Positions 1-64,000 of a stretch of DNA of 64,000 nt are shown here, piece by piece. The stretch comes from an uncultured bacterium (lineage in GTDB: Bacteria > Patescibacteriota > Minisyncoccia > Phycocordibacterales > Zambryskibacteraceae), in assembly GCA_963789635.1 (NCBI GenBank), contig CAWBLF010000003.1, forward strand, positions 67,388 through 131,387, in the 5' to 3' direction. Numbering within the stretch: position 1 is the first letter of the stretch; each line of letters starts with the position of its first letter. The notes beneath the pieces are model-generated. The model saw nothing but the letters and a program-made list of their open reading frames with translations, was not told the origin of the DNA and did no database searches. The position numbers were made by a program, and so were the translations under genes.

Positions 1-1
1 T

Positions 2-175
2 CTTGCTGCTGGAGATGATGAAAAGAAGAAAGAGGGCCGAAATATCATGATTTGGGGAGTTGTCGCTTTGTTTGTCATGGTTTCAGTCTGGGGTCTAGTG
101 TCATTTATTGGTAACGCTCTTGGTATTGGTCAGGGCGCAACAATCAACTCTGTTCCTGGTGTAGGTGGAGTATAG
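2..175 (+). CDS. C-terminal part of small two-TM membrane protein (paralog of next ORF; pilin-like/TrbC-like family uncertain)
   Basis: In-frame ORF running off the window start; its C-terminal half (EGRNIMIWGVVALFVMVSVWGLVSFIGNALG) aligns with ORF 185-451 (EGKKAILWGLIGMFIMFSVFGIIHIILNTFG); hydrophobic helices. Confidence 0.4.
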   Translation, partial: LAAGDDEKKKEGRNIMIWGVVALFVMVSVWGLVSFIGNALGIGQGATINSVPGVGGV

Positions 176-184
176 TTCTATCAC

Positions 185-451
185 ATGTCGATTGATCCCT
201 TTCTCGGCAAAGTGGCGGAGGTTATTCTCAATCCTCTGATTGTGTTTGGTTTCTTTGTCGCGATGCTTTACTTTTTTTGGGGAATATTCAAGTTTGTCTT
301 GTCTTCCGGCAATCCGTCTGATCACGAAGAAGGTAAAAAAGCTATTTTATGGGGGCTCATCGGGATGTTTATTATGTTTTCAGTTTTTGGAATCATTCAC
401 ATTATTCTGAACACATTCGGCATTCCGATAACCGCTCAAGTTCAACAATAA
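185..451 (+). CDS. small two-TM membrane protein (tandem paralog family)
   Basis: 88-aa ORF with two hydrophobic helices; tandem paralog of the upstream partial ORF; followed by a strong terminator. Confidence 0.5.
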   Translation: MSIDPFLGKVAEVILNPLIVFGFFVAMLYFFWGIFKFVLSSGNPSDHEEGKKAILWGLIGMFIMFSVFGIIHIILNTFGIPITAQVQQ

Positions 452-452
452 A

Positions 453-484
453 AACACCCCGCACTGCGGGGTGTTTTTATTTTG
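453..484 (+). terminator. Rho-independent terminator
   Basis: Hairpin CACCCCGCA-ct-GCGGGGTG followed by TTTTTATTTT. Confidence 0.7.
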
Positions 485-589
485 AAGAAACTATATTGAA
501 TCTGGTATTAAGATATTTTTTGGCTTTATGTTTAAGAAAAGGCCGACTCGCGTATGCGAGTCGGCCTGGCTTTTCTCACGCGTGCACAG

Positions 590-1798
590 TTACGATATTC
601 CTCTGATTATCATCACTGTGCCCGCTTGTTTTGAGGAACAAAACCTCATCACGTCCACATGCTGGGGCAAAGTGGACTCCGTCCCCGTGACGGGTTTTAT
701 GACGTTTTCACTCTTTGCACAATCTTCACTACAAACTTCCTGTGTGCAAAGAGTGATATCCATCCCGTTTTGGGCGATGACTTTTGAGCCCTTTCCGTAC
801 ATGTAGACCGGTTGAGTCCACTTACCATCAGTCGTCGTGTTTACGACGACGGTGTCGATTTTGCCAGACATTATGGCGATTGCCTCCGCCTGGCGGGGAT
901 TGCTCTGTGGTGCAACTTCACCACCGCCCCTTCCCGATAACTCATGATCTCTCCAGCAAGGGGCTGAGCTGTTCCACGGAGTCGTACCCCTTTCATTGTA
1001 TAGCGCTTGCGCAACCTCCATGTTCCCGCGCAGGGTACTTATGTTTCGGCCCGACTGAGCGACGAAATCGCTGTTTGCGATTTCGTTTATCTGCATGACA
1101 CCGAGGTCGTGAGGGTTTACCTTCCCCCTCAAGACCTGAGTCCTTCCGAGATCCTCAAACTGTCTGAACCCCGACTCGCAGGCCGCGATTTCAACCAGTA
1201 TTGAGTCTTGCGGACTGACTGAGAAGAAAGCGATGACGCTGTCACGGTCCGGTCCGTGAAAATAATCCCTAGGGTTGCCACTGAAATGTCCCGGAACCGT
1301 ATTCCTGTATGGAACGACTGGTCTCGGAATCGGTTTGTGCTCGTATATTGCGTAGCCGATTCCGACTACCACAATCAAAACAAGCAAAACCATTGAGAAC
1401 CCCGAATTATCTTTCTTCGGGATTTTACGAGTGACAACAACTTCCTTCTTCTGTGGAGCTGGGTGCGCGGAACGGTCATCGTCTGAAACGGTTTTTTCTC
1501 TCCGTTTCGTCGCCGCCCAAATCAAAAAAAACATCAAAGCTATTCCGCCGGCCGTTGCAAAGATGATTCCCCATGGCAGCTTCAATCCAGAAACCCAATT
1601 GCCGGTTCTGATGATTGAGGTTGCCACAATGTAAATCATCCCCAGAGCAACGGTGAGAACAACCATTGCTCCGAAGGCCCTCTTCGGATGGGTGTTAATT
1701 TTTTTACCGAGCTTTTCGACTTCCGCCAACACGTATTGGAAACTCTTTTTGAAAAAAGTTTCCAAATTGATTTTCCAGCTATGCAGTAGCCCTTTCAT
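590..1798 (-). CDS. membrane protein with transglycosylase-like (Rpf/lysozyme-like) domain
   Basis: Three N-terminal TM segments; motif AACESGF...GVMQINE...W..PCW resembles the PF06737/SLT-type lysozyme-like fold. Confidence 0.5.
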   Translation of the reverse strand: MKGLLHSWKINLETFFKKSFQYVLAEVEKLGKKINTHPKRAFGAMVVLTVALGMIYIVATSIIRTGNWVSGLKLPWGIIFATAGGIALMFFLIWAATKRREKTVSDDDRSAHPAPQKKEVVVTRKIPKKDNSGFSMVLLVLIVVVGIGYAIYEHKPIPRPVVPYRNTVPGHFSGNPRDYFHGPDRDSVIAFFSVSPQDSILVEIAACESGFRQFEDLGRTQVLRGKVNPHDLGVMQINEIANSDFVAQSGRNISTLRGNMEVAQALYNERGTTPWNSSAPCWRDHELSGRGGGEVAPQSNPRQAEAIAIMSGKIDTVVVNTTTDGKWTQPVYMYGKGSKVIAQNGMDITLCTQEVCSEDCAKSENVIKPVTGTESTLPQHVDVMRFCSSKQAGTVMIIRGIS

Positions 1799-1948
1799 GC
1801 TACCCCCCGTATTTTGGACGATGGTTTTGTTCGAATCAAAGAACTTATATACTATTATAATTATAGCATGTTTAATACCGATTTGTCAAATAAAAAAGAA
1901 AGGCCAAACACATATGTGCTTGGCCTATCCGTAACTCGAACTAACTTT

Positions 1949-3160
1949 CTATTGCGATGGAACAGCGCTAGGTGCTGGTTTTTCTCTCAGAGCCCCTAGG
2001 TCAATGATTTGCCCATGATCTGCACCAAGGGTTAGCACCTGGATGTTGGTCTTTTCGATGGCTTCTGCCATACGAATTGCAGGTCCCCCGGGCGCCTTTG
2101 CTACCGGCAAAATCGCCCGTTTGACATAGTCGGCAGACACGTCATTTGCCAACAGACCGACAGCCCGGGCCGCTTCCCCCTCTATGACCTTGGTCTTTTT
2201 ATCCATTTCTGCCTGGAGAAGTTGAGCGGCAGTTTCGCCTCTCTTGGCGATAATTACCATTCTTCTTTCGGCTTGGGCTACCTGAACGCGAGCCTTCTGC
2301 TCGCGCTTGGTGCGCTCTGCAAGCTCAAATAGTGCGCGTTCTTTGGCGTTGACATCCAGGTGGTAAACCTCGGTGTCAAATATTGAGAGGCCGATTTGTT
2401 CCTCGGCTTCAGCAATGATACTGTCCACGGCCTTTGCTATCTTCTCTTTGACCTCTTGCTTGCCGGCAAGAATTTCTTCGGGTTTCATGGTTCCTGTGAT
2501 AGCCACTACTCTTGCATTAGCCATAATAGTAATTATGGCATTGGCATCGGCTACTCGCAGGACAGATCGGACAAAATAAGTCCGCTCCCATAGAAAATTG
2601 AGACCAATATCCACCGTGAAAGTTCCCTTGGCCTCCGCGCCTTTGATATCAACCGCAAGCGCTCCCGAAAAAAACGGAAATAGTGTGTCGTAGGTTCTGG
2701 ACTCTACCCCGTACACATCCTCGTCCTCACCTCTTTCATTTTTCCGAGTCGTTTTCGTATAGCGGAGTTCGTTGATAGTGCAGACTCGGATTTCTCTCCA
2801 CGGTCCAAGGAAAAAAGCTCCCCCAGTAATCCAGTGCCAGAAACCCCAATCTTCTTCACCCTCAATCATCTGCCAAGCCATCGGATCAGGGCTAATCTTT
2901 TTACGTTTCTTCCCTGGGATGCCGTGAATCAAATTAAATACTGGACCGCCACTTCTCACGACTGTGCCGGTGGCATTGTCGCGAACATTGGTGTTTTGTT
3001 TACCCACGACCAATGCTCCTGTATTTGCGGGGACAAACACCCACCACCTTTTGTCGGTGATGGAGTATTTCTCTGCTGAATGTCGGATCCAAAAAATTGC
3101 TCCAACAACCAGCCCTACCACAGTTAAAGTGGCGATGAGAATCGCAAAAATGTTGAGCAC
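1949..3160 (-). CDS. SPFH/band-7 (flotillin/stomatin-like) membrane protein
   Basis: N-terminal TM, SPFH-like core, long Ala/Glu-rich coiled-coil tail (AQAERRMVIIAKRGETAAQLLQAEMDKK). Confidence 0.7.
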   Translation of the reverse strand: MLNIFAILIATLTVVGLVVGAIFWIRHSAEKYSITDKRWWVFVPANTGALVVGKQNTNVRDNATGTVVRSGGPVFNLIHGIPGKKRKKISPDPMAWQMIEGEEDWGFWHWITGGAFFLGPWREIRVCTINELRYTKTTRKNERGEDEDVYGVESRTYDTLFPFFSGALAVDIKGAEAKGTFTVDIGLNFLWERTYFVRSVLRVADANAIITIMANARVVAITGTMKPEEILAGKQEVKEKIAKAVDSIIAEAEEQIGLSIFDTEVYHLDVNAKERALFELAERTKREQKARVQVAQAERRMVIIAKRGETAAQLLQAEMDKKTKVIEGEAARAVGLLANDVSADYVKRAILPVAKAPGGPAIRMAEAIEKTNIQVLTLGADHGQIIDLGALREKPAPSAVPSQ

Positions 3161-3298
3161 GGTAGTTCTCCTTACGATTTGAGTAAAAAAGTTAGTATGT
3201 TTAACGATCTAGTTCTGTTTGAATGCTATCACAAAATAACAAAAAAGTCAAATATGAAAATAGAGTAAATAACGCAAGTATGATAAAGTGTTTTCCAT

Positions 3299-3380
3299 GC
3301 TGGGGTGGCGGAATTGGTATACGCGCTAGTCTTAGGAACTAGTCCCGTAAGGGTTAGGAGTTCGAGTCTCCTCCCCAGCA
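3299..3380 (+). tRNA. tRNA-Leu (anticodon TAG)
   Basis: Acceptor GCTGGGG/CCCCAGC; anticodon stem CTAGT/ACTAG with loop CTTAGGA; long variable arm TCCCGTAAGGG; T-arm AGGAG-TTCGAGT-CTCCT. Confidence 0.8.
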
Positions 3381-3421
3381 CATATTTCTGTCTTTGTGGT
3401 CACAGATAATAAAATTGCCGT

Positions 3422-3470
3422 CGCAATTTTATTTCTGCGACCCCGGCTCACCATAGCCAATTGCTATTGG
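3422..3470. repeat. partial copy (M4) of conserved tRNA-flank motif, plus a 9-bp perfect palindrome
   Basis: TTCTGCGACCCCGGCTCACCAT resembles the GCGCGACCCCGCCTCGCACCAT core seen at 13.7, 22.0 and 25.0 kb; ATAGCCAAT-tgct-ATTGGCTAT palindrome. Confidence 0.35.
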
Positions 3471-3534
3471 CTATATGGTTGCGCCTCGCACAGAATCAGA
3501 AAATCCCGCGCAGGCGGGATGTTTCTGTATTCTG

Positions 3535-3607
3535 TGCGCCCACCTGGATTCGAACCAGGGACCATCTCCTTAAGAGGGAGTTGCTCTACCAACTGAGCTA
3601 TGGGCGC
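3535..3607 (-). tRNA. tRNA-Lys (anticodon CTT)
   Basis: Reverse complement gives GCGCCCA-TA-GCTC-AGTTGGTA-GAGC...ACTCC-CTCTTAA-GGAGA...CCTGG-TTCGAAT-CCAGG-TGGGCGC-A. Confidence 0.8.
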
Positions 3608-3631
3608 AAAAAATGAAACCAAAAATAAACA

Positions 3632-3715
3632 GGTGGGTCAGGAGGGAGTCGAACCCTCATCCGCATAGCGGATAACATTTTAAGTGTTACGTGTATACCA
3701 TTCCACCACTGACCC
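3632..3715 (-). tRNA. tRNA-Leu (anticodon TAA)
   Basis: Reverse complement gives GGGTCAG...TAACA-CTTAAAA-TGTTA, long variable arm CCGCTATGCGG, GAGGG-TTCGACT-CCCTC, CTGACCC-A-CC. Confidence 0.8.
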
Positions 3716-3717
3716 GT

Positions 3718-3791
3718 GGAGGCGTGGAGGGGAATCGAACCCCTGAATAAAGCTTTTGCAGAGCTTCGCCTTACCACTTGGCTACCACGCC
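3718..3791 (-). tRNA. tRNA-Cys (anticodon GCA)
   Basis: Reverse complement gives GGCGTGG-TA-GCC-AAGTGGTAA-GGC...AAGCT-CTGCAAA-AGCTT...AGGGG-TTCGATT-CCCCT-CCACGCC-T-CC. Confidence 0.8.
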
Positions 3792-3841
3792 CTATTTTTT
3801 CATCTAAAGTGCGGACGAGCGAACAGGGATTCAACTAAATA

Positions 3842-4174
3842 CTAGTCTGAATTTGATAGAAAATCAATTTTCTGGCGATTCTTTTCGCCAAGATCAAGAG
3901 CAAAAGAAATATCAGGCGCTCTGCCGATACGGGATTTTTCTCTGATAAACATTCTAAATTCTTTGCGTTTTCTTTTTAAAAAATCAGAAGCGGCTTCCTC
4001 CTGATTATCGGGTAGCACCGTAAAGAAAACGGTCCCGTATTTATTGTCCGGAGAAAGTTTACAGCCGGTCACTGTGATGAGGGAAGTGCGATTTGACTCT
4101 ATGCCGATGAATTCGGCTGCGAGATGAGCGATAAGCTCAGGCATTTTTTCGTTGTGGTAGCTTGTTTGTCTCAT
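3842..4174 (-). CDS. rbfA: ribosome-binding factor A
   Basis: 110 aa; RbfA-like sequence; immediately downstream of infB. Confidence 0.8.
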   Translation of the reverse strand: MRQTSYHNEKMPELIAHLAAEFIGIESNRTSLITVTGCKLSPDNKYGTVFFTVLPDNQEEAASDFLKRKRKEFRMFIREKSRIGRAPDISFALDLGEKNRQKIDFLSNSD

Positions 4175-4183
4175 GGAGATAAT

Positions 4184-5683
4184 TTATTTTTGCGTCAGCG
4201 CAAAACATTCTATCTTGTCCCCAGGAGCAATTTCCATCTTGGATTCTATCATCGCGCCAAACTCTTTTCCTTCTTCGACACGTCCAATTTTATTCTTCTG
4301 CATTTGCAGTTCACGTATTCGTCCACGCCCGATTTCAGAATCTCGTCTCATAATTTTTATTTGTTCTCCGGAAACGATTTCTCCAGATTCCACACGCCCG
4401 CCGATAACCTGCTTGTCTTTATTTTTTGAAAAAAATTTGAGAATTTTGGCCGTACCTTTGGTTTCCTCGGATTCCACTCTGGGTGTTTGCTCTTTTAGAG
4501 TTTCTTCAAGCCATTCGGTGAGTTTGTATATGATGTCAAAGGTGTGAACCGTGATGCCGGAACGTAAGGCCAGACTTTCCGCTTTGGGGTCGCTTTGTAC
4601 ATGAAAACCAATGACCAATGCGTTGCCCGAAGTTTGCGATGTCCGAATATCGTTTTCAGAAATAGGTCCTAGTCCAGACAATACAATTTTGGGAATTATT
4701 CTTTCATTTTCCAACTTTTCGATTTCGTAGACAAGAGCATCAAGACTTCCGGATGTGTCGGTCTTGAGAATGATTGGTACGGTATGTTTTTCACCCTCGC
4801 TTTCTGTCTTTGGAGTTTGTAATGATGGGGTGTCTTTAAATTTGGCTACAATTGCAAGAGCCTCTTTCTTGTTTTTGACACAAACAAAACGTTCTCCGAC
4901 CGAAGGTGGTGTGTCCCAGCCGATAATGCGTACAGGGCTCGAGAATACGGCATTTTCAATTGGTTTGCCTTGAAAGTCTTCCACGATTCTAAGCGGTGAA
5001 ATACTTTTACCGCATACAGCAAATTCGCCTCGTCTCAATGTTCCATCTTTGATTATGGCTGTTGCGGTGATGCCTTTTCTAGCATCCATGTTGCTTTCAA
5101 TAATAATCCCTTCAGCCGGTAAGGCCGTGTTACCGGTCAATTCAAGCATTTCCGCAGATAAAATGATGAGATCCAATAGTTCCGATACACCCTCTCCGGT
5201 TTTGGCGGAAATAGCGGCCCACGGAATATCACCACCAAATCCTTCCACATACATGTCGTTTTCAGCTAAATTTTGTTTTGTTCTTTCCACGTTTGCTTCC
5301 GGTCTATCAATTTTATTTATAGCAATTACAAACGGCACTTTGTCCTTACGAAGTACTTTTAGCGCTTCTAGAGTTTGTGGTTTGACTCCGTCTTCGGCTG
5401 AAACAACCAAGACACCAATATCGGCAACTTTTGCCCCACGGATACGAATTGCTCCAAAAGCTTCATGTCCTGGCGTGTCCAAAAAAGTAATCTTGTGTTC
5501 GCGGCCGTCTTTGCCTTCGTGAACCACTTCATAAGCCGAAAGATGCTGGGTGATACCTCCCGCTTCTCCATCAACTACATTGCTTTTTCGGATAGAATCC
5601 AAAAGGGTGGATTTGCCGTGGTCAATGTGGCCCATAATCGTGACGACTGGTGGGCGTTCTGTTTTTTCTCCTTTGGATTGCAT
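4184..5683 (-). CDS. infB: translation initiation factor IF-2 (short form)
   Basis: G-domain motifs [24 protein letters not shown]; IF-2 domain order; 499 aa without the long N-terminal region. Confidence 0.9.
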
Positions 5684-5688
5684 AATAA

Positions 5689-6213
5689 TTATGTCGACTT
5701 GTGAGCCAAAGATTCTTTAGCCTGATTTAATACGGTTTTTTCTTCGGTAGTCGTTTCAAATTCAGCTTGAAATTTTTTTACCGGTTTGGAGAAGACGCTT
5801 ACGTGGTCGCGTGAGTAAAGAGAGGAGATTACTACGCCGTCACCTTTTTCGTTCATAAACGCGGTAGAAAAACTTTGATTGCCTCCAGAGCCGGTACCCT
5901 TGAACGGATTGAATCGTATGGTCTCAACTGCCTGAAGACTTCGTCTGAGACGCGCTTCAATGTTTTTTAGATAATCAATAGAATCAATTTTGAATTTCTC
6001 ATGATCTTCAATTTCCCTGGTCATTGCGATAATGGAATCTTCCAAACTTTTGCCGTCTTTACCGGTCATAAACCTCTTTAGACGTATTTCCAGATAAATT
6101 ACCCAGATGAGAAGAACGACCACCACGGAAAAAAGTATATAGACGACTATTGGCAGGCTTATATTTTGGAGGAATGAAAATTGCATATAAGTGGAATAAG
6201 TGGCGTTTAGCAT
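5689..6213 (-). CDS. membrane-anchored hypothetical protein (DUF4446-like)
   Basis: One N-terminal TM then a soluble domain; first gene of the apparent operon with infB-rbfA. Confidence 0.4.
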
Positions 6214-6320
6214 AGCAAAAATTGACGTTTATGCAAAGTAGTCAAAGCGATCATGCTTTCGGTCGGTAAAAAATTTCCAGAGCTTTATGTTTGAAGTTTA
6301 AAATGCTATAACAAGCGCTT

Positions 6321-7547
6321 ATGAAAGACGGCAAAAAATTATCAAAACTTTCGAACAAAAGTCCGAGAAAAGCGTCAAGACGAGTATATCTTGATTATGC
6401 TTCCACGACACCGATTGATAAGTCGGTTCTTAGAGAAATGAAACCATTTTTGGATGAACATTTTGAGAACCCATCTTCTTTATACAAAGAAGGCGTGGAA
6501 AATAACAAAATAATTATAAATGCGCGCGCAGGGGTTGCTCGTAGTCTTCATGCTCTTCCCGATGAAATAGTTTTTACCGGAAGTGGAACAGAGGCGGACA
6601 ACCTTGCTATTTTGGGAGTGGTAAAAGCTTCATTCAAGCTTATCAAAAAGCCACATATTGTTATTTCTGCCATTGAACACCCGGCAATTATTGAGTTGCA
6701 AAATGAAATAAAGCGAATGGGGGCTATGATTAGTGTCGTATACCCGAAAACAAATGGAATTATTGAACCGAAAGAGATTCAAAAAAATTTGAGGCAAAAT
6801 ACTGTGCTGGTATCCGTCATGTATGCCAATAACGAAATCGGGACCATTCAACCAATAAAAGAAGTTTCAAAAGTAATTCGTTTTTACAGAAAGCAAAAGG
6901 CAAAAGATTCACAATTACCTTATTTTCACACTGATGCCAGTCAGGCGGCTAATTATTGTTCGCTCAACGTATCGGAACTCGGAGTGGACCTTTTGACTAT
7001 AGATGGTTCCAAAATATATGGTCCAAAAGGTATAGGGGTGTTGTATATAAGGCGAAATACCGCTATAGAGCCCATTATATTTGGTGGTGGGCAGGAGAGG
7101 GGAATGCGTTCTGGCACAGAAAATTTGGCGCTCATTGTCGGTTTTGCAAAAGCTCTTGATCTTGTAAATAAATCTCGTGTCAAAGAATCGGCGCGCCTGA
7201 CTATACTAAGAGATTGGGCTATTAAAGAAATTCTTAAGAAATTTCCAGAAGCAACTTTGAATGGCGATTTGAAATTGCGTTTGCCAAATAATATAAATAT
7301 TTGCTTTCCTCAGTTAGACAGCGAGTACGCGGTAATTAAGGCAGATGCGTTTGGTGTATTGATATCGGCTGCTAGTTCATGCCGCACTTTATCGGAGAAT
7401 ACCACTTCTTATGTTTTGGAAAATATTGGTTCTATCGAATGCGCCGGGTCCAGTCTTAGGTTTACCTTAGGTCGAGACACAACGATGACGGAAATAAAAA
7501 TTTTACTGAAATTACTTCCTAAAATTGTACTTAATTATAATTTTTAA
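6321..7547 (+). CDS. cysteine desulfurase (class V aminotransferase, IscS/NifS-like)
   Basis: PLP-lysine region TIDGSKIYGPKGIGVLYIRR; active-site Cys loop SAASSC; about 400 aa. Confidence 0.85.
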   Translation: MKDGKKLSKLSNKSPRKASRRVYLDYASTTPIDKSVLREMKPFLDEHFENPSSLYKEGVENNKIIINARAGVARSLHALPDEIVFTGSGTEADNLAILGVVKASFKLIKKPHIVISAIEHPAIIELQNEIKRMGAMISVVYPKTNGIIEPKEIQKNLRQNTVLVSVMYANNEIGTIQPIKEVSKVIRFYRKQKAKDSQLPYFHTDASQAANYCSLNVSELGVDLLTIDGSKIYGPKGIGVLYIRRNTAIEPIIFGGGQERGMRSGTENLALIVGFAKALDLVNKSRVKESARLTILRDWAIKEILKKFPEATLNGDLKLRLPNNINICFPQLDSEYAVIKADAFGVLISAASSCRTLSENTTSYVLENIGSIECAGSSLRFTLGRDTTMTEIKILLKLLPKIVLNYNF

Positions 7548-7569
7548 TTTATTTTTTGATTCTTGATTA

Positions 7570-8409
7570 TTGCCATTTTTTTGTTATTATTTACTTATGT
7601 TAGATCAACTCAATAAACACCAGATAATACTGTTGACACTACTCATTAGCTTCGTGACATCCATTGCCACAGGCATTATTACTTTTTCTTTGCTACAGCA
7701 GGCTCCTCCTCTCGTCACACAAACTATCAATCGCGTAGTGGAACAAACTATCCAACAGGTCACTACACCATCGGATTCAGGTGCAAAGACCGTGAAGGAG
7801 ACAACCGTGGTGGTCAAAGAAGATGACCAAGTGGTTAATGCAATCTCCCAAAATACTCCGAGCGTTGTCCGAGTTTCAGACAACACCACAACCCCGGACC
7901 CGTTCTATTCTCTCGGTGTTGTTCTTACAAAAGACGGACTAATCATTGTTCCTGCTCGTAGCACCTTTAATGCGGGATACACATATTATGCGAAGTTTTC
8001 CGACGGGACCAACCAAACCCTGAAATACCTTGGTCAAGACATCACAAACAAAGTACTTTATTTCAAAGTCGTGCCAAGCACTGGAAACACTTTCTCCGGT
8101 ACCCCTGTTACAGTGGAAAGCGGTCTAGTCAAACTTGGTCAAACAGTCATTTTGATTGAGGGCGAAGCAAACGACATTGTGTCAGTGGGACATATATCAG
8201 CGTACAATTACACAGACCCGACAAACCACAATACCCAAAACGGGGTGGAGACAGATCTCACACCCAAAACTGCAGTATTGGGGAGCCCGCTTTTCAATCT
8301 AACGGGAGAATTTGTGGGATTCCGTATTTCTGATACGACATCTACAGGTGACCCAATTTTCCTTTCTCCCGAAATTATCGCCAGTTCGACCGCGCAGTAT
8401 TCAAAATAG
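7570..8409 (+). CDS. membrane-anchored secreted hypothetical protein (possible degenerate trypsin-like fold)
   Basis: N-terminal TM; Thr/Ser-rich; weak resemblance to S1/HtrA-like beta-barrel segments (LGSPLFNLTGEFVGF) with no clear catalytic triad. Confidence 0.3.
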   Translation: MPFFCYYLLMLDQLNKHQIILLTLLISFVTSIATGIITFSLLQQAPPLVTQTINRVVEQTIQQVTTPSDSGAKTVKETTVVVKEDDQVVNAISQNTPSVVRVSDNTTTPDPFYSLGVVLTKDGLIIVPARSTFNAGYTYYAKFSDGTNQTLKYLGQDITNKVLYFKVVPSTGNTFSGTPVTVESGLVKLGQTVILIEGEANDIVSVGHISAYNYTDPTNHNTQNGVETDLTPKTAVLGSPLFNLTGEFVGFRISDTTSTGDPIFLSPEIIASSTAQYSK

Positions 8410-8428
8410 GGCCTGAATAGGGCCTGAA
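8407..8428 (+). promoter_or_regulatory. tandem direct repeat TAGGGCCTGAA x2 upstream of clpB (candidate operator)
   Basis: Two perfect 11-nt tandem copies about 60 nt upstream of the clpB start; a TATAAT hexamer lies at 8460-8465. Confidence 0.3.
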
Positions 8429-8485
8429 AGCACAATGCACCAATTGTTTGCCACGAACGTATAATCGTTATATATTACACACCCA

Positions 8486-11188
8486 ATGCCACCACCATTT
8501 AGCCAATTTACCACCAAAGCCAAGGAAGTCATCCGCAAAGCGCATGAACTGGCCATAGAACGCGGGCAAAATCACGTAAGCCCTATGCACCTTTTGGCTG
8601 CCCTCATTCTCCAAGACGAAAGCATGGTTTCTTCTATTTTGGACCGTCTTGATATAGACACGATTTTGCTCACTGATTCTCTCTTGGAGTCTATTGAGTC
8701 GCCGGATGCCGGTGGCACAATGTCACCTTCGTACCAAATTTATCTTACGCCGGAACTGGCGCAGATTATCGACAGCAGTATGAAAGTGGCTCAGAACTTG
8801 GGAGATGAATTTGTTTCAACTGAGCATCTTTTTCTTTCGGTCATTGATACACCAGGAGTCGCTCACGATTTGCTCGCCCGATTTAAGATTGATCGCGCAA
8901 CAGTGGTGCGTTTGATTGAAGAACTCAAGACGACAAAATCTCATGATGTCAAAGAACCAAAAAAGTTTAAATCAATTCTCAAATATACACGGTCACTCAC
9001 CAAACTGGCGTCGCAGAACAAACTTGACCCAGTCATCGGTCGAGAGAATGAAATTTCACGCATAATTCAAATCCTTTCCCGTCGCACCAAAAACAACCCT
9101 ATACTTATAGGTGAAGCCGGTGTGGGCAAAACGGCAATTGTGGAAGGTCTTGCAATCAAGATCGCAAACGGAAGCGTGCCGGAAAGCCTGCGTGACAAAG
9201 AGCTTGTTTCATTGGATTTGGGAATGCTCATTGCCGGGACAAAATATCGCGGAGAGTTTGAAGAGCGATTGAAAAATATTTTGAAGGAAATTGAGCGCTC
9301 GGAGGGCAAAATTATTCTTTTCATTGATGAAATCCATACGATCGTGGGCGCGGGAGCCGCAGACGGAGCTATGGACGCGTCAAATATGCTTAAGCCGGCA
9401 CTTTCACGAGGAGAATTGCGAGCGATAGGGGCAACTACTTTGAAAGAATATCAAAAACACATTGAAAAGGACCCGGCTCTTACTCGTCGTTTTCAGCCTG
9501 TATATGTCAACGAACCATCGCAAGATGATGCCGTCACTATTCTTCGTGGTTTAAAAGAAAAATATGAGCTCTACCACGGAGTACGTATAACAGATGATGC
9601 CATTGTGGCGGCAGTAAACTTCTCTTCACGATATATCACGGATCGTTTTTTGCCTGACAAAGCGGTGGACTTGATAGACGAAGCGGCTTCTCATTTGAAA
9701 ATTTCTCTGGAAAATATGCCACCCATACTTGAGGAAACTCATGCCAAGATTATGAAACTTGAAATTGAAAAAGAAGCGTTGAAAAAAGAAGCCAACGGGG
9801 GTAAAAATTCCAAAGTTAAGGCGCGAGTCAAAGAAATCACGGAAGCGATAGCGGATTTGAAGGAAAAAACTTCCGAGATTGAATTAAAGTGGAAAAACGA
9901 AAAAGAAACGGTAAACGGCATCAAGTCGGCCAAAAAGGATTTGGAAAAATTGCGTTTGGAAGCCGAATCTGCCGAAGCTCGGGCCGATCTTTCTCTGGCT
10001 GCTGAAATTCGTTATGGCAAGATTCCTACAATAGAACGAGAGCTTGACCAAAAGAGTAAGAGGCTAAAGCGTTTGCAAAGTTCTCGCAGAATTCTCAAAG
10101 AAGAGATCACTGAGTCGGACATCGCCGATGTGGTGGCGCGCTGGACAGGTATTCCCGTATCAAGGATGCTTGAAGAAGAAGCAGAAAAACTTTCGCGTAT
10201 GGAAGAATTTCTCAAGAAAAGAATTGTCGGTCAAGACGAAGCGGTTCAGAAAATTTCAGATACAGTCAAGCGATCCCGAGCCGGCATATCGGACCCGAAT
10301 CGACCCATCGGTTCATTTATCTTTCTCGGTCCGACCGGAGTGGGCAAGACTGAGCTGACCAAAGCTCTTGCTGAATTTATGTTTGATGATGAAAAAGCGC
10401 TCATTCGCGTCGATATGTCCGAATTTATGGAACGTCATGCCGTGTCAAAACTTATCGGCGCGCCACCTGGATATGTAGGACACGATGAAGCGGGGACGTT
10501 TACGGAGCTCGTCCGTCATCGACCCTACTCGGTCATACTTTTTGATGAAATAGAAAAGGCGCATCCCGATGTCTTTAATATTCTATTGCAAGTTCTGGAC
10601 AACGGTCGTCTGACCGACTCAAAGGGCAGGGTGGTGAACTTCAAAAATACGGTGGTTATTTTGACATCAAATATTGGAGCCCAATACATAGATAAAATGG
10701 AAAAAATCGGTTTTGCTGAAAAGAGTGAAGCAAAACAAAACTACGAAGAGGCAAAACAAAAAGTGATGGAAGCGCTAAAAGACAGTTTCCGTCCGGAATT
10801 TCTTAACCGTTTGGATGATATTATTCTCTTTAATATTCTTTCACCGGAAGCTGTGGAGGATATAGTGAGAATCCAAGTTGAGCTGGTAATGAAGCGACTG
10901 GCAGAAAAGGAAATTACCCTAGAAGTTTCAAAAACCGCATACGAATTTTTGGCCAAGGAAGGATATAATCCCCAATACGGAGCCAGACCACTCAAGCGCC
11001 TTATCCAAAACAAAATTCTTACACCTGTCGCCGGTATGATGATTTCCAAAGGAGTATTGAAAGGAGGAACCGTTACCGTCGATGTGAAAAACGGAGAGTT
11101 TGTTTTTGATGTTAAGAAAGGAAAAAAGGGAAGTCTTTGGGTGGAAAATCTGACTGAAAGGAAAGAAAAAACCGGAAAATCCAAATAA
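8486..11188 (+). CDS. clpB: chaperone ClpB (AAA+ disaggregase)
   Basis: Clp N-domain, NBD1 [15 protein letters not shown], long coiled-coil M-domain, NBD2 [15 protein letters not shown], ClpB C-terminal domain; 900 aa. Confidence 0.9.
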
Positions 11189-11346
11189 CGCTTGAAAAAA
11201 AGCCATTTTTCGTTAAAATGAGTGGCGTTGCGTCGGTGGATAAAATCTGAAGTAGTTCAGCTTTTTATCCGTAGCGAAGCGGAGGTGGCTACCACCAACG
11301 CTATGTGCCGAGTGTAACTAGGGTTGCGACCTAATGTCGCAAAATT

Positions 11347-11429
11347 GCGTCGGTGGTAGAGTGGTCAATTACAACAGACTGTAAATCTCTCGGCTTCGGC
11401 CTACGAAGGTTCGAATCCTTCCCGGCGCA
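11347..11429 (+). tRNA. tRNA-Tyr (anticodon GTA)
   Basis: Acceptor GCGTCGG/CCGGCGC; anticodon loop CTGTAAA; long variable arm CGGCTTCGGCC; GAAGG-TTCGAAT-CCTTC; one mismatch in the anticodon stem. Confidence 0.7.
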
Positions 11430-11434
11430 CATGC

Positions 11435-11458
11435 AAACCCCGAAAGGGGTTTTGCTTT
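11435..11458 (+). terminator. Rho-independent terminator after tRNA-Tyr
   Basis: AAACCCC-GAAA-GGGGTTTTGCTTTG. Confidence 0.6.
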
Positions 11459-11587
11459 GTGCGTCGAGCAAGCAAACTACTTTGCTTGCATGGAAGATTC
11501 GAAAACCTTGAGTATATCGCGTAGCGATAAGAAAGGTGCACAGCTCCTGTCAGGAGAGAATCTTTGTGAACACCAAAAAGAAGCTTT

Positions 11588-12223
11588 TTAGAACAATTTT
11601 GTTTGGGGCAATTTTTCTTTTTTCTTGTCCTCAACGCGCGGAGGTAAGTTTGACTTGGCAAATTCTTTCAGGAAATCGCCGTTTACAACTTTTGGAAGTT
11701 TTTTAAAATCTTCTCTCAAATCATTGAGGACGGCGGTAGCGCGAAGCGCCGCCGCTGGGTGATAAAGAGGGAATATAGTTTGTCCATTGGCTTTAAAAAC
11801 TTTGCCGTGAGATGAGCTGATTTTGGCAAAAGGCAAAAAGTAGTTCATTGAAAATCTGCCAAGAGGTGCGACAACCTTGGGAGCGATGATTTCAATTTGT
11901 TTTGCCAAATATGGTTTGTAAGCTTCTATTTCATCAGGAGTGGGATCGCGATTTTCCGGAGGTCGGCGTTTTACAATATTGGAAATATAGACGTCTTCAC
12001 GTTTCCACCCAATTTCATTTATTAATTGGTCAAGTAGTTTGCCTGAACGGCCCACAAACGGCCTACCGAGCTCGTCTTCTTTTTGGCCGGGGGCTTCACC
12101 GATAAACAGCACATCGCAATCCGGATTGCCTTCGCCAAACACCAGATTTGCTTCCATTAAAGGCAGACTATGATCATTTAGAATTTCCTTTTTCAAATTC
12201 TCGAGGTCTTCCTTTTTGTTCAT
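11588..12223 (-). CDS. uracil-DNA glycosylase, family 4
   Basis: Family-4 UDG motifs GEAPGQKEDELGRPFVGRSGKLL and HPAAALR. Confidence 0.8.
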   Translation of the reverse strand: MNKKEDLENLKKEILNDHSLPLMEANLVFGEGNPDCDVLFIGEAPGQKEDELGRPFVGRSGKLLDQLINEIGWKREDVYISNIVKRRPPENRDPTPDEIEAYKPYLAKQIEIIAPKVVAPLGRFSMNYFLPFAKISSSHGKVFKANGQTIFPLYHPAAALRATAVLNDLREDFKKLPKVVNGDFLKEFAKSNLPPRVEDKKKEKLPQTKLF

Positions 12224-12291
12224 ATCGGAATTTTACCACAACCCTTACTGGTGTTGCATTTTTCAACTAGTATGATATTCTCTTCTCCACT

Positions 12292-12447
12292 ATGTCACAG
12301 GATAATCTAATATTGCTTCGCAACAAGGAGACCGGAGAGGTCTATTTTAGTCGTAAGAATAAGCGCAAGGTCGAACGCAAAATTGAACTAAAAAAGTACT
12401 CTAAAAAACTTCGCAAACGAGTAGTATTCAAAGAGGCCAAAAAGTAA
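12292..12447 (+). CDS. rpmG: 50S ribosomal protein bL33 (missed by ORF track, 51 aa)
   Basis: MSQDNLILLRNKETGEVYFSRKNKRKVERKIELKKYSKKLRKRVVFKEAKK has the bL33 signature (KNKRN..ERLELKKY..K..VHKE), non-zinc form; followed by a terminator. Confidence 0.65.
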   Translation: MSQDNLILLRNKETGEVYFSRKNKRKVERKIELKKYSKKLRKRVVFKEAKK

Positions 12448-12450
12448 ACA

Positions 12451-12482
12451 AAAACCGCGTTTTGCGGTTTTTGTTTTTTTGT
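12451..12482 (+). terminator. Rho-independent terminator
   Basis: AAAACCGC-gtttt-GCGGTTTT followed by TGTTTTTTT. Confidence 0.65.
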
Positions 12483-12506
12483 ATTGGAAACATTATACTA
12501 ACTCCC

Positions 12507-13643
12507 ATGTCCAAGATATCTGAGAAACAGCGAACATGGGTGGAGATAGACACCAAAGCTCTTATCCGAAACCTCAAGTATTTGAAGAAAATTCTTTCCG
12601 AAAAAACCGAGCTTTTGTGCGTGGTCAAATCAAACGCATACGGTCACGGTATCGTGGAGATATCACAAACTTTACAAAAAATTGGCGGAGTCCGTCTGGC
12701 AGTGGACTCTTTTGATGAAGCAATTTTACTGCGCAGGCACAATATAAAACTTCCTATTCTTGTTTTTGGCTATACTCCAAAAATTTGGTTTAAAGATGCA
12801 GTCAGGCATTCTATTGAGCTCACCATTTCAAATACAAAATCTTTGAATGAAGCGCTTTTGTTTCGCACCTCGAAACCACTCCGTATTTCCATAAAAGTGG
12901 ATACGGGGTTGCATCGTCAAGGATTTTTGCCGGCAGAAAAGCAAAAAGTGTTGTCTATAATTGGGAGGAAGAATAAGTCGGTTTTGATTACAGGATTGTA
13001 TTCACACTTTGCCATTTCAGAGAGTAAGTCGCACAAAAAATTTACATTAATGCAGATTGAAAGACTAAAGGAGTGGTCTAAAGGTTTTAGGGCTCTGGGT
13101 TTGTCTCCGGACGTCCATATATCCTCAAGCGCCGGCCTTATAGCGTACCCCGAGGCTCATTTTGATGCGGCTAGGGCCGGTATAGCCCTATATGGCTTAT
13201 GGCCTTCCCCAGATATAAAAAATGCTACAAAAAATGGCAATGGTCTGGCACCGGTGCTTTCGTTTAGAACGTTGGTATCGGAAATAAAGGCAGTAAAAAA
13301 AGGTGAAGCGATTGGTTACGATTTGACAGAGACACTAAAAAGAAATTCCACAATTGCCATTTGTCCCGTGGGTTACTGGCATGGATATCCCAGAAGTCTT
13401 TCTCGTGTGGGTGTGACGCTTGTCAACGGCAAGCGGGCGAAAGTGCTCGGCACAATTTCCATGGATATGATGATGATTGATGTTACCGGAGTAAAGAATG
13501 TGAAAGAGGGAACAGTCGTAACACTAATCGGCAAAGATGGAAAGGAATATATGTCCGCTGATGAGGTCGCAGAACGATCCGGCACGATTAATTATGAAAT
13601 AGTAACTAGGATAAATCCTTTTGTAAAAAGGATTTATAGATAG
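12507..13643 (+). CDS. alr: alanine racemase
   Basis: PLP motif VVKSNAYGHG; overall length and fold; likely start MSKISEKQ inside the longer listed ORF. Confidence 0.85.
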   Translation: MSKISEKQRTWVEIDTKALIRNLKYLKKILSEKTELLCVVKSNAYGHGIVEISQTLQKIGGVRLAVDSFDEAILLRRHNIKLPILVFGYTPKIWFKDAVRHSIELTISNTKSLNEALLFRTSKPLRISIKVDTGLHRQGFLPAEKQKVLSIIGRKNKSVLITGLYSHFAISESKSHKKFTLMQIERLKEWSKGFRALGLSPDVHISSSAGLIAYPEAHFDAARAGIALYGLWPSPDIKNATKNGNGLAPVLSFRTLVSEIKAVKKGEAIGYDLTETLKRNSTIAICPVGYWHGYPRSLSRVGVTLVNGKRAKVLGTISMDMMMIDVTGVKNVKEGTVVTLIGKDGKEYMSADEVAERSGTINYEIVTRINPFVKRIYR

Positions 13644-13649
13644 TTTTAG

Positions 13650-13800
13650 GATTGCGGGCGGTGAAGGAATCGGTCGGACGTCGATTTCTGCTGAAATCGC
13701 GCACGACCCTGCCTCGCGCCACCGCGCTCCGGCTTTCGATTCCTTTCGCACACGCAATGATGTTCCACTCGGAAGTCTCAGCGGTCTTGCGTGATCATTG
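13650..13800. mobile_element. about 128-bp tRNA-flank module between a 22-bp direct repeat of the tRNA-Trp 3' end (M1 motif)
   Basis: ATTGCGGGCGGTGAAGGAATCG at 13651-13672 and 13797-13818; between them hairpin CGATTTC-tgctg-GAAATCG and a GC-rich second hairpin shared with motif copies at 21962 and 25021. Confidence 0.5.
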
Positions 13801-13871
13801 CGGGCGGTGAAGGAATCGAACCCTCGACAGCGGTTTTGGAGACCGCAGTTATGCCACTTAACTAACCGCCC
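13801..13871 (-). tRNA. tRNA-Trp (anticodon CCA)
   Basis: Reverse complement gives GGGCGGT-TA-GTTA-AGTGGCA-TAAC-T-GCGGT-CTCCAAA-ACCGC...GAGGG-TTCGATT-CCTTC-ACCGCCC-G. Confidence 0.8.
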
Positions 13872-13910
13872 GGAAGTCATATCCTACCAGCTTTTGGGGT
13901 GTCTTTCCAT

Positions 13911-14831
13911 TTACTTGGTCAACACTCGGTGTTGACCAAGTAAGAGAAATTTATTAACCAGGTTATTTATTTGTTTGCTATTGTTTTTAATATTCTGGTC
14001 AAACCACATGATTTTGTCGTTAGCTTTAAACCAGGTCATTTGTCGTTTTGCATACTTTATTATTTCTCCCGTGAGCTGATGGAGCATTTCTTCTTTTGAA
14101 ATTTGATTTCGTAAATATCGTGACACATATCGATATTCCAACCCAAGCGCTTCCATACGTTTCCAAGACAGGCCGTTTTTATGTAGATTGTTAACTTCGG
14201 CAATCATACCCTGGCGGATACGTTTCAAAAGCCTTTTTTTAATGCGTGTTTCTAAATCTTTTGGGTATAGACCAATGTACAAAACATCATAAGGAGTATT
14301 TTTTTTCCACAGCGGTGGAACTTTACCGAGCTTTTTGACAATTTCAATAGACCGAATAATTCTCACCTGATTGTGCTTGTCAATTTTTTTGGCTCTGCTT
14401 GCGTCAATTTTTTTCAGCATTCCAAAAAGCTCAGACGTTGTCCTTTTTTCCAACATCTTACGAAGTTTTGGATTCGGTGGCACCTCAGGCAAAGAAATTT
14501 TATCCAACAGAGTATCTATATAAAGTCCTGTTCCACCGCAAACAAAAGGAATTTTGCTTTTTGACGTTATGGAATTTATCGCTTTTTGCCCAAACTTTTT
14601 GTATTCCGCGACGGAAAATTGTTCTTCGGGATTGATTATGTCGATGAGATGATGAGGAATTCCACGCATTTCACTCTTTGTGATTTTTCCTGTGCCAAGA
14701 TTCATTCCTCGGTAAACTTGTCGTGAGTCGGCAGAAATTATTTCACCATTCCATTTTTGGGAAAGATGAATAGCCAAAGAACTTTTGCCAGAAGCGGTCG
14801 GTCCTAGTATGACAATAATTCTAGGCTTCAT
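13911..14831 (-). CDS. miaA: tRNA dimethylallyltransferase
   Basis: P-loop ILGPTASGKSSLAI, motif ISADSRQVYRGMNLGT, MiaA length. Confidence 0.85.
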   Translation of the reverse strand: MKPRIIVILGPTASGKSSLAIHLSQKWNGEIISADSRQVYRGMNLGTGKITKSEMRGIPHHLIDIINPEEQFSVAEYKKFGQKAINSITSKSKIPFVCGGTGLYIDTLLDKISLPEVPPNPKLRKMLEKRTTSELFGMLKKIDASRAKKIDKHNQVRIIRSIEIVKKLGKVPPLWKKNTPYDVLYIGLYPKDLETRIKKRLLKRIRQGMIAEVNNLHKNGLSWKRMEALGLEYRYVSRYLRNQISKEEMLHQLTGEIIKYAKRQMTWFKANDKIMWFDQNIKNNSKQINNLVNKFLLLGQHRVLTK

Positions 14832-14882
14832 GCCCGTATTGTATCAATGAAATACAAAAATTAATTTTTAATGCACAGAAAA

Positions 14883-15629
14883 TTATATTGATCCTCCGCT
14901 CGGTATTGAACCACCGCTCTGTATAGAGCCACCACTAGGAATCGATCCGCTCTGTATTGGTTGTGTTGTGGATATAGACCCACCGCTTGGGATAAATCCG
15001 CCCGCGTAAATATATCCGCCAGGAGATGCGGGATTATATGCTCCGGTTGGAAAATATAAATTGTTCCCTAGGCTAATGCTCGTATTGCAGTAGTAGAAAT
15101 AGGTGTAGTAATAACCGCTCGTTGTAAAATGTTTTTGAGGAAATACTGTCACGCTTGAGCAGGTGTTGATTGATCCTCCGGTAGCTATAGAACCTCCCGA
15201 TGGTATTGTGCCACCGCTATTAATAGTGCCACCGTTCGTACCGGTAGTACCACTTGATTGTCCAGTTTGGTTGCTTGAAGTAAATGCTCCAAGAATCTTT
15301 TCCAAAAGGCTTTGCTTTGGTGGTGGCGGGTTTGAAGAAACAACGTAATTGGGACATGCAGGATCCTGGGAATTGATCAATCCATTGCCTGCGTTATCGA
15401 CACTTACAAAACATTTCGGACAATTGGAATCCTGCATATCGGTTTTTCCATTACCGTTGTTGTCTACGCCGTCAAAACACATAGCGTAGAAGTTTGCGGG
15501 GTATGGGTCGGTGTTGCTTGGAAACTCGGCTTTGACAATGGCTATGGGAATAAATAGCATCAAAACAAGCCCGATGGCAAAAGCCGGTTTAATTTGAACG
15601 TTTTGGAGTTTTGATTTAATTGATTTCAT
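14883..15629 (-). CDS. secreted Gly/Ser-repeat protein with Cys-rich D-x-D-x-D-G modules
   Basis: Signal-peptide-like N-terminus; CFDGVDNNGNGKTDMQD...C repeats (calcium-binding-like); C-terminal (PSGGSI)n low-complexity repeats. Confidence 0.4.
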   Translation of the reverse strand: MKSIKSKLQNVQIKPAFAIGLVLMLFIPIAIVKAEFPSNTDPYPANFYAMCFDGVDNNGNGKTDMQDSNCPKCFVSVDNAGNGLINSQDPACPNYVVSSNPPPPKQSLLEKILGAFTSSNQTGQSSGTTGTNGGTINSGGTIPSGGSIATGGSINTCSSVTVFPQKHFTTSGYYYTYFYYCNTSISLGNNLYFPTGAYNPASPGGYIYAGGFIPSGGSISTTQPIQSGSIPSGGSIQSGGSIPSGGSI

Positions 15630-15771
15630 GCCTCAGCATAATACCATAGATTAAATAAAAAAGCAAGTAGATAATGATAGATGAGCAATTGTTGGTATTT
15701 ATGGCTCAAATAGGCCATAAAATTGGTAAAAAAGGGAGACCGCGCAAGCAAATGAGCTTGCGCGGTCTTTT

Positions 15772-16398
15772 TCAATCATTTATCCAACTTACCTTGGTTA
15801 GGGTGTTGACGGCATCGACTTCTTCCTGAGTCAGCCTCTCTTGTGGCTGAAAGGAATTAAGCAAATCACGATACTTCAGAGCCGAGGATTTCATTTCTGG
15901 TTTGCCGGTCACGGCCCTCATGAATGCCATGATGCTCGTCCTATGTGAGCTGATTAGTTTCAATCCGCTCGGATGTTTGTCATTCAAAAGAGTGGACACT
16001 TCGACCCACTCCAAAGGGCCGTGAAATTCATCTGGATCGTCTTTGTCGATCTTGGAGAAATTTCGTATCTCTCCCTTTTTGATCTCCATAACCACGGAGA
16101 TCTTGGCATGGTATGCGCCTGAATTTTTCTGATCGGAATCGAGCGTCGCGCTTGCCATGCTTCGGATTTCCACCTCGAACTTCATTTTGTCCTTTGCGAC
16201 CTCTTCTTCGGCGCCACGATACGCCGTTTGACTGACGGATTCACCGTGCTTGCCGGTTTCTGCCGGCAGACGAAGAGTCGTATATGCCCTGGGGGAACCG
16301 TAGTGCTTTGTGTAGGGCATAATGGCAAGAAGAATAGTGCCATCGCTCTCAAACTTCGGAATGATGATTTGTACCGTGTAGCTTACAATCGGTTTCAT
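15772..16398 (-). CDS. hypothetical protein
   Basis: 208-aa ORF; no confident family assignment (weak Nudix-like feel only). Confidence 0.35.
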   Translation of the reverse strand: MKPIVSYTVQIIIPKFESDGTILLAIMPYTKHYGSPRAYTTLRLPAETGKHGESVSQTAYRGAEEEVAKDKMKFEVEIRSMASATLDSDQKNSGAYHAKISVVMEIKKGEIRNFSKIDKDDPDEFHGPLEWVEVSTLLNDKHPSGLKLISSHRTSIMAFMRAVTGKPEMKSSALKYRDLLNSFQPQERLTQEEVDAVNTLTKVSWIND

Positions 16399-16524
16399 TT
16401 GCCCTCCTAAGGCAAAGAGATGAACGTTCTATGATGATTGCCATGAGCAATCATTCTCGCACTATTATATTATATACTTTAACTATTGTCAAATCATCGA
16501 AATGAAGCAATGTTTTTTACAATA

Positions 16525-16547
16525 TGGTGCCGGAGAGAGGACTCGAA
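16525..16547. repeat. 23-bp direct repeat of tRNA-Leu(CAA) 3' end (candidate distal att site)
   Basis: TGGTGCCGGAGAGAGGACTCGAA is identical to 22079-22101; an imperfect inverted copy TTCGAGTCCTCTCAC at 16619-16633 lets the interval fold into a long hairpin. Confidence 0.6.
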
Positions 16548-16666
16548 TCTTACAGATTCGGTACACCTTTCTTATCGTACTCCCCGCTAGCGCGTGGTCC
16601 GTGCGATATACTCAAGGTCTTCGAGTCCTCTCACGCAAGTAAAATAATTTACTTGCTTCCGACACG

Positions 16667-17068
16667 CAAAAACCCCTAAAAGGGGTTTTCTTGTGCTGTA
16701 ATTATACACTTTGCGCGAACCTTTTTCGAGCGGAAACTGAACGAATGAATCAGCCCCGCCACCGCCTCGCAGAGCCTCGGCGGACACCAAAGAAAAATGT
16801 TCCTTGCTTTTCGGATTTGCGCGCGACCAATTTCTTCTAAAAAGGAAAGGACATTTTTCTTTGGTGCTCTGCCCTCCAAGTATTCGGGCAGGTGGCGGGA
16901 CTAATGCGGACGAGGTTTTGCGAAAACTTTTTTTTGGGGAAAGGATTTCGCAAAACACTCGGCTAATCTTTTTTGAATTCGGAAGTCGCAAGCGGAGGAG
17001 GAGGGGTTTGGGGAGGAATCCTCCGCTTGCTCCGCTGTTTTCTTTTTGGGGATTTCGGGCGGGCGGTG
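16667..17068 (-). repeat. about 400-bp inverted repeat, copy 1 (non-coding, structured)
   Basis: Reverse complement is about 90-95% identical to 21547-21940; contains a 20-bp perfect internal hairpin (CACCAAAGAAAAATGTCCTT...AAGGAACATTTTTCTTTGGTG) and a CCCC/GGGG terminator-like hairpin. Confidence 0.7.
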
Positions 17069-17079
17069 GACTAGAAATA

Positions 17080-19071
17080 CTAAGGAATAAGTCTTTTGTA
17101 TGTCCTTGGGAAAGGAACGGCGTCTGAAATCATTTCTTTGGCTAGAATTTTAGCAACAAGTCTGTCCAACCCAAGACAAAAACCTCCATGATCTACAGCT
17201 TTGTCTACAATAGAAATATAAAATTCATAATCGCTTATATTGATTCCTGACAATAACATTGATTTTTTAATTTGTGCCCCGTCTGTTTGTCTAATCGCAC
17301 CACTTACAAGCTCCCAGCCATCAACGATAATATCAAAAGTTTCAGTCAATCCACCAGATTTATTTTTTGTATAAAACTTTTTTATCGTATCTGGGTAATC
17401 TTTTATGATAAAAATATCACTAGCATTTCTGCTTTTGATTAACTGACCTAATTTAGCTTCACTCACTAGGCCAAGATCATCGCCCATTGTTACGGGGTTA
17501 CCATTTTCTTGAAGCAGTTTGACTGCTTCACAATATGTCAGCACAGGAATTTTATCAATTTCAGGTAGAACCAAATAGCTTGTAAGACTAAAAGTTTTAA
17601 TCAAATCATCGTTTGTCTTCTTAATTATCTGGCAAGCCAAATAATACAAGTTCTCTAAATTCTTTGGATTTTTCAACTCAATATCTAATCCAATTGATTC
17701 TTGTAGGTGTCGATAGGATTCACTCGTTTCTTTCCTCCAAAAGGGGCCAATTTCATATATCTTCTCCAGACCAGATGCAACAAGAATTTGTTTGTAGATT
17801 TGATTAGATTGTCTCAAAAACGCAGGAGCTCCATTCATCCAATCTACATTTATTGTCCCTCCCTTATCAACTTTTGGTGGGTCGGTAGAAAGGCCTACGA
17901 TATATGGTGTCGTTACCTCTAGAAACTTTTGATCATCCAAATAATTTCTGATAATTTTGTACATTTTACTTCTCTGACTGACCAAATCTAATTTATCCTT
18001 ACCCAGCTTTTTAAAATTACTTTGTCTTTGTTGATTTATATACAGCTTTGCGACATTCCTGTTAATTTGATCAACAATTACACCTAATTTCTTGTCTATA
18101 ATACTTTTTGCTTTACTAATTTCATTTTTTCTTGCCCCAACATTGTTTTCTGCGATTTCTGATAGTTTTTCTATCCCAATAAAGCTACTGACTTTGCCCG
18201 CTAACAATGAGGGCGTTGATAAATCAACAAAGAAAATCCTGTTAAGATCATCAATCTTGTTTAGCAAACCGCCTACAACTCGCTTGGTCTCGGCATTATT
18301 ATCAAGAGCAATAATAATACATGCTATATCTTCCGATGATTTGAAATCTGCAAAAGACGAGTATTGAACACTCGTTTCATTAAGATTTTCTTTTGGAACA
18401 TCAATAATTGTCCTATTGACTATGTGTAGTGGCAAAGCATTTTCTACGTTTAAAATTTTAGCAACAAGCTTTCCGGACTTCCCATAACCAATTAATACAG
18501 ATCTCTTTCCTTCTGGGATATTTTTTACCACAAGCTCACTTGCTATTCTTTCCAAAGAAGTGTTCCCTTCAAAAATACTAGTTTTTAGTTTACATTCATT
18601 GGCAAGCTCATTAAGCCAATCAGCAATGAATACAAAAGGGCTTCCATCTCCGTGTATTCCAGACTTTAATCCTTCAGCCATTTGCGATAAAACCTGAGAA
18701 TCGCCAATTGTAACGCTATGAATTCCGACAGCACATTCGCCTAAAAATTTTATAGCGTTGATCTCATCATAAAATTTTATATCCCTAATCAAACTCATTA
18801 TTCCACCATGTGCATGAGAATCCCAAGTTGATAACATTCTCCCTCTCAGATACTCAAAAGAAAGATCGTCTTGGTAAGAAATTAACAACATAACAGCATT
18901 ACACTTCTTTATCACTGCAATAGAATCAATATTAAGTCCTAGATCATTTTTAAATTGATTTAGAAATTCAGAATCATTTTTTAGATCTGCCAATTGTAAA
19001 TTACTCAGAGCCTTTTCATCAAGTCTTTGATAGTTCAACGCTGCACAAATTATTTTATTAGAGAGTGTCAT
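17080..19071 (-). CDS. fusion protein: glutamyl-tRNA reductase-like (HemA-like) N-domain plus class II aaRS (AspRS/AsnRS-type) catalytic core
   Basis: N-terminus aligns with GluTR (CN(A) active-site Cys region KKCNAVMLL, GDSQVLSQMAEG, Rossmann VLIGYGKSGKLVAKIL...IVNRT, FFVDLSTP); C-terminus has class II motifs 1 to 3 (FLEVTTPYIV; IGPFWRKETSESYRHLQESIGLDIE; HGGFCLGLDRLVAKIL) and no anticodon-binding domain. Confidence 0.55.
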   Translation of the reverse strand: MTLSNKIICAALNYQRLDEKALSNLQLADLKNDSEFLNQFKNDLGLNIDSIAVIKKCNAVMLLISYQDDLSFEYLRGRMLSTWDSHAHGGIMSLIRDIKFYDEINAIKFLGECAVGIHSVTIGDSQVLSQMAEGLKSGIHGDGSPFVFIADWLNELANECKLKTSIFEGNTSLERIASELVVKNIPEGKRSVLIGYGKSGKLVAKILNVENALPLHIVNRTIIDVPKENLNETSVQYSSFADFKSSEDIACIIIALDNNAETKRVVGGLLNKIDDLNRIFFVDLSTPSLLAGKVSSFIGIEKLSEIAENNVGARKNEISKAKSIIDKKLGVIVDQINRNVAKLYINQQRQSNFKKLGKDKLDLVSQRSKMYKIIRNYLDDQKFLEVTTPYIVGLSTDPPKVDKGGTINVDWMNGAPAFLRQSNQIYKQILVASGLEKIYEIGPFWRKETSESYRHLQESIGLDIELKNPKNLENLYYLACQIIKKTNDDLIKTFSLTSYLVLPEIDKIPVLTYCEAVKLLQENGNPVTMGDDLGLVSEAKLGQLIKSRNASDIFIIKDYPDTIKKFYTKNKSGGLTETFDIIVDGWELVSGAIRQTDGAQIKKSMLLSGINISDYEFYISIVDKAVDHGGFCLGLDRLVAKILAKEMISDAVPFPRTYKRLIP

Positions 19072-19817
19072 ATGTTTTTATGAATAACTTCTACAGTTGC
19101 TTGGTGTAGTGGAGTAACCGTAATCTCATTTATTTGAACATGTTCTGAAAGATTTATTACATATTTAATAATATCAGCAATGTCGTCTCCTGATAATGGC
19201 TTAATCCCTTTGTATACATTTTTAGCTTGTTTAGTATCTCCGCCGAAACGAACATTACTAAAGTTTGTTTCAACTAATCCTGGCTGTATATTTGTTACTC
19301 TAATGTCATTTTCTACTACTTCCTTTCTAAGTCCGTCAGAGATAGATTTTACAGCCGCTTTCGTTGCTGCATATACAATACCTTTGGAATAAGATGAGAT
19401 ACCTGCAATAGAACCAATATTGATAATATGTCCGCTGTTTCTTTCTTTCATACCCTTAAGCGCAAGCTTGGAAACCATAAGCAATCCTTTTATGTTGGTA
19501 TCAATCATCTGATCCCAATCCTTTATACAACCGTCTTCTAGTTTTTCTAATCCTAAAGCAAGACCAGCAGAGTTTATTAATACGTCTGGATAAAGATTGA
19601 GAGATTCTAAATTTTCAAACATTTTAGAAATCTGGGACTGGCTAGTAACATCAACAGCGAAAACATGTACGTCCTTATTGTTGCTTAGCTCTGATTTAAT
19701 ATTTTCTAACCCTGAGAGATTTCTGGAGCACAAAATCAATCTATTTCCGTCAGACAGTTTTTTGACACATGCCAATCCAATACCACTGCTTGCTCCTGTA
19801 ATTAGTATCGTTTTCAT
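19068..19817 (-). CDS. short-chain dehydrogenase/reductase (SDR)
   Basis: TGASSGIG cofactor motif, NSAG, catalytic YAATKAA; 4-nt start/stop overlaps with neighbours indicate an operon. Confidence 0.8.
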   Translation of the reverse strand: MKTILITGASSGIGLACVKKLSDGNRLILCSRNLSGLENIKSELSNNKDVHVFAVDVTSQSQISKMFENLESLNLYPDVLINSAGLALGLEKLEDGCIKDWDQMIDTNIKGLLMVSKLALKGMKERNSGHIINIGSIAGISSYSKGIVYAATKAAVKSISDGLRKEVVENDIRVTNIQPGLVETNFSNVRFGGDTKQAKNVYKGIKPLSGDDIADIIKYVINLSEHVQINEITVTPLHQATVEVIHKNI

Positions 19818-21232
19818 AGAGAAGATTTTTTAAAGTTTATTCCCAGCTCAACTTTTTGCTTTTCAGATATTTCAGCTGGCGCATTCATCATTAAATCTTT
19901 TCCATCACCCGTTTTTGCAAAAGCAATGATCTCCCTAATATTTGGCTCCTGTTCAAGGATCATCATAAGTCTGTCGAATCCCCACGCAATGCCACCATGC
20001 GGTGGAGCGCCAAGCTCCAACGCTTTCAACATATGACCAAAATTGTTTTCTATTCTTTCATTGTTATACCCCATAATCTCGAAAGTAGTTCGTAGTGCAG
20101 AAGGTTTGTGATTCCTTATACTTCCGCCGCCGATTTCGAGCCCATTCAAAGTAATATCGTATTGTGTGGTAACAATTTCTCCAATACTTTCTTTCCGCAT
20201 AAATTTCTCAAAATCATTGTCTCTTGGTTTTGAAAAAGGATTATGGGTGAATGTCCACTCGCCAGTGCCATCAACATTATCCTCTCCTGTCTTTTCAAAC
20301 ATAGGGAAATCTACAATCCAAAGAAATGCAAGAAGATTTGTGTCTGTTTTATCCTCTCTTATGTCAGGTTTATCATTCCCATATTTTTTCATTGCTTCTT
20401 TGTAGGACATTCTCGGAAACGGTATTTGTTGTATCTTTTTTTCCGGATAGTTTATTTTTACGATATCAATTAATAGTTTTTCATTTAATTGCATAATGTC
20501 ATCTTCAGTAACAAAGGACATTTCCATATCAAGCTGAGTAAACTCGGGCTGTCTATCCCCGCGAGTATCCTCATCTCTCATACAACGCGCAAACTGAAAA
20601 TATTTTTCAAAACCGCCAACCATCAAAAGTTGCTTATATTGTTGCGGAGATTGAGGAAGTGAATAAAAACTTCCTTTGTAAATTCTGCTTGGCACAACAT
20701 ATGAGCGAGATCCTTCAGGTGTTGGCGCAGACAAAAGAGGCGTTTCTATTTCTAAAAAGTCATCTTTTCCAAGATAATTTCGAATGAAATTTTGAATCTT
20801 AAATCTATTTGCAATATTTTTGTGCATTCTGTCGTTTCGTAAATCCAAATATCTATATTTGAGACGAATAGATTCATTCACCTCCCTAGTATCACCACTA
20901 ATCGGGAACGGCAAAGTTGCCGATTCATTTAAAACATTGATATGCAAAATCTCAAGTTCTATATCTCCATTTAGTATTCCTAATTTTTTATTTTTCTCGG
21001 GTCTTTCGTTTACCTTTCCAGTAACTTCAACTACAAATTCTTCTCGTAGAGTTTTACCGACTTCCATTGCATTACTGTTTGGTAATATCACACCTTGTAC
21101 AATGCCTGATGTATCACGAAAATCCAGAAAGATCATTTTCCCTTGATCACGGCGAACATTAACCCAACCATAAACAATGACGGTTTCCTGTTTTTTTCCT
21201 GACAATTCATTTATGTAAGTTCTTTTTTGCAT
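19814..21232 (-). CDS. aspS: aspartyl-tRNA synthetase, bacterial type lacking the GAD insertion domain
   Basis: OB-fold N-domain, RLKYRYLDLR, motif 1 FLEIETPLL, QSPQQYKQLLMVGG...FARCMRDEDTRGDRQPEFTQLDMEMSF, GGGSIRNH, motif 3 HGGIAWGFDRLMMIL; 472 aa with no approximately 110-aa GAD insert. Confidence 0.8.
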   Translation of the reverse strand: MQKRTYINELSGKKQETVIVYGWVNVRRDQGKMIFLDFRDTSGIVQGVILPNSNAMEVGKTLREEFVVEVTGKVNERPEKNKKLGILNGDIELEILHINVLNESATLPFPISGDTREVNESIRLKYRYLDLRNDRMHKNIANRFKIQNFIRNYLGKDDFLEIETPLLSAPTPEGSRSYVVPSRIYKGSFYSLPQSPQQYKQLLMVGGFEKYFQFARCMRDEDTRGDRQPEFTQLDMEMSFVTEDDIMQLNEKLLIDIVKINYPEKKIQQIPFPRMSYKEAMKKYGNDKPDIREDKTDTNLLAFLWIVDFPMFEKTGEDNVDGTGEWTFTHNPFSKPRDNDFEKFMRKESIGEIVTTQYDITLNGLEIGGGSIRNHKPSALRTTFEIMGYNNERIENNFGHMLKALELGAPPHGGIAWGFDRLMMILEQEPNIREIIAFAKTGDGKDLMMNAPAEISEKQKVELGINFKKSSL

Positions 21233-21237
21233 ATACT

Positions 21238-21447
21238 TTATTTCATTAAAACATCAAGCGAAACGCCAAGCGCGTCTGCAATTTTTTTGACTGTATCAAT
21301 AGTAGGGTTGGGCGTTGAGCCAGCTTCTATTTTAGCAATTGTATGAAAAGCCAAATTTGCCTTTTTTGATAAGACATCTTGAGAAATGCCGAGCTTGTTT
21401 CGGTATTTCTTTATGTTGTCCCCAATTGTGGATTTATCGTTTGACAT
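21238..21447 (-). CDS. XRE-family helix-turn-helix transcriptional regulator
   Basis: 69 aa; HTH_XRE pattern IKKYRNKLGISQDVLSKKANLAFHTIAKIEAG. Confidence 0.75.
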   Translation of the reverse strand: MSNDKSTIGDNIKKYRNKLGISQDVLSKKANLAFHTIAKIEAGSTPNPTIDTVKKIADALGVSLDVLMK

Positions 21448-21546
21448 ATTCGTATAGTTTTACTATTATAGTTAGTATGTATATAAAGTCCTAACTATAT
21501 ACGAGTTAGTATATGAAATTTTCACCATTTAGTCAAACGAAATTGT

Positions 21547-21940
21547 CCGCCCGAAATCGCCAAAAGAAAACAGCGGAGCAAATGGAAAATTCCTCCCCAA
21601 ACCCCTCCTCTTCCATTTGCGACATCCGAATTCAAAAACAAATGAGCCGAAGTTTTGGCGAAATCCTTTCCCCAAAAAATAGTTTTGCCAAAACTTCGTC
21701 CGCATTAGTCCCGCCACCTGCCCGAATACTTGGAGGGCAGAGCACCAAAGAAAAATGTCCTTTCCTTTTTAGAAGAAATTGGTCGCGCGCAAATCTGAAA
21801 AGCAAGGAACATTTTTCTTTGGTGTTCGCCGAGGCTCTGCGAGGCGGTGGCGGGGCTGATTCATTCGTTCAGTTTCCGCTCGAAAAAGGTTCGCGCAAAG
21901 TGTATGATTACAGCACAAGAAAACCCCTTTTAGGGGTTTT
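21547..21940 (+). repeat. about 400-bp inverted repeat, copy 2
   Basis: Near-identical to the reverse complement of 16667-17068; followed directly by a tRNA-Leu 3'-end copy (21944-21961). Confidence 0.7.
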
Positions 21941-21943
21941 CTT

Positions 21944-22078
21944 GTGCCGGAGAGAGGACTCGGTCACACATAAAATTCTGCTGAATTTTTGCGCGACCCC
22001 GCCTCGCACCATCGTGCTCCGGCCTTCTCGTCCTCTCACCAAAATATAAAAACCAGCAGTAAGCTGGTATTTATATTT
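21944..22078. mobile_element. about 127-bp tRNA-flank module (M2 motif) between an 18-bp direct repeat of the tRNA-Leu(CAA) 3' end
   Basis: TGCCGGAGAGAGGACTCG at 21944-21961 and 22081-22098; hairpin AAAATTC-tgctg-GAATTTT; GCGCGACCCCGCCTCGCACCATCGTGCTCCGG; imperfect inverted arm CTCGTCCTCTC; AT-rich spacer. Confidence 0.5.
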
Positions 22079-22162
22079 TGGTGCCGGAGAGAGGACTCGA
22101 ACCTCCACCCCTTGCGAGACACGATTTTGAGTCGTGCGCGTCTGCCATTCCGCCACTCCGGC
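22079..22162 (-). tRNA. tRNA-Leu (anticodon CAA), CCA encoded
   Basis: Reverse complement gives GCCGGAG-TG-GCGGAATGGCAGACGC-G-CACGA-CTCAAAA-TCGTG, variable arm TCTCGCAAGGGGT, GGAGG-TTCGAGT-CCTCT-CTCCGGC-A-CCA. Confidence 0.8.
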
Positions 22163-22298
22163 ATTACTACTACTGACAACATACAACTTACAACAAATAA
22201 AATGATGAAACAAGAAGATAATCTTGTGGTGTTACCCAATTTAAATTTTGGCTAAAATTTGTTTGGGATGATTGCTTATTGTATGTTAAAATCAACGT

Positions 22299-23297
22299 AT
22301 GAGCCAATTCTATAAAGATTCTATTTTTTGGATTGAACTGGATAAAATAGAACCCAATCCATTTCAACCTCGTCGGGAATTCAGCGAGCCTGAACTGCAA
22401 AGTTTGGCGGATTCTATCCGTCAATATGGTGTGCTTCAGGCTTTGGTTGTGACCCGCAAGGAATTTCAAAAAGAAGACGGAGGAATCGGAGTGAAATATG
22501 AACTTATCGCAGGTGAACGCAGACTTCGAGCCTCGCGGGTGGCGGGACTGACACAGGTGCCGGTGCTTATTAAGACCGGTGACGACACAGACTTGATGAA
22601 GCTTGAACTTTCCATCATTGAAAATATTCAGCGTGAGGATCTGAATCCAGTGGACAGGGCGAGAGCGTTTGACAGACTTGCCAACGAATTCGGTTTTAAA
22701 CATCACATCATTGCTCAAAAAATCGGTAAAAGCAGGGAATATGTATCAAACAGCCTTCGTCTTTTGATGTTGCCGGATTTTATCTTGCAGGCCTTGAGTC
22801 AGGGTAAAATTTCCGAAGGTCATACACGACCATTGATGATGCTCCAAGACAGGACAGATGAACAAACAGTGTTGTTTAAAGAAATAATGTTTAAAAAATT
22901 GACGGTCCGTGAAGCGGAGGGGATAGCCCGTCGCATCGCCGTAGACAAAGTCCGCAAAAAAGAAAATATTATTGATCCCGAACTTATTGATTTGGAAGAA
23001 AAGTTGCGGGAAGCGCTTGGGACTCGGGTACAGATAGAAAGACGCGAGCAGGGCGGAAAAATTATGATTGATTTTTTTAACAATGACGATTTGAAAGGTC
23101 TTTTGGATATTTTTCAGACAAATGTTGTTAAAGACCCGAACGAAGCTTTGAAAAAATTTGAAACTGAACATGGGCAAGCAACAGGAAATATAGCGCAATC
23201 GGGAGAAAGTATCACAGATGAAATGCCGATTGATGATCGTTCTCAAGCGGAAAAGAATGATGATCAAATGTACTCGGTCAGCAATTTTTCGATTTAA
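22299..23297 (+). CDS. parB: chromosome partitioning protein ParB/Spo0J
   Basis: ParB N-domain GERRLRAS, HTH, C-terminal dimerisation region; 332 aa. Confidence 0.8.
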   Translation: MSQFYKDSIFWIELDKIEPNPFQPRREFSEPELQSLADSIRQYGVLQALVVTRKEFQKEDGGIGVKYELIAGERRLRASRVAGLTQVPVLIKTGDDTDLMKLELSIIENIQREDLNPVDRARAFDRLANEFGFKHHIIAQKIGKSREYVSNSLRLLMLPDFILQALSQGKISEGHTRPLMMLQDRTDEQTVLFKEIMFKKLTVREAEGIARRIAVDKVRKKENIIDPELIDLEEKLREALGTRVQIERREQGGKIMIDFFNNDDLKGLLDIFQTNVVKDPNEALKKFETEHGQATGNIAQSGESITDEMPIDDRSQAEKNDDQMYSVSNFSI

Positions 23298-23300
23298 GTT

Positions 23301-24830
23301 TTACCACTTTCTGCTTTTTTGCACGGCAATCCGAATATGACGTTTGGCTCCCGTGGTTTTGGCATATTCCAACCATTTTGCGGTCGGTTTGTTGTTTGGT
23401 CTTGTCACAATTTCCACCACATCTCCGCCAAGAAGCACCGTATCAAGGGATACCAACTTGCCGTTGACCTTTGCACCGGACATATGATTGCCAATGTCCG
23501 AGTGAATGGAGTAAGCGAAATCTACCGGGGTGGAATCTTTCGGTAAATCCACCACATCGCCTTCCGGAGTGAAGACAAATATTCTGTATTGAAAAAAATC
23601 GCTTCGCAAATCTTCTTTCAATTTTTCATTATCCGTGACATTTCCTTGATGTTTTACAAGATCCTTTATCCAATGCGGGATATCTTCAAATTTTGAAGAA
23701 AAAATAGGCACTGATTTCCAGTCGATTACTTCTTTGAAATTTTGTTTTGGAAGAAGTTGTCTTAACCATGAGAAATTTTCACCTTTGGCTCCCTTTTTGT
23801 TTCCTTCTTTGTATGAAATGTGGGAGGCAATGCCGTATTCCGAGTGAAGATACATTTCCTCCGTTTTTATTTGAACTTCCACTACATTGCCGTCCCCGGT
23901 AAAAACGGTGGTATGTAGCGCCTGATAGCCGTTTGGTTTTGGAAAAGCGATGTAGTCCTTGATGCGTCCGGGAAGTGGACGGTATGTGCCGTGTATAACA
24001 CCGAGAGCCTGATAACAATCTGCAATAGTTGGCACAATGACGCGTAGTGCAAGAATGTCGGTCACTTCTTCCAAGTGTCTTTTCTTTCCTTGCAATTTTT
24101 TATACAGACTAAACAATCCTTTGACCCTATACTCGGTACGAATGTATGTAACATTCTCTTTTGCCAAAGTTTTCTTGAGAGATTTTAAAAATTTTTCCAA
24201 ACTTTGCAAATTTTCTTCATGTTGGATTTTTACTTCCTTTTGAAGTTTTTCATACTCCTTCGGGTAGACGTAGGGGAAGGACAAGTCTTCAAGTTCGCGT
24301 GACAACTTTCTAATACCCAATCTGTATGCAATTGGGGCATAGATTTCCAAAGTTTCACTGGCTATGCGTTTACGTTTTTCTGCCGGAACATGAATAAGGG
24401 TGCGCATATTGTGGAGGCGGTCGGCGAGTTTGATCATCAGAACTCTGATGTCCTGGGCCATTGCCACAAATAGTTTGCGCATACTTTCGTTGTGACGGTC
24501 GGCCCCGTGATATTGGAGTTTGCCGAGTTTGGTAACCCCCTCAACCAAAAAAAGAATCTCGGAGTTGAATTCTTTCTCAATAACTTTCGGCGCAGTACCA
24601 ATGTCTTCTATAGTGTCGTGCAGTAGTCCGGCGGCAACAGTGGAAGCTCCCATGCCGTATTCGGCAAGAATTTTTGCAGTTTCGGACAAATGTGAAAAAT
24701 ATGGTTCACCGGATAGGCGAAGGTGATCTCTATGTGCTTCTTCTGCGAATGTATAGGCATGACGAACCACTTCCTTATCTTCTTCGGAGGAATTGTCCAT
24801 TGATGCGAGTATTTCCTCGATGGCGGCCAT
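23301..24830 (-). CDS. RelA/SpoT-homolog (p)ppGpp synthetase/hydrolase, short form
   Basis: HD hydrolase motif HDTIEDIG, RelA_SpoT synthetase region, TGS domain; no ACT domain. Confidence 0.85.
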   Translation of the reverse strand: MAAIEEILASMDNSSEEDKEVVRHAYTFAEEAHRDHLRLSGEPYFSHLSETAKILAEYGMGASTVAAGLLHDTIEDIGTAPKVIEKEFNSEILFLVEGVTKLGKLQYHGADRHNESMRKLFVAMAQDIRVLMIKLADRLHNMRTLIHVPAEKRKRIASETLEIYAPIAYRLGIRKLSRELEDLSFPYVYPKEYEKLQKEVKIQHEENLQSLEKFLKSLKKTLAKENVTYIRTEYRVKGLFSLYKKLQGKKRHLEEVTDILALRVIVPTIADCYQALGVIHGTYRPLPGRIKDYIAFPKPNGYQALHTTVFTGDGNVVEVQIKTEEMYLHSEYGIASHISYKEGNKKGAKGENFSWLRQLLPKQNFKEVIDWKSVPIFSSKFEDIPHWIKDLVKHQGNVTDNEKLKEDLRSDFFQYRIFVFTPEGDVVDLPKDSTPVDFAYSIHSDIGNHMSGAKVNGKLVSLDTVLLGGDVVEIVTRPNNKPTAKWLEYAKTTGAKRHIRIAVQKSRKW

Positions 24831-24976
24831 GTGCCCATTATATTGGTAAGGAGAAAAAATAAAAGCACCGAGTCAAAACATCCTATGTCCCAACGCATTG
24901 GGACATCGGATGTCTGATTCGCCATTCCTTACGGGACTGCGAGATTACTTCGGTTTATTTAATTTATCCGGTCGAT

Positions 24977-25400
24977 GATTTGGGCACTTGTTATTACTGC
25001 AACGAACAGGGATTGTTTTTGGTCACACATAAAATTCTGATGAATTTTTGCGCGACCCAGCCTCGCGCCGTCGCGCTCCGGTTCACCAAGACCCGCGCGC
25101 AGGCAGCCCCGTTGCCTGCTTCTATTCGGACTTGTCAATTTTGTGTGGATTATGATTTTTGCAAGATTTATTTGAACAGCGCACGGGGATTGTTTTTAGT
25201 CACAAATATTTTGCTCACCGCCATTCGCAAAATTTTGCGACCCCGACTCGGCATTTTTTCTGCTGAAAAAATATGCCTCCGTCTCACAAAAACAAGTGAG
25301 TACGCAGTCTATACTGCGTACTTTCAAAACTACTTCATTAACTTATGCGGATTGTGATTTGGGCAAGCTTTATTACTGCAACGAACAGGGATTGTTTTTG
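24977..25400. mobile_element. about 334-bp insert downstream of topA bounded by 45-bp direct repeats derived from the topA 3' end; holds motif copies M3 and M5
   Basis: 24977-25021 matches 25356-25400 (about 40/45), which encodes the topA C-terminus (CSNKACPNHNPHKL); interior has GTCACACATAAAATTCTGATGAATTTTTGCGCGACCCAGCCTCGCGCC and a rearranged copy at 25215-25275. Confidence 0.5.
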
Positions 25401-27546
25401 TGCCTTCCATCATCAAGGAACCGCAAAGTTTGCAGATTTCTCCGGTCGGTTTGGCTTTGATAGCGTATCGGCATTTGGGATAGTTGGTGCAAGAATAAAA
25501 AATGCCAAAACGGCCGCGGCGTTCAATCATCTCCCCGTCACCGCATACCGAACATTTGATGCCGGTGAGAAGTTTTTTTCTGGTCTCTGGATCATCTTTA
25601 ATAAATTTACACTTTGGGTATCGGGCACAAGAAATAAACCGGCCAAATTTTCCGTCCCTCTCCACCAGATTGGCCTTGCCACATTTGGGGCAGAGTTCAC
25701 CTGTGTCTTTGGGTCCCTCCATAGCCACACCATCTATGGTGCGAGCGCCATGGCAGTCCGGAAACTTATCACAAGAAAGGAATCTGCCATTTTTGCCAAG
25801 TTTTACTATCATTCCGGAACCGCAGACAGGGCACTTCCATTTTGCGTCCGCGGAACCCATATTGGTAATCTTGGCAATTTTATCTTTGGATTTAACGTCT
25901 TTAAGAAAAGGCCCATAAAACTCTTTTAGTGTTTTGACGTAGTCGCGTTTGCCGAGAGCGATTTCATCCAATTCATTTTCCATTTCAGCGGTGAAAGTAT
26001 CGCTGATGTAATTCATAAAATTGTTTTCAAGAAAGGTGCTGACCACGTCTCCGGTGTCGGTGGGGACGAGCGCGCGATCTATTTTCATAACGTAGCCACG
26101 ATCGATAATGGTTTTGATGATGGAGGCGTACGTCGACGGTCTACCGATACCGCGTTTTTCGAGTTCTTTGACAAGACCGGCTTCTGAATAGTGCGCTGGA
26201 GGAGTAGTTTCTTTTTCTTCAGTTCGAAAATCTTTGAGTTTTAAATTTTCACCTTTTGCAATTTTTGGAAGCTCCACATCTTCTTGTCGAGCGCGGGGGT
26301 CTGCGACAAGCCAACCATCAAAGAGTATATGAGAGCCAGTTACAGAAAAATTTGGGATTATATTCGCGCTACTGCGCTCAGTATCTTCGTCGCTCCCGCT
26401 CCTCGACACATTGGCAATTATCTTGGTGCGCAAGGTATTGGCGGAAGCCATTTGAGATGCCACTGTTCGCGCCCAAATCAAGTTGTATAACTTTTTTTGT
26501 TCTTCATTGAAACCGGCGTTTTCTTTTCTCAAATCGGATGGTCGGATGGCTTCATGGGCCTCTTGGGCGTTTTTGCTTTTTCGCGAATATACTCGCGCTT
26601 CATAATATTTTTCACCAAATTTTGATTTTACAATGTTTTCAATTTGTTGTTTTGCCACGACAGACAAGTTTGTACTATCGGTACGCATATAGGTAATTAA
26701 CCCCGCCTCGTAAAGTTTTTGAGCGGTGCCCATAGTGCGTGAAGGTGAAAAACCAAGTCTAGAGCTGGCGGCTTGTTGCAGAGTGGAAGTAATGAAAGGC
26801 GGTCGAGGCTGGCGTTTGACTTCGGTCTCTTTGATATCTATTACCGACCAATCTTCTTTCTTTGCACTGTCGACGATTTTTTCTACTGTTTCATAGTTGC
26901 GAGGTTCTTCTTCACAGGTCAGTGTTATTGGTGTTTTATCTGAAGTAAGAAAATCTGCAGTCAATGTCCAAAATTTTTCCGGCACGAAGGCTCTGATTTC
27001 ACGCTCACGCTCCATCAATATGCGAAGAGCGGGGGATTGGACACGTCCCGCAGAAAGGCCATAACGCACCTTTTTCCAAATCAAACCGGATAGGTCATAA
27101 CCCACAAGGCGGTCTAGGACTCTGCGTGCTTCTTGGGCAATTTTTAGGTTATTGTCGATTCCACGGGGATGTTTTATGGCTTCCGATACTGCGTCTTTGG
27201 TAATTTCATAAAAAACAACACGTTTGGGTTTCTTCAGTCCTACGGCCTCAGAAATGTGCCAAGCGATAGCTTCACCCTCACGGTCCGGGTCGGTGGCTAG
27301 GAGGACTTCTTCGCTATTTGCGGCAAGGTGGCGAATTTCGTTTACCACTTTTTCTTTACCTTTTGAGATTTCGTAATGAGGAACAAATCCGGCTTCGATA
27401 TCAATAGCTTTTTTGTTTGATTTTGGGAGATCACGGACATGACCAACAGAAGCGACTACATCGTATTCGCCATCAAGATATTTTGAAATTGTTTTCGCTT
27501 TTGCTGGTGACTCCACAATCAAAAGCTTTTTACCTTTTGTTGCCAT
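25330..27546 (-). CDS. topA: DNA topoisomerase I with C-terminal zinc ribbons
   Basis: TOPRIM N-terminus KLLIVESPAKAKTI; topoisomerase IA core; multiple C4 zinc-ribbon repeats. Confidence 0.9.
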   Translation of the reverse strand: MATKGKKLLIVESPAKAKTISKYLDGEYDVVASVGHVRDLPKSNKKAIDIEAGFVPHYEISKGKEKVVNEIRHLAANSEEVLLATDPDREGEAIAWHISEAVGLKKPKRVVFYEITKDAVSEAIKHPRGIDNNLKIAQEARRVLDRLVGYDLSGLIWKKVRYGLSAGRVQSPALRILMEREREIRAFVPEKFWTLTADFLTSDKTPITLTCEEEPRNYETVEKIVDSAKKEDWSVIDIKETEVKRQPRPPFITSTLQQAASSRLGFSPSRTMGTAQKLYEAGLITYMRTDSTNLSVVAKQQIENIVKSKFGEKYYEARVYSRKSKNAQEAHEAIRPSDLRKENAGFNEEQKKLYNLIWARTVASQMASANTLRTKIIANVSRSGSDEDTERSSANIIPNFSVTGSHILFDGWLVADPRARQEDVELPKIAKGENLKLKDFRTEEKETTPPAHYSEAGLVKELEKRGIGRPSTYASIIKTIIDRGYVMKIDRALVPTDTGDVVSTFLENNFMNYISDTFTAEMENELDEIALGKRDYVKTLKEFYGPFLKDVKSKDKIAKITNMGSADAKWKCPVCGSGMIVKLGKNGRFLSCDKFPDCHGARTIDGVAMEGPKDTGELCPKCGKANLVERDGKFGRFISCARYPKCKFIKDDPETRKKLLTGIKCSVCGDGEMIERRGRFGIFYSCTNYPKCRYAIKAKPTGEICKLCGSLMMEGTKTIPVRCSNKACPNHNPHKLMK

Positions 27547-27660
27547 TGGTCCTCATTAGTACTACAGATATTTATTTGTTGCAAGTTTTTTGACAATTAA
27601 AATGGAAAATAAAACTTTTTATTTCATCGTAGCTTAGTATTTTGGTAAATAAAAAAATAG

Positions 27661-28518
27661 TTAATTTAATCTCATTTCGCCCATGCTTTCTGTCACCACC
27701 CCGCGGATTTCCAAGACGGCCAGTGTGGAGTTTGCAATGTGAGTAGGTAGGCCACTTTCACGGATAATTTCATCCCGAGACTTCGGTGTTTCCAGCAAGT
27801 CTAGTATTGTTTGCTCTTCCGGATTTTGCGCTTGATATATAACTTTTTCCTTTTCTTCCGGAGAAAAGCCAAGAGCCAATAAAATGTCATCAGCTTTGCG
27901 AATTGGTGTCGCCCCTAGACGAATGAGCATATGGGGTCCTTCGGATTGCTTGGAAAATATTGAGCCGGGAACGGCAAAGACATCGCGGTTGTATTCCGTG
28001 GCAAGTTTTGAAGTGATGAGTGTCCCGGATTTTTCCTCTGCCTCAATGACCAGCACAGCGTGACTCATCCCGGCCATGATGCGATTACGTTGGGGAAAGC
28101 TCCATTGGGTCGGTCGGAAGTCATCGGCAAATTCCGACAGCAAACCGCCTCCGGATTCAATAATATTTTCTGCCAGTCTCAAGTGGCTTTGGGGATACAA
28201 CACTTTTGGGTTGAGACCGGAACCAGGCACGGCAACGGTATGTATATTGTGTGCAAGCGCCGTCTTGTGGGCGATAGAATCAATACCTAGAGCCAGACCC
28301 GATACAATAGTAATGGGGTAACCGGCTAGACCGGATACCAAGGTTTCGCAAACCTCACGGCCGTATTCGGTGTGCTTGCGGGATCCCACAACACAAAGAA
28401 TTTTGTTCTCACTGGGTGGCAAAATCCCTGCAAAGCGAAGCGCATCTGGAGGGTCTGTGATTTCGGCTAATAGTGGCGGAAAGTCTTCCTGTTGTAAATC
28501 TTGAATGGAATACGGCAT
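27661..28518 (-). CDS. dprA: DNA processing protein DprA (Smf)
   Basis: DprA Rossmann-like domain (VSGLALGIDSIAHKTAL, VLVIEAEEKSGTLITS). Confidence 0.8.
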   Translation of the reverse strand: MPYSIQDLQQEDFPPLLAEITDPPDALRFAGILPPSENKILCVVGSRKHTEYGREVCETLVSGLAGYPITIVSGLALGIDSIAHKTALAHNIHTVAVPGSGLNPKVLYPQSHLRLAENIIESGGGLLSEFADDFRPTQWSFPQRNRIMAGMSHAVLVIEAEEKSGTLITSKLATEYNRDVFAVPGSIFSKQSEGPHMLIRLGATPIRKADDILLALGFSPEEKEKVIYQAQNPEEQTILDLLETPKSRDEIIRESGLPTHIANSTLAVLEIRGVVTESMGEMRLN

Positions 28519-28635
28519 CTTTTTATTGTATCATTGAAGCAAAGAAGCAATAAAATCATTCTTCCATCGTCCCTTGAATGAGTCGGGACTCAGGATGATA
28601 ATTTTCTAATCGCTTCTATCAAGAAAATCTATAAT

Positions 28636-29910
28636 ATGCTAGACATAAAATTTATAAGAGACAATAAGGACCTCATCATTGAAGCGGCTCGCAAGAAACA
28701 TGTGAAGTTTGACGTGAATGAGCTTATAAAGATTGACGACAAACGTCGGGAACTTCTTGGGTCCGTGGAGAGCAAGCGTACCATTCAAAACGAAATGAGT
28801 ATGGAGATTGTCAAAGAATCCAGCTCCACGGTGAAGCTCCAATTGATTGAGAAAATGAAAACGCTGAAGGAAGCGCTTCAAAAGGAAGAGGAAGAGCTAA
28901 AAGAGGTGATGCATAATTGGCAGATGAAAATGGTTGAAGTGCCAAACGTTCCAGATATTTCTGTGCCGGAAGGAGACAGCGACAAAGACAACAGAGAAAT
29001 AAAAAATTGGGGTCAAAAACCGCAATTTGATTTCAAACCAAAAAGTCATATTGATATTATGACTGAACTTGATATTGCCGATTTTGAACGGGGAACCAAA
29101 GTAGCCGGGTTTCGTGGATATTTTTTAAAGAATGACGGGGTACTCCTTTCTTTGGCTATCTGGCAGTACTCTATGGATTTTTTTTCGGCAAAAGGATTTG
29201 GGCCTATGCTTGTGCCATCACTCGTGCGTAGGGAAAACTTGCTTGGCACCGGATTTATTCCGCAAGGCGAAGAAGATCTGTACAAAACCCAAGATGCCGA
29301 CTATTTGGCCGGCACAGCCGAAGTGGCATTGATGGGGTATCGGGCAGGTGAGATTCTTTCATTGAAAGATTTCCCAATAAAATATTTAGGATTTTCCCCG
29401 TGTTTTCGCCGGGAAGCGGGCAGTCATTCCAAAGATGTCAAAGGCCTTATCCGTGTTCATGAATTTTACAAACTGGAACAAGTAATTCTTTGTGAAGCAG
29501 ACCACGAGACTTCGGTCAATTATCATGAAGCACTAACTCGCAACACAGAGGAGTTTATGGAATCGTTGAAAATTCCGTATCGCACAGTGGTAAATTGCGG
29601 AGGAGATCTCGGACTAGGGCAAGTAAAGAAATATGATATTGAACTTTGGGTACCGCTTGAAAATACTTATCGGGAAATAGCCTCGGCGTCATATTTTCAT
29701 GATTTCCAAACCCGTCGTCTCAACATTAGGTACAAAGACGCAGGCGGAAAGATGAAATACGCACACTCTCTCAATAATACCGCTACCCCGACCCCAAGAC
29801 TTCTCGTGTCGCTCGTGGAAAATTACCAACAGGCAGACGGCTCGGTGAAGATTCCCGATGCCTTGCAGAAATATATGGGTGGCCGAACAGCGATTGTCAG
29901 GCGTCCATAA
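28636..29910 (+). CDS. serS: seryl-tRNA synthetase
   Basis: N-terminal coiled-coil arm; class II motifs (FRREAGSHSKDVKGLIRVHEF, ATPTPRLLVSLVENYQ). Confidence 0.9.
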   Translation: MLDIKFIRDNKDLIIEAARKKHVKFDVNELIKIDDKRRELLGSVESKRTIQNEMSMEIVKESSSTVKLQLIEKMKTLKEALQKEEEELKEVMHNWQMKMVEVPNVPDISVPEGDSDKDNREIKNWGQKPQFDFKPKSHIDIMTELDIADFERGTKVAGFRGYFLKNDGVLLSLAIWQYSMDFFSAKGFGPMLVPSLVRRENLLGTGFIPQGEEDLYKTQDADYLAGTAEVALMGYRAGEILSLKDFPIKYLGFSPCFRREAGSHSKDVKGLIRVHEFYKLEQVILCEADHETSVNYHEALTRNTEEFMESLKIPYRTVVNCGGDLGLGQVKKYDIELWVPLENTYREIASASYFHDFQTRRLNIRYKDAGGKMKYAHSLNNTATPTPRLLVSLVENYQQADGSVKIPDALQKYMGGRTAIVRRP

Positions 29911-29915
29911 TTATA

Positions 29916-30719
29916 ATGGCGTACAAAGTTCATTCACAAAGGCTACTTAAAAAGAGAAGAAAGCGCTTCATCTGGCGAATGATTTTTATTGTGGCTGGCA
30001 CAATTTTTATCATCGTCGGTCCGATAATGTTTTTGCGAATGCAATTTTGGCAAATCTCAACAGTTAATGTCTCGGGCAATATTGCCGTGGCAAGCACCAC
30101 CATAGAAAATCTTGTTCAAGCCGACATTTCTGGAGATTATGCTTTTGTTTTTCCAAAATCAAATATTTTGTTTTACCCAAAACACGCCATTGAAACCGAT
30201 ATTCTGAAAATATTTTCACGTATTGAAAGCGTGAAAGTTTCCACAAGTGGCTTGCGGTCAATATCGGTTGCAGTAAATGAACGCACCCCGACCGCCACAT
30301 GGTGCCAAGATATCAGCTGTTATCTTATGGATAAGAACGGATATATTTTTGATACCGCTCCGGAATTTAACAGTTCCACGACCTTAAAATATGAAGGGTC
30401 AATAAACGGTGGTCCGATAGGGGCGGAGTATACCTCTCCGGAGGAATTTGCATTAATTGTGTCGTTGGTGGATGGAATAAAGGCCCTTTCGCTTACCCCT
30501 GTGTTGGTCAACGCTATAGGAAGCAAGGATTATGAGGTGACCCTTTCCGGCGGAGAAGTGATTACCCTAAGTATTGGAGCACCGGTAAATCAAACTCTTT
30601 CCAACTTGGCTTCTCTTCTTTCGGATCCAAAATTATCGCTTCGTTCTGGAACAGGTCTTTCTGTATCATCCCTTGACCTGCGTTATGACAATAAAGTGTA
30701 TTTTATAAGGAAAAAATAA
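29916..30719 (+). CDS. cell division protein FtsQ/DivIB-like (POTRA plus beta domain)
   Basis: Basic N-terminus, single TM, POTRA-like QISTVNVSGNIAVASTTIENLV; FtsQ-like size. Confidence 0.45.
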   Translation: MAYKVHSQRLLKKRRKRFIWRMIFIVAGTIFIIVGPIMFLRMQFWQISTVNVSGNIAVASTTIENLVQADISGDYAFVFPKSNILFYPKHAIETDILKIFSRIESVKVSTSGLRSISVAVNERTPTATWCQDISCYLMDKNGYIFDTAPEFNSSTTLKYEGSINGGPIGAEYTSPEEFALIVSLVDGIKALSLTPVLVNAIGSKDYEVTLSGGEVITLSIGAPVNQTLSNLASLLSDPKLSLRSGTGLSVSSLDLRYDNKVYFIRKK

Positions 30720-30788
30720 TGCGTTTTACATTGAAGGCGACGCAAGCTTTTGTGAGATTTTAAAATATATAAGCGTTATAATAAAAAG

Positions 30789-31178
30789 ATGGATTTTTTT
30801 CTAATCGTTCCTTATTACACACGATGGCACTATACACGGGGAATTCGTGAATTTGTTGATAATTGGGTTGATTTTGTTTGGTTTATATCCAAATTTTTTT
30901 CCTTAGGCATACTTTTTAAGACGCTATTTTCTCCGTGGGAGAAGATGAATGAGAGCTACGGTGGTCGTTTTGATATAGCCAATATTGTGCAGACATTCAC
31001 AGTCAATTTGCTCATGCGAGCGGTGGGTTTCGTGATAAGGGTGGTGGTGCTTGTAGTCGGTTTTGCGTCAATAATTGTCGCTACATTGTTGGGGTTGATA
31101 CTTTTTGTGGTTTGGTTCCTGTTTCCGGTGATTGTTTTCTTTTTGCTTTCACTCTCAATATATAATCTTTTTAAATGA
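30789..31178 (+). CDS. small multi-TM membrane protein
   Basis: 129 aa, hydrophobic; 4-nt overlap (ATGA) with the downstream ATPase gene. Confidence 0.4.
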   Translation: MDFFLIVPYYTRWHYTRGIREFVDNWVDFVWFISKFFSLGILFKTLFSPWEKMNESYGGRFDIANIVQTFTVNLLMRAVGFVIRVVVLVVGFASIIVATLLGLILFVVWFLFPVIVFFLLSLSIYNLFK

Positions 31179-33550
31179 CATACGCAGAACTCAAAAAGAA
31201 AACAAATTATTTACAGCCAGTATTTGCGCTTGAAAGTATTTTGTCGCATCGGGCCCGCGTTATGATGAAAAACTTATTTTTGATTGTAACTCTGATACTG
31301 CTAGCGCTTTCCTCTAACATATTTTTTCCCGCATCGGCGCAAATGACCGGTCTTTTCTTTTTGTCATTAGTCTTTTTTATGATATTTGTCGCCGTCGACG
31401 CTTTTTATTATTCATTTATGTATGAATATAATCCGGCCGAACCATACATTTTTGAACTTGGTGAAATTCTTTTTTATACAAAAGACAATGACATTATCGG
31501 TGGATTTGTAAAATCGCCAGTCGGGAGAATTATTATTTTTCGTTTAGGCGTAGATGCTGAAGCGATCAAAAATTATCTCAATAAACGCACATCCTTTGTG
31601 TCGGCCAGTTCTATGATATTGCCACCATCCGGTAACACTTTTTCTTCATTTCTTTTGGGACTTTATCAGTCAGACAAAGGATTCGAACATTTGCTGATTT
31701 CTCATGGTATAGAAGCGCAGACATTTGTCAGTTGTGCTTTGTGGGTGGCAGAAAGACAAAGACGAGATGATTACTCACATCGATGGTGGTCGCGAGAGAG
31801 ACTTGAGTCGATAGACAGCTTGGGACGTGACTGGGCATACGGTAAAGCCTATACCCTGATGAGGGTGAGCACACCACTGAGATTTTCTCGTTATCAATAC
31901 ACGGAATTGCACAGTCAGACGGTTGACCGTGTCGAACTGGTTTTGGCCAGGTCAGCGGAAGCGAATATACTTTTGGTGGGGGATGAAGGAGTGGCCAAAA
32001 TGGAAGTACTGGAAGGTCTAGCGCGCAAGACACTCCGCCAAAAAGCGATGCCCAAACTTGCAGACAAACATTTTTTTGTTTTGGATTTGGAGAGTTTGGG
32101 AGCGCGAGCAAAAGACAGACAAACATTTGAAAACACATTCACCAAAGTTTTTGTAGAAGCGGCGCGTGCCGGCAATATAATTTTTATTATTCCCGATATG
32201 GCTGGCTTACTCAGACTCGGGGAATCTGTGGGGGCAGAAATAGTTTCTCTTATGTCACGCTTCCTTGCGTCCACATCCCTTCAGGTCGTGGCCATATCCG
32301 ATTCCGATGATTTTCATAAATCAATTAAACCAAATCGCGAACTGATGCGTCACTTTGTGAAAATTCAAGTTGATGAAGTAGATGAACACATTATGTTGCA
32401 GACTATTGAAGACACCGTCATTACTCTGGAAGCGGAAAACGGCGTCTTTTTCAGTTATCCGGCTCTGGTGGAATCGGTGCAAAGCGCCAAAAGATATTTT
32501 ATTGATACCCCGTTTATCGATGCTGTCACCGATATTTTGACAGAATCTGCATCGTCAGCAAGAAATGAAAGTAGATTTGTGGTGGAGAAAGAAGACGTAC
32601 TTCTTCAAGTACAAGAAAAGACGGGCATTGCAACGGGGGAAGTGGAAAATCAGGAAAAAGACCGACTGATGAACCTTGAAACTCTTTTGCATGAGCGTGT
32701 GGTGGGGCAAAATGAAGCAATTTCCGCAATAGCCAATGCGGTGCGACGTTCCAGGGCGGGTATCGGCAATCCCGACAGACCGATCGGATCACTCCTTTTC
32801 CTAGGGCCGACCGGGGTGGGAAAAACAGAAACAGCAAAAGCGCTTTCCGAGATCTTTTTCGGTCCCAAGGCTTCAATGTTACGTCTGGATATGACCGAAT
32901 ATAGCGGAGAGGACAGTCTGAATCGTCTTATAGGAAGCATCGGAATGAAAATATCTGGAGTTCTCTCCGATATGATACGTGACCATAAATATGGTGTGTT
33001 GTTGCTCGACGAGTTTGAAAAGACAAGTGGCAAGGTGCTTGATCTTTTTTTGCAAATACTCGATGAAGGTTTTTTCACCGATGCTACCGGCCATAGAGTC
33101 AACGCTCGTAATCTTTTTGTTGTGGCTACTTCAAACGCAGGCAGTCAATACATATTTGATGTTATGAAGACAGGAGCGGACTTGTTGTCCAAACGAGAAG
33201 AAATAGTGGAGCATTTGATAGACGACGGTGTATTCAAACCCGAACTATTAAATCGTTTTGATGGAGTAATTCTTTTCCATCCACTTCTTGATATACATCT
33301 TATGGGAGTTGCAAAAATAATGCTCAGTCGCCTAGCATGGAGGCTCAAAGAAAAAGGCATGACACTGGTAATAAATGACGCGTTGCTAAATTTTGTAGTA
33401 TCGGCCGGGCGCGACCCAAAGTTCGGAGCAAGACCTTTGAACCGTTTCATACAAGACGTGGTGGAAAAAAAGATTGCCGATGGCGTGATTTCCGGTAAAT
33501 ACAAGGCTAGTTCGACCATAGAATTTTCATCAGCCGATTTTCAGGTCTAA
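31175..33550 (+). CDS. membrane-anchored Clp/Hsp100-like AAA+ ATPase with degenerate NBD1
   Basis: N-terminus has several TM helices; first AAA domain lacks the Walker A lysine (GDEGVAKMEVLEGLA versus GEAGVGKT in clpB); second has canonical [15 protein letters not shown], sensor and ClpB-like C-terminal domain. Confidence 0.6.
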   Translation: MTYAELKKKTNYLQPVFALESILSHRARVMMKNLFLIVTLILLALSSNIFFPASAQMTGLFFLSLVFFMIFVAVDAFYYSFMYEYNPAEPYIFELGEILFYTKDNDIIGGFVKSPVGRIIIFRLGVDAEAIKNYLNKRTSFVSASSMILPPSGNTFSSFLLGLYQSDKGFEHLLISHGIEAQTFVSCALWVAERQRRDDYSHRWWSRERLESIDSLGRDWAYGKAYTLMRVSTPLRFSRYQYTELHSQTVDRVELVLARSAEANILLVGDEGVAKMEVLEGLARKTLRQKAMPKLADKHFFVLDLESLGARAKDRQTFENTFTKVFVEAARAGNIIFIIPDMAGLLRLGESVGAEIVSLMSRFLASTSLQVVAISDSDDFHKSIKPNRELMRHFVKIQVDEVDEHIMLQTIEDTVITLEAENGVFFSYPALVESVQSAKRYFIDTPFIDAVTDILTESASSARNESRFVVEKEDVLLQVQEKTGIATGEVENQEKDRLMNLETLLHERVVGQNEAISAIANAVRRSRAGIGNPDRPIGSLLFLGPTGVGKTETAKALSEIFFGPKASMLRLDMTEYSGEDSLNRLIGSIGMKISGVLSDMIRDHKYGVLLLDEFEKTSGKVLDLFLQILDEGFFTDATGHRVNARNLFVVATSNAGSQYIFDVMKTGADLLSKREEIVEHLIDDGVFKPELLNRFDGVILFHPLLDIHLMGVAKIMLSRLAWRLKEKGMTLVINDALLNFVVSAGRDPKFGARPLNRFIQDVVEKKIADGVISGKYKASSTIEFSSADFQV

Positions 33551-33635
33551 TTTTGATCAAAGGCGATTTGCTCCGCCTGGATTTAAGTAAGTGTGGGATA
33601 TTTGCATAAAAATGTGAATGTGTTATACTATTGCC

Positions 33636-33893
33636 CTGGTAGCCCGTAGCCCGAGGCTGACCAGGTCGAATTCGCTTTCCTCCACCGTCGGGGGGACAAC
33701 AGGATGACTCATTGTCATCGTCGACATGGACACTGGGGCTTTGCCTAGCCGGCAACCCCATACCATCGTCTCTCGTCCGCCTGGGGCGAGAGACAGAACA
33801 TATCGGTCGCTTATTTTTTGGCGACCAGACAAATATATAGGAGGTTCACCTCCGCTCCGTGGACGGCTCGTAAGAGTCGTCCATATTTTTTTA
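33636..33893 (+). ncRNA. candidate small structured RNA (unclassified) with its own promoter and terminator
   Basis: Near-consensus promoter TTGCAT-16-TGtTATACT (33602-33629); strong terminator GGACGGCTC-GTAA-GAGTCGTCC plus T-run (33861-33893); many internal helices; no ORF. Confidence 0.35.
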
Positions 33894-33932
33894 TTATCCG
33901 TAGTTTATCGTTTTTTATGATATTTTATCAAT

Positions 33933-34898
33933 ATGAATTTTTGGAAAGAGCTTCATAAACCATTTTTCGTCCTGGCTCCAATGGCTGATGTCACTGATGT
34001 GGCCTTTCGTCGGGTAATTGCAAAATATGGCAAGCCCGACGTTTTGTGGACTGAGTTTGTTTCGGCAGACGGCCTAGTGCTGGCTAGTGATGAGGGCAAG
34101 AAAAAATTGATGCGAGATTTGATATATACGGAGGCAGAGAGACCTATAGTGGCACAGCTTTTCAGTTCAGATCCAGAAAATATGAAAAAGGCCGCAAAAC
34201 TTATCGCCTCGCTTGGTTTTGACGGACTAGACATAAATATGGGGTGTCCGGATAAATCAATTGAAAAACAAGGAGCTGGAGCGGCGCATATAAGAAATGC
34301 AAAGCAAGCGCGTGAAGTCATACGATCGGCAAAGGAAGGAGTGGACAATATTCCGGTGTCTGTAAAAACTCGTATTGGTTACAATAAAGACGAACTTGAT
34401 TCTTGGTTGCCGGAAATATTGGGAGAAGGAGTGTCGGCGGTTACCATACATGCGCGAACGCGAAAAGAAATGTCCAAAGTTCCCGCGCAATGGAGTGCAG
34501 TGTCACGTGCCGTAAAAATGAGAAATGAAATTGCACCCGATACGCTAATTATCGGAAATGGGGATGTCAAAAGCATGGCGCACGCTAGACAGCTTGCCGA
34601 AGAAACAAAATGCGACGGGGTGATGTTTGGCAGAGCAATATTTGGTAACCCTTGGTTGTTTGCCGAACGAGCAGTAACCACTGAAGAAAAATTGAAAGTT
34701 TTAATTGAGCATACAAAGCTTTTTGATGAACTACTTGGCGATGTAAAGAGTTTTGCTGTTATGAAAAAACACTTTAAGTCATATATTTCAGACTTTAATG
34801 GCGCCGGGGAACTTCGTTTTTTGCTAATGCAGGCAAACAACGCCTTGGAAGTAGAAACTATCATAAACAAGTTTCTGGAGAACTATCAAAAAACCTAG
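33933..34898 (+). CDS. tRNA-dihydrouridine synthase
   Basis: Dus signature VLAPMADVTDVAFRR; FMN TIM-barrel; catalytic Cys region INMGCPD. Confidence 0.85.
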   Translation: MNFWKELHKPFFVLAPMADVTDVAFRRVIAKYGKPDVLWTEFVSADGLVLASDEGKKKLMRDLIYTEAERPIVAQLFSSDPENMKKAAKLIASLGFDGLDINMGCPDKSIEKQGAGAAHIRNAKQAREVIRSAKEGVDNIPVSVKTRIGYNKDELDSWLPEILGEGVSAVTIHARTRKEMSKVPAQWSAVSRAVKMRNEIAPDTLIIGNGDVKSMAHARQLAEETKCDGVMFGRAIFGNPWLFAERAVTTEEKLKVLIEHTKLFDELLGDVKSFAVMKKHFKSYISDFNGAGELRFLLMQANNALEVETIINKFLENYQKT

Positions 34899-34982
34899 TA
34901 TTTTCAACATATTTTAGCAATTATATCTTTCTATATACAAATAGTGCTTGACTTTATCATCATAGGGTGCTACAATGTTACT

Positions 34983-35132
34983 GTTCATGGTTGGTGGAAG
35001 GTCCAAGAGACCACACCCTGTCAGGCGGACCAAGTTCGGATGTTTGGATAATCCGCAAGGCCTTCCACCAACCGTGGGCACAATTCCGCTTTTAGCGGAA
35101 GTATAAGACGAGGCCAGTTCCTCGTCTTTTTT
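34983..35132 (+). ncRNA. candidate small RNA (about 150 nt) with promoter and terminator
   Basis: Promoter TTGACT-17-TGcTACAAT (34948-34976); 13-bp closing helix GGUUGGUGGAAGG/CCUUCCACCAACC; terminator GACGAGG-ccaguu-CCUCGUC plus UUUUUU (35107-35132). Confidence 0.35.
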
Positions 35133-35195
35133 GTTGTTTAAATTTATTAAAAAAACTATTGAAATTTGACTTTTGTTTTGTAAGTAGTAGACTAA

Positions 35196-35446
35196 ATGAA
35201 GAAATTTTTTGTTATCATAAAAATTCAAATAGAGGGTTGTGCAAGCGTATAGATGTTGAGCTTGAGCGCGGACAAAGCACCGTCATTAATCGCTGCTTAA
35301 CGGCCGAACACCGTGCGCAATATGTACCGATGCCCGATAGGTATGTGAGAAGGGGAAAACTCACATATACCCGGTACACGCGTTCGCTCCGCTTGCACAA
35401 TCTTCACCCACTATGGTCCCGCGATGTTGCGGGACTTTCTTTTTTG
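35196..35446 (+). ncRNA. candidate structured leader or sRNA upstream of ORF 35489 (start uncertain)
   Basis: GC-rich; long-range pairing GGUUGUGCAAGCG...CGCUUGCACAAUC; long hairpin GUACCG...CGGUAC; ends in terminator GTCCCGC-gatgtt-GCGGGAC plus TTTCTTTTTT (35416-35446). Confidence 0.3.
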
Positions 35447-35488
35447 TAAACTAGTGGTACTATTGGTAATAGAAGTAAAAAAGCACCT

Positions 35489-35983
35489 TTGGTTGTACTG
35501 ATCGCAGTTCTTTTAGTTTTTACCATTTACCGCCGGGGGAAGTGGATTATGAAAGAAAGGAAGGAAGCAAAAAAAGGAAGTGCCTCTGCAGAGAGGGAAC
35601 CCTTCGACGAAGACAGAGCGGTTCCGATTGACGATGCGATCCGGCATTTGAACAACACGGCATGTTGTTCAAGTGATACGGTAAAGCGTAGGTCTGAAGT
35701 GGTAGGGCATGTACCGGTTCAGCCACTTTCCGATCAGGGTGACGAATTTCCTGATGAGGATGCCGAACAGTGCGGAAGTGGTTATCTCACCGGTGAAATG
35801 CCGATGACTACGGGAGAGCATCAAGTAAGATCCAAGCCGATTGACGAAAGCGACAGGTCGCCGCTCCTCTTGGGGGACGCCGAGGAAATGATCCCCGGCT
35901 TTCTGCCAGAGAGCGGCGTGCAAGTCTACGAATCGGCCCGTAACATGCGTGAAAGAGAAAGAAAGCATTTGAAACTCCGGTGA
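35489..35983 (+). CDS. hypothetical acidic protein with N-terminal TM anchor
   Basis: 164-aa ORF in a GC-rich block; N-terminal hydrophobic helix then an Asp/Glu-rich region. Confidence 0.4.
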   Translation: MVVLIAVLLVFTIYRRGKWIMKERKEAKKGSASAEREPFDEDRAVPIDDAIRHLNNTACCSSDTVKRRSEVVGHVPVQPLSDQGDEFPDEDAEQCGSGYLTGEMPMTTGEHQVRSKPIDESDRSPLLLGDAEEMIPGFLPESGVQVYESARNMRERERKHLKLR

Positions 35984-36180
35984 AGAAATGTCGGAAAGCG
36001 TAAGCGAAGCGAAGCGAAAAAAAGCACATTAGGAGGGGGCGAGTCTATCGGACTCGCCTTTGTTGTTTATATTCAAAATTTTTTCTTGACTTATATCTGA
36101 CTTTGTTGTAATGTCGCTTTGGAAGTTCATCACTTGCGTAGCTGTTGTGAATACAGTTATGTACACAACCGGGAGGAAAG

Positions 36181-37089
36181 ATGAGGTTTAACACCAGGTT
36201 TTACGGGGTTGCGATAATTCTGTCGGCAATGTTCGTGGCGTGTGATAGTGACCACGACGTGACGACTCCCAAGCAACCGGTAACAGTGACATTGTCACTG
36301 GCGGTGCACAACGACACGGTCGAGGCAGGAAAGACGGTGCAAGTGGGTATCGGCACAATGACAGTGACTCCGTCGGGAACGTCCACTGACATCGCGTGGT
36401 CAAGTACCAATGCGTCGGTAGCCACCGTTTCTCAAAACGGCATGGTCACCGGTGTGGCGACAGGTAGCGTCTTCATCATCGCAACTTCGGTTGCGGCTCC
36501 GGGCGTAAAGGATTCGGCATTGTTCACGGTGATGGAGCCGGTTTTGGCAACGATCACCATCAGTCCGCACAGCGCAAGCACGATTGCGGGAGGGCAGGTC
36601 GTCCTCACCGCAAACATCAAGGTGATAAACGGGCTATCCGACGGCATCGTGTGGTCAAGCTCGAACAACGCCGTGGCCACCGTTTCTCAAAACGGGGTTG
36701 TCAGCACCATGGCTGGCGGTTCGGTACTGATCACAGCTTCGTCGGTTGCTGTTCCGGCGGTGAAGGATACTTCGCGGATTACAGTGATACCGATTCCGCA
36801 AGTGCAATCCATCTCACCACCTTTTACCTCGGATACGATAAGGGTAGGACATACCCAGAACCTGAAGTTGTTTACCGTGGTCGCCGATTCTGGAGTGGTG
36901 ACGACTTATCATTGCCTCTCCACCAACCCTTTGGTGGCGACGATTGATCCGGTGACTTGTGTGCTCAAGGCATGGGCCACTAGCCCCTCGGGTGGGGCGT
37001 TGCCAATTCAGATCATCGCCACGACAGACGGTGTGAATCTGAAGTTGGGGCAACTCTCGGCGGGGATCAACGTGTATGTATTGCCATGA
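36181..37089 (+). CDS. lipoprotein with two Big_2 (bacterial Ig-like) domains
   Basis: Signal peptide plus lipobox (AMFVAC); repeated W(S)S(T/S)N..VATVSQNG(M/V)V...GSV.I.A(T/S)S modules; high GC. Confidence 0.6.
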   Translation: MRFNTRFYGVAIILSAMFVACDSDHDVTTPKQPVTVTLSLAVHNDTVEAGKTVQVGIGTMTVTPSGTSTDIAWSSTNASVATVSQNGMVTGVATGSVFIIATSVAAPGVKDSALFTVMEPVLATITISPHSASTIAGGQVVLTANIKVINGLSDGIVWSSSNNAVATVSQNGVVSTMAGGSVLITASSVAVPAVKDTSRITVIPIPQVQSISPPFTSDTIRVGHTQNLKLFTVVADSGVVTTYHCLSTNPLVATIDPVTCVLKAWATSPSGGALPIQIIATTDGVNLKLGQLSAGINVYVLP

Positions 37090-37094
37090 TGGAT

Positions 37095-37135
37095 GGGGCG
37101 GAGTCTCTTTCGAGAGACCCCGCCCCGTATTTTTT
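37095..37135 (+). terminator. Rho-independent terminator
   Basis: GGGGCGGAGTCTC-tttc-GAGAGACCCCGCCCC then TATTTTTT. Confidence 0.7.
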
Positions 37136-37156
37136 ACTCTGAAATTTTTCTAAAAA

Positions 37157-38254
37157 TTGGCTATAATGCACACAATGTCCAAGTCATCAAAAAAGGAAAA
37201 CCACGTAGCTTTATACCGCAAATATAGACCGGAGACTTTTAAAGACGTCATCGGTCAGGACCAGGTGGTATCTGTGCTTGAGGCGGCGATAAAAAATAAA
37301 AGTATTTCGCACGCCTATCTTTTTGCCGGTTCGCGCGGAACGGGCAAGACATCGGTGGCTCGCATTGTGGCGCGCGAGATTGGCTGTAAGGCAAATGACT
37401 TGTATGAAATAGACGCGGCGTCAAACCGTGGCATAGACGATGTGAGAGAAATAAAAGAATCGGTTGGGACAACGCCTTTTGAATCACCATATAAGGTTTA
37501 TATTATTGACGAGGTGCATATGCTCACCAAAGAAGCGTTTAACGCGTTGCTCAAAACTTTGGAAGAACCGCCTTCATACGTCGTATTTATTTTGGCTACA
37601 ACCGAAATAGACAAAATCCCCGAAACTGTGCTTTCACGATGCCAAGTATTTCAGTTCAAAAAACCATCGGAGGCGATGCTCAAAGAGGTAGTACTATCCG
37701 TGGCAAAACAAGAAGGATTTGCCATAGAAACCTCAGCCGCCGAGCTCATCGCTCTGCTTGGAGATGGTTCATTCAGGGATACTCAAGGAACGCTTCAAAA
37801 AGTATTGGGTCTTTCGTCGGACAAGAAAGTCAGTCTTGCGGAAGTGGAAAAAATCACAGGCGCTCCTCGCAACACACTGGTGAATGAATTTGTCAGTGCA
37901 GTGTCCGCTTCGGATGTCGGCGCGGCTCTTGAGACACTAAGTAAAGTGACAGAAGGGAATACTGATGTAAAAATGTTTCTCAAACTGGGGTTAATGAAAA
38001 TGCGCTACGTTCTTCTCCTTAAATACGCCAAGGAAATGGAAAAAGTGATTAAAGAAAAAGTTTCGTCGGATGATTTCAAATTACTTTTAAAATTGTCCAG
38101 CGAAAAAAGTAGCGGTATCAATTCTATTCTTCTATATGAACTGCTCGGTGCTTATGATATGGTGAGTCGCACCCAGATTCCGGAGTTACCAATAGAGCTT
38201 GCATTAGTAAAAACACTTTCAACTCACAACCAACAACCGACAACGAATTCGTAA
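37157..38254 (+). CDS. dnaX: DNA polymerase III subunit gamma/tau (short)
   Basis: AAA+ clamp-loader motifs GSRGTGKTS, DEVHML, SRC; 365 aa. Confidence 0.85.
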   Translation: MAIMHTMSKSSKKENHVALYRKYRPETFKDVIGQDQVVSVLEAAIKNKSISHAYLFAGSRGTGKTSVARIVAREIGCKANDLYEIDAASNRGIDDVREIKESVGTTPFESPYKVYIIDEVHMLTKEAFNALLKTLEEPPSYVVFILATTEIDKIPETVLSRCQVFQFKKPSEAMLKEVVLSVAKQEGFAIETSAAELIALLGDGSFRDTQGTLQKVLGLSSDKKVSLAEVEKITGAPRNTLVNEFVSAVSASDVGAALETLSKVTEGNTDVKMFLKLGLMKMRYVLLLKYAKEMEKVIKEKVSSDDFKLLLKLSSEKSSGINSILLYELLGAYDMVSRTQIPELPIELALVKTLSTHNQQPTTNS

Positions 38255-38316
38255 TCCGTTTCTTTTATCTCCATTTTATTGTAAGTTGTAGGTTGTCTGT
38301 TGTTTGTTTTATACAT

Positions 38317-38390
38317 TGCGGGATCGTCTAAAGGTAGGACATATGCCTTTGAAGCATAGTATCTTGGTTCGATTCCAAGTCCCGCAGCCA
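38317..38390 (+). tRNA. tRNA-Gln (anticodon TTG), CCA encoded
   Basis: U1-A72 acceptor TGCGGGA/TCCCGCA, discriminator G73; anticodon stem TATGC/GCATA with loop CTTTGAA; CTTGG-TTCGATT-CCAAG. Confidence 0.8.
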
Positions 38391-38459
38391 ACTTGAGATA
38401 GGTTATTGTGCTCGGGATGCGTCGATAATCTTTCGTAACTATTTTGTTATAATAAAGTT

Positions 38460-39203
38460 ATGAATTCTAGTAAGATAAAAATTGCTGTTATAACTGGATC
38501 AAGTAGTGGAATAGGTAAGGCTATTACTGAGTTATTGATTGAAAATAAGTATAAGGTTTATGGAATTTCTCGTGAAGAAAGTGTGATAAATAATCCAAAT
38601 TTTACTCAAATTAAAGCAGATTTGCTCGACTTAACTTTTTATGAAAAGGTAGCAGATCTTATTAATGAACCCTACATTGATATACTTATTAATAATGCTG
38701 GAATAATAACTAAACAAAAAGGTTTAGAATTCACAGAAGATATTTTTAAGAAAACATTTGGTACTAATTTTAAAGCCTCCATTCTTCTTACTCAAGCTAT
38801 GAAGAATAAATTAAATAATAGCTTAGTGATAAATATCTCTTCTGTATCGGATAGATTGGTTGGTGAAGAGTCTGGTATTTATTGTGCTTCTAAGTCAGCG
38901 TTGAATAAATATTTTGAAACAATCGCACTAGAAGAAAAGACAATAAAATTCGTTAGTATTCTACCTAGTTATGTGGATACACCACTTTTGCATAGATTAG
39001 AGGATGGGAACGATTTTAATTGGAGTGAGGTGATTAAACCTGAACAGATTGCTCTTCTAATAAAAAAGATTGTTGGTGAAGAAATTAAAGTTTCTTCAGG
39101 TGCGAAAATAATTGTTGTAACTGAAGCTTTAAAAGAAGATCTAGAGTATGACGAGGATATATGGGGCTATAATGTTGATTCTCAAGCTTTAACAAAATTA
39201 TAA
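38460..39203 (+). CDS. short-chain dehydrogenase/reductase (SDR), AT-rich gene
   Basis: TGSSSGIG, NNAG, catalytic YCASKSA; GC about 30%, well below neighbouring core genes. Confidence 0.75.
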   Translation: MNSSKIKIAVITGSSSGIGKAITELLIENKYKVYGISREESVINNPNFTQIKADLLDLTFYEKVADLINEPYIDILINNAGIITKQKGLEFTEDIFKKTFGTNFKASILLTQAMKNKLNNSLVINISSVSDRLVGEESGIYCASKSALNKYFETIALEEKTIKFVSILPSYVDTPLLHRLEDGNDFNWSEVIKPEQIALLIKKIVGEEIKVSSGAKIIVVTEALKEDLEYDEDIWGYNVDSQALTKL

Positions 39204-39214
39204 CTTTATTGAAT

Positions 39215-39235
39215 TGCCGAGGCTTAACCTCGGCA
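39215..39235. repeat. 21-bp perfect palindrome TGCCGAGG(C)TTAA(G)CCTCGGCA, copy 1 of 3
   Basis: Same palindrome at 42562-42582 and 47303-47323; here between convergent genes, where it could act as a bidirectional terminator. Confidence 0.6.
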
Positions 39236-39292
39236 AATTGATAGATTAAAGCCCCGTGACATACGGGGCTCTAGGGTGTAGGCATATTGGAA

Positions 39293-39721
39293 CTAATTAT
39301 TCCGGATTTGATCAAGTGGGGGGCGTGAATTATGGATCAGTTCCTCAAGCATTTCCAACTCTTCATTCAGATCGTTTTCATCTTGGATTTCTTCCAATAA
39401 ATCATCGATAATATTACGGTTCGAAGGAAGCGCAGAAAGTGCAAGTTGATTTTCGAGGAAATCCCTTTCTTCGCTGGACAGGGTATTTTCTTCGAAAGCA
39501 AAATCAATCTCAATTTTGCCAGTCTGCTTTGACCCGAAATCAGGACTTTCTGTTCCGTTTGCGAATACAATACAAGCGTGTCCGCCACAATCTTTGCATA
39601 TTTTAAGATATGCTGACTTCCTTATCTTTCCCATATGCAGCCTCGTTTTTGAATGTGATACATAATTTCTGTTTATCAGATTAACACAACAGTTAGATAA
39701 TGTAAATATGGGAAATTCCAC
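39293..39721 (-). CDS. hypothetical protein (acidic C-terminus)
   Basis: ORF only; contains a CxxC pair. Confidence 0.3.
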   Translation of the reverse strand: MEFPIFTLSNCCVNLINRNYVSHSKTRLHMGKIRKSAYLKICKDCGGHACIVFANGTESPDFGSKQTGKIEIDFAFEENTLSSEERDFLENQLALSALPSNRNIIDDLLEEIQDENDLNEELEMLEELIHNSRPPLDQIRNN

Positions 39722-40017
39722 CGATAGAGCGCGAGTAAAACATTATTGTCAAATAACGACGGCAAAATAGTCGCCGTTATGATGGAGATAGTGGTTCGGC
39801 CATAGACGAGTCTGTGGCCATTTTGCCTTTAAAATGAGGCTTATTTCAGCGTTCAAATTTAATACCTGTATTGCGAGCGATTTATAGTGAAAAAATTTTA
39901 GAAATATTAACTAATAACAAAATCCAGTGAGATAATTCAGCTACGTTTGAAAGCGGCTTAAGTAAAGGTGCTGACATTGGAGACTCAAATTATTATTAAT
40001 AACCAAACAAAAATAAT

Positions 40018-40947
40018 ATGAAAACAAAAATCGTAATAATACTGACGCTAATGTTTTGGCTTAGCTTTAGTGGTTTTGTGTATGCGCAAGGTAAAGGGAG
40101 TGGAGGATCTTCAGGAGGGTCTTCCGGTGGTGCTATTCAGGTAGGAGGTAGTGGTCAGGGTCTACAAGGTGGGGCAGTGGTCAACACGACTTCTGTTGTC
40201 ACTCCGTCCAGCGGGACTCAAGACCAAATCCGTCTTCAAGACAGAGATCAGATCAGGGATCCGAGTACCCACGATGGCACTGTCCCAATTCAAGATCGTG
40301 ATATGACCCAAACTAGGGATCGTTTGTATTTAAACAGCACCACTTCTACAACTACCAGTACCACCACAGCTGGTGATCAATTGCAAGATAGAGACAGGAT
40401 ACGCGACAGGGATATGATACACATCAATCCTGAAAGTGTGCCCGTTCCCGCCGGTTCGGTACTGCAGTTGAGACAAATGATACAAACACGCTCCGGTCAG
40501 CTTGATCAAGAAGTGGCGACAAGTACAGCTTCTGAACAAGAAACCATTAAAAATCAAAATCGGGTGAGATTGGCGGTCAATACCATGCTCTCCGCCCAAA
40601 CTCTTTTGGGAGGTATTGGTCTTCAGGTTTCAAATATTGCCAAACAAATAGATAATTCGCTACAAGTCACTGTAAACGCAGAAGATAGGATTCAAAATAG
40701 AAGCGCGCTCGCCAGAATATTTATGGGGGGTGATAGCGCAAACGCTAATGCGATAAAACAAGAAGTCGAACAAAATCAGACACGCATCCAACAGCTAACA
40801 CAGCTTATAAATCAAGCCAACGTTTCGAGTGATGTTAAGACTGTTCTGCAAGCACAGATACAAAATATGACGGCCGAGCAAACGCGTCTGCAGAATTTGG
40901 CAAACCAGCAACTTGGTCAATGGGGCATATTTAGTTGGAGATTCTAA
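40018..40947 (+). CDS. secreted low-complexity repeat protein
   Basis: Signal peptide; Gly/Ser-rich region; repeated QDRDQIRD/RDRIRDRD units; Gln-rich C-terminus. Confidence 0.45.
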   Translation: MKTKIVIILTLMFWLSFSGFVYAQGKGSGGSSGGSSGGAIQVGGSGQGLQGGAVVNTTSVVTPSSGTQDQIRLQDRDQIRDPSTHDGTVPIQDRDMTQTRDRLYLNSTTSTTTSTTTAGDQLQDRDRIRDRDMIHINPESVPVPAGSVLQLRQMIQTRSGQLDQEVATSTASEQETIKNQNRVRLAVNTMLSAQTLLGGIGLQVSNIAKQIDNSLQVTVNAEDRIQNRSALARIFMGGDSANANAIKQEVEQNQTRIQQLTQLINQANVSSDVKTVLQAQIQNMTAEQTRLQNLANQQLGQWGIFSWRF

Positions 40948-40988
40948 AACTAACTACCGAGGAGACTCCTCGGTAGATTAGGGTATGT

Positions 40989-42164
40989 CTAGGGGTTGGT
41001 TGAACTTCCTGTTGTAGGCGTGGAGGAAGAATATTGTCCAGATGTTTGCGTGTCAACGCCACCTTGTTGTTGAGTGTCGTTTTGACTTTGTTGTTGTCCA
41101 CCTTGCCAGTTGCCCATTTTTTGGAAGACTGCCTGACATTCGGCTTGGTGACTCACCACACTGCAGTAGGCATCGCAACTTTGTTGTGAATTACAGCCTC
41201 CCGGGCCAGCAATGTTTTGCTCATTACCATTTTGTTGGCCGTTGTTTTGATTGCCATTTTGTTGATTGCCGTTTTGGTTGCCTCCTTGCCAGTTGCCCAT
41301 TTTTTGGAAGACTGCCTGACATTCGGCTTGGTGACTCACCACACTGCAGTAGGCATCGCAACTTTGTTGTGAATTACAGCCACCAGGACCTTGGAAATTG
41401 TTGTGAATCTGGGCATTTTGCGTCATGGCACTATCAAACCCCATTAATTGCGTAAACACGGTGCATTCTGCGCCGTGACTGGGATCACTGCAATAAGATT
41501 CGCATGCTGAAAATTCGCTACAACCGTTTGGTGTTTTTCCTTGTTGGACCAAGGTGTTAAATTTTTGCAAAACCTCCGGACTGACATTGTCCAAACCTCC
41601 TTGTCCGGTAGGATTTATATTTAAACCGATAGCTTTAAATGTTTGCATGCACGCATCCATATGGGCCGGATTTGAACAATATGTTTGACAAGAGGATTTT
41701 GAGGTGCAGTTGCCAGGCATTTGGCCACCACTTTGTAGATATTTCAAAACTTTTTTACCTTCCGTGAGGTCAGGCGTGGTGAAGCCGTTTTTCTGGGCGA
41801 AATTCAGACAAGTCGAAAGGTTGCTGATGGTAGAGCAATAAGCATCACAAGCGTCGGCAGAATCGCATCCACCCGGGCCGTTGCCGTGTGTCAAGAGCGC
41901 AGCATACTGGCTCGCTGTCGACGCTTCATCGGCTGTTATCATGCCGTGTTCCTTGGCGAAGTTTGCACAGGCAGGAATATTGGCGGCGATATCACAGTAA
42001 GCATGGCACGAAGTCTGATCGGTGCAGTTGCCGAGCGCGGCAACAGGGAAGCTAATGCCGTTTTGATTCCCTGAATTTTGCGCCAATACCCTTTGGGAAG
42101 TAAAAAAACTACTTAAAATCATCGCACAAATAAGCAAAACTTTTATTGTTTTAGTGTTTTTCAT
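40989..42164 (-). CDS. secreted cysteine-rich tandem-repeat protein
   Basis: Signal peptide; at least 6 repeats of an about 45-aa C...C..YC......C module; two near-identical DNA repeat units about 135 nt long around 41100-41400. Confidence 0.5.
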   Translation of the reverse strand: MKNTKTIKVLLICAMILSSFFTSQRVLAQNSGNQNGISFPVAALGNCTDQTSCHAYCDIAANIPACANFAKEHGMITADEASTASQYAALLTHGNGPGGCDSADACDAYCSTISNLSTCLNFAQKNGFTTPDLTEGKKVLKYLQSGGQMPGNCTSKSSCQTYCSNPAHMDACMQTFKAIGLNINPTGQGGLDNVSPEVLQKFNTLVQQGKTPNGCSEFSACESYCSDPSHGAECTVFTQLMGFDSAMTQNAQIHNNFQGPGGCNSQQSCDAYCSVVSHQAECQAVFQKMGNWQGGNQNGNQQNGNQNNGQQNGNEQNIAGPGGCNSQQSCDAYCSVVSHQAECQAVFQKMGNWQGGQQQSQNDTQQQGGVDTQTSGQYSSSTPTTGSSTNP

Positions 42165-42183
42165 TTTTAAGCGAGTTTAGTTT

Positions 42184-42435
42184 TTAAAATGGATTTTTGT
42201 AAACGCTTTGGATTGGATTTACCACAGGATTAACAGACGAAGGTGTGCTTGATCCCGTTTGCGTCGTAGTCGAAGCGACACTCTGTGTCGCTTGGGAGGT
42301 GGTCGCTTCCGCGTTATTAGCCGTGGGAGTCTGCGAGCCGGGTAAAGAATTCATATAAATGACAATACCAACAATTATAACGACAACTACCGCAACGGCG
42401 ATAATTATTTCTTTTTTTGGTGAAGTCTGTTGCAT
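42184..42435 (-). CDS. small membrane-anchored Ser/Thr-rich protein
   Basis: N-terminal TM IIIAVAVVVVIIVGIVIY, Thr/Ser-rich tail. Confidence 0.35.
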   Translation of the reverse strand: MQQTSPKKEIIIAVAVVVVIIVGIVIYMNSLPGSQTPTANNAEATTSQATQSVASTTTQTGSSTPSSVNPVVNPIQSVYKNPF

Positions 42436-42561
42436 ATATTATTACGAATTTATTAAAACTTAACTCTAAGCTTCTAATTATATAATAATAAATTTATTGT
42501 AAACTAACACTCTCTTTTCAACACTATCGTTTTACAATTTTATCAGAATTTGGTTTGATTT

Positions 42562-42582
42562 TGCCGAGGTTAAGCCTCGGCA
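42562..42582. promoter_or_regulatory. 21-bp palindrome copy 2, nested in a larger inverted repeat just upstream of the P-type ATPase promoter (candidate operator)
   Basis: ATCAGAATTT...TGCCGAGGTTAAGCCTCGGCA...AAATTCTGAT; -10-like TACAAT at 42598-42603; ATPase start at 42620. Confidence 0.45.
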
Positions 42583-42619
42583 GAATCTGGAAATGAAAAA
42601 ATTCTGATACAATCTAAGT

Positions 42620-44965
42620 ATGAAGGAAGAAACGCCAATTTACACACTAAACGGACTAAACGAAACGGAAGTCGCAGGATTGCGAGCCAAATACGGGTAC
42701 AACGAACTGCCGGCTCCACATGAAAACGCATTACTTTCGTATCTGAAAAATTTTTGGGGGCCGTTGCCGTGGCTCATGGAGCTTTTGGTTTTTTTAAGCT
42801 TTTTTTCAGGTCAGCGAATAGAAGGAGGGGTAATCGCCTTGTTACTTTTTTTAAATAGTCTGGTGAGCAGTATGCAGAGAAGAACCTCCGATGCTGCGCT
42901 TGCGACGTTGGTAAAAAATCTGAGTGTCTCCGCCAGAGTAAAAAGAAATGGAAATTGGCAAAGTATACAGACTAGGGAGCTTCTACCCGGGGATATCATA
43001 AGAGTGAGGACAGGAGACATAGTCCCGGCTGACGCCAAGATCGTGGAGGGAAATATTAGCGTGGATGTATCAAGTCTGACCGGGGAATCACTTCCAAAGG
43101 ACGTAGCCTCCGGTGACGACATTTTTTCTGGGAGTGTGGTAAGGCGTGGAGAAGCCACTGCTCAAGTGACTTCCATCGGAATTTCTACAGCATATGGCAA
43201 GACGGCGGAACTACTGGAAACATCACATCCGCCGACTCATATGGAAAAGATTATATTCAGCATCATCAAGTATTTATTTTTCCTGAATCTTTTTTTGGCA
43301 TTTGTAATCATCGTATTCGGCATTGCTGTGCACGCAGAAGAAACAGAGATAATTAATTTTGTCATAGTGTTACTCTTGACCTCGGTGCCGGTAGCTTTTC
43401 CGACAATGTTTGCTGTCGCCCAAAGTTATGGAGCACTTGACCTTGCCAAAAGTAAGGACAAAGGGGTTCTGGTTCACAGACTTGCGGCTGTTCAGGAATT
43501 TGCCATGGTGGATGTGCTTTGCAGTGATAAGACAGGAACACTGACAAAAAATGAATTGAAGGTTGTCAGCGTTCAATCCTATGGAACTTTTGAACAAGAT
43601 GATGTGTTGTCCTTTGCGATGGTGGCAAGCGACGAAGCTGACAAGGATTCCATAGATGAAGCAATTTTCGAAGAAGCCAAAAGTAGAAACATCACGTCGC
43701 CAGCGAAGAAAAATTTCAAACCGTTTGATCCGATAACAAAAAGAACGGAGGCGGATATGGTTTCCAAAAATGGCGAAAATGTTCACATCCTTATGGGTTT
43801 GCCTGAATTGTTGCTTAATTCCGAAATACCAAATCATGATGATATTAAAAATGATGTTTTGAAATTGAGCGAAAAGGGTTTGAGGGTGGTGGCCGTGGTG
43901 ATAGAAGATGGAGCTCTTGGCACGCAGTGCGCCGGAATCATCGCTTTGGCGGACCCGATACGAGATGACGCTTCGGAGATGCTCCAAGAGCTCAAGGAAC
44001 TTGGCATCAGAGTGGTAATGATAACTGGCGATGGGCTTGCCACAGCGCGAACAGTAGCGTCAGAACTCGGTCTTTCCGGTAAGGTAATCACCGCGTCTGA
44101 ATTGAAAAATAATCCGGAAGAGGCGGTGGAAGCTTCGGTTTTTGCCGAGGCATATCCGGAAGACAAACTGACTATTATCAGAGCTTTTCAGCGCACTGGG
44201 CACACAGTGGCAATGACGGGTGATGGGGTCAATGATGCGCCGGCACTGAGACAGGCCGAAGTGGGGATAGCGGTTTTGGGAGCCACAGATGTGGCAAAAC
44301 AGTCTGCAAGCTTTATTCTGACAAGCTCGGGGCTTGAGGGAGTGGTACGAGCCGTAAAAGTCAGTCGTAGCGTGTATGCCAGACTGAGAACTTGGGCGCT
44401 CAATAAGATATTGAAATCATTTGAAGTATCCTTTTTTACAACGATTATATTTTTTATTACAAAATCATACATATTGACTCCACTTCTTGCGGTGCTACTC
44501 ATTTTTGCAAATGATTTTGTTACCATATCCATAGCAACCGATAACACAAAGCCGGTGGATTATCCCGGACACTGGCATATCGGAAGTTTTATTCTGGGTG
44601 TGGCGGTTTTGTCGATAGCTCCACTACTTATTTTGTGGCCGACGTACTTCTTTACTCAATGGCAAGGATTTTCACTTGATGTCACACGAACCGCGGTGTA
44701 CCTGGCTTTAATCGTATACGGCAAGGCCAATTTGTACGGACTTCGTGCGTGGCCACACGCTTGGAATGTGCGTCCAAGCCGCACACTGGTATTGGCAACA
44801 TCTTTTTCTGTTATTTTTGCCGCTACTATATCCGGTTTTGGTGTTTTGATTGCGCCAGTGCCGATGATGTATATATTGCTAGTTTTGGCCGCGGGAATCG
44901 TCAATTTCTTTTTTATCGATTTCATCAAGCATACTCGTTTATTGAAAAAACTTTTGGCGTATTAG
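42620..44965 (+). CDS. P-type ATPase, P3-type (H+/Mg2+-transporting-like)
   Basis: DKTGTLT phosphorylation site, TGDGVNDAPAL hinge, KYGYNEL N-terminal signature, 8 to 10 TM. Confidence 0.85.
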   Translation: MKEETPIYTLNGLNETEVAGLRAKYGYNELPAPHENALLSYLKNFWGPLPWLMELLVFLSFFSGQRIEGGVIALLLFLNSLVSSMQRRTSDAALATLVKNLSVSARVKRNGNWQSIQTRELLPGDIIRVRTGDIVPADAKIVEGNISVDVSSLTGESLPKDVASGDDIFSGSVVRRGEATAQVTSIGISTAYGKTAELLETSHPPTHMEKIIFSIIKYLFFLNLFLAFVIIVFGIAVHAEETEIINFVIVLLLTSVPVAFPTMFAVAQSYGALDLAKSKDKGVLVHRLAAVQEFAMVDVLCSDKTGTLTKNELKVVSVQSYGTFEQDDVLSFAMVASDEADKDSIDEAIFEEAKSRNITSPAKKNFKPFDPITKRTEADMVSKNGENVHILMGLPELLLNSEIPNHDDIKNDVLKLSEKGLRVVAVVIEDGALGTQCAGIIALADPIRDDASEMLQELKELGIRVVMITGDGLATARTVASELGLSGKVITASELKNNPEEAVEASVFAEAYPEDKLTIIRAFQRTGHTVAMTGDGVNDAPALRQAEVGIAVLGATDVAKQSASFILTSSGLEGVVRAVKVSRSVYARLRTWALNKILKSFEVSFFTTIIFFITKSYILTPLLAVLLIFANDFVTISIATDNTKPVDYPGHWHIGSFILGVAVLSIAPLLILWPTYFFTQWQGFSLDVTRTAVYLALIVYGKANLYGLRAWPHAWNVRPSRTLVLATSFSVIFAATISGFGVLIAPVPMMYILLVLAAGIVNFFFIDFIKHTRLLKKLLAY

Positions 44966-45017
44966 GTTTTTGTTTGGCCCAGATAAGGCTAGTTGGACTT
45001 TGTGATACGATTTACAG

Positions 45018-45422
45018 ATGAAACAAAATATAATTGTAAGGATTCAAGAGCTCAATCTGCCTGAAGGGCAATATATGGTTTGTGGAAGCGCTATCCTTGA
45101 ATTATTTGGAATCCGAAATGCAGAGGACATAGACCTCCTTGTTTCTCCGGAACTTTTTGCGGAGCTTGAGTCAATTCGTGGATGGATTCGCAATCCAAAG
45201 TATCCGACTGGGATAGATTCACTTGACCAGAAGGCAGGAGCAAAGCAGAGTCTTGATTTTATGAAGGAGAACTATAATTTAGAAGAGTTGCTTCCCAATG
45301 CATATTTACATGATGGAATTCATTTTATGAGTCTTGAAATGTTAATGGAAGCAAAAATTCAACTTGGTCGCGAAAAAGATCTTCAAGATATTAAACTCAT
45401 TGCCGAGTATCTTTCTATATAA
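45018..45422 (+). CDS. nucleotidyltransferase-fold protein (minimal NTase-like)
   Basis: GS...x(n)...EDIDLLV pattern typical of the Pol-beta-like NTase fold; 134 aa. Confidence 0.4.
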   Translation: MKQNIIVRIQELNLPEGQYMVCGSAILELFGIRNAEDIDLLVSPELFAELESIRGWIRNPKYPTGIDSLDQKAGAKQSLDFMKENYNLEELLPNAYLHDGIHFMSLEMLMEAKIQLGREKDLQDIKLIAEYLSI

Positions 45423-45431
45423 TTCACAAAT

Positions 45432-45944
45432 ATGACGGGAGAAATAAACACAAACTCAAATACTCGGGAAAAAAGAATTGATTTATTTTTTCGTGTGGGC
45501 ATTTTTCTCAAAGGATTGTTTTCTTTGACCGAAGTGACTGCCGGAATATTGGCGTTTTTCATACCAGCTTCCAGCGTGACCACAATTATCATCAATTTGG
45601 CGCAAGGGGAGTTGTCCGAGGACCCAGGCGACTTTATCGCTTCGCATATTATTCCGTTTGCCCATCAGATTTCAATCGCTAGCGGAGTTTTTATTGCTTT
45701 TTATCTACTGAGCCGAGGCTTCATAAAACTTTTTTTGGTTTTTGCTCTTTTAAAAAATCAGCTTTGGGCTTATCCGAGTTCGCTCGTTGTTTTGTTTTTG
45801 TTCGTTTTGTATCAGCTTAGTCAGATAATTCAGACTTTTTCACTGTTACTTATTATTCTTACTGTTTTTGATTTTGTCGTTATGTGGCTTATATGGGCGG
45901 AATACAAAATAGTGAAAGAACATTTGAAAGCTCGACAATTGTAA
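45432..45944 (+). CDS. multi-TM membrane protein (DUF2127-like)
   Basis: 170 aa; 4 predicted TM helices. Confidence 0.35.
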   Translation: MTGEINTNSNTREKRIDLFFRVGIFLKGLFSLTEVTAGILAFFIPASSVTTIIINLAQGELSEDPGDFIASHIIPFAHQISIASGVFIAFYLLSRGFIKLFLVFALLKNQLWAYPSSLVVLFLFVLYQLSQIIQTFSLLLIILTVFDFVVMWLIWAEYKIVKEHLKARQL

Positions 45945-45979
45945 TTTGTGATTTAAAGTGTTTTGTAAATCCCAGTTAT

Positions 45980-47248
45980 TCAACCGTTGATAATGACTTT
46001 GGAAATGCCGTAGATACTCCTAATGGTGTAGTGCGAATTGAAACTAATGTCTTTACCATTTGCTATATATGGATCGCGCATTAAATAGTTGCCCCTACTA
46101 CCGCTCGTGAGGACGACAAAGTGCGTACCACCGTAGGCATGCAAACCTACCACTACAGGGTTGCCCGATTGCAAGGTGGCGTCTATCTTGGCGGTTTTTC
46201 GTGTCGCTGATATTCCGTCAACATAAATGGTGAACATAAGATACGCTGGATAATAAACGGCAAAGTTGTTCGGGTTTGAGTTTATAGTAACCGGAGTGAC
46301 ATCACGATAACCATAATGCGTCATTACCATAGCCATAGCGGTAACGAGACAGCCGTCACTGGCGAGATGGTAGCTGGTGCCATTTAAAGGGTCGTTGCCC
46401 CAAGCCGAGTCGCGTTGGTTGTAGTAACAGCCCCACGCGTCGCAACTGGTCTGGTTTGTGAGTAGTTTGGACCCGCCAGCGCTTTGGGTGAAAGTGGAGA
46501 AACTATTTAGTTCGGCTTTTGCTTGTACTATCAAATTTTGGTAAACAGATTCCTGCGCCTTCGTCTCTACCAATAATTGATTTTCCGACTGTTTCGTTTG
46601 ATTGAGAGAGATTTGTTGGGAGGTGAGCAATTTTTTCTGAGCAGTCAGATTGTCCTGCTGTTGTTTGGATGAAGCTTGTGATGAAGTAAGTTTGCTTTTT
46701 TGAGTTTTTAGTATTTGAGTACTGTTCCTTATAGAGTTTAGGATTTGCGTAATTGAATTGACGTCGTTCCATGCGTCATAGACATTGTCTGTTGAAAATA
46801 TCTGCAACAACATGGGTTGGGAGTCAATTTCCTGCAAACTTCTGATGCTGGAGGAAAGCGCCAAATTATTGGTAGAGATCGTCTGTTGTGTGTCCGCGAT
46901 GCCGGTGCCCAATTGTTCAATCTGCAACTGGGTGGCATTGATTTGGTGTTGGGTCAAAGCGATTTGGGCTTTCACTTTGTTTATTTGCAAATTGAGCGAG
47001 TTTATAGCGTCTTGTAGAGTTTTTTTATTATTGCCGATTTTTTGGAGTTCGACCTGATACTGCGCGATTTGCAGGTTGATAGCATTTATCTGCTGATTTT
47101 GGGCATCAATTTGGCTTTGCAAGTTGCTTGGGGTTGTCGCTGTCGTAGTAGTCAAAGCTAGGACGATGGATTCGTCCGGCAAAGATGTGGCAAAAAGAAA
47201 TATGGCAACAAAAAAAGATACTCCAAATATTTTGAAAAATATTTTCAC
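45980..47248 (-). CDS. secreted coiled-coil protein with C-terminal papain-like (NlpC/P60- or C39-like) cysteine peptidase domain
   Basis: Signal peptide, long Gln-rich coiled coil, then Cys (ASDGCLVTAMAM) ... His (GGTHFVVLT) catalytic-dyad-like arrangement; CwlO-like architecture. Confidence 0.5.
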   Translation of the reverse strand: MKIFFKIFGVSFFVAIFLFATSLPDESIVLALTTTTATTPSNLQSQIDAQNQQINAINLQIAQYQVELQKIGNNKKTLQDAINSLNLQINKVKAQIALTQHQINATQLQIEQLGTGIADTQQTISTNNLALSSSIRSLQEIDSQPMLLQIFSTDNVYDAWNDVNSITQILNSIRNSTQILKTQKSKLTSSQASSKQQQDNLTAQKKLLTSQQISLNQTKQSENQLLVETKAQESVYQNLIVQAKAELNSFSTFTQSAGGSKLLTNQTSCDAWGCYYNQRDSAWGNDPLNGTSYHLASDGCLVTAMAMVMTHYGYRDVTPVTINSNPNNFAVYYPAYLMFTIYVDGISATRKTAKIDATLQSGNPVVVGLHAYGGTHFVVLTSGSRGNYLMRDPYIANGKDISFNSHYTIRSIYGISKVIING

Positions 47249-47302
47249 ATAGCTATTCTATCAGCATATCAGAAAGCATGAAACTCTTTGGTTATAAAAA
47301 TC

Positions 47303-47323
47303 TGCCGAGGTTAAGCCTCGGCA
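47303..47323. repeat. 21-bp palindrome copy 3 (upstream region of nadK)
   Basis: TGCCGAGGTTAAGCCTCGGCA followed by TTGACATATATTAT. Confidence 0.5.
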
Positions 47324-47509
47324 GAGGGAAGGCAGATTGACATATATTATGAATAGTTGTTTATTTTGCTTAGATGGCATGGCATACAGACTTTGATTTT
47401 ATACAGAGGTTTTTACTTACCGGACAAAATGTCGTTTACTAGCTCTTGCGTTTGATATCATTGTTTTAACCCGTACAATACGATAGACTTTCTCTTTACC
47501 GATAATCAA

Positions 47510-48361
47510 ATGTCATCTAAATTGAACAAAATAAAAAAAATAAGTTTTTATTACCGAGAGAATAACGAAGAGGCAAGAGAGTGGCGGACAAAAATTGAAT
47601 CTTGGCTGAAAGATAATCAGACACAAGTCGAGGTAGTGGAAAAATCACCAGATACCGTAATCGTCCTTGGTGGAGATGGGACCATAATGGAAGCTTCAAG
47701 AAAATTTGCAAATGAAGACATTGTTATTTTTGGTATAAATTTGGGTCAGCTTGGATTTTTGTCATCAGTCAATAATCCGGAGGATTTTTCGATGATGCTC
47801 GGCAAGTTTTTTAACGGGGAATACACAGAAAATCCAGGAATGATTGTCCAAGCCAGAGTGATCAGGGACAAAAAGGAGATTTATGTTACAGACGCGTTCA
47901 ATGAAATTGTGGTTCAAAATCCTTTGGGTATCGTTGAAATAAATGTGGTGGTAAGAGACGAGGTGGTGGAGTCGATACAAGGCAGTGGTATTTTGGTGGC
48001 AACCCCGCTCGGTTCAACTGCATACAATCTTTCCGCGCACGGTCCGGTCGTGGCGCCCGGCATCGACTGCATTGTGGTGACGGAACTGTTTGACCACGAT
48101 ATCCCTACACCAAGCTTGGTGTTGTCTTCCGGAGAAACCATAAAATTAATTATTGAAAAATTTCGTGAACATAAACTTTTAAAAATCGGAGTTACAGGCG
48201 AACCCCTAGACGTATTACTGATAGCGGATGGCAGGTCTCCGTTTGTGTTGAAACAAAAAGACGAAATACGCATAGCCAGAGCGGACAGCAAGTTTAAATT
48301 GGTGTCTTTTGAACCAAATCAATTTTTCAAAAACTTTCGTTCAAGATTTGATTTCAAATAA
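47510..48361 (+). CDS. nadK: NAD+ kinase
   Basis: GGDGT motif (VIVLGGDGTIMEAS), NE/D short motif, NadK length. Confidence 0.85.
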   Translation: MSSKLNKIKKISFYYRENNEEAREWRTKIESWLKDNQTQVEVVEKSPDTVIVLGGDGTIMEASRKFANEDIVIFGINLGQLGFLSSVNNPEDFSMMLGKFFNGEYTENPGMIVQARVIRDKKEIYVTDAFNEIVVQNPLGIVEINVVVRDEVVESIQGSGILVATPLGSTAYNLSAHGPVVAPGIDCIVVTELFDHDIPTPSLVLSSGETIKLIIEKFREHKLLKIGVTGEPLDVLLIADGRSPFVLKQKDEIRIARADSKFKLVSFEPNQFFKNFRSRFDFK

Positions 48362-48381
48362 ATTTCGATGCTTGTGATAAA

Positions 48382-49794
48382 ATGGTATTTATGGATGATA
48401 CTGATGGTTCCAAAACATCGTTTAAGGAAATAGTTTTCGATCTTATGATTAGGAACGTGCCGTCTTTTGCCAACAAGATTTATTATTCACTTGGTTTTCT
48501 TTCGATGACAAGTCTGATGATGCTTGTCATTTCCGGAATAGTGTTGGTCTTCAATGGACCAAATTGGTGGCTGACCACGCCTATCGGGCTGTATGTGAGA
48601 AGCGTGCACCTTTGGGCGGCTCAGGCGTTTATTTTTTTCATACTTCTGCATTTGTTGATCGTTTTTTTGACCTCAGGCTATAAAAAACCCAGACGTCTGA
48701 CTTGGGTGCTTGGTGCCTTGATGTTATTTTTTGCAATTGCCGAAGCGGAATTCGGATACGGATTGAGAGGAGATTTTTCTTCGCAGTGGAGGGTGTTGCA
48801 GGCGGCGGACTTATACAACGGTAGCGGACTCGGACTTTTTATCAATAATTTGAATTACGCGCAGATTTACGGCATTCATATTGTCGCCATTCCGCTCGTC
48901 ATTATTGTTCTTTTATTTTTTCATTATTTGTTGGTCAAGGTTCGTGGAATTGCAAAGCCGTTCAAGCCGGAAGTGAAATACGAGGTGGTGCGGGCTAATC
49001 ACACGGTTTTGTTTGCCCGCGGGGCGACGCTTGTAGCCGTAATAATGTTGCTAGCGGTTGTTTTCAAATCACCGTTTATAATTCCCACGACAATACAAAG
49101 TGTCGCCCAAGATGATCCATCACTCGTGGCCAAGACGCTTGTTTCCGAAATCACCGGAACTTCGGACACGGCAACTTATTCGGACAACATTGACCCGTAT
49201 ACTTTTGATACCAAGATGGTCTATGTGACGACACCATTTTCTCAATATACGCAAAGCGGGAATTTGCCGGATAGTCTGGCTATTTTTGACGGTCAACAAT
49301 CGGGTTTGCAACAGATGGAACTGTCGCAAGCAAATGATTATTTTGATGGCGGGGGCGTATTGAATCAGAATTCTGACAACCCAGTCATTGCCACAGTGAG
49401 CGTTTTGACCAAAATGGCACAGAGCGGACTTTATGAGTCTGCGTTGAGTAGTGAAAGCGCCGGCAATGACAAAACTTACGTCACTAGGTTTCTACAGGAT
49501 ACCGGGATTATGGATGTCAAAGCCCTGCAATTGAAAATGACGACCGAACAATATGGCATGATTCGTGAGGAGAGCGGGATTTTGCCTCCCGGTGCTTGGT
49601 GGTTGATGCCTATTGGTGTGTTGGACCACACCATACTGGCCAACGATGAAAATCAGGACAGGGATGGAGCGGAAATTCTTGGGTTGGGTCTCTTGCTTTT
49701 GATTGCTTTCCCGTATATTCCGTATTTGAATCGTCTGCCGGAGAAACTTGGCCTGGATGTCTTTATATGGAGAGATAAAAAAGCAAAAGATTAG
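48382..49794 (+). CDS. cytochrome b/b6 N-terminal-like di-haem membrane domain protein with large C-terminal extracytoplasmic region
   Basis: Four TM helices with paired histidines spaced 13 and 14 residues apart (SVHLW...ILLHLL; GIHIV...FFHYLL), like bis-haem cytochrome b; soluble C-terminal about 250 aa. Confidence 0.45.
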   Translation: MVFMDDTDGSKTSFKEIVFDLMIRNVPSFANKIYYSLGFLSMTSLMMLVISGIVLVFNGPNWWLTTPIGLYVRSVHLWAAQAFIFFILLHLLIVFLTSGYKKPRRLTWVLGALMLFFAIAEAEFGYGLRGDFSSQWRVLQAADLYNGSGLGLFINNLNYAQIYGIHIVAIPLVIIVLLFFHYLLVKVRGIAKPFKPEVKYEVVRANHTVLFARGATLVAVIMLLAVVFKSPFIIPTTIQSVAQDDPSLVAKTLVSEITGTSDTATYSDNIDPYTFDTKMVYVTTPFSQYTQSGNLPDSLAIFDGQQSGLQQMELSQANDYFDGGGVLNQNSDNPVIATVSVLTKMAQSGLYESALSSESAGNDKTYVTRFLQDTGIMDVKALQLKMTTEQYGMIREESGILPPGAWWLMPIGVLDHTILANDENQDRDGAEILGLGLLLLIAFPYIPYLNRLPEKLGLDVFIWRDKKAKD

Positions 49795-49816
49795 ACTTTC
49801 AATAACAAATTTTAAC

Positions 49817-50236
49817 ATGGCAATTCCTTGGTTTAGCACCTTAACACTTTTTACCGAAATATTGGTCACAGCAAGCATTCTTTACAGTTTTTATTCTGCA
49901 ATGAAAAAGAATCGTTTTCCTTACATTCTTGTATCCATTACGCTTGCTTATGAAATTTTGTTCAACATAAGTTATATGGCCTCACGCGCTGTTTCAGGCG
50001 AAAATCCGAGCAAGCTTGAGTCACCACTTATTATTGGCTTGGCTATTTTCCATGGGATTTTTTCCTTGGTGATGTTTGTTTCGCTTCTCGTTTTCATGGT
50101 TTTGGCTTGGCGGAATTATAAGAAAGGAATTAATTTTTTCTCCAATCACAAAAAAATTTCTTATAGTTTTATTTTTCTTTGGCTGATTGCCGTTTTTTCC
50201 GGTATTTTCTTTTATTTTTTAACCTACTTTTCATAA
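49817..50236 (+). CDS. multi-TM membrane protein
   Basis: Start chosen at MAIPWF, downstream of the overlap with the preceding gene; 4 hydrophobic helices. Confidence 0.4.
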   Translation: MAIPWFSTLTLFTEILVTASILYSFYSAMKKNRFPYILVSITLAYEILFNISYMASRAVSGENPSKLESPLIIGLAIFHGIFSLVMFVSLLVFMVLAWRNYKKGINFFSNHKKISYSFIFLWLIAVFSGIFFYFLTYFS

Positions 50237-50255
50237 AATGCTTAATACTTAATAT

Positions 50256-50435
50256 ATGAAATATCTCAAAAACGTAGCCATAGCAGGGAATATACTTTTC
50301 ATTCTTTGGATTATTTACAACGGTATTGATGAAGGTTTTAGAGCGGTCGGTCGGGTGGAAGCTTTTTCTTTGACTGGTCTATTGTGTCTTTTGGTTCTAA
50401 ATATTTTTCTTTTATTTAGAAAAAATAGTGTATAG
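50256..50435 (+). CDS. small (59 aa) two-TM membrane peptide, not in ORF track
   Basis: MKYLKNVAIAGNILFILWIIYNG...LLCLLVLNIFLLF; intergenic position. Confidence 0.3.
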   Translation: MKYLKNVAIAGNILFILWIIYNGIDEGFRAVGRVEAFSLTGLLCLLVLNIFLLFRKNSV

Positions 50436-50602
50436 TAGAGTTCATGGCAAAAAGATTCGCAGTAAATACCAAGAACAAAACTTCGCGTTCCAAGAAAACT
50501 AAAAAACGTTTGGCTTTGAAGAATGCCAAGATTCAAGCGAAACGCAAGAGGTTTTAGTTTTATATCAAAAAACTTTTTGGGTTTTTGATATAATGCAGTT
50601 AT

Positions 50603-50998
50603 ATGAAAAAACTTTTAATAACACTATTTGTTCTAGTGGCGATTTTATTAATCATCGGGTTTTTGCCGGCCGGTCCCTCGTCGCAAACACAATTGAATGC
50701 GCCGACGACAAACATCGTCCAATATACCTGTGATGGTGGAAAGGTGATTTTGGCCCGATATTACGAGGGGACAACGACACCACCGTCGGCTCCGGGAGAA
50801 CCACCGATTCCTAGCGGAAGTGTGTCGTTGACGCTTGATGATGGCAGTAGCATGACATTACCACGGACAATATCTGCGGATGGTCTCAGGTATGCAAACA
50901 GCGACGAGTCTTTTGTCTTCTGGAGCAAAGGACAAGACGCTTTAGTGCTTGAAAATGGCGCTCCCAAAAACTACACCAACTGCGTAGCCAATCAGTAA
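50603..50998 (+). CDS. MliC-family (membrane-bound lysozyme inhibitor of C-type lysozyme)-like secreted protein
   Basis: Signal peptide; Cys...Cys frame with YxCDGGKVILARY...LTLDDGSSMTLPRTISADGLRYAN...FVFWSKG..A.L....C pattern typical of MliC/PliC. Confidence 0.5.
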   Translation: MKKLLITLFVLVAILLIIGFLPAGPSSQTQLNAPTTNIVQYTCDGGKVILARYYEGTTTPPSAPGEPPIPSGSVSLTLDDGSSMTLPRTISADGLRYANSDESFVFWSKGQDALVLENGAPKNYTNCVANQ

Positions 50999-51117
50999 AC
51001 AAATTACCATCTGGTAGTTTGTTCAGCTTCTCCATGGTAATTTCGTAAAGCACCGTAATTCAAACTTAATTCGTATATAATGTAATTGTCCTTTTATAAG
51101 CACAATTCTCATTTTGT

Positions 51118-52554
51118 ATGAAAAGAATATATATTGCTCCTTTAGTGGTACTGTTTTTCGCGGTTTTTTTGATGCCCATTCATTTTGTTTCAGCTTTTAC
51201 TTTGGGCCAGAATCTTATTACTGTTCAACAAGGGCAGACAGTATATGTGAGCATCTCCGCCAGTAGTGGAGTTTCTATAAACAATTCCAGTTCAGCTGTC
51301 GCCACGGTTTCTCTTTCAGGTAATCAAATCAGTATTACCGGTGTTTCTGGCGGTCAAACATTGGCGACCATTTGTGTTTCCGGAGATAGTTGCCAGACTC
51401 TTACTATCACGGTTCCGGCTGTTTCCGCGTTTACTCTGAGCCAAAACGCCATAACGGTGCAGACAGGGCAGACGGTGTATGTCAGCAGTTCTGTAAGTAG
51501 TGGCGTGTCAATCAGTAATTCAAATTCTTCCGTCGCCACCGCTTCTTTTTCCGGAAACCAAATCAGTGTTACCGGAGTAGCCAGTGGTCAGACCACCATC
51601 ACTCTTTGTGTCGCCGGACAAAATTGCCAAGCACTTACCGTTACTGTCCCTGCAGTCGTTACTACCACGACCACTGTGACGACGCCTCCCACTTTTAGCT
51701 CCAGCAATACTCTTTCAATGCAAGCCGGGGCAAACCAGGTTGTGACTATTTCGGGCGCCGGAGGATTCACACTTTCCAACAACTCCAATCCTTCTGTGGT
51801 TGGCGCCAGTGTCGTGGGGAACAATATTTATGTAATGGCCAATAGCCAGGGGGGAGACAATCTGACAATCTGTGACCAATCAAACCAATGCAGTGTGCTT
51901 TATGTCTCAGTCAGTGGTACGGTTGCCCAAACAAGTGTTCCCATAACCCTCGTGTCGTTTACGGTTGCCTCAAACAACAATCAAGGAAGCTTTCTCCATA
52001 TCGGTAGCAATATTCAATTTAGTTTTAATACCAATATTCCTGTGACCAATGCCACAGTTGTCGTGGGCAACGCCCATATTGACGCGGTAGGGAGTGGGTC
52101 CGGTCCGTATACGGCCAGTTACACTATGGGTGGATATGAATCGATTCCAATTCCGGTGACAATTACTGTGAGTGACGCAAATAATAACTCCGGACAATTT
52201 TCTTTCAGTCTTGGCGCAGGTGTGCCAGCGACGACTGCACCTCCGGCGCCGGTTGTTGTTTCTACTCCGGTAAATACGACCACGACGACGTCTGACACCG
52301 CAACATCCTCCGTGACGACACCTTCAATTATGCTGTATAAATTCAAAAATTATTTGTATGAAGGAATGACAAGCACCGACGTTCTTGCTTTGCAGGAACG
52401 CCTGAAATTAGAGGGCGTTTTCAGAGGACCTTCGACTGGCTTTTTTGGCCCATTGACCGTAGCTGCGGTCAAAGTGTATCAGGCCAAACATGGTTTGGAT
52501 CAGCTTGGAGTTGTAGGCCCGGCCACCAGATCCTCATTAAATAATGGTAATTAG
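51118..52554 (+). CDS. cell-surface protein with tandem Ig-like repeats and C-terminal peptidoglycan-binding (PG_binding_1) domain
   Basis: Signal peptide; two near-identical about 95-aa repeats (SAFTL.QN.ITVQ.GQTVYVS...); C-terminal LYEGMTSTDVLALQERLKLEGVF...GFFGPLTVAAVKVYQAKHGL matches PG_binding_1. Confidence 0.55.
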   Translation: MKRIYIAPLVVLFFAVFLMPIHFVSAFTLGQNLITVQQGQTVYVSISASSGVSINNSSSAVATVSLSGNQISITGVSGGQTLATICVSGDSCQTLTITVPAVSAFTLSQNAITVQTGQTVYVSSSVSSGVSISNSNSSVATASFSGNQISVTGVASGQTTITLCVAGQNCQALTVTVPAVVTTTTTVTTPPTFSSSNTLSMQAGANQVVTISGAGGFTLSNNSNPSVVGASVVGNNIYVMANSQGGDNLTICDQSNQCSVLYVSVSGTVAQTSVPITLVSFTVASNNNQGSFLHIGSNIQFSFNTNIPVTNATVVVGNAHIDAVGSGSGPYTASYTMGGYESIPIPVTITVSDANNNSGQFSFSLGAGVPATTAPPAPVVVSTPVNTTTTTSDTATSSVTTPSIMLYKFKNYLYEGMTSTDVLALQERLKLEGVFRGPSTGFFGPLTVAAVKVYQAKHGLDQLGVVGPATRSSLNNGN

Positions 52555-52678
52555 CCATATTTATTGGTTTGAATGACTGATTTTTTAATTTCAGCTATTC
52601 AAGAGTGGTCTTGATATGCCAAGGACGGGGTATATAATTAACAGCTGTGCTCGTTTACCATTAATTAATTTCCAATAT

Positions 52679-52987
52679 ATGTCATCAAAAAAGTGGGTTA
52701 TTATTGTTGTCGTTATCGTTCTCATTCTTATAGGCTGGTGGTTCTTTAGCAGTCAGGGTTCAAGTAGTACTACCGTTCCGGCCACGACGCAGCCTGCCGT
52801 GACACAAACACAAACGGGTCAAGCCAACTCGCCTTCTGCTCAAAATACTTCCAACAACGGTGTTTCTAGCACGGATACTTCCAATGCTGCGCTTACCCAA
52901 GATATGAGCGCAGTTGATTCACAGATGAGCGGTCTCAGTGCCGATACAGCGAATGCCGATGCCGGTTTGAGTCAGCCAAATCAGTAA
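52679..52987 (+). CDS. small membrane-anchored Thr/Ser/Gln-rich protein
   Basis: Start at MSSKKW inside the listed ORF; TM VIIVVVIVLILIGWWFF. Confidence 0.35.
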   Translation: MSSKKWVIIVVVIVLILIGWWFFSSQGSSSTTVPATTQPAVTQTQTGQANSPSAQNTSNNGVSSTDTSNAALTQDMSAVDSQMSGLSADTANADAGLSQPNQ

Positions 52988-53041
52988 ACCAAAAACTTGG
53001 ATTTCAACCCCCTTATAACTAAAACTTACAAATATACACAT

Positions 53042-53833
53042 ATGACTTATAAAAAAATTACCGCTTCAATCGTTTCGTTTTTGATTTCTCTGATGGCTTT
53101 TTCCGGTTTGGCAGTTGTGCCAGCTTTTGCCGCCACTACGAGCACAAACGTGACCGCAAACACCGCCACCCGTGAGCAAAAAATTATTACCCGTAGTGAT
53201 ACTGAAATTGCCAAACGTATCACCACACTTAACAATATTTCCGAGCGTATTTCTGGGATGAAAAATTTATCGGATGCCGAAAAAACAAGTATTAACAATG
53301 AAATCAATGCAAACATTACCGGGCTGACAGCTCTAAAGGCAAAGATAGACGGCGAGACAGATTTGACGACGTTGCTGGCCGATGAAAAATCCATCATCAC
53401 CACGTTTCGCATTTATGTTCTCATCGTTCCGCAAGGATACATTGCCGCTGCTTCTGACCGCATAACAACAGTTTCATCAATGCTTTCTACGGTGGCAAGT
53501 AAATTGCAAACCAGAATTACCGAGGCCCAAAGCGCAGGTAAAAACGTGGCTACACTTGTGACTACACTTGCAGACCTAAATGCCAAATTGGCTGACGCAA
53601 ACACACAGGCAGCCAAAGCTCAAAGCAGAGTTGTCTCTTTGGTACCGGATCAGGGCAACACCACTGTAGCCGCATCAAACCACGCCGCACTAGTGGCAGC
53701 ACGAGCCGATATTAAGGTTGCTACGGCCGATCTCAAGGCAGCACGACAGGATGCCGGCACGATAATCAAGGCTATCATTGCGTTCCATATTGAAAACACC
53801 CCCGCCACCACCACCCCGACAATCACTCAATAG
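53042..53833 (+). CDS. secreted alpha-helical hypothetical protein
   Basis: Signal peptide ending AFA; Ala/Thr-rich helical repeats. Confidence 0.4.
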   Translation: MTYKKITASIVSFLISLMAFSGLAVVPAFAATTSTNVTANTATREQKIITRSDTEIAKRITTLNNISERISGMKNLSDAEKTSINNEINANITGLTALKAKIDGETDLTTLLADEKSIITTFRIYVLIVPQGYIAAASDRITTVSSMLSTVASKLQTRITEAQSAGKNVATLVTTLADLNAKLADANTQAAKAQSRVVSLVPDQGNTTVAASNHAALVAARADIKVATADLKAARQDAGTIIKAIIAFHIENTPATTTPTITQ

Positions 53834-53910
53834 TTTTGACGCACGTTTGGTTTAGTACAACAAAAAATGAGCACTCGTATGCTCATTTTTTGTTGTATAA
53901 TGTATAAAGC

Positions 53911-54555
53911 ATGTCCACTAAATTTTCCACACCGCTTCTTGTTTTTATCATTCTCATTTCAATCGGGACCGGTATTTATTTTTATCCGGTGCTTCCCGCA
54001 CGCATCGCTTCACATTGGGATTCCAGCGGTCAGGTCACCGGTTTTATGGACAAAGGCGTGGGAGTATTTTTGATTCCGCTCATTGAAGCCTTGGTGTTTA
54101 TTTTTTATCTCATCATTCCATATATTGACCCGCACAAACAAAACTTTTGGTTGTTTAGAAAAGAATACAATGCCTTTTTTATTTTGATTGGTTTGTTTCT
54201 TTTTGGCATTGAGCTAATGACGCTTTTGTGGAACAGCGGGGTGTATTTTAATATGATTGAAATCGTTTTGCCTATGACAGGGATTCTTTTTTTCTATATC
54301 GGCACATTGTTGCACTACACCAAACCAAACTGGTTTGTGGGGATAAGAACACCGTGGACATTGAGTAATCCTATCGTTTGGGACAAGACACACGCTCTTG
54401 GAGGAAATTTATTCAAGATTTCGGGTATTTTTGCCTGTATAGGCATGCTTGTTCCAAATTATGGAGTGTGGTTTGTTTTGGTGCCGGCAATTGGGGTGAG
54501 TTTGTTTTTGGTTGTATATTCGTACATTATCTATCAAAGAATAGTGCCAAGTTAA
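53911..54555 (+). CDS. SdpI/YhfL-family membrane protein (DUF1648 plus SdpI)
   Basis: Motif NWFVGIRTPWTLSNPIVWDKTHALGG; 4 to 6 TM. Confidence 0.6.
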   Translation: MSTKFSTPLLVFIILISIGTGIYFYPVLPARIASHWDSSGQVTGFMDKGVGVFLIPLIEALVFIFYLIIPYIDPHKQNFWLFRKEYNAFFILIGLFLFGIELMTLLWNSGVYFNMIEIVLPMTGILFFYIGTLLHYTKPNWFVGIRTPWTLSNPIVWDKTHALGGNLFKISGIFACIGMLVPNYGVWFVLVPAIGVSLFLVVYSYIIYQRIVPS

Positions 54556-54624
54556 CTTTGGTAAACGGAGCAACGATTCATGGTGATGCATTTCAAAAAT
54601 ATTATGCCATATTAAAATAATCTT

Positions 54625-55029
54625 ATGCCGGAACACAATACTAATACAAAGAAAAAAGTGATTATCTCAGGGGTGATTGTCCTACTCGTCATTTTCGGAC
54701 TTTTCTTTTTTGCCCGTTATAACAACAATCAAATTTATACTTCTACGGAGCAAACCACCTCTACCCCTACGGTAGCTTCGGAAATGGCTCGAAGCACCAC
54801 TTACACGTGTGGCGATAATTTTTCTGTTGGCGCAGTTTATAGTGATAATCAAGTGGTGCTTACATTGAGTGATGGTCGAACAATGACTCTTTTACAAACT
54901 CCGGTTTCTAGCGGAGTAGAATTTACAAATGGCGATGGCAGTTTCATTTTCTTGACCAAAGGGCCGAGTGCCACTATTACTGAGGGAGGAATAGTTACTC
55001 ACAACGACTGTATCGAACCAAAAGGTTAA
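54625..55029 (+). CDS. second MliC-family-like secreted protein
   Basis: TM/signal; YTCGDNFSVGAVYSDNQVVLTLSDGRTMTLLQTPVSSGVEFTNGDGSFIFLTKG...C frame parallels ORF 50603. Confidence 0.45.
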   Translation: MPEHNTNTKKKVIISGVIVLLVIFGLFFFARYNNNQIYTSTEQTTSTPTVASEMARSTTYTCGDNFSVGAVYSDNQVVLTLSDGRTMTLLQTPVSSGVEFTNGDGSFIFLTKGPSATITEGGIVTHNDCIEPKG

Positions 55030-55080
55030 TTTTTGATACAATTAGAAATATTTATTAAGTATAAAGACTAATCTCATTAG

Positions 55081-55242
55081 ATGAAATCATTTATTTGGCT
55101 TGGATTGTTTGTCGGTTCGACCATAGGAGGCATGGTGCCTATGCTTTGGGGAGGGAATGCTCTTTCCGTTTCCTCGGTCATTTTTGGCGCAGTGGGTGGA
55201 ATTTTGGGAATTTGGGCAGGGTATAGAATAGGTGAGCCATAG
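55081..55242 (+). CDS. small (53 aa) two-TM membrane peptide, not in ORF track
   Basis: MKSFIWLGLFVGSTIGGMVPMLWGG...GAVGGILGIWAGYRIG (GxxxG-rich). Confidence 0.3.
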   Translation: MKSFIWLGLFVGSTIGGMVPMLWGGNALSVSSVIFGAVGGILGIWAGYRIGEP

Positions 55243-55437
55243 TTTTGCTATTGGCAAATTAGAGCCAACAAAAAGGGTTTATTAAGCGAAATACCCAACA
55301 ATTTTTATGACCAAATTTCTTCTGGTATTTAACAGTTTTTGTGTTATTGTCCTAGGTAGGAGCCCTTATGTGGCTATTGCGCGTAGTGCGTTTTTCGATT
55401 GCCAAACCGGATAATTTTTGTTTAGGTTTTACATTTT

Positions 55438-56571
55438 ATGAAGTATTTATTGCCATTTTTCATTTTTGTTGTCCTGGTCATGCCGGTGGTCAGTCACGCG
55501 GCTGTTTTTAGTGCCAGTAACTCATACACCTTGAGACAAGGTGATGTTGTGAATGAAGATCTGTATGCCGCAGGAGTCAATGTGACTGCAGTCGGCAATG
55601 TCAAAGGAGATGCTTCTTTGGTCGGAGCGAATATTTTTGTCGGTGATTCAATTACCGATAATGCTTTTTTGATTGGCGGAACGGTAGACGTCATCGGTGA
55701 TATTGGAAAAAATCTTCGCATTATGTCCGGTAAAACTATTTTTCACGGCACAGTGGGGCATGATCTCGTTGTCGCTTCGGGAAATTTTCAAATATTGCCG
55801 CAGTCCACGATTACCGGTGATGTGGCCATGGCTGTAGCCAACGCCGTCATCGATGGCACGATAAAGGGTGACGTCAAAGGGGTCTTTGGTTCTCTGGTCA
55901 TAAACGGCACCGTTTTGGGTTCTGTCAAAGTAACAGCCGATTCAATTACCGTTGGTCCAAACGCCCACATTGTTGGTAATTTTGATTATTCTTCTTCACA
56001 ACCAGCAAATATAGATAAAATGGCGGCGATAAACGGACAAGTCACTTATACCAATGTGGATACCCGTTCACGTTTCGAAAGGTTGCTTCCAACCGTTTGG
56101 GGCACTTGGATTGTAATTAAATTTATCATTCTTCTCATCTCGGCTCTTGTCATTCAAGGAGTCTTTCGTTCTACCTCTCAAGTTTTTGTCCGCACAGCAA
56201 TAGAAGATTCGTTCTGGTCTTTTATCCGTGGTTTTGTCATTGTGGTGGCGACACCTCTTGCTTTGGCTGTGCTCTTTCTCACATTTGTCGGCATTCCTTT
56301 TGTAATTCTGGGTCTTTCTCTCTATACTTCGTTTTTAGTTTTGGCATACCTTTTTAGTCCGATTGTTCTTGGTGGCTTATTGACGAAACTTTTCTGGCGT
56401 AATCACAACCTGACAATTAACTGGAAAAGTATCGTGCTCGGCGTATGTGCTTTCATGATACTTTCGCCACTCGGTTGGTTTGGCACCGCTCTGCAAGCAA
56501 TACTTTTTCTTGTAACACTAGGGTCTCTTTACAAAGTTCTACTCGAACGTTTCGCCAGAGCTAGGGAATAG
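55438..56571 (+). CDS. membrane protein with bactofilin-like beta-helical repeat region (polymer-forming/DUF342-like) plus C-terminal TM domain
   Basis: Signal/TM; repeated (V/I)xGxVxGD units (NVKGDASLVGANIFVGDSITDNAFLIGGTVDVIGDIG...); then 4 TM helices. Confidence 0.45.
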   Translation: MKYLLPFFIFVVLVMPVVSHAAVFSASNSYTLRQGDVVNEDLYAAGVNVTAVGNVKGDASLVGANIFVGDSITDNAFLIGGTVDVIGDIGKNLRIMSGKTIFHGTVGHDLVVASGNFQILPQSTITGDVAMAVANAVIDGTIKGDVKGVFGSLVINGTVLGSVKVTADSITVGPNAHIVGNFDYSSSQPANIDKMAAINGQVTYTNVDTRSRFERLLPTVWGTWIVIKFIILLISALVIQGVFRSTSQVFVRTAIEDSFWSFIRGFVIVVATPLALAVLFLTFVGIPFVILGLSLYTSFLVLAYLFSPIVLGGLLTKLFWRNHNLTINWKSIVLGVCAFMILSPLGWFGTALQAILFLVTLGSLYKVLLERFARARE

Positions 56572-56577
56572 GCGATA

Positions 56578-57756
56578 TTATTTGGTATCTTTCAGTTTGT
56601 AAGCAAAATATATTCCCAGCACGCAAAATAAGGCAAAAATCAGAAAAATCAGTCGAAACGGCATAAATAGGAGTGACACGGCCGCTATAATTGGAGCGAT
56701 AATGTATCCAAGTGGATGAGTGGCTCTGAATATGCTGATGAAATCCGCATCGGTTTCGTTGACATGTTTAAAAAAGTAACTTTCAGTTGTAGCTTCGACG
56801 AAACTTGCGCCTATTCTTGAAGCTACCAGTACCGCTGTCCACGCAAGAAATGTGGCTTGTGTCACAAAAGGGAAAAATAAAAGCGAACCAATTATAATCA
56901 AAAATCCAAACATCATCATTTCTTTCTCGCCGATCCATCTGTCGGCGATTATTCCCACCGGAATTTCTATGACCACGAAAGGTACAAGCATTATTGTGAA
57001 GATAATACCAAGAGTCGACCAAGGGAAACCAATATATTCATGAAGATATATGGGAGTGTAGATTATCATCCACGTGTAAAAAGTTTGCAGTACAATCGAA
57101 GCTCCGGTGATATAACGAATATCTCTTTTTTTCCATATCTCCTTGAGCGTATGAAATACGGCGGTGTGCGCCGGCGCTGTGACGACTTTTTTACCCAAAC
57201 CGCCGATGACCACAAGAATGAAAGGAATGATGGAAAGTGCCGACAAAATATAGACTGGTCGGTAATCATTGTTTGTCACGAAGAACGCGACAATCAAAGG
57301 ACAAACTACGAGCACGGCATTTGCTACGGTTATATACATTGTGCGCAACCTACCGGTCTGATTTTCACCCATGATTTCGCTTTCAAAAAAGACATCTAGA
57401 CCGAACCCGATAAGGGCGATAATTGTCTGATGAACCAAAAAAGCAAGGATGATGATGAGCGGGCTGTGGGCAAAAATAAAAGTAGTTATGGCAGAGGCTT
57501 CTAATATCGCTCCGATGAGAAGAAAACGGTATATACCGATTTTCTTGATTATTCCTGCCGATGGCAGAAACAGTAGTAGATTGATGATGGAGCCGGCTAC
57601 ATAAAGAATGGATAGACCAGTATTGTTGAAAAAACCAGAAAGAAACGATGAATTAATATAGATAATTAGATAATAGTGAAATGACAAAAACAAATTCGCC
57701 AAAAAAATTTCAAGAAGAATCATCCCGTTAGAAGCAGGTCGCGGGCAGCGTGACAT
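56578..57756 (-). CDS. MFS transporter
   Basis: 12 TM; MFS-like loop motifs. Confidence 0.75.
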   Translation of the reverse strand: MSRCPRPASNGMILLEIFLANLFLSFHYYLIIYINSSFLSGFFNNTGLSILYVAGSIINLLLFLPSAGIIKKIGIYRFLLIGAILEASAITTFIFAHSPLIIILAFLVHQTIIALIGFGLDVFFESEIMGENQTGRLRTMYITVANAVLVVCPLIVAFFVTNNDYRPVYILSALSIIPFILVVIGGLGKKVVTAPAHTAVFHTLKEIWKKRDIRYITGASIVLQTFYTWMIIYTPIYLHEYIGFPWSTLGIIFTIMLVPFVVIEIPVGIIADRWIGEKEMMMFGFLIIIGSLLFFPFVTQATFLAWTAVLVASRIGASFVEATTESYFFKHVNETDADFISIFRATHPLGYIIAPIIAAVSLLFMPFRLIFLIFALFCVLGIYFAYKLKDTK

Positions 57757-57924
57757 GCGTAAGATTAAAATGGTAAATGTTCTGACCCTTTTTCATATAT
57801 TTGAAAGTAATAATTGAAACCGTGACCGTGGCTTCGTACGGGATCAGAAAAAAGTGTCCTTTTATTATAACGTATTTTTAGCGTATTCGGGGCTTAGTCT
57901 TTATGATTTGATTGAATTTTGGAC

Positions 57925-58082
57925 TCGATTTGGTATCCGAGGTTTAATCTTTTAACATTTCGAGGACTTAGCCTCTGGGTACCAAAAAGACGTCAAAGAA
58001 TTAGCAAATACTAGTAATCCTAAATAGTATTCGAGGTTTAGCCTTGAGAATTTGAAACTAAGGCTAAATCCTCGGATCCGAA
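57925..58082. promoter_or_regulatory. cluster of three CGAGG(T/A)(T/C)TTAGCCT repeats ending in a 14-bp-stem hairpin between the rnj 3' end and the MFS 5' region
   Basis: CGAGGTTTAGCCTT-N14-AAGGCTAAATCCTCG inverted repeat at 58032-58073 (likely rnj terminator); earlier direct copies at 57927 and 57961. Confidence 0.4.
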
Positions 58083-58093
58083 TTATTTATTGT

Positions 58094-59971
58094 TTACACT
58101 CCCAGTATTACCGGTATGACCAAGGGTCTCTTGGCCGTCTTTTGGAACAAAAATCTTTCTATCGTGTCTGTAACATTTCCTTTGACCAAGTCAAAGTTTA
58201 TCGGGTTCATTCCTTGAGTAGTCTGTTCTATTGAACGCTTGATGACAATACGAGTTTCTTGCAACAAACCTTGCGATTCACGCAAATAGACGAAGCCACG
58301 GGAAATAATATCCGGAGATTTTCTCAACTTGCCGGTTTTGGCGTTGACAGAAGCGACGATGACGACAAAACCGTCTTCGGCTAGCATTTTGCGATCACGC
58401 ATTACCACTTCCTGCACATCTCCGACTGAAAATCCATCCACCAACACGTCATTGGAAGGCGCTTTTACCGGAAGCATTCTGATTTTTTGTCCGTCCGGTG
58501 AAATTTCTATGATTGAACCGTTGTCCGGCACAACCACATTCTCTCTTGGTACTCCTCTGCGGTAAGCCAGTTCAGCATGCTGTCGAAGCATGTAGTGGTG
58601 TCCGTGTACGGGCATAAAGAAACGATAGTTGATGTGATCGTGTATCCATTTAAGTTCTTCACGGTTGCCGTGTCCCGAGGCGTGCACGTCTGCGTCCAAA
58701 TATGTAATGATTTTCGCTTCCGAACGATACAGATTGTCTTTTAGTTTTACAACCGCGTTGAAGTTTGAAGGAATAATGGAGCTGGACAAAAGGATTGTGT
58801 CTGTCGCTCTCAAACGCAAATACTTGTGAGTTTTGTTGGCAATTCTCATGAGAGCGGAATATTCTTCACCTTGTCCTCCGGTCACCAACATCACTATTTT
58901 GTCCGGAGGATAATTTTCAATTTCTTCAATCGGAATGATAATTTTTTCGGTATCCACGAGCTTCAGTTGTTTGATGATATCAATGTTGGTTTTCATACTT
59001 CGGCCTTCTATCACCACTTTTTTGTTTAGTTCACGGCAAATATTGATGATGGCAATAATGCGCTCTACCTGCGAGGCAAAAGTGGCGATGATGAGGCGAG
59101 AGCCTACGGATTTAACAATGTTTTCAATATTTTTTATGACCACCTGCTCGGACAAAGAGAATCCGGGTTTTTCTATGGAAGTGGAATCCATAGTCAAAAG
59201 AAGAACGTCCATATCTTTAAATCTTTTATACTGTTCGTTTTCTTCTTCGGTCGGCACTCCTTCTATGTTGTCCACGCGCACGTCTTCGATAAACACGATG
59301 TTTCCTATAGGAGTTTTGATGACTAGTCCCATGGAGTCGGGGATGGTGTGCGATATTGGGAATGTGGAAATTTTGAAGTTCTCCGAAATGGTGATATTTT
59401 CATCGCCGTCAATTACTTTTATGTTGAGTGGCGCAAATTGAGGAAATTCTTCTTGTCTCTTCTGAATCATAATTGCTCCGAACTGGCGAGTATAAATCGG
59501 CGGATTGCCAATCATATTCATAATGTAGGGGATACCGCCAATGTGGTCTAGATGTCCGTGAGTTATGAAGACCGCTCGGATTTTATCTTTGCGTTCTTCA
59601 AGATATTTGGTATTTGGCAAAATATAATCAATGCCGGGAGTTTCTTCCTCACGAAACTGAAAACCGATATCAACAATGATGATGTCGTTTTTGTATTCTA
59701 AGGCGGTCATATTTTTGCCCACTTCTTCCACTCCGCCTAGAGGAATGATACGCAAATTATCACCAGCCGGAGGGATAATGTCCGGCTTTTTTCTAGTGTC
59801 TCGGTCAAATGCCGGGGCAGGGAAACGACGATTGCGTGCAGGCAACCTTCTGCTGCCGACGCTTCTCATGTGCCTGTGTGATCCTGTTTGGATAGGACGC
59901 GGAGGACGAACTGGGTTATTGCCACGCTGTGCGTCCGGTCTTTCTGGTTGATTTGGTGTTGACGGGTTCAT
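58094..59971 (-). CDS. rnj: ribonuclease J (beta-CASP metallo-beta-lactamase) with Arg/Pro-rich N-terminal extension
   Basis: HxHxDH motif ITHGHLDHIGGIPY; beta-CASP and C-terminal domain; first about 75 aa low complexity. Confidence 0.85.
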   Translation of the reverse strand: MNPSTPNQPERPDAQRGNNPVRPPRPIQTGSHRHMRSVGSRRLPARNRRFPAPAFDRDTRKKPDIIPPAGDNLRIIPLGGVEEVGKNMTALEYKNDIIIVDIGFQFREEETPGIDYILPNTKYLEERKDKIRAVFITHGHLDHIGGIPYIMNMIGNPPIYTRQFGAIMIQKRQEEFPQFAPLNIKVIDGDENITISENFKISTFPISHTIPDSMGLVIKTPIGNIVFIEDVRVDNIEGVPTEEENEQYKRFKDMDVLLLTMDSTSIEKPGFSLSEQVVIKNIENIVKSVGSRLIIATFASQVERIIAIINICRELNKKVVIEGRSMKTNIDIIKQLKLVDTEKIIIPIEEIENYPPDKIVMLVTGGQGEEYSALMRIANKTHKYLRLRATDTILLSSSIIPSNFNAVVKLKDNLYRSEAKIITYLDADVHASGHGNREELKWIHDHINYRFFMPVHGHHYMLRQHAELAYRRGVPRENVVVPDNGSIIEISPDGQKIRMLPVKAPSNDVLVDGFSVGDVQEVVMRDRKMLAEDGFVVIVASVNAKTGKLRKSPDIISRGFVYLRESQGLLQETRIVIKRSIEQTTQGMNPINFDLVKGNVTDTIERFLFQKTAKRPLVIPVILGV

Positions 59972-60005
59972 TTGATTGATTTTGTTACGAGCTTGCGAGT
60001 TTCAA

Positions 60006-60050
60006 AATCATCACCCCGCCATCATTCAGGATCCTCTCTGGTGAGGGTGG
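60006..60050 (-). terminator. probable terminator of SBP gene
   Basis: Imperfect hairpin ACCCCGCCATCA...GGTGAGGGTGGGGT followed by a U-rich tract on the minus strand. Confidence 0.35.
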
Positions 60051-60091
60051 GGTAATTAAATTTATAGTCGCTTCGCTCCTTAATTTAATAA

Positions 60092-61837
60092 TTATTTTTT
60101 AATAAAAATATTCCAAATATGATTTGTTTCCACATACCATTCGTTTATTCCAGCGAATCTTTCGGACGGTACGGTCAGATAACTAATATTGACGCCCCGC
60201 ACTTTCTTCGGAAGTATATATAGGAAACTTGGTGAATACACAAATATCGCAGGTTTGTCGTTCTTAATTATTTGTTCAAAGGCCGCATAATCCGAATCTC
60301 GCAAAGCAAAATCAGAAGTGGCTCGTGCTTTTTCCAGTAGTTTGTCAGCAGCCGAGTTGACATAAAGGGCTATGTTTAGACCTGGGTCATTTCGTTCCGT
60401 AGAATGCCAAAAGGGGTACAGGTCCACACTGCGACCGATAATTTCACCAAACAGAAGCGCGTCGTATTTTCTCGGCCGGATGATGTTTTGGTTTAAGTCT
60501 CCCGATTCGTAGACTTGGACATCCACTTGCGCGCCAAGAGCTGTCCAGTCATTTTTGATTATATTTGCGACGGCCTTTAGCTCAGGCGTATCACCGGTAG
60601 CTATGGAGAAGGCAAGAGTCTGAGTGCCACTTTTTGTTTTCTTTTGCCAAATTCCGGTTGAAGAACTTATTTTCCATCCGGCCTTTGCCAAAGTCGTACT
60701 TGCGATGGCGAGACGTTCCACTTCGGTAGTAGTTGAAACCAAATAATTTTTTGTTTTTGGCGGAATGGGTCCGTCTATGGTGGCGCCGAACCCAAACAAG
60801 ACCTCTTTCACTATGGCCGCCTTATCAAGACTTTGGTCAAGCGCCAGTCTTACTTCATTGTTCGCAAGCACATGCGCCTGATTTTGATTGAAAAATACTC
60901 CAAAAATTCTTGGCAAAACAGATTCAATGATATTGATGTTGTCATTTTTTAACCCGTAGACGGTTTGAGCCGAAAGTCCATACACGCTTTCTATATCTCC
61001 CGCATTATATGCGCTTATAAGGTCATTCTCGTCTTGATAAAACTTCATTGTTAAGGTGGAGATATACGGCTCGCCACTTATATAGTGTGAGAAACTCTTC
61101 AAGGTGTAGGCGCTTGGAATGCCGTTTGAATCTTGCGATATGCTACTTACTTCATATGGTCCGGATCCGACTGGAGTTATGTTGTATTTGCTGAACGGAA
61201 ATTGCTCCGGTGCCACAGCGCTCCAAATGTGTTCCGGCAGAATGCCGAGAGTGGTGTTGTCAAGGAAAGGACCGTATGGCTGTTTCAAGATAAATTGGAT
61301 TTCATGGTCATTTACCACGTGGACAGTAACGCCATCCCAATTTGCCTGCATAGGGCTTTTGATTATCGGATCTTCGGCTTTGGCTATTGTAAATTCCACA
61401 TCATTTGCGGTTACCGGAGTGCCGTCTTGAAAAGTGGCATCTTTGCGGATGACAAAATCATAAGTCAGCCCGTCGGGAGAGATGGAGTAGTGGTCCGCCA
61501 AGTCTGTAACCAATGTTCCGTCCGGTCCGGCCTTGAGAAGTCCGGAGTATGTCAGAGCCACCAGATCCTTGTCAGTATCGCTCATGGCCAAAAGAGGATT
61601 TATGAAACGTGGTGTGCCGATGACACCCTCGGTAAGCTCTCCGCCGTGGGCCGGCACTTCGGTCTGATACGCCAGACTGACTTTTTCCAAAAGAGCAATT
61701 CCGGAAAAGATGAAAACTGCCACAAAAAACCAAAAAATGATTTTTTCGGTTAATGAAAAAGAGCGGATTGCATTTTCAATGACGTCTTTTTTGGGAAAAT
61801 TAAAACGCTTGGTGAACAAAGCTAAAAAATCTTTCAT
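60092..61837 (-). CDS. ABC transporter substrate-binding protein, family 5 (peptide/nickel/OppA-like), membrane-anchored
   Basis: N-terminal TM anchor; SBP_bac_5 architecture and length. Confidence 0.75.
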   Translation of the reverse strand: MKDFLALFTKRFNFPKKDVIENAIRSFSLTEKIIFWFFVAVFIFSGIALLEKVSLAYQTEVPAHGGELTEGVIGTPRFINPLLAMSDTDKDLVALTYSGLLKAGPDGTLVTDLADHYSISPDGLTYDFVIRKDATFQDGTPVTANDVEFTIAKAEDPIIKSPMQANWDGVTVHVVNDHEIQFILKQPYGPFLDNTTLGILPEHIWSAVAPEQFPFSKYNITPVGSGPYEVSSISQDSNGIPSAYTLKSFSHYISGEPYISTLTMKFYQDENDLISAYNAGDIESVYGLSAQTVYGLKNDNINIIESVLPRIFGVFFNQNQAHVLANNEVRLALDQSLDKAAIVKEVLFGFGATIDGPIPPKTKNYLVSTTTEVERLAIASTTLAKAGWKISSSTGIWQKKTKSGTQTLAFSIATGDTPELKAVANIIKNDWTALGAQVDVQVYESGDLNQNIIRPRKYDALLFGEIIGRSVDLYPFWHSTERNDPGLNIALYVNSAADKLLEKARATSDFALRDSDYAAFEQIIKNDKPAIFVYSPSFLYILPKKVRGVNISYLTVPSERFAGINEWYVETNHIWNIFIKK

Positions 61838-61902
61838 AATTAGAAAATAAGAAATAATTCGAAAAATAATTCAAATCGTAACAATCGCGTTTAAGTGTCG
61901 TG

Positions 61903-62136
61903 TTAACGCGCGAGAATGAGTGCAATAATTGCCGAAAGGGCGAAGAGAATAGAGACTACAATGGTCAGTCTAAACAATGTTTTTTCAGCCCCTCTTCGGA
62001 CGTATCCTCCCGTACTAAAAGAGTCAGCACCGAAGGCGCTACCCAGTCCAGCATCAGATCGTTGCAAGAGGACTCCTCCGACGAGGATAATCGAGAGCAA
62101 GATTTGAATATATGGGAGAATCGCAGAAATACTCAT
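61903..62136 (-). CDS. secG: preprotein translocase subunit SecG
   Basis: 77 aa, two TM; LLQRSDAGLGSAFGADSFSTGG...LFALSAIIALIL matches SecG. Confidence 0.7.
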   Translation of the reverse strand: MSISAILPYIQILLSIILVGGVLLQRSDAGLGSAFGADSFSTGGYVRRGAEKTLFRLTIVVSILFALSAIIALILAR

Positions 62137-62357
62137 TAGTTAGACACGATACACGAAACCTGCATTGAAGTAAAGAGGTGAAATGAAATTTGTGTTTTGA
62201 ATTAGGTTCAACTTTGATTTCCTAATGTTTGGTCACTGGATATTGGTTCCGAAACAAAACCTCAAAGTCGATGAAACACAGTAGCAACATACCCATATTT
62301 CTAGCTATTTTATGGCTATTTTAACGCTTCAAGATTTGCAACTTGTCAATTTTATGC

Positions 62358-62385
62358 TTGACATATATTGCATATATGCTATAAT
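62358..62385 (+). promoter_or_regulatory. consensus sigma-70-type promoter TTGACA-16-TATAAT driving the GC-rich cassette
   Basis: TTGACA (62358-62363), 16-nt spacer, TATAAT (62380-62385). Confidence 0.55.
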
Positions 62386-62471
62386 TGGAGGAGCAGTTTC
62401 ATTCGTTCTGTAACATCTCTATTTCACACATTGCTTGCTTTCTTTCAGGCCCAAAAGGGCGGAGGCTCCAA

Positions 62472-62627
62472 ATGGACAACGCGAAGATCGTCGCCGAAGC
62501 GAACCAGAAGTTCCTTGGCGAAATGAACATGCTTCGACAGGATGTCGAAAGCGCAAAGTTGGTCAACGGTTTCGCGTTCCAGTACATCCTCGACCTTCTC
62601 ACGATTCTCGAGCGCGTCGCGTTCTGA
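62472..62627 (+). CDS. small hypothetical protein (GC-rich cassette gene 1)
   Basis: Start MDNAKIV within listed ORF 62385-62627; high-GC codon usage unlike flanking genes. Confidence 0.3.
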   Translation: MDNAKIVAEANQKFLGEMNMLRQDVESAKLVNGFAFQYILDLLTILERVAF

Positions 62628-62665
62628 TCCTGAAGGAGCCGTTACAGTCGAACCCCAAGAGGGTC

Positions 62666-62872
62666 ATGGCTGCCACAGTCGAGGCGACTCGCGCCATCAG
62701 GGCTCTCCAGTCGGACCGTGAGGCCTTCTTCCTCAATAGGGAGAAGGAACACACGATGGCCAAGTTGGCGGTGGCACGTCGTCTTTTCACCCACTTCGTC
62801 AAGCTCCTCAATACCGAGCTTGCAGTGGCAAAGAGGGTGGTCAGGTTTGACATCCCCGACTTCGGTGATTGA
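62666..62872 (+). CDS. small hypothetical protein (GC-rich cassette gene 2)
   Basis: Start MAATVEAT within listed ORF 62435-62872; helical. Confidence 0.3.
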   Translation: MAATVEATRAIRALQSDREAFFLNREKEHTMAKLAVARRLFTHFVKLLNTELAVAKRVVRFDIPDFGD

Positions 62873-62899
62873 GGTTGAGCGCGGTAGCTCTTCGTCGAC

Positions 62900-63103
62900 A
62901 TGGCGCTTGAGCTAGCGGAGGCGACGAATGAATCCGTCTGGCGTTATGAGGAGGAGGCAAAGAACGTCTCTACGGCGTTCAACACCGTTCGCAGTCTGCA
63001 GGAAAGCTTTCTGCAGAAAAAGAAAGTGGTTGCGATACTCTACGACCGCGCTCGAGCCGTTCGCGACTATCCTGCAGTGTTCGGCGAGGACCCCGATCGG
63101 TGA
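62900..63103 (+). CDS. small hypothetical protein (GC-rich cassette gene 3)
   Basis: 67-aa ORF; 4-nt overlap with next ORF. Confidence 0.3.
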   Translation: MALELAEATNESVWRYEEEAKNVSTAFNTVRSLQESFLQKKKVVAILYDRARAVRDYPAVFGEDPDR

Positions 63104-63405
63104 TCTTCACCAACATCCGGCGGCTCGAGCATCGTATCCTCAAGGGGCATGTCTCTCTCGATACGTTGCGCAGTGAGTACATCGAGATCACCACGTCGCT
63201 CTGGAATCGAGAAGGAGACTCCACCGATGGCAGTGGCGAAGTCCCTGACGTCAAGCGCTTTCTTCTTGGCCTCGAAAACGAGGCCAACCTGACAGAGAAG
63301 AGGCCGACGGCGACTGACAGGATCAGCGAAGTCCGAAGCCAAGTGCCAGAACGGTCTCAAGACCTGCGTCAAAGCGGAGGCACAAGCCCGGGCTTTGCCG
63401 CGTAA
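63100..63405 (+). CDS. small hypothetical protein (GC-rich cassette gene 4)
   Basis: 101-aa ORF ending just before a strong terminator. Confidence 0.3.
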   Translation: MIFTNIRRLEHRILKGHVSLDTLRSEYIEITTSLWNREGDSTDGSGEVPDVKRFLLGLENEANLTEKRPTATDRISEVRSQVPERSQDLRQSGGTSPGFAA

Positions 63406-63437
63406 GCGGCGTGGGGCAGGTAGCAAACAGAAAAAGA

Positions 63438-63478
63438 GAACGCCGACGACTTCGTGTCGTCGGCGTTTTTTCTTTTTT
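63438..63478 (+). terminator. strong Rho-independent terminator
   Basis: GAACGCCGACGAC-ttcgt-GTCGTCGGCGTT followed by TTTTTCTTTTTT. Confidence 0.75.
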
Positions 63479-63489
63479 GGTCTTAAAAT

Positions 63490-63545
63490 CACTTGGACAT
63501 CCTTATTGTCCAAGTGATTGACATAGGGTGACCTATCAATATAAT
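63490..63545 (+). promoter_or_regulatory. groES promoter TTGACA-16-TATAAT preceded by a perfect inverted repeat CACTTGGACA-N7-TGTCCAAGTG (candidate heat-shock operator, HAIR-like rather than CIRCE)
   Basis: IR at 63490-63516; -35 at 63518-63523; -10 at 63540-63545; no CIRCE (TTAGCACTC-N9-GAGTGCTAA) present. Confidence 0.5.
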
Positions 63546-63581
63546 GAGGGCCTCATTACCAGCAAACAATTGCTTTTGAAT

Positions 63582-63929
63582 ATGAAAAAAATAAAAAATA
63601 AGACAGCCCAAAAAGCAACTCCTTCGAGAGTTAAACCCCTCGGTCTCACTCCTCTCGGCGACCGGGTCTTGGTCAAAGAAATCAAAACAAAGGAAGACAA
63701 GAAAACTGATTCGGGCATCTTTATACCGGCTTCGGTAAAGGCGGATGATGGCACTAAGAGAGGTATAGTCGTCGCAATCGGACGTGGTCGCATTGAAGAC
63801 GGCAAACTTATCCCGGTCAATCTAAAAGTCGGTGACGAAGTATTGTATCAGTGGGGCGAAAATCTTATTTTCAAAGATGAAGAATATACTTTGGTCAAAG
63901 AGTCGGAAATTTCTGCGTTAATCAACTGA
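63582..63929 (+). CDS. groES: co-chaperonin GroES
   Basis: LKPLGDRVLVKE...DSGIFIPASVKADDGTKRGIVVAIGRGR...KVGDEVLY signature; start at MKKIKNK inside the longer listed ORF. Confidence 0.8.
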   Translation: MKKIKNKTAQKATPSRVKPLGLTPLGDRVLVKEIKTKEDKKTDSGIFIPASVKADDGTKRGIVVAIGRGRIEDGKLIPVNLKVGDEVLYQWGENLIFKDEEYTLVKESEISALIN

Positions 63930-64000
63930 CAACAAACAACCCACAACAGACAATTATACAAACGAGTTTTTGAATTTTGTCGGTTGAGGGTTGTTTGTTA

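Follow-up and report, generated by a model that had tools for sequence, protein, structure and literature searches.

What might an enzyme do that joins one half resembling a glutamyl-tRNA reductase (GluTR) to another resembling an aspartyl-tRNA synthetase (AspRS)? Such a protein, 663 residues long, is encoded in the window analysed here, a stretch of 64,000 nucleotides from an uncultured member of the Patescibacteriota. An earlier note had proposed a Cys-bearing GluTR-like half with a Rossmann fold and an AspRS-type core without an anticodon-binding domain, and profile and fold matches both agree with that anatomy. We verified four minus-strand open reading frames forming one tightly packed operon:

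21508..21536, minus strand: promoter-like site, TTGACT and TATACT with a 17-nt spacer, located between the XRE gene and the right inverted repeat
21238..21447, minus strand: XRE-family HTH regulator, 69 residues, first gene of the cassette (HTH_3, E 1e-15)
19814..21232, minus strand: bacterial-type AspRS, 472 residues, without the GAD insertion (PRK00476)
19068..19817, minus strand: SDR, 249 residues (adh_short match)
17080-19071, minus strand: fusion gene, 663 residues (open reading frame)
18016..19071, minus strand: N-terminal half of the fusion, residues 1-352, with a GluTR-like catalytic domain, an NADPH Rossmann domain and a long spinal helix
18901-18903, minus strand: codon of the catalytic Cys57, within the invariant K56-C57-N58 motif
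17080..18015, minus strand: C-terminal half of the fusion, residues 353-663 plus stop, an archaeal/eukaryal-type AspRS class II core

The stop codon of the SDR gene overlaps the start of the fusion gene in the sequence ATGA, the AspRS and SDR genes share 4 nt, and a gap of 5 nt lies between the XRE and AspRS genes. The GC content of the cassette is 0.351, compared with 0.432 in the remainder of the window. The setting as first described is correct: translational coupling to the SDR, an AspRS without GAD, an XRE gene and a low GC content. The promoter-like site scores 10 of 12 against the consensus, as a pattern match alone.

By sequence and predicted fold, the N-terminal half is specifically GluTR-like. 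The NCBIfam hemA model TIGR01035 aligns fusion residues 7-352 with model positions 1-349 of 416 (E 1.4e-18), at 67 bits, below the curated threshold of 209.6. The two Pfam families that had been expected in this half are both matched, Shikimate_DH at E 5.8e-6 and GlutR_N at E 2.7e-5, where 24.4 bits fall slightly short of the 27-bit cut-off. Its only sequence relatives in the PDB are the GluTRs 4n7r and 1gpj (E ~1e-9), and the alignment pairs the catalytic Cys. For residues 1-352 the AlphaFold model has a pLDDT of 93.4, and the top seven Foldseek matches to it are all GluTRs (E 5e-16 to 9e-12; TMq 0.69 for 1gpj), whereas generic Rossmann proteins match at E ~1e-4 or weaker. An unrelated Rossmann family with no GluTR Cys is not what these searches return.

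The pocket has nevertheless been rebuilt, as residue counts in 93 fusion homologues reveal. C57 aligns with the GluTR Cys and is kept in 93 of 93, and the GxGxxG/NRT NADPH site is invariant or nearly so. The TCNR of GluTR has become KCN followed by Ala, Ser, Gly or Cys in every member (A59 in 88 of 93, Arg in none), whereas the true GluTRs recovered by the same search all retain TCNR. The Arg of TCNR, which we take to bind the glutamate side chain in GluTR, is lost, because KCNA stands in its place. Further pocket changes are found in every member: D124 replaces Glu, and E174-R175 has been gained. The GluTR substrate-binding residues were assigned from general background on the enzyme together with the PDB alignment; read against them, the remodelled pocket fits an altered amino-acid substrate. 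Of the GluTR alignment originally claimed, the active-site Cys region and the Rossmann segment stand; the GEPQILGQVK-like segment is altered (E to D) and the TCNR Arg is gone. The known substrate class of GluTR is aminoacyl-tRNA only (mechanism summary, PMC6399207).

At residues 353-663, Pfam finds tRNA-synt_2 (E 1e-47) and no PF00745 (GlutR_dimer); in the model, a spinal helix of about 33 residues lies between the two halves. The archaeal/non-discriminating AspRS model PRK05159 matches the C-terminal half over model positions 125-438 (E 2e-63; 215 bits, under the curated threshold of 353). Because this alignment begins only at model position 125, the anticodon OB-fold is absent, and no tRNA_anti-codon domain is matched by Pfam in the fusion. 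The PDB AspRS 1n9w matches at E 5e-37, and Foldseek places the half with AspRS/AsnRS at E ~1e-25. Residues S422, Q424, K427, R446, E448, D463, D580, E587, R594, H628 and R637 are kept in 91-93 of 93 homologues, so that the residues for aspartate binding (QSxQxxK, D463, R594) are retained together with those for ATP and Mg (R446, E448, D580, E587, R637). The class II core with motifs 1-3 is present, as had been described. The adenine-stacking Phe of motif 2 is replaced by Ser or Thr across the family. The archaeal asparagine synthetase A model PRK06462 scores 95 bits (cut-off 368; E 3.5e-27) against the 215 of AspRS, which argues against an AsnA-type domain, and we found no characterised fusion in the literature.

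The fusion family is large and diverse in Patescibacteria. More than 100 independent clusters share the identical architecture, which rules out an assembly or fusion artefact. Public labels for its members are 'hypothetical', 'aspartate-tRNA ligase' and 'glutamyl-tRNA reductase', and our literature search found no publication on a GluTR-aaRS fusion, on an aminoacyl-tRNA reductase of this kind or on relevant candidate-phyla-radiation aaRS paralogues. A GluTR-like domain joined to an AspRS core constitutes an uncharacterised enzyme family. Subfamilies with changed amino-acid-binding residues suggest a wider set of aminoacyl reductases.

What accompanies the fusion elsewhere? Among loci extending far enough, 15 have a complete aspS at most ~2.5 kb from the fusion, in four arrangements: aspS-SDR-fusion; fusion-aspS; a divergent aspS with a GAD domain; and aspS-FeADH-fusion, this last in a subfamily only 24% identical. 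One clade of seven loci has neither aspS nor a reductase near the fusion; in clade B the fusion stands alone; and locus L021 carries both halves as adjacent separate genes. Free-standing copies of the AspRS-like core, of 324 and 354 residues, lie beside the fusion in two loci (L001 and L004). Across loci no dedicated tRNA gene is conserved adjoining the operon. Two related loci of clade B do have a tRNA-Glu gene upstream of the fusion, which may be simple synteny. No hemL or other heme gene occurs in any locus examined, and no thrB, thrC or dap gene was seen in the annotated flanks.

The SDR matches adh_short (E 9e-49) and the YdfG model PRK10538 (E 1e-61; 208 bits against a cut-off of 411), scores that place it in a YdfG-related subfamily rather than as a YdfG orthologue. 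Its closest PDB relatives are YMR226C, YdfG, sulfoacetaldehyde reductase and clavaldehyde dehydrogenase, and, as a protein of YdfG/YMR226C type, it is probably an aldehyde-to-primary-alcohol reductase. An SDR occupies the reductase position in 11 loci and a non-homologous Fe-ADH, of unrelated fold, in one (L051). The nearest characterised relatives of both convert small polar aldehydes to primary alcohols, and the Fe-ADH also resembles 4-hydroxybutyrate dehydrogenase. An aldehyde-to-alcohol step is supported because a distant subfamily swaps the SDR for a non-homologous enzyme.

The cassette, it had been suggested, may have captured or replaced an essential gene if the neighbouring AspRS is the only copy in the cell. 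This AspRS is not a special captured enzyme. At 604 bits the 472-residue protein exceeds the equivalog cut-off of PRK00476 (443), and it has both tRNA_anti-codon (OB-fold) and tRNA-synt_2 domains; the PRK00476 match falls in two stretches that omit the GAD region, and PF02938 is unmatched. More than 120 homologous clusters from Patescibacteria, at least 72% identical and all 464-488 residues long, likewise lack GAD, and four of four sampled homologues sit in unrelated contexts without the fusion. Identity to the window AspRS is 75% for homologues from such fusion-free contexts and 59-66% for many fusion-linked AspRSs. A special paralogue is ruled out by these 75%-identical homologues in unrelated contexts; judged by its relatives, an AspRS without GAD is what Patescibacteria ordinarily have.

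The earlier note had overlooked a repeat-bounded mobile cassette around the operon, with these features:

16658..17046, no strand assigned: left inverted-repeat arm (repeat search; boundary of homology with locus L044)
21562..21951, no strand assigned: right inverted-repeat arm (repeat search; boundary of homology with locus L044)
22079..22162, minus strand: tRNA-Leu(CAA), adjoining the right arm (ARAGORN, Rfam)

The arms are about 390 nt long, with pairs I1 and I2 90-94% complementary, and homology between the window and L044 stops at their outer edges. A 22-mer from the repeat arm occurs in more than 120 metagenome contigs; Rfam returns nothing for the inverted repeats at the gathering threshold or at E <= 1. 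A partial copy of the tRNA-Leu 3' end lies outside the left arm at 16525-16550 (direct repeat family D1), and tRNA-Leu(CAA) may be the integration site; inspection by eye of the outer repeat ends reveals no target-site duplication. The cassette has passed between hosts whose IF-2 proteins are only 38% identical. The operon of the window is the cargo of a horizontally mobile, inverted-repeat-bounded, XRE-led cassette.

This vehicle and its cargo can be told apart. Inverted repeats surround the operon only in the window, L044 and L021; because they are missing around it in six other loci examined, the chassis is not part of the pathway, and most family members lie outside it. In 44 of 80 unrelated cassettes with the same inverted repeat, an XRE homologue lies ~130-200 bp inward of it, and by this placement the XRE gene belongs to the mobile chassis, not to the pathway. 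Apart from this operon, the cargo of the chassis is mainly phage-defence systems: of nine other cargo types examined, five are RM systems, by themselves or together with CBASS, Pycsar or OLD-like components, and transporters and metabolic genes are carried as well. In groundwater bacteria of the candidate phyla radiation, the chassis seems to be a widespread carrier of defence and accessory genes that has apparently gone undescribed. PADLOC finds no match for the fusion, SDR or AspRS, and only generic HTH matches for the XRE protein. In about 12 of 20 loci the GC content of the fusion gene falls below that of the flanking DNA.

What, then, might the operon make? Our preferred answer, held tentatively and at a little under an even chance, is a route in which aspartate, carried on tRNA, is reduced at its alpha-carboxyl group. 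We infer all four of its steps, and with them the substrate, the carboxyl group reduced and the role of the C-terminal half. The ordinary AspRS would make Asp-tRNA(Asp). Cys57 of the GluTR-like half would attack the aminoacyl ester to give a thioester, and its reduction by NADPH would yield L-aspartate 1-semialdehyde (3-amino-4-oxobutanoate). The co-translated SDR would turn this unstable amino-aldehyde into 3-amino-4-hydroxybutanoate, a compound for which we know of no role. The AspRS-like half would provide the dimer interface because it stands in for the GluTR dimerisation domain, and the full conservation of its Asp/ATP/Mg site makes it most likely that it activates aspartate as well. It might recharge the tRNA in cis, the tRNA being a recycled carrier; such charging is uncertain because the anticodon-binding domain is absent. 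Several observations sit awkwardly with this route: the second conserved Asp/ATP site is unexplained if the neighbouring AspRS supplies Asp-tRNA, Ser or Thr replaces the adenine-stacking Phe, the seven-locus clade has no aspS or reductase, and no tRNA gene is conserved. The path from aldehyde to amino-alcohol that had been suggested gains from the SDR relatives and the Fe-ADH swap; its tRNA dependence and its product we infer.

The same amino-aldehyde could arise with no tRNA at all, if the core formed aspartyl-adenylate and a large domain movement, like those of ubiquitin E1 or the ANL/CAR enzymes, brought Cys57 to it, NADPH then reducing the resulting thioester. Such a carrier-free carboxylate reductase would suit the joining of an adenylating core to a Cys/NADPH reductase, the fully conserved Asp/ATP/Mg site and the missing anticodon domain, as well as the lone fusions of clade B and the separate adjacent genes of L021. 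We consider it unlikely: it gives no role to an aspS linkage that recurs in four arrangements across subfamilies, the pocket in solved GluTR structures is shaped for 3'-aminoacyl-adenosine, the modelled spinal helix of ~33 residues stands between the halves, and Pfam finds no phosphopantetheine carrier domain. Alternatively, the core might activate the beta-carboxyl group, as do AsnA and archaeal AS-AR, known anticodon-less cores derived from AspRS; the GluTR-like domain would then be an aspartate-semialdehyde dehydrogenase, and the SDR or Fe-ADH a homoserine dehydrogenase. That precedent, the weaker AsnA-model match, the likeness of the L051 Fe-ADH to 4-hydroxybutyrate dehydrogenase and an obviously useful product speak for this homoserine route. 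We find it quite unlikely, given the higher AspRS score (215 against 95 bits), the retention of K427 and R594, which in AspRS hold the carboxylate of the side chain, and of S422, Q424 and D463, which hold the amino group, annotated flanks in which thrB, thrC and dap were not seen, and an aspS linkage left unexplained.

The mobile chassis raises another idea, that of a conflict module for chemical defence, antibiotic production or resistance. Asp-tRNA would be diverted by reduction to an aspartate-derived aldehyde or alcohol, an analogue aimed at AspRS or translation, with the co-carried aspS as supply or immunity; the C-terminal domain may, for example, adenylate aspartol to a stable, non-hydrolysable mimic of Asp-AMP. 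The target would be the AspRS of phage-infected cells, of hosts or of competitors. An aaRS copy is often part of the gene clusters that make aaRS inhibitors, and the cargo of RM systems, the transfer between distant hosts and the low GC of the fusion gene all point the same way. Yet the three enzymes have no PADLOC match, the AspRS is canonical and closer to fusion-free AspRSs than to many fusion-linked ones, hence no specialised immune paralogue, most family members lie outside the chassis, and transporters and metabolic genes are among its cargo too; we regard this reading as very unlikely. Overall GluTR homology and public 'glutamyl-tRNA reductase' labels might instead suggest a degenerate or moonlighting GluTR for tetrapyrrole synthesis, or an inactive relic with the aaRS core as scaffold. 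This is scarcely credible: all members lack the Glu-binding Arg, strong purifying selection acts on the two active sites, the loci examined contain no heme gene, and we know of no heme synthesis in Patescibacteria.

If the Asp-tRNA route is correct, the fusion would represent a second aminoacyl-tRNA reductase chemistry, with a rebuilt pocket covalently joined to an aaRS core; to our knowledge, GluTR is the sole enzyme known to reduce an aminoacyl-tRNA. The genetic tie to aspS and aldehyde reductases would extend tRNA-dependent small-molecule chemistry, and a family present in many Patescibacteria genomes, which are poor in biosynthetic pathways, would receive its first function.

How does the fusion compare with known systems? 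It shares with GluTR (HemA; 1GPJ, 4N7R) the fold of catalytic domain, NADPH Rossmann domain and spinal helix, the Cys in an xCNx motif, the S119, G123, Q126, Q130 segment and GxGxxG...NRT. It differs in its KCNA motif (Arg lost, Lys gained), D124 for Glu, the new invariant E174-R175, a class II aaRS core in place of PF00745, scores below cut-off and the lack of a heme context. With archaeal/eukaryal AspRS (T. kodakarensis 1B8A/3NEL, T. thermophilus AspRS2 1N9W) the C-terminal half shares motifs 1-3, the full Asp/ATP/Mg2+ set and presumably dimerization via motif 1, but it has no N-terminal OB-fold, QSNQ for QSPQ, and Ser or Thr for the motif 2 Phe. AsnA/archaeal AS-AR, EpmA (PoxA/GenX) and the amino acid:carrier-protein ligases are likewise truncated aaRS cores in non-translational use; the fusion core, by contrast with them, is linked to a reductase, and AspRS models fit it better than AsnA models do.

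The overall logic recalls carboxylic acid reductases, the terminal reductase modules of NRPSs and the alpha-aminoadipate reductase Lys2, in which ATP activation, a thioester and NADPH lead to an aldehyde and a separate alcohol dehydrogenase often follows. Those systems use an ANL adenylation domain, an SDR-type R domain and a phosphopantetheine carrier, none of which Pfam finds in the fusion; here the carrier would be tRNA, or there would be none. In valanimycin biosynthesis the SerRS VlmL is a pathway-dedicated aaRS within a tRNA-dependent natural-product cluster. The operon resembles such clusters in placing a complete aaRS gene beside an enzyme that would divert its aminoacyl-tRNA to a small molecule, and departs from them in that its AspRS is of the ordinary lineage type and the diverting enzyme would be a reductase, not a transferase.

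The operon lies on the minus strand, where all four open reading frames of the earlier note are present just as it describes them:

21238-21447, minus strand, XRE regulator, 69 aa
19814-21232, minus strand, AspRS (aspS), 472 aa
19068-19817, minus strand, SDR, 249 aa
17080-19071, minus strand, fusion, 663 aa

The AspRS and SDR genes overlap by 4 nt, and the stop codon of the SDR gene shares an ATGA with the start codon of the fusion. The cassette that carries the operon has a GC content of 0.351 compared with 0.432 in the remaining window. Among 20 loci of the family, about 12 have a fusion gene that is lower in GC than the DNA on either side.

The N-terminal half of the fusion (residues 1-352) resembles glutamyl-tRNA reductase (GluTR, HemA). 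The NCBIfam hemA model TIGR01035 aligns with residues 7-352 over model positions 1-349 of 416 (E 1.4e-18), and Pfam matches both Shikimate_DH and GlutR_N, the latter at 24.4 bits, slightly under its 27-bit cut-off. When the whole PDB was searched by sequence, GluTR was the sole match (4n7r, E 1.3e-9; 1gpj, E 9.8e-9); the alignment places AVIKKCNAVML of the query on AVLSTCNRMEIYV, so that Cys57 coincides with the GluTR catalytic cysteine. The AlphaFold model of residues 1-352 (pLDDT 93.4, pTM 0.83) tells the same story: the best seven Foldseek matches are all GluTR (E 5e-16 to 9e-12; 1gpj TMq 0.69), followed by the isolated GluTR nucleotide-binding domain 3oj0 (E 7e-5), and generic Rossmann proteins appear only at E ~1e-4 or weaker. 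The proposal of a GluTR-like N-half thus held up by sequence and by fold, neither of which pointed to an unrelated Rossmann family lacking the cysteine.

Across 93 full-length homologues, the invariant or near-invariant residues are K56, C57 and N58; S119, G123, D124, Q126, Q130, S172, E174 and R175; and the G195xG197xxG200 and N219-R-T segments. Compared with GluTR, the pocket is systematically changed. The TCNR motif becomes KCNA (A59 in 88 of 93, Arg in none), the glutamate of the GE.Q segment is Asp, and E174-R175 stands where GluTR has Ser-Ser. The TCNR arginine binds the side-chain carboxylate of glutamate in GluTR of M. kandleri and E. coli. When the N-half by itself was compared by phmmer with 1.84 billion representative proteins, its matches separated cleanly: those of 400-445 aa have TCNR and are true GluTRs, whereas every fusion and every N-only version (330-400 aa) carries KCN[A/S/G/C].

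The C-terminal half (residues 353-663) is an AspRS/AsnRS core by both PDB sequence search and Foldseek (full-length model pLDDT 89.8, pTM 0.68), and matches Pfam tRNA-synt_2 at E 1e-47. The best curated model is the archaeal-type AspRS PRK05159 (215 bits), aligned over positions 125-438 only, so the anticodon OB-fold is absent. Asparagine synthetase A (AsnA), which has a related anticodon-less core, was rejected by score, its models reaching only 95 bits. Alignment to the neighbouring genuine AspRS and an archaeal-type AspRS identified an aspartate-binding set (S422, Q424 and K427 in QSNQxYKQ, D463, R594) and an ATP and Mg2+ set (R446, E448, R454, H455, E458, D580, E587, H628, R637), whose roles we take to be those in yeast and E. 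coli AspRS. All are invariant in the 93 sequences, two of them only nearly so, and this high conservation argues for a catalytically active, putatively aspartate-adenylating site over a mere scaffold. One oddity lies in motif 2, where the adenine-stacking Phe is Ser in 79 and Thr in 11 of the 93 sequences.

The operon AspRS scores 604 bits against the bacterial equivalog cut-off of 443, has canonical motifs and contains no GAD insertion. Judging from the best 120 AspRS clusters (at least 72% identity), every one of them 464-488 aa long, the GAD-less enzyme is what Patescibacteria normally have. All four homologues sampled (~75% identity) sit in unrelated contexts, one among gatB/gatA genes. 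We rejected a specialised paralogue because such context-free AspRSs are nearer the window enzyme than are many fusion-linked ones (59-66%). A search for a second aspS in the 64-kb window found none. In one Moraniibacteriota contig (L025:9866-19425), a stretch of less than 10 kb holds two AspRSs besides the fusion: one is bacterial and GAD-less, the other (441 aa, 509 bits) is complete, archaeal-type and non-discriminating.

Gene neighbourhoods of the fusion, with identity to the query
Clade A, at least 46%, 11 distinct loci including the window: aspS (GAD-less), SDR, fusion; XRE upstream in 4
Clade B, 42-44%, 7 loci: fusion alone; conserved convergent metallo-beta-lactamase-fold gene
Locus L004, 38%, 1 locus: full-length aspS with GAD, transcribed divergently; extra truncated core downstream
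Clade C, 31-32%, 2 loci: fusion, aspS, without SDR
Locus L051 (subfamily II), 24% in the N-half, 1 locus: aspS, Fe-ADH, fusion

The most telling locus is L051. Its iron-type alcohol dehydrogenase (Fe-ADH) best matches models of sulfoacetaldehyde reductase, lactaldehyde reductase and 4-hydroxybutyrate dehydrogenase; closest to the window SDR are yeast YMR226C, E. coli YdfG, the sulfoacetaldehyde reductase IsfD and clavaldehyde dehydrogenase. From these relatives, predicted small-aldehyde reductases of two unrelated folds occupy one position, between aspS and the fusion, which is good evidence that the fusion would release an aldehyde that is then reduced to an alcohol.

Other neighbours recur. 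An Amidohydro_2 gene (PF04909) lies directly 3' of the fusion in L001/L009 and L006 (regions L001:10011-12895 and L006:11998-13032) and close to it in L010 and L026. In L001 a tight cluster continues beyond this gene with a P-loop AAA_18 kinase-like gene and a NUDIX hydrolase, which may mean a longer pathway. In clade B the convergent gene lies 50-93 bp beyond the fusion and encodes a conserved protein of 267 aa with a metallo-beta-lactamase fold, Lactamase_B_2 (L011, L012, L013, L016, L023 and L024; for example L013:12066-12869, minus strand); precomputed annotation of the L024 copy adds Anti-Pycsar_Apyc1. Two clade B loci have a tRNA-Glu gene (L011:9682-9754, L013:9670-9742) ~150-230 bp upstream of their stand-alone fusion, which may be synteny alone, though it is notable beside a GluTR-like enzyme.

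The family is widespread. A word-indexed search returned 109 clusters of full-length or fragmentary relatives, at identities down to 28%. Named sources are all Patescibacteria (Kaiserbacteria, Falkowbacteria, Parcubacteria, Azambacteria, Moranbacteria), with a few relatives from bins labelled as other taxa. More remote fusions (23-29% identity in the N-half) keep the same Pfam architecture and fall into subfamilies with the motifs QKCN[C/S]VE and QS[A/P/V]QLHKQ, or KCNGT and QS[P/S]Q..LQ (proteins P0241 and P0254; locus L052). In the KCNGT subfamily the Lys that holds the side chain of aspartate is lost, which suggests a different amino-acid substrate for a shared architecture. In L021/L022 the N and C parts are split into adjoining genes. 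Two loci also encode free-standing anticodon-less archaeal-type AspRS cores near the fusion:

L001:2527-3501, minus strand, 324 aa, PRK05159 287 bits
L004:9970-11034, plus strand, 354 aa, PRK05159 274 bits

With QS[V/A]QLHKQ and motif 2 ES/AW, these resemble the C-domains of subfamily II.

The window operon sits between inverted repeats that are 90-94% complementary:

16658-17046, inverted repeat arm, ~390 nt
21562-21951, inverted repeat arm, ~390 nt

The cassette recurs in a relative, locus L044, with 86.5% nucleotide identity across 4920 nt. Homology ends at the outer repeat ends, the flanks are unrelated, and the IF-2 proteins of the two hosts are 38% identical; GC in L044 is 0.50 in the flanks versus 0.356 in the cassette. 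A 22-mer common to all four repeat arms occurs in >120 metagenome contigs, mostly groundwater, often with a plus copy and a minus copy separated by 2.4-5.4 kb. Of the 80 such loci retrieved, 44 have an XRE homologue ~130-200 bp inside the repeat. None of these 22-mer cassettes carries the fusion. Their cargo comprises type II restriction-modification (Tsp45I, MvaI/BcnI, TaqI, MutH-like), CBASS (SMODS + Cap15), a Pycsar effector, OLD/AAA_15 ATPase-nucleases, a P-type ATPase and transporters, a PPDK-like enzyme and single giant ORFs with no Pfam match. One further cargo (L061:4007-9043, inverted in L121) combines SAM hydroxide adenosyltransferase (SAM_HAT), a P-loop protein, a glycosyltransferase, peptidase S51 and a class I GluRS/GlnRS-like protein (463 aa); this second cargo with an aaRS-like gene is possibly a nucleoside-type biosynthetic module. 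Because the cargo is so varied, XRE and repeats are a general, defence-enriched mobile chassis that carries accessory genes; its layout is [IR]-XRE-variable cargo-[IR], and the aspS-SDR-fusion operon is one cargo. The majority of the fusion family lies outside it, so the chassis bears on mobility and selective context, not on mechanism.

We saw no recombinase inside chassis cassettes, no Rfam match for the inverted repeats and, by eye, no target-site duplication. Partial copies of the 3' end of tRNA-Leu(CAA) (22079-22162) border both arms (16525-16550 versus 22065-22104; also 21928-21967), which suggests that integration took place at a tRNA-Leu gene, possibly with repetition or rearrangement. 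The window also holds a 61-nt intergenic repeat family near tRNA genes (13672-13732, 21962-22022, 25021-25081; 75-92% identity), a 117-nt direct repeat (41091-41207, 41274-41390; 94% identity, 183 nt apart) and a 63-nt family of three copies (24959-25400).

The alignments establish a predicted GluTR-type Cys/NADPH reductase with a rebuilt pocket beside an intact AspRS-type Asp/ATP site, and the fusion is genetically coupled to aspS and to aldehyde reductases of two folds. We tentatively favour a model that seems to us quite possible, if short of probable: Asp-tRNA-dependent reduction by the fusion, then by SDR or Fe-ADH. Asp-tRNA(Asp) would be supplied by the AspRS and its ester attacked by Cys57, as in the GluTR mechanism (summarised in PMC6399207). 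NADPH would reduce the thioester to 3-amino-4-oxobutanoate, and the SDR or Fe-ADH would yield 3-amino-4-hydroxybutanoate. YdfG-type enzymes interconvert a CH(NH2)-CH2OH/CHO group of exactly this kind in serine. The C-half, in place of the GluTR dimerisation domain, would probably supply the dimer interface, since motif 1 is where class II cores dimerise. Aspartate activation is a further probable role of the C-half, and it may recharge tRNA in cis.

This model is at its weakest over what a second, strictly conserved Asp/ATP site would do beside an adjoining gene for a full AspRS. Carrier-free transfer from adenylate to Cys, as in E1 or carboxylic acid reductase (CAR) enzymes, would account for the fusion architecture and for clade B but leaves the aspS linkage unexplained, and we think it unlikely. 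Activation of the beta-carboxyl, leading to aspartate 4-semialdehyde and homoserine, is physiologically attractive, but the C-half resembles AspRS and not AsnA. This route likewise leaves aspS unexplained, and we hold it to be quite improbable. The chassis cargo suggests a conflict or antibiotic module in which aspS would serve for supply or immunity, but the ordinary AspRS and the family members without a chassis weaken that reading, making it very improbable. A residual heme GluTR is scarcely credible: the TCNR Arg is lost and no locus contains hem genes.

Our literature search found no description of the fusion, nor of any aminoacyl-tRNA reductase besides GluTR, and the reaction is probably new. 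In public records family members go by 'hypothetical protein', 'amino acid--tRNA ligase-related protein' or 'Aspartate-tRNA ligase'. What makes the family highly interesting is its wide spread, strong conservation, experimental tractability and complete lack of annotation. The fusion has none of the CAR/NRPS reductase domains. It has an AspRS-like core but lacks the anticodon domain and falls below the AspRS score cut-off. By sequence and predicted fold it would work like a GluTR, yet it stands apart from that family: it scores under the cut-offs and has neither the TCNR Arg nor the dimerisation domain.

Follow-up and report, generated by a model that had tools for sequence, protein, structure and literature searches.

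The 64-kb stretch of Patescibacteria DNA analyzed here (the window) encodes, on its minus strand, an intact tRNA-Leu(CAA) gene, and the ∼135 bp behind this gene were inserted there and belong to a large family of short, folded modules in the ultra-small bacteria of the CPR/Patescibacteria (Table 1). Read in tRNA sense, the gene end (X1) is followed by an AT-rich spacer, a short arm (X′), a conserved core of two hairpins (P2 and P3), and a direct, exact copy of the 18 nt that precede the CCA (X2), which extends in tRNA terms from C56 of the T-loop to the discriminator. The 18-mer, CGAGTCCTCTCTCCGGCA in tRNA sense, has a third exact copy within a more distant repeat (X3). No copy is expected by chance, none having occurred in 100 shuffles, and the alignment described below covers the entire module, so that a chance repeat was ruled out. 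The initial annotation had taken X2 for a perfect, reverse-sense copy of the tRNA 3′ end; the copy is indeed perfect, but its sense is that of the tRNA and seems reversed only on the plus strand. The CCA is on X1, and X2 is followed by CAAG instead, much like the native sequence that flanks tRNA-Leu in two relatives where the site is empty (L121 and L124). Immediately past X2 lies a terminator-like hairpin, AAAACCCCUAAAAGGGGUUUU.

The arm X′ (GGUGAGAGGACGAG) is complementary to the 3′ strand of the tRNA-Leu T-stem and to part of the T-loop, and in the predicted fold, it pairs with X2 (or X1) to form the closing stem, P1. An imperfect inverted arm had been noticed at this place before and is present: CTCGTCCTCTC, at 22027-22037, pairs with the tRNA copy at 8 of 11 positions. 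The AT-rich spacer is real as well, but it measures 41 nt rather than ∼38 nt and contains a terminator-like hairpin; the module size given earlier, ∼128 bp, has to be corrected, the repeat spacing being 137 bp at tRNA-Leu and 146 bp at tRNA-Trp. Positions 21949-22045 match the covariance model of family A (model R1) over its full length (90.2 bits, E = 1e-32). This model describes a P2/P3 core with a G·U pair, a bulged A, and an AGCA-type loop, together with a locus-specific closing stem whose 3′ strand copies the end of the upstream gene; the Leu module has the core, a locus-specific stem, and an X2 that is exact over 18 nt.

Table 1. Features at the tRNA-Leu(CAA) locus and related modules elsewhere in the window
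Feature	Position	Strand	Basis or remark
tRNA-Leu(CAA), intact, CCA encoded	22079-22162	-	ARAGORN; Rfam tRNA, 57.3 bits
X1, final 18 nt before CCA	22082-22099	-	Exact 18-mer
AT-rich spacer, 41 nt	22038-22078	-	Long hairpin; arms 21 nt, 95% complementary
Terminator-like stem in spacer, then T-run	22052-22068	-	Terminator scan
Arm X′ of Leu module	22027-22040	-	Sequence; fold
Conserved family-A core, Leu module	21963-22026	-	Fold z = -5.6; 101-sequence alignment; 90.2 bits
P2 hairpin, Leu core	22001-22023	-	GGA/GA internal loop; GAYG-type loop
P3 hairpin, Leu core	21962-21998	-	Invariant G·U pair, bulged A, AGCA loop
X2, direct exact 18-nt copy of tRNA-Leu 3′ end	21945-21962	-	Exact repeat search
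Terminator-like hairpin past X2	21920-21941	-	Sequence; alignment of two islet ends
Islet, cargo of second unit	16658-21951	-	Inverted repeats; Pfam; NCBIfam
Family-B module closing second unit	16548-16665	-	Sequence; fold; alignment
Core B and CUGUAAG hairpin	16545-16621	-	Sequence; fold
Arm X′b, in two halves	16622-16632, 16657-16665	-	Split by hairpin 16633-16656
X3, third tRNA-Leu 3′-end copy, 23 nt including CCA	16525-16547	-	Exact 18-mer 16528-16545
Family-B module behind tRNA-Tyr	11490-11575	+	Recurrent family-B layout
tRNA-Trp gene	13800-13871	-	ARAGORN; Rfam
Sister family-A module behind tRNA-Trp	13651-13799 (core 13659-13755)	-	85.8 bits
Family-A module behind topA	25008-25104	-	76.9 bits
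Displaced intact topA C-terminal coding end, after module 25008-25104	24942-25019	-	Translation
Family-A variant behind topA, P2 and P3 loops enlarged	25185-25298	-	37.2 bits
Second displaced intact topA end, after module 25185-25298	25122-25196	-	Translation
Divergent family-A module behind tRNA-Lys(CUU)	3395-3492	-	26.2 bits, E = 6e-8

The family-A model detects five copies within the window. As had been claimed, the architecture of the Leu module is, part for part, that of the module behind tRNA-Trp, which repeats 22 nt of the 3′ end of its own tRNA (13651-13672 equals 13797-13818); an ungapped alignment of the two gives 75% identity over 83 nt, and both score on the one family model (90.2 and 85.8 bits). 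That the resemblance stops at a short motif, or that the tRNA-derived flanks are chance matches of under 12 nt, is refuted by the pairwise alignment, in which 21945-22045 aligns over its full length, and by the tRNA copies of 18 nt (Leu) and 22 nt (Trp). A divergent module closes the Cys-Leu-Lys tRNA cluster, and altogether, four of the six tRNA transcription units of the window are followed by a module in the orientation of the tRNA. Two further copies lie behind topA, where three intact, divergent C-terminal coding ends are stacked between modules. The units stand in another order in the relative L123. Over 21 codons, the end in use departs from the first displaced end at 19 nt (nine codons synonymous, four not); these mostly synonymous differences indicate alleles that diverged under coding constraint. 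The same module system acts on a protein gene and not on tRNAs alone. Between the Leu and topA modules, the cores share 89% identity, and the arms are wholly different.

A second unit is located behind the first at tRNA-Leu. An islet bordered by ∼390-bp inverted repeats (16658-17046 and 21562-21951), the right one of which includes the hairpin past X2 in its outer part, carries an operon that encodes an HTH protein, AspRS, an SDR, and a fusion of GluTR-like and class II aaRS-core domains (Pfam and NCBIfam). This islet occupies the spacer position of a unit closed by a module of a different family, B, in which the two halves of the arm, when joined, make up an inverted copy of the entire tRNA end. 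Family B recurs in other genomes with the layout unchanged. The distal repeat reported at position 16525 exists, but the core preceding it is that of family B, not of the same module. The earlier proposal of tandem accretion of two elements at one tRNA is supported by the three exact 3′-end copies, which delimit two units, and by the numbers of insertions in related genomes (see below). The islet operon is also found beside tRNA-Leu(TAG) at loci L125 and L126.

A covariance model identified 171 copies (137 + 34) in 126 Patescibacteria loci, a sample of ∼0.87 Mb, and the core pattern occurs in at least 119 genome loci, all from Patescibacteria bar one chance match, with a taxonomic span from Saccharibacteria to Parcubacteria. 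Modules are mostly located just 3′ of tRNAs of many isoacceptor types (a same-strand tRNA lies closely upstream in 75 of 125 instances) and at times at the ends of protein genes. In ∼30 instances, at least 19 nt of the gene end are repeated, and the copy begins right after the core; the duplication varies in length from 7 to about 75 nt, and the gene end is always reached. The targets comprise tRNAs from the T-loop to the 3′ end, tRNA termini together with the trailer, and, among protein genes, the ends of the coding sequences of topA and of ribosomal-protein-like genes. The smallest units measure ∼95 bp, some being shorter than 100 bp and gene-free, and minimal units have nearly no spacer (1 nt in L035). 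Tandem units in the same orientation, as at tRNA-Leu and topA, were also found in L045 and L116.

Several known types of element were considered and rejected. Rfam 15 at gathering thresholds recovered eight tRNAs only, and a scan of 11200-26000 up to E = 5 gave no match over any module, ruling out a known RNA family; ARAGORN detected no tmRNA. Hammerhead, HDV-like, and twister ribozymes and group II domain V were discarded, the junction sequences misfitting by eye and no model matching. What resembled a T-loop intron in an extra-hairpin variant (L083 and L044) is the displaced 3′ half of a tRNA behind an intact tRNA-Ile. The lack of a reverse transcriptase, the shortness of the repeats, and differences that are not adenine specific eliminate diversity-generating retroelements, and the core pattern had zero matches in 2.9 million viral contigs, which speaks against a phage origin. 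Exact-protein look-ups for strain variants yielded one 2.9-kb contig and, for three proteins, no record; an identical ParB contig is present in metagenome ERR12035936, which holds this organism. Literature searches, which included raw sequence strings, returned no description of the family, which is apparently undescribed. Finally, no recombinase, transposase, or reverse transcriptase was identified in a Pfam scan of 46 window open reading frames (ORFs), which included almost every ORF of at least 145 amino acids, and the clustered ORFs neighboring the 119 loci include housekeeping genes only, with no recurrent neighbor. This lack of a linked recombinase counts for non-autonomy.

Direct repeats from the T-loop to the 3′ end are the classic identity block of tRNA att sites, and the accretion of units at one tRNA has the same ring, as does L125, where the islet adjoins a 61-nt tRNA-Leu fragment near TraC/TraG-like genes. 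The modules could then be footprints of tyrosine-integrase elements, namely, attL/attR remnants, such as cis-mobilizable elements, of prophages or integrative elements that entered the tRNA and lost their genes. This is the least probable of the explanations weighed here: random decay would not, over 170 times and at so many targets, leave behind the same ∼95-nt unit with its covarying hairpin core, the minimal units are almost devoid of spacer, integrases are absent from the scanned ORFs and the viral contigs contain no core, and double-stranded arm-type sites would not keep the hairpin covariation or the strand-specific G·U pair described next.

The core is strongly supported by covariation. 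Across the 101-sequence alignment, P2 and P3 are paired at 99% and 97%, respectively, nine P3 pairs are changed on both sides, and RNAalifold independently predicts both hairpins; the covariation score is 0.40, compared to 0.16 for shuffles (0 of 500 reach 0.40) and 0.10 to 0.14 with the partners slid. G52·U80 is a G·U pair in 100 of the 101 sequences, which implies that the tRNA-sense strand, and only that strand, is the folding one. The P1 columns contain all six pair types and covary across the family because the sequence of this stem follows the local target (CGANTCC, CACAAAC, AGGTTGAG, and others, depending on the locus). In the predicted fold, P1, P2, and P3 meet in a three-way junction, which has the sequences GUGAC|C and AAAGCC and tandem G·A alternatives.

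The invariant G·U pair, the conserved bulged A and AGCA loop, and the near-invariant P2 sequence are features that one would sooner expect of a functional RNA than of the att sites known to act as single-stranded DNA. The modules might, then, be cis-acting structured RNAs in the 3′ trailers of tRNAs and mRNAs that serve the host and are inherited vertically, with local duplication. Such an RNA would act in 3′-end processing, termination, or exonuclease protection or would provide an alternative 3′ end that completes the same tRNA body, and the copy of the gene end would be part of its working structure. Folding of the gene-sense strand alone and the tandem G·A alternatives would suit this explanation, as would the regular position of modules behind the tRNA units of the window. 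Among 52 tRNA-linked copies, a terminator-like hairpin separates the tRNA from the core in 14 and is lacking in 38, so that most cores would be cotranscribed with the tRNA. We consider a host RNA possible but on the unlikely side; the stacked, intact, divergent topA ends with their synonymous changes, the kilobase cargo in spacer position, and the occurrence of modules behind unrelated protein-coding genes are all left unexplained by it.

Comparison among relatives bears on this issue from both sides. At tRNA-Leu, the initial annotation had suggested searching for variants with 0, 1, or 2 insertions, and all three states exist in related genomes: in L121 and L124, tRNA-Leu runs directly into miaA, and in L123, it lacks a module; L104 has a single module followed by miaA; and the window has two units. 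L123 is the closest relative (78% identity), and its tRNA-Trp and tRNA-Tyr sites are empty, too, which shows that the modules are dispensable and argues against a host RNA. In L122, the tail of X2 is lost, and in L104, that of the Leu X2 is decayed, which also speaks against a working role for the copy. Conversely, modules are kept at orthologous tRNA-Leu and tRNA-Trp sites of distant relatives; some occupy orthologous sites in genomes that are ∼67 to 77% identical (the window, L104, L121, and L122), which means either long residence or benefit to the host. Orthologs of the Trp module were found in L104, L121, L122, and L028. In four genomes with three tRNA-Trp alleles, X2 matches the genome's own tRNA at 22 of 22 positions, while spacers and cores diverge. 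X2 thus tracks compensatory changes in the T-stem and acceptor stem of its tRNA, as expected of an RNA if X2 can pair with the 5′ strands of the tRNA; the identity of X2 with the tRNA-Trp of every genome also fits continuing recombination between the repeats. In L028, X2 follows a tRNA change and the arm does not.

Recombination might even suffice without dedicated machinery. If natural transformation delivered the DNA, homologous or homology-facilitated recombination could install it, with the gene body plus X1 and the short X2 as arms, and the core could have a separate role or be selfish. In the window, DprA is encoded next to topA, and the divergence among the topA alleles in the stack is what imported DNA would give; the segment from tRNA-Leu to a NUDIX gene is wholly different in the window and L123 within syntenic flanks. 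That neither the scanned window ORFs nor the 119 loci link a recombinase to any copy is also in keeping with this possibility. Strain-to-strain spread at one locus could use ordinary homologous recombination, the two arms being the gene and X2. As an account of the whole family, it is doubtful: homologous exchange cannot bring a core to a target of another kind or make a new complementary arm, for which it gives no reason in the first place, and it explains neither why the copy in all fresh insertions begins right behind the core nor the strong conservation of the core.

Since nucleic-acid sequence, not a fixed site, sets the target, guidance by RNA has to be considered as well. The module transcript could use X′ and X to lead a recombinase or nuclease encoded elsewhere to the two strands of the target, much as the IS110 bridge RNA or the TnpB omega RNA does, or the module could insert by reverse splicing and reverse transcription. 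The conserved scaffold resembles a structured RNA, with a target-identical segment directly 3′ of it, as in omega RNA, and a target-complementary segment on the 5′ side. Movement of this kind is nevertheless quite improbable: IS110, TnpB, IscB, and reverse transcriptase are absent from the 46 scanned ORFs and do not recur beside modules, the Rfam models of bridge RNAs, omega RNAs, and introns give no match even when E values up to 5 are allowed, the three-way junction of the fold differs from the two internal loops of a bridge RNA, and X′ and X, the would-be guides, are paired to one another, which is not the case for known guides.

The explanation that we favor, at a probability of roughly 45%, is that 21945-22078 represents a single unit, and that such units are small integrative cassettes, non-autonomous and spread as a family across the Patescibacteria, in which the folded stem of arm and copy mimics the target. 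Each unit would consist of a replacement copy of the target's 3′ end (X1), a spacer, which may be a handful of nucleotides, a terminator hairpin, or cargo kilobases in length, and an attachment module composed of X′ and the two-hairpin core. The Leu unit would have entered at the T-loop of tRNA-Leu(CAA), so that X1 would now belong to the working tRNA and the old 3′ end, X2, would have been pushed downstream; the second unit, the islet with its family-B module, would lie behind the first and end in X3. As a free single strand, the element would pair X′ with its own X copy, and the resulting duplex, set beside the conserved core, would imitate the chromosomal target. An enzyme provided in trans would read the core by its shape and exchange strands with the matching gene end, yielding the product X-spacer/cargo-X′-core-X. 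Repeated events could stack units, and recombination between X copies could remove or reshuffle them. The sequences themselves show the anatomy, the folding core and its strand, the family and its distribution, occupied and empty orthologous sites, stacking, cargo, exchanged gene ends, and the missing linked recombinase; the free intermediate, the trans-acting enzyme, the position of the crossover, and folding as DNA rather than RNA are the parts of this scheme that we infer. Counting against the scheme are the RNA-like conservation of the core, the cotranscription expected for most cores, the persistence of some modules at orthologous sites, the different arms on the closely similar Leu and topA cores, the arm in L028 that does not follow its tRNA, and the possible spread between strains by ordinary homologous recombination. 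A recombinase that reads sequence cannot be the explanation because the stem sequence differs at every locus.

More tentatively, these cassettes might constitute a new class of mobile element in which the target is set by nucleic-acid mimicry instead of the sequence preference of a protein: the ∼65-nt core would recruit a putative CPR enzyme, and the stem, copied from the target's 3′ end, would program the site. If so, any gene end would be a possible attachment site, and gene ends, such as tRNA 3′ ends and the C terminus of topA, could be swapped like cassettes. If the stem does program the target, the modules would be a natural integration system that can be redirected and needs very little in cis, of direct interest for genome engineering. 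Should the core instead be a functional RNA, it would be among the most widespread unannotated structured RNAs of a major bacterial radiation. Patescibacteria have tiny genomes with few recognized mobile elements, and gene exchange and rearrangement in these bacteria are, to our knowledge, poorly understood; the family is abundant, carries cargo, marks most tRNA operon ends of the window, and replaces the ends of essential genes. Under either reading, model R1 lets the elements be annotated at once and allows a search for partner proteins by phylogenetic profiling.

Among known systems, REP/BIME/REPIN sequences, MITEs, and Correia elements are similarly short, abundant, hairpin-forming, non-autonomous, and extragenic, lying just past genes, where they may affect transcripts. 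Such repeats, however, have fixed ends and no target duplication or a short one of fixed length, whereas the arms of the modules are copies of the neighboring gene end, their sole inverted repeat is that of arm and target copy, and the duplications range widely in length; this is not the makeup of a MITE or IS derivative. IS110 bridge RNAs and TnpB omega RNAs share with the modules a structured scaffold flanked by target-matching segments but differ in having an effector gene and in the points of structure given above. Integrative elements that target tRNAs, together with their gene-less derivatives (CIMEs and tycheposon arrays), likewise insert at tRNA 3′ ends and restore the gene through an identity block; they, too, push the former end downstream, build up tandem arrays, and bring cargo with them. 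The three exact 18-nt copies at tRNA-Leu and the 22-nt repeat at tRNA-Trp are direct repeats of this kind. Unlike such elements, the modules have no integrase in the scanned ORFs, shrink to ∼95 bp, combine a covarying hairpin core with a target-complementary arm, and place one core lineage at many targets within a genome.

IMEXs of the CTX phage type integrate through a folded, single-stranded attP(+) hairpin, with the host XerCD acting at dif. Their layout of target copy, body, inverted arm, ∼90-nt spacer, and target copy is that of the Leu modules, and in both, a duplex resembling the chromosomal site can arise when the arm folds onto the target copy, the recombinase is not encoded within the element (for the modules, as judged from the window ORFs scanned), and units stack at one site. 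The differences are that IMEXs target dif through XerC and XerD arms, whereas the modules target varied tRNA 3′ ends and protein-gene ends; that the modules have a conserved and structured core where IMEXs have a spacer of arbitrary sequence; and that modules can be gene-free and under 100 bp, with a pattern absent from the viral contigs searched.

By analogy with integron attC sites, the recombination site of a module would be a folded single strand recognized by its shape. As in integron cassettes, there is a strand-specific hairpin, arrays share one orientation with or without genes and are open to reshuffling, the units have no recombinase of their own, and paired inverse-core and core sites surround a variable center. 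Unlike integrons, the modules show no IntI or attI platform in the scanned window ORFs and no recurrent neighbor in the 119 loci, and their arrays are located at the 3′ ends of housekeeping genes, which they replace. The attC core sites conform to RYYYAAC/GTTRRRY, whereas the modules lack such sites, their stems being specific to each locus. The modules are, in this respect, attC sites reversed, with a conserved center and a variable stem.

Behind tRNA-Leu(CAA), in the sense of the tRNA, the gene with its CCA is followed by an AT-rich hairpin, an arm complementary to the tRNA end (X'), a GC-rich core, and a copy of the tRNA 3' end. The 18-mer of this 3' end occurs three times in the window, in the tRNA itself (X1), at the end of the module (X2), and at a third position (X3), with none expected in shuffles. 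The tRNA-Trp module has the same set of parts, carries a 22-nt repeat of its own tRNA, and aligns with the tRNA-Leu module over 83 ungapped nt at 75% identity, which bears out the shared architecture proposed in the initial annotation. Some details of that description need amending: the spacer, given as ∼38 nt, measures 41 nt; the tRNA-end copy, called reverse-sense, runs in the sense of the tRNA; and the module length of ∼128 bp does not hold, the repeats being spaced 137 and 146 bp apart, although the rest of the description stands.

Features of the modules and their surroundings (window positions)
Feature	Position	Strand	Evidence or remarks
Divergent family-A module, enlarged P2, behind tRNA-Lys(CUU)	3395-3492	-	End of Cys-Leu-Lys tRNA cluster; repeat of the short tRNA-terminus-plus-trailer type
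Family-B module behind tRNA-Tyr	11490-11575	+	
tRNA-Trp	13800-13871	-	ARAGORN and Rfam
248-aa ORF	14883-15629	-	18-nt periodic internal repeats; no Pfam or NCBIfam match
X3	16528-16545		
Family-B module, end of second tRNA-Leu unit	16545-16665	-	
Islet inverted repeats	16658-17046 and 21562-21951		
Islet operon	17080-21447	-	XRE-type HTH, AspRS, SDR, 663-aa fusion
X2, exact 18-nt copy of tRNA-Leu 3' end	21945-21962	-	Sequence
GC-rich core of tRNA-Leu module	21963-22026	-	Sequence
Arm GGUGAGAGGACGAG of tRNA-Leu module	22027-22040	-	Sequence
AT-rich 41-nt hairpin behind tRNA-Leu(CAA)	22038-22078	-	Terminator-like stem inside (terminator scan)
tRNA-Leu(CAA)	22079-22162	-	ARAGORN and Rfam; encoded CCA
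X1	22082-22099		
Stacked topA ends	24942-25404	-	
Second displaced topA end	24942-25019	-	KTIPVRCSNNKCPNHRPDKLNKPK, stop; directly after family-A module
First displaced topA end	25122-25196	-	KTIPVRCSNKSCKNHNPHKIDKSE, stop; directly after family-A module
topA	25330-27546		C-terminal end GTKTIPVRCSNKACPNHNPHKLMK, stop

The tRNA-Leu site was compared among relatives by a metagenome scan with the 3' half of tRNA-Leu(CAA) and by synteny analysis. In two loci (L121 and L124), the tRNA directly abuts miaA; in the closest relative (L123; 78% identity across relA-parB-tRNA-Leu), an unrelated gene comes next, then the NUDIX homologue; in L104, a single module of family A, the core type of the tRNA-Leu and tRNA-Trp modules, precedes miaA; and in the window, two units follow the tRNA, the second starting at X2 and ending at X3. 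Sites with zero, one, and two insertions therefore exist, and the extent of the second unit, together with the relatives that carry fewer, upholds the earlier proposal of tandem accretion at one tRNA. CCA follows X1, and X2 has a CCA-less flank (GCACAA), as at empty sites, which is what a displaced original end should show. Because L123 lacks modules behind tRNA-Leu, tRNA-Trp, and tRNA-Tyr alike, the modules are dispensable and polymorphic. We interpret the units as integrative cassettes that are non-autonomous and on whose folded single strand an enzyme supplied in trans would act, a reading to which we assign a probability of roughly 0.45.

The tRNA-sense strands of both modules fold into one common three-way junction (z-scores, −5.6 and −4.6), in which P1 forms between arm X' and the tRNA-end copy, the short P2 hairpin has a GGA/GA internal loop, and the P3 hairpin is long. 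Structural alignment and pair counts for 101 nonidentical family-A members show P2 paired in 98 to 99%, with almost invariant sequence, and P3 paired in 97%, with both-sided changes at nine pairs; the covariation score is 0.40, compared with 0.16 in shuffles (none of 500 as high as observed) and 0.10 to 0.14 for slid partners. An independent RNAalifold run recovered the same P2 and P3, plus one more covarying pair, so that just one conserved A remains bulged. Of the 101 members, 77 have an AGCA loop on P3 and 81 a GACG loop on P2. One P3 pair is G·U in 100 of the 101 sequences; because the opposite strand would have an A·C mismatch there, the gene-sense strand is the functional one. All six pair types are present in P1, as its sequence tracks the local target. 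The core features are typical of functional RNA, and this conservation, the 38 of 52 cases with no terminator ahead of the core, and the long retention of modules at some sites would all suit a structured RNA of the 3' trailer that serves the host. Such a role leaves the dispensability in L123, the cargo, and the stacked coding ends unexplained, and we consider it rather unlikely.

The core pattern is present in at least 119 loci of the genome collection, and the matches listed all come from Patescibacteria (Saccharibacteria, Parcubacteria/Paceibacterota, Nomura-, Kaiser-, Taylor-, Campbell-, Yonath-, Taga-, and Berkelbacteria, and Minisyncoccia), except for one chance match in an actinobacterium. 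The family-A covariance model (R1) found 137 copies in 100 loci (661 kb) and 34 further copies in 26 loci; the five in the window, all on the − strand, lie behind tRNA-Leu(CAA), tRNA-Trp, tRNA-Lys(CUU), and, twice, topA. Among the 125 pattern instances listed, 75 have a same-strand tRNA just upstream, representing many isoacceptors, and ∼30 repeat at least 19 nt from the end of the gene upstream, in every case beginning right behind the core's ..GUGAC. The usual start of the repeat is C56 of the T-loop (at least 42 of 101 members); a second group, of the CACAAAC type (16/101), repeats only the last tRNA bases plus trailer, and further repeats copy the end of a protein gene. In L083 and L044, an intact tRNA-Ile is followed by a displaced tRNA-Ile 3' half that begins in the anticodon loop and whose T-loop holds a family-A core with an extra hairpin; in L044, the T-stem of the displaced half differs from that of the working tRNA in a compensatory manner.

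A second core type, family B (a structured core, AAGACCUUGAG...AAAGGUGUAC, plus a CUGUAAG hairpin), has the same layout of arm, core, and gene-end copy, its arm (X'b) being the whole tRNA end, inverted and interrupted by a small hairpin. It recurs in other loci (L093, L110, L046, L076, L032, and L014). L003 (∼7490 to 7670) has a composite module in which a family-A core holds a family-B core between its P2 and P3; it may be that cores are modular domains or that one core can insert into another. The modules matched no Rfam family (E up to 5), the core pattern had no match in 2.9 million viral contigs, and a literature search that included raw sequence found no description of the family. The family is abundant, phylum-wide, and unannotated. 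Plain integrase relics could not yield a covarying ∼95-nt unit more than 170 times, at many targets, without an integrase or phage link, and are to us the least probable origin.

The second unit carries cargo, an operon segment termed the islet. The inverted repeat extends from X'b through the terminator for ∼390 bp (94% complementary), the outer ends being the inverted tRNA-Leu 3' end plus terminator, and because of this continuation the 4.7-kb operon occupies exactly the place of the first unit's 41-nt spacer. It encodes an AspRS of bacterial type (472 aa; 604 bits with the aspartate--tRNA ligase model) and a fusion of a glutamyl-tRNA-reductase-like N terminus with an Asp/AsnRS-type class II catalytic core, which has 110 homologues, Patescibacterial wherever named; the genes of the operon suggest an unexplored pathway of tRNA-dependent aspartyl reduction. 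The operon also lies beside tRNA-Leu(TAG) in L125 and L126 (fusion protein 89% identical), again with long inverted repeats and with a 61-nt diverged tRNA fragment, and in L125 its orientation relative to its own tRNA is the opposite of that in the window; the segment may be invertible. Many public operon-bearing contigs are 4.3 to 4.6 kb long, as though assemblies broke at the ∼390-bp repeats. In L125 (1 to 7037), TraC-like and TraG/DUF87-type genes adjoin the operon, which suggests that this copy belongs to a larger element, of conjugative or type IV secretion type, that integrated at tRNA-Leu(TAG).

Gene-end replacement extends to coding sequence: at topA, three intact alternative C-terminal ends (∼25 codons, with a zinc-ribbon motif) are stacked with family-A modules between them. 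The tRNA-Leu and topA cores are 89% identical and share the same P3 apex, and their arms are unrelated. Across 21 codons, 19 nt separate the in-use end from the first displaced one (nine differing codons synonymous, four not), and the latter is similar to the end that L123 uses (eight synonymous and two nonsynonymous codon differences); these codon patterns mark the ends as alleles whose divergence was under coding constraint rather than as decayed duplicates. In L123, topA has two module types in reversed order, one a remnant; therefore, units have been reshuffled between relatives.

A Pfam scan of 46 of the 55 window ORFs of at least 110 aa, covering nearly all those of at least 145 aa, returned housekeeping proteins only (including IF2, ClpB, UDG, Alr, MiaA, ParB, RelA/SpoT, TopA, DprA, SerRS, Dus, and RNase J) and no recombinase, transposase, or reverse transcriptase; the units are non-autonomous. 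ORF clustering around the 119 listed loci gave no recurrent neighbour except the genes with targeted ends. Movement guided or catalysed by RNA is very improbable given that there is no effector gene and no model match and that the two segments proposed as guides pair together. At tRNA-Trp in four genomes with three tRNA alleles, X2 equals the local tRNA at 22/22 positions in each, despite diverged spacers and cores, and the identity of the copy is therefore maintained in its own right; the L122 module has lost its tail, and in L028 a change is present in X2 and not in the arm. The kept identity points either to recombination between copies or to a requirement that X2 fit the tRNA body. Passive spread, by transformation and homologous recombination with the gene and X2 as arms, accounts for transfer at the same locus but cannot account for new targets or for the arm, and we hold it to be improbable.

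As an integrative cassette, a unit would consist of a replacement gene end, spacer or cargo, and arm X' plus core. In a free single-stranded element, whose folded form we infer to be DNA rather than RNA, X' would pair with the element's own X copy into a duplex mimic of the target beside the conserved core. The trans-acting enzyme would read the core by shape and exchange strands with the chromosomal gene end, with the crossover presumably next to the core, and the product would be X - spacer/cargo - X' - core - X. Repeated rounds would stack units, and recombination between X copies would remove or reorder them. The integration of CTX phage at dif leaves this same layout. The tools built in this analysis make the partner protein and mode of action directly testable.

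The modules have neither terminal inverted repeats nor a fixed-length duplication, and neither bridge-RNA topology nor an effector. They behave like integrative-element arrays at tRNAs but are without an integrase. Closest in working are the CTX-type folded attP, from which they differ in having no dif target, and integron attC cassettes, from which they differ in having neither R-box core sites nor IntI. It is conceivable, if some way short of an even chance, that the family is categorically new, its target being programmed by nucleic-acid mimicry; among known systems, we would place it as gene-end-restoring integrative cassettes with a folded attachment site.

Follow-up and report, generated by a model that had tools for sequence, protein, structure and literature searches.

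Two tandem gene-end-replacing cassettes at the 3' end of topA in an uncultured Patescibacteria genome

The DNA analyzed here, called the window, is a stretch of 64,000 nucleotides in which topA lies on the minus strand. Read in the sense of the gene, topA is followed at its 3' end by copy C, E2, copy B, E1, copy A, the original terminator and relA/spoT, where A, B and C are copies of the topA end and E1 and E2 are two small cassettes. Counted with the replacement topA end that each carries, E2 has 202 bp and E1 has 177 bp, and neither contains an open reading frame beyond the gene end. The features are as follows, with L120, L121 and L122 denoting relatives.

25330 to 27546, minus strand: topA, DNA topoisomerase I, 738 aa (Pfam Topoisom_bac, Toprim and three Zn_ribbon_Top1 matches, which are C4 zinc ribbons)
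25330 to 25399, minus strand: copy C, the functional replacement end borne by E2, from the junction GGCAC|AAAAACAA as far as the stop; it agrees with the native L120 end at 46/70 positions
25198 to 25329, minus strand: E2 without its gene-end copy
25299 to 25322, minus strand: terminator-like hairpin of E2 (terminator scan), then a U-rich tract overlapping the guide
25287 to 25296, minus strand: guide of E2, CUUGUUUUUG, then the linker UGAG; 9 of its 10 bases (UUGUUUUUG) pair with the junction sequence (C/U)AAAAACAA, giving helix P1
25198 to 25282, minus strand: core of E2, an 85-nt variant that ends in GUGACU at 25198 (covariance-model match 25188 to 25296)
25122 to 25197, minus strand: copy B, a displaced former topA end brought by E1, in frame with its own stop; 63/76 identical to the L120 end
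25021 to 25121, minus strand: E1 without its gene-end copy
25099 to 25119, minus strand: spacer hairpin of E1, GCAGGCAACGGGGCUGCCUGC; the orthologous cassette of L121 has the same spacer
25086 to 25093, minus strand: guide of E1, GGUCUUGG, then the linker UGAA; complementary to CCAAGACC, which is the L121 topA allele and near that of L120
25021 to 25081, minus strand: core of E1, canonical 61 nt, CCGGAG-P2b-CGAGGCUGGGUCG...P3...GUGACC; 74.5 bits
24945 to 25020, minus strand: copy A, the earliest of the displaced topA ends, in frame and with a stop of its own; its C-terminus ...KCPNHRPDKLNKPK is the native end of P0007/L122
24878 to 24913, minus strand: original topA terminator hairpin, downstream of copy A (terminator scan; inverted repeat 94% complementary)

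An earlier note on this DNA had described a 45-bp duplication of approximately the last 15 codons of topA at about 40/45 identity. The two segments, 24977 to 25021 and 25356 to 25400, are identical at 41/45 positions, and the repeat proved to be both longer and more numerous than described. The outer pair extends to 63 nt at 84% identity (24959 to 25021 and 25338 to 25400), and a third copy lies at 25154 to 25198 (34/45), the sole other segment of the 64-kb window that reaches at least 28/45. Over the 63-nt repeat, this middle copy (25136 to 25198) has 63% identity. The copies start 177 and 202 nt apart, and what had been taken for a single insert of 334 bp is instead two tandem units of 202 + 177 = 379 bp.

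All three copies share the junction GGCAC|A, which falls within the last zinc-ribbon codons, and the base directly 3' of the core, in E1 and in E2 alike, opens the next topA-end copy. From the junction, the topA frame yields in each copy a C-terminus that ends in a stop: TKTIPVRCSNKACPNHNPHKLMK for copy C (elsewhere given as ...KTIPVRCSNKACPNHNPHKLMK), (L)KTIPVRCSNKSCKNHNPHKIDKSE for copy B and (P)KTIPVRCSNNKCPNHRPDKLNKPK for copy A. The last 23 codons of topA now come from E2. Copies B and C are only 63-70% identical as DNA but encode nearly identical proteins, so the copies are diverged functional alleles and not decaying duplicates.

The topA-downstream regions of relatives were then compared. 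The closest topA proteins are those of Candidatus Zambryskibacteria/Paceibacteria, and the order serS-dprA-topA-relA/spoT-parB is kept in four relatives. In L122, whose topA is 79% identical, the gap between topA and relA is 16 bp and the site is empty; its native C-terminus, ...KCPNHRPDKLNKPK, is of the copy-A type. L120, with a 96% identical topA, likewise lacks a cassette, and the copy orthologous to its native end is copy B, with 63/76 nt identical (83%) compared to 46/70 (66%) for copy C. In L121 (87%), E1 is present with the same spacer, and decayed fragments of the topA end come after it. These native ends in L122 and L120 indicate that the duplicated segments keep the reading frame of former topA ends and that the element supplied the present terminus. 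The window and L120 agree at about 90% of positions along the gene and at about 60% around the junction, with the fall taking place within about 10-15 nt; as judged from these alignments, this shows copy C to be of foreign origin relative to the topA gene body. An empty site was also found at a tRNA-Leu locus, which is uninterrupted in L120. The tRNA there is directly joined to sequence that is 5.5 kb away in the window, where it sits after the most distal displaced tRNA fragment.

These comparisons make it well supported that the window cassettes at topA are insertions, and the empty tRNA-Leu site in L120 shows the same for the sister cassettes at tRNA genes described below. The earlier proposal of integration into a protein-gene 3' end with a replacement terminus thus stands as regards insertion and replacement of the gene end, and relatives bear it out, while the single event that it assumed is replaced by two nested ones. 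Since no integrase is present, the word integration is used here for insertion with exchange of the gene end, and not for a classical integrase mechanism. In the simplest history, a topA with an A-type end would have received E1 carrying a B-type end. E2 would have arrived later, after the split from the L120 lineage, with a C-type end from elsewhere. Two such rounds would yield topA-C-E2-B-E1-A, with E1 as the first arrival, common to the L121 lineage and now degraded. This history requires that L120 has lost E1 and copy A.

The part of each cassette next to the displaced gene end is a conserved core. In its canonical form it has 61 nt and consists of CCGGAG, a 4-bp stem with a GNNG loop, CGAGGCNGGGUCG and a 37-nt hairpin ending in GUGACC. 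Upstream of it are a 4-nt AARG linker and, before that, a variable segment complementary to the sequence that follows the core, which we call the guide. The fold tested was a three-way junction of P1 (guide with downstream sequence), P2a with a GGA/GA internal loop and P2b, and P3 with a bulged A. Covariation was tested on a gapless alignment of 112 copies drawn from the matches listed in a genome scan. In these 112 copies, 90% of cells were paired, compared to 72% in shuffles and 36-45% with the partners slid, and double-sided changes were found in 582 cells, compared to 177 in shuffles. Of the cells in P2b and P3, 97-99% were paired. A single G.U pair recurs in 110/112 copies, and the bulged A, which lies 9 nt from the junction on its 5' side, is invariant. 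Since a wobble pair is conserved, the gene-sense strand is the one that folds. Minimum-free-energy folds of five window copies reproduce the three-way junction with z scores of -2.9 to -7.5. In the modeled fold, P3, which ends ...GUGAC-C, is predicted to stack directly on P1, where the guide is paired with the gene end, and the two helices meet exactly at the junction.

A covariance model (R1) was built from the 112 copies. E1 and the cassettes after tRNA-Leu and tRNA-Trp were among them, so the scores of these three are partly by construction, while E2 and a variant after tRNA-Lys were left out of the training sequences. E2 matched R1 with 52.7 bits (E about 1e-13, with a shortened calibration), and the covariance-model alignment of E2 has zero mispaired P1 positions. 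Its core has a long P2b hairpin, capped by a CAGCAG loop, together with P2a and the GGA/GA internal loop, and its P3 reads GGUCGC...bulged A...GUGACU; the minimum-free-energy fold gives the same three-way junction (z = -3.2). The second motif copy, which the earlier note had called rearranged, is therefore better described as a divergent subfamily member with the same fold and all P1 pairs formed. The other copy was rightly seen as canonical and akin to the modules beside tRNA genes (74.5 bits for E1, compared to 88.6 for the tRNA-Leu and 87.5 for the tRNA-Trp cassette in the window). If the family is defined by a guide, the 4-nt AARG linker, a CCGGAG..CGAGGCNGGGUCG..bulged A..GUGACC core and an abutting copy of the guide-paired sequence, both E1 (74.5 bits) and E2 (52.7 bits) belong to this 61-nt three-way-junction family.

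The two cassettes differ in their state of preservation. The guide of E2 forms 9/9 pairs with the proximal and also with the distal topA-end copy. The guide of E1 pairs at 5/9 positions with either neighboring copy, so that P1 is degraded. In addition, E1 has A at position -1, where 118/120 family members have G, and this G-to-A change is unique. E1 therefore looks like a fossil and E2 looks intact.

An exact-pattern scan of genomes, with one genome per species, found at least 119 matching stretches. About 115 of the matches listed are in Patescibacteria and have a core of exactly 61 nt; their hosts include Saccharibacteria, Paceibacterota, Kaiser-, Nomura- and Berkelbacteria, and others. Four listed matches outside Patescibacteria are without the remaining parts of the motif. 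The core follows a tRNA gene on the same strand, at a distance of 14-100 nt, in about three quarters of the listed loci, and these tRNAs are of many isoacceptor types. The targets seen comprise more than 20 tRNA species, tmRNA and topA, and one listed locus has two tandem cores after tmRNA. The junction was mapped in 37 tRNA cases: in 31/37 it lies between T-loop C56 and R57 (GGTTC|RAnTCC), and in 5/37 it lies 2 nt before the tRNA 3' end. Near-identical cores are found at these unrelated targets (many tRNAs, tmRNA, topA), and only the guide differs. The smallest cassettes consist of about 20 nt and the core (L033). We found no description of the motif in the literature on Patescibacteria/CPR, and the cassettes are apparently an undescribed family found across this group. 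Two sister cassettes and one variant lie in the window itself.

21943 to 22078, minus strand: cassette after tRNA-Leu(CAA), with a terminator, guide GAGAGGACGAG and 61-nt core at 21962 to 22022; 88.6 bits; a displaced tRNA fragment from T-loop to 3' end at 21943 to 21961 abuts the core
13653 to 13799, minus strand: cassette after tRNA-Trp, with guide GGAAUCG and core at 13672 to 13732; 87.5 bits; it holds a displaced fragment from T-loop to 3' end
3389 to 3533, minus strand: variant cassette after tRNA-Lys, joined at the tRNA 3' terminus; z = -7.5; 17.9 bits, E 0.004

Some members carry cargo. One member, L025, holds 2.4 kb of small open reading frames without a recombinase and was the only clear case when autonomous versions were sought among cassettes with widely spaced gene-end copies; another locus, L021 (about 1.1 kb), has no convincing open reading frame. 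In the window, a 5.4-kb insertion at tRNA-Leu contains two class-II aminoacyl-tRNA synthetase paralogues and a dehydrogenase, again without a recombinase, and its right end is a different guide-plus-core, termed 'family II'. There are also 'class 2' copies, which have a closed P1 hairpin with the displaced gene fragment upstream, next to 5S rRNA genes or at the 5' half of a tRNA. These do not yet fit the simple insertion model.

At topA, the repeats are direct repeats in tandem, at spacings of 177 and 202 nt, which could point to a local origin, with the topA end duplicated in tandem or by slippage, or to a template/variable pair like that of a diversity-generating retroelement. This does not agree with the differences between the copies, which are mostly synonymous and match natural topA alleles of other lineages, nor with the spacers, which carry a core common to tRNA loci and about 115 other listed genomes, nor with the empty sites in relatives. 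The mismatches are also of all kinds rather than adenine-specific, and no reverse transcriptase was found among the window open reading frames scanned, so a diversity-generating retroelement was rejected. A local origin is almost certainly wrong, as the empty sites and the shared core already refute it.

The reach of the family to non-tRNA targets, which the earlier note had proposed from topA, was borne out by three more topA insertions in metagenomes. When metagenomes were scanned with the E2-type right end, L125, L126/L127 and the L121 contig came up. L125 and L126/L127 are further insertions at the topA 3' end with the same junction, and the displaced ends are intact in L126/127, so that E2 of the window, E1/L121, L125 and L126/127 all use one topA junction. 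The guides follow synonymous differences among topA alleles, each matching the allele of its own copy.

Window E2: guide UUGUUUUUG, paired sequence CAAAAACAA
E1/L121: guide GGUCUUGG, paired sequence CCAAGACC
L125: guide UAGUUUUGG, paired sequence CCAAAACUA
L126/127: guide GGUUUUUG, paired sequence CAAAAACC

The guides of L121, L125 and L126/127 each form one more pair with their own proximal, functional copy than with the displaced copy; pairing with the proximal copy is perfect in L125 and L126/127 and 8/9 in L121. The proximal copy is thus ahead by one pair in 3/5 comparisons of topA cassettes, with a tie in the two window cassettes. In the tRNA cassettes, the proximal and distal copies were mostly identical when guide pairing was compared.

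One possible explanation for these data is that no dedicated chemistry is involved. The core would then be a structured RNA with a role in 3' processing, in stability or in insulation, and P1 would do no more than close the fold. Natural transformation with homologous recombination would carry the cassettes from cell to related cell, with the gene body and the displaced end as homology arms. Patescibacteria are generally competent, and dprA adjoins topA. The flanking direct repeats do give two homology arms, a cargo of 2-5 kb would be easily moved, and the core is RNA-like in its conserved G.U pair, tandem G-A internal loop and tetraloop. Such a process leaves unexplained how the arrangement was first created at more than 20 tRNA species, tmRNA and topA, and why the last base of the core always abuts the start of the complementarity to the guide. 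The donor-type sequence at topA begins around the junction and not at a variable upstream crossover, although this is a single case, and presence and absence between 96%-identical relatives speaks against an essential host function. We consider this explanation unlikely.

An enzyme was also sought. No integrase, transposase or reverse transcriptase domain was found among 39 open reading frames of the window that were searched (Pfam), and no recombinase or reverse transcriptase family recurs in the 8-kb loci around about 115 listed copies. All-against-all clustering of the 1009 neighboring open reading frames in these loci gave housekeeping families only. From their sequences, we take these to be IF-2, an FtsA-like protein, cysteine desulfurase, RbfA and ClpB, and, putatively, a 137-aa YraN-like protein (a guess) and a likely CCA-adding enzyme. 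The core had no match in viral contigs, GenBank phages or PLSDB plasmids, and no cognate autonomous element with the same att sites was found among the at least 119 genome loci, viral contigs, phages and plasmids. An Islander-type island with its own integrase was rejected since there is no integrase in the cassettes, among the 39 window open reading frames or recurring near the about 115 listed copies.

The cassettes could still be relics of integrase islands or prophages, in which attL and attR were fused by interior deletion and the core is an arm once bound by integrase or excisionase. Their architecture, with the target restored by the element and a displaced fragment at the far end, is that by which tDNA islands are defined (PMC4383910). 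The junctions in the T-loop or at the 3' end and the cargo-bearing versions (2.4 kb in L025 and 5.4 kb in the window) would also fit. Against this, no protein family recurs beside the core, the 8-kb loci of the about 115 listed copies hold no integrase, and viral contigs, phages and plasmids gave no matches. The smallest cassettes hold only about 20 nt and the core, and near-identical cores serve unrelated targets with only the guide changing. A conserved, strand-specific G.U pair with compensatory changes would be unexpected for arms that bind protein as duplex DNA. This origin is decidedly improbable.

Known structured RNAs were searched with cmscan and 4227 Rfam families, with the gathering score as threshold for the entire window and E <= 10 for 24850-25420, and only tRNAs and noise were found. 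A fragment of tmRNA or RNase P, suggested by the strings GGAUUCGA and CCGAGG, was rejected since Rfam and ARAGORN place those genes elsewhere. A remnant of group II intron domains V-VI was judged by the domain V/VI consensus with its AGC triad and by a bulged A at the branch site, 7-8 nt away from the 3' splice site. It was also rejected: Intron_gpII gave no match at E <= 10, and the bulged A of the core sits in another helix context, at 9 nt from the junction.

Another possible explanation is catalysis by the RNA itself, in which the three-way junction would be a ribozyme that cleaves or ligates at C|R and, guided by P1, reverse-splices into the target, followed by a DNA copy made by reverse transcriptase or a repair polymerase. 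The near-invariant junction nucleotides, wobble pair, bulged A and guide pairing at the junction resemble substrate recognition by a ribozyme, and in every case the element has the same orientation as a highly transcribed gene. No Rfam model of a self-cleaving ribozyme (hammerhead, twister, twister-sister, pistol, hatchet, HDV-like or hairpin) matched, nor did a group II intron, even at E <= 10, and no reverse transcriptase is nearby. Terminators precede the core in several cassettes, and a 5.4-kb cargo is unlikely to have passed through RNA. We regard self-catalysis as highly improbable. Replication-strand bias is uninformative on single-stranded DNA versus RNA since the cassettes necessarily take the orientation of the host gene.

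The observations establish insertion at a fixed phosphodiester, a foreign gene end beginning around the junction, a strand-specific fold, co-variation of guide and allele and the lack of a cis-encoded enzyme. From these, we infer junction-specific integration catalyzed in trans. In the reading that we favor, and hold to be moderately probable, E1 and E2 are two tandem non-autonomous integrative cassettes at one topA phosphodiester (GGCAC|A), placed there by guided, trans-catalyzed, site-specific integration. Each cassette has four parts: a replacement gene end that starts at the exact junction, with its own stop and usually a terminator-like hairpin; an optional spacer or cargo; a guide of 8-9 nt complementary to the first bases past the junction; and, 4 nt beyond the guide, the conserved core, which folds on the gene-sense strand. 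On insertion, the gene comes to read into the end borne by the cassette, and the previous end is pushed downstream of the core.

The free form of the cassette may have the 3' end of the core joined to its own gene-end copy, so that P1 would form in cis. A catalyst supplied in trans would then exchange strands at C|R between this folded single strand, be it single-stranded DNA or RNA, and the same chromosomal position, and the old gene end would remain as the downstream repeat. Our guess for the catalyst is a recombinase, encoded by the host or a helper, that acts on a folded strand as IntI does on attC and XerCD does on CTX-phage DNA. A recombinase of this kind is favored because the multi-kilobase cargo and the upstream terminators speak against an RNA intermediate, a point crossover needs little flanking identity and no reverse transcriptase is present. 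Neither a catalyst nor a free or excised form was seen. In E2 and in the tRNA-Leu cassette, a terminator-like hairpin separates the core from the gene end, and such hairpins would limit co-transcription if the active strand were RNA. The 5/9 pairing of the E1 guide in the window means that perfect pairing of guide and target either was not required or has decayed. The T-loop and the tRNA 3' end, as Williams is said to have reported in 2002, are sublocations that classical tyrosine integrases use too.

A bolder reading is that the family is a new mobile class, a protein-less, self-addressed module in which the 61-nt junction is the reactive part, as ribozyme or enzyme substrate, and the guide sets the point of insertion. 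The enzyme would then be a widely conserved, putative Patescibacteria protein, and retargeting would need only a new guide and a copy of the new gene end. We hold this reading to be less likely than not, yet see a substantial chance that the mechanism is categorically new.

A large share of bacterial diversity belongs to the Patescibacteria (CPR), and the DNA exchange of their tiny genomes is little understood. In this family, a core conserved in sequence across the phylum is combined with a guide matched to the target. The family can carry kilobases of cargo while encoding no enzyme, shuffles C-terminal alleles of an essential protein between lineages and breaks assemblies at tRNA genes. Insertion into essential genes (tRNAs, tmRNA, topoisomerase I) would be harmless since a substitute gene end is brought along. 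If 8-9 bp truly set the target, the family would be a compact natural system for programmable insertion or gene-end replacement and would lead to the missing catalyst, putatively an RNA or a conserved protein.

Several known systems resemble the cassettes in part. MITEs are likewise small, non-coding and multicopy, but a MITE was rejected since the cassettes have no terminal inverted repeats and their repeats are of 70-76 nt, 67-79% identical and distinct natural alleles. As the copies are diverged functional alleles, the flanking repeat is not a target-site duplication. IS200/IS605 elements (with PATE), group II introns with their EBS/IBS pairing and IS110 with its bridge RNA share with the cassettes a short internal sequence that pairs at the insertion point and varies with the target. 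Unlike these, the cassettes have no TnpA/TnpB, intron protein, domains I-VI, DEDD recombinase or two-loop bridge RNA, and they supply a replacement gene end, which none of the three does. IS200/IS605 or PATE were also rejected because there is one structured end only, with a gene-end copy at the other end, and no TnpA/TnpB is nearby.

Integron attC sites (with IntI) and CTX attP (with XerCD) come close, since the cassettes likewise bear no recombinase of their own and would rely on a strand-specific fold with extrahelical bases, not on duplex sequence, for a crossover at one precise point with little flanking identity. The cassettes differ from them in lacking GTTRRRY boxes or a dif-like sequence, in folding into a three-way junction and not a hairpin, and in carrying a target gene end; attC itself was rejected since the consensus has no R/L boxes, no Rfam attC model matched and there is no integrase. 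CIMEs and integrase-less satellites are non-autonomous, flanked by both recombination products and capable of tandem arrangement at one site, as the cassettes are. CIMEs derive from a known ICE or IME with a cognate integrase, whereas the cassettes are 1-2 orders of magnitude smaller and no parent was found in the loci searched.

The cassettes also resemble islands or prophages that tyrosine integrases place in the 3' part of tRNA, tmRNA or protein genes. An island as catalogued by Islander is defined by a target gene that is split and regenerated by element sequence, with the displaced fragment marking the end of the element (PMC4383910), and this splitting and restoring is what the three in-frame ends and the empty sites in relatives display at topA. 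The likeness extends to the displaced fragment at the far end, tandem accretion, insertion points in the T-loop or at the 3' end and the use of protein-gene 3' ends. The cassettes differ from such islands in being gene-free and 10-100 times smaller, with a non-coding part of about 100-130 nt, and in having a folded 61-nt core at the junction, a guide that covaries with the target and one core for unrelated targets. They fail the integrase test but behave like gene-3'-end islands, and are therefore filed as a kind of gene-end-replacing integrative element.

The last zinc-ribbon tail of topA was found to exist as a few discrete allele types. Among the related proteins P0001-P0020, the C-termini read …NHNPHKLMK, …NHNPHKIDK/LDKPE or …NHRPDKLNKPK, and the distribution of these types did not track overall topA similarity. 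Cassettes that exchange gene ends among lineages would be expected to leave this kind of mismatch. In another relative, topA and relA are separated by a distinct insert, roughly 1 kb long (L123, 6182-7242), with two small antisense ORFs of 117 and 123 aa for which no Pfam hit is on record. That insert has no core.

Two adenines were unchanged in all 112 cores of the gapless alignment A1. The first, at column 58 (core position 44), sits in the P3 hexaloop (CAGCAG). The second, at column 66 (core position 52), bulges from P3 and is 9 nt from the junction on its 5' side. Each may be a catalytic residue or one that contacts a protein.

Some copies of the 61-nt core, termed class 2, have a closed-hairpin P1 with a conserved loop, either GAAUACUUGGA or AUGGGA. 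In these copies, the order from upstream to downstream is displaced gene fragment, core, intact gene. Class 2 copies adjoin 5S rRNA genes at five loci (L002, L043, L046, L056 and L080), with the core on the opposite strand and 5S fragments alongside, and occur at tRNA 5' halves at four others (L014, L015, L023 and L053). On the minus strand of L076 (about 2400-2750), a tRNA-Glu-like pseudogene with four interruptions lies next to an intact tRNA-Glu. Two of the interruptions are in the D-loop, one is in the anticodon loop and one, itself a core copy, is in the T-loop.

The sign of the GC skew switches at window positions 28,000-28,650 (approximately). Gene orientation also diverges there, with dprA and topA on the minus strand and serS on the plus strand, and parB is found at a distance of 5 kb. 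The replication origin is probably located in this region. The window's five core copies are all on the side on which their genes run co-oriented with replication.

Further window features are as follows:

11431-11560: family II core, after tRNA-Tyr
14887-15242: short periodic repeats, inside ORF 14883-15629
16546-21938 (flanks to 22078): 5.4-kb insertion at tRNA-Leu(CAA)
16551-16640: family II core, distal end of the 5.4-kb insertion
16658-17046 and 21562-21951: terminal inverted repeats of the insertion, about 390 bp
41091-41390: tandem repeat, 183 bp, 94% identical, inside ORF 40989-42164

Neither repeat-containing ORF had a Pfam match. The 5.4-kb insertion, which the relative with 96%-identical topA (L120) lacks, has a displaced tRNA-Leu 3' end at each of its two boundaries. 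It encodes a short-chain dehydrogenase and two class-II aminoacyl-tRNA-synthetase paralogues, one of them fused with a GluTR-N/shikimate-DH-like domain; no recombinase was found within it.

The family II core (…CCTTGAGTATATCGC…CGATAAGAAAGGTG…), also present in L052 and L059, is a second core, unrelated to the 61-nt one. It shows the same architecture: a guide that is antisense to the T-arm of the tRNA precedes it, and a displaced tRNA end follows it.
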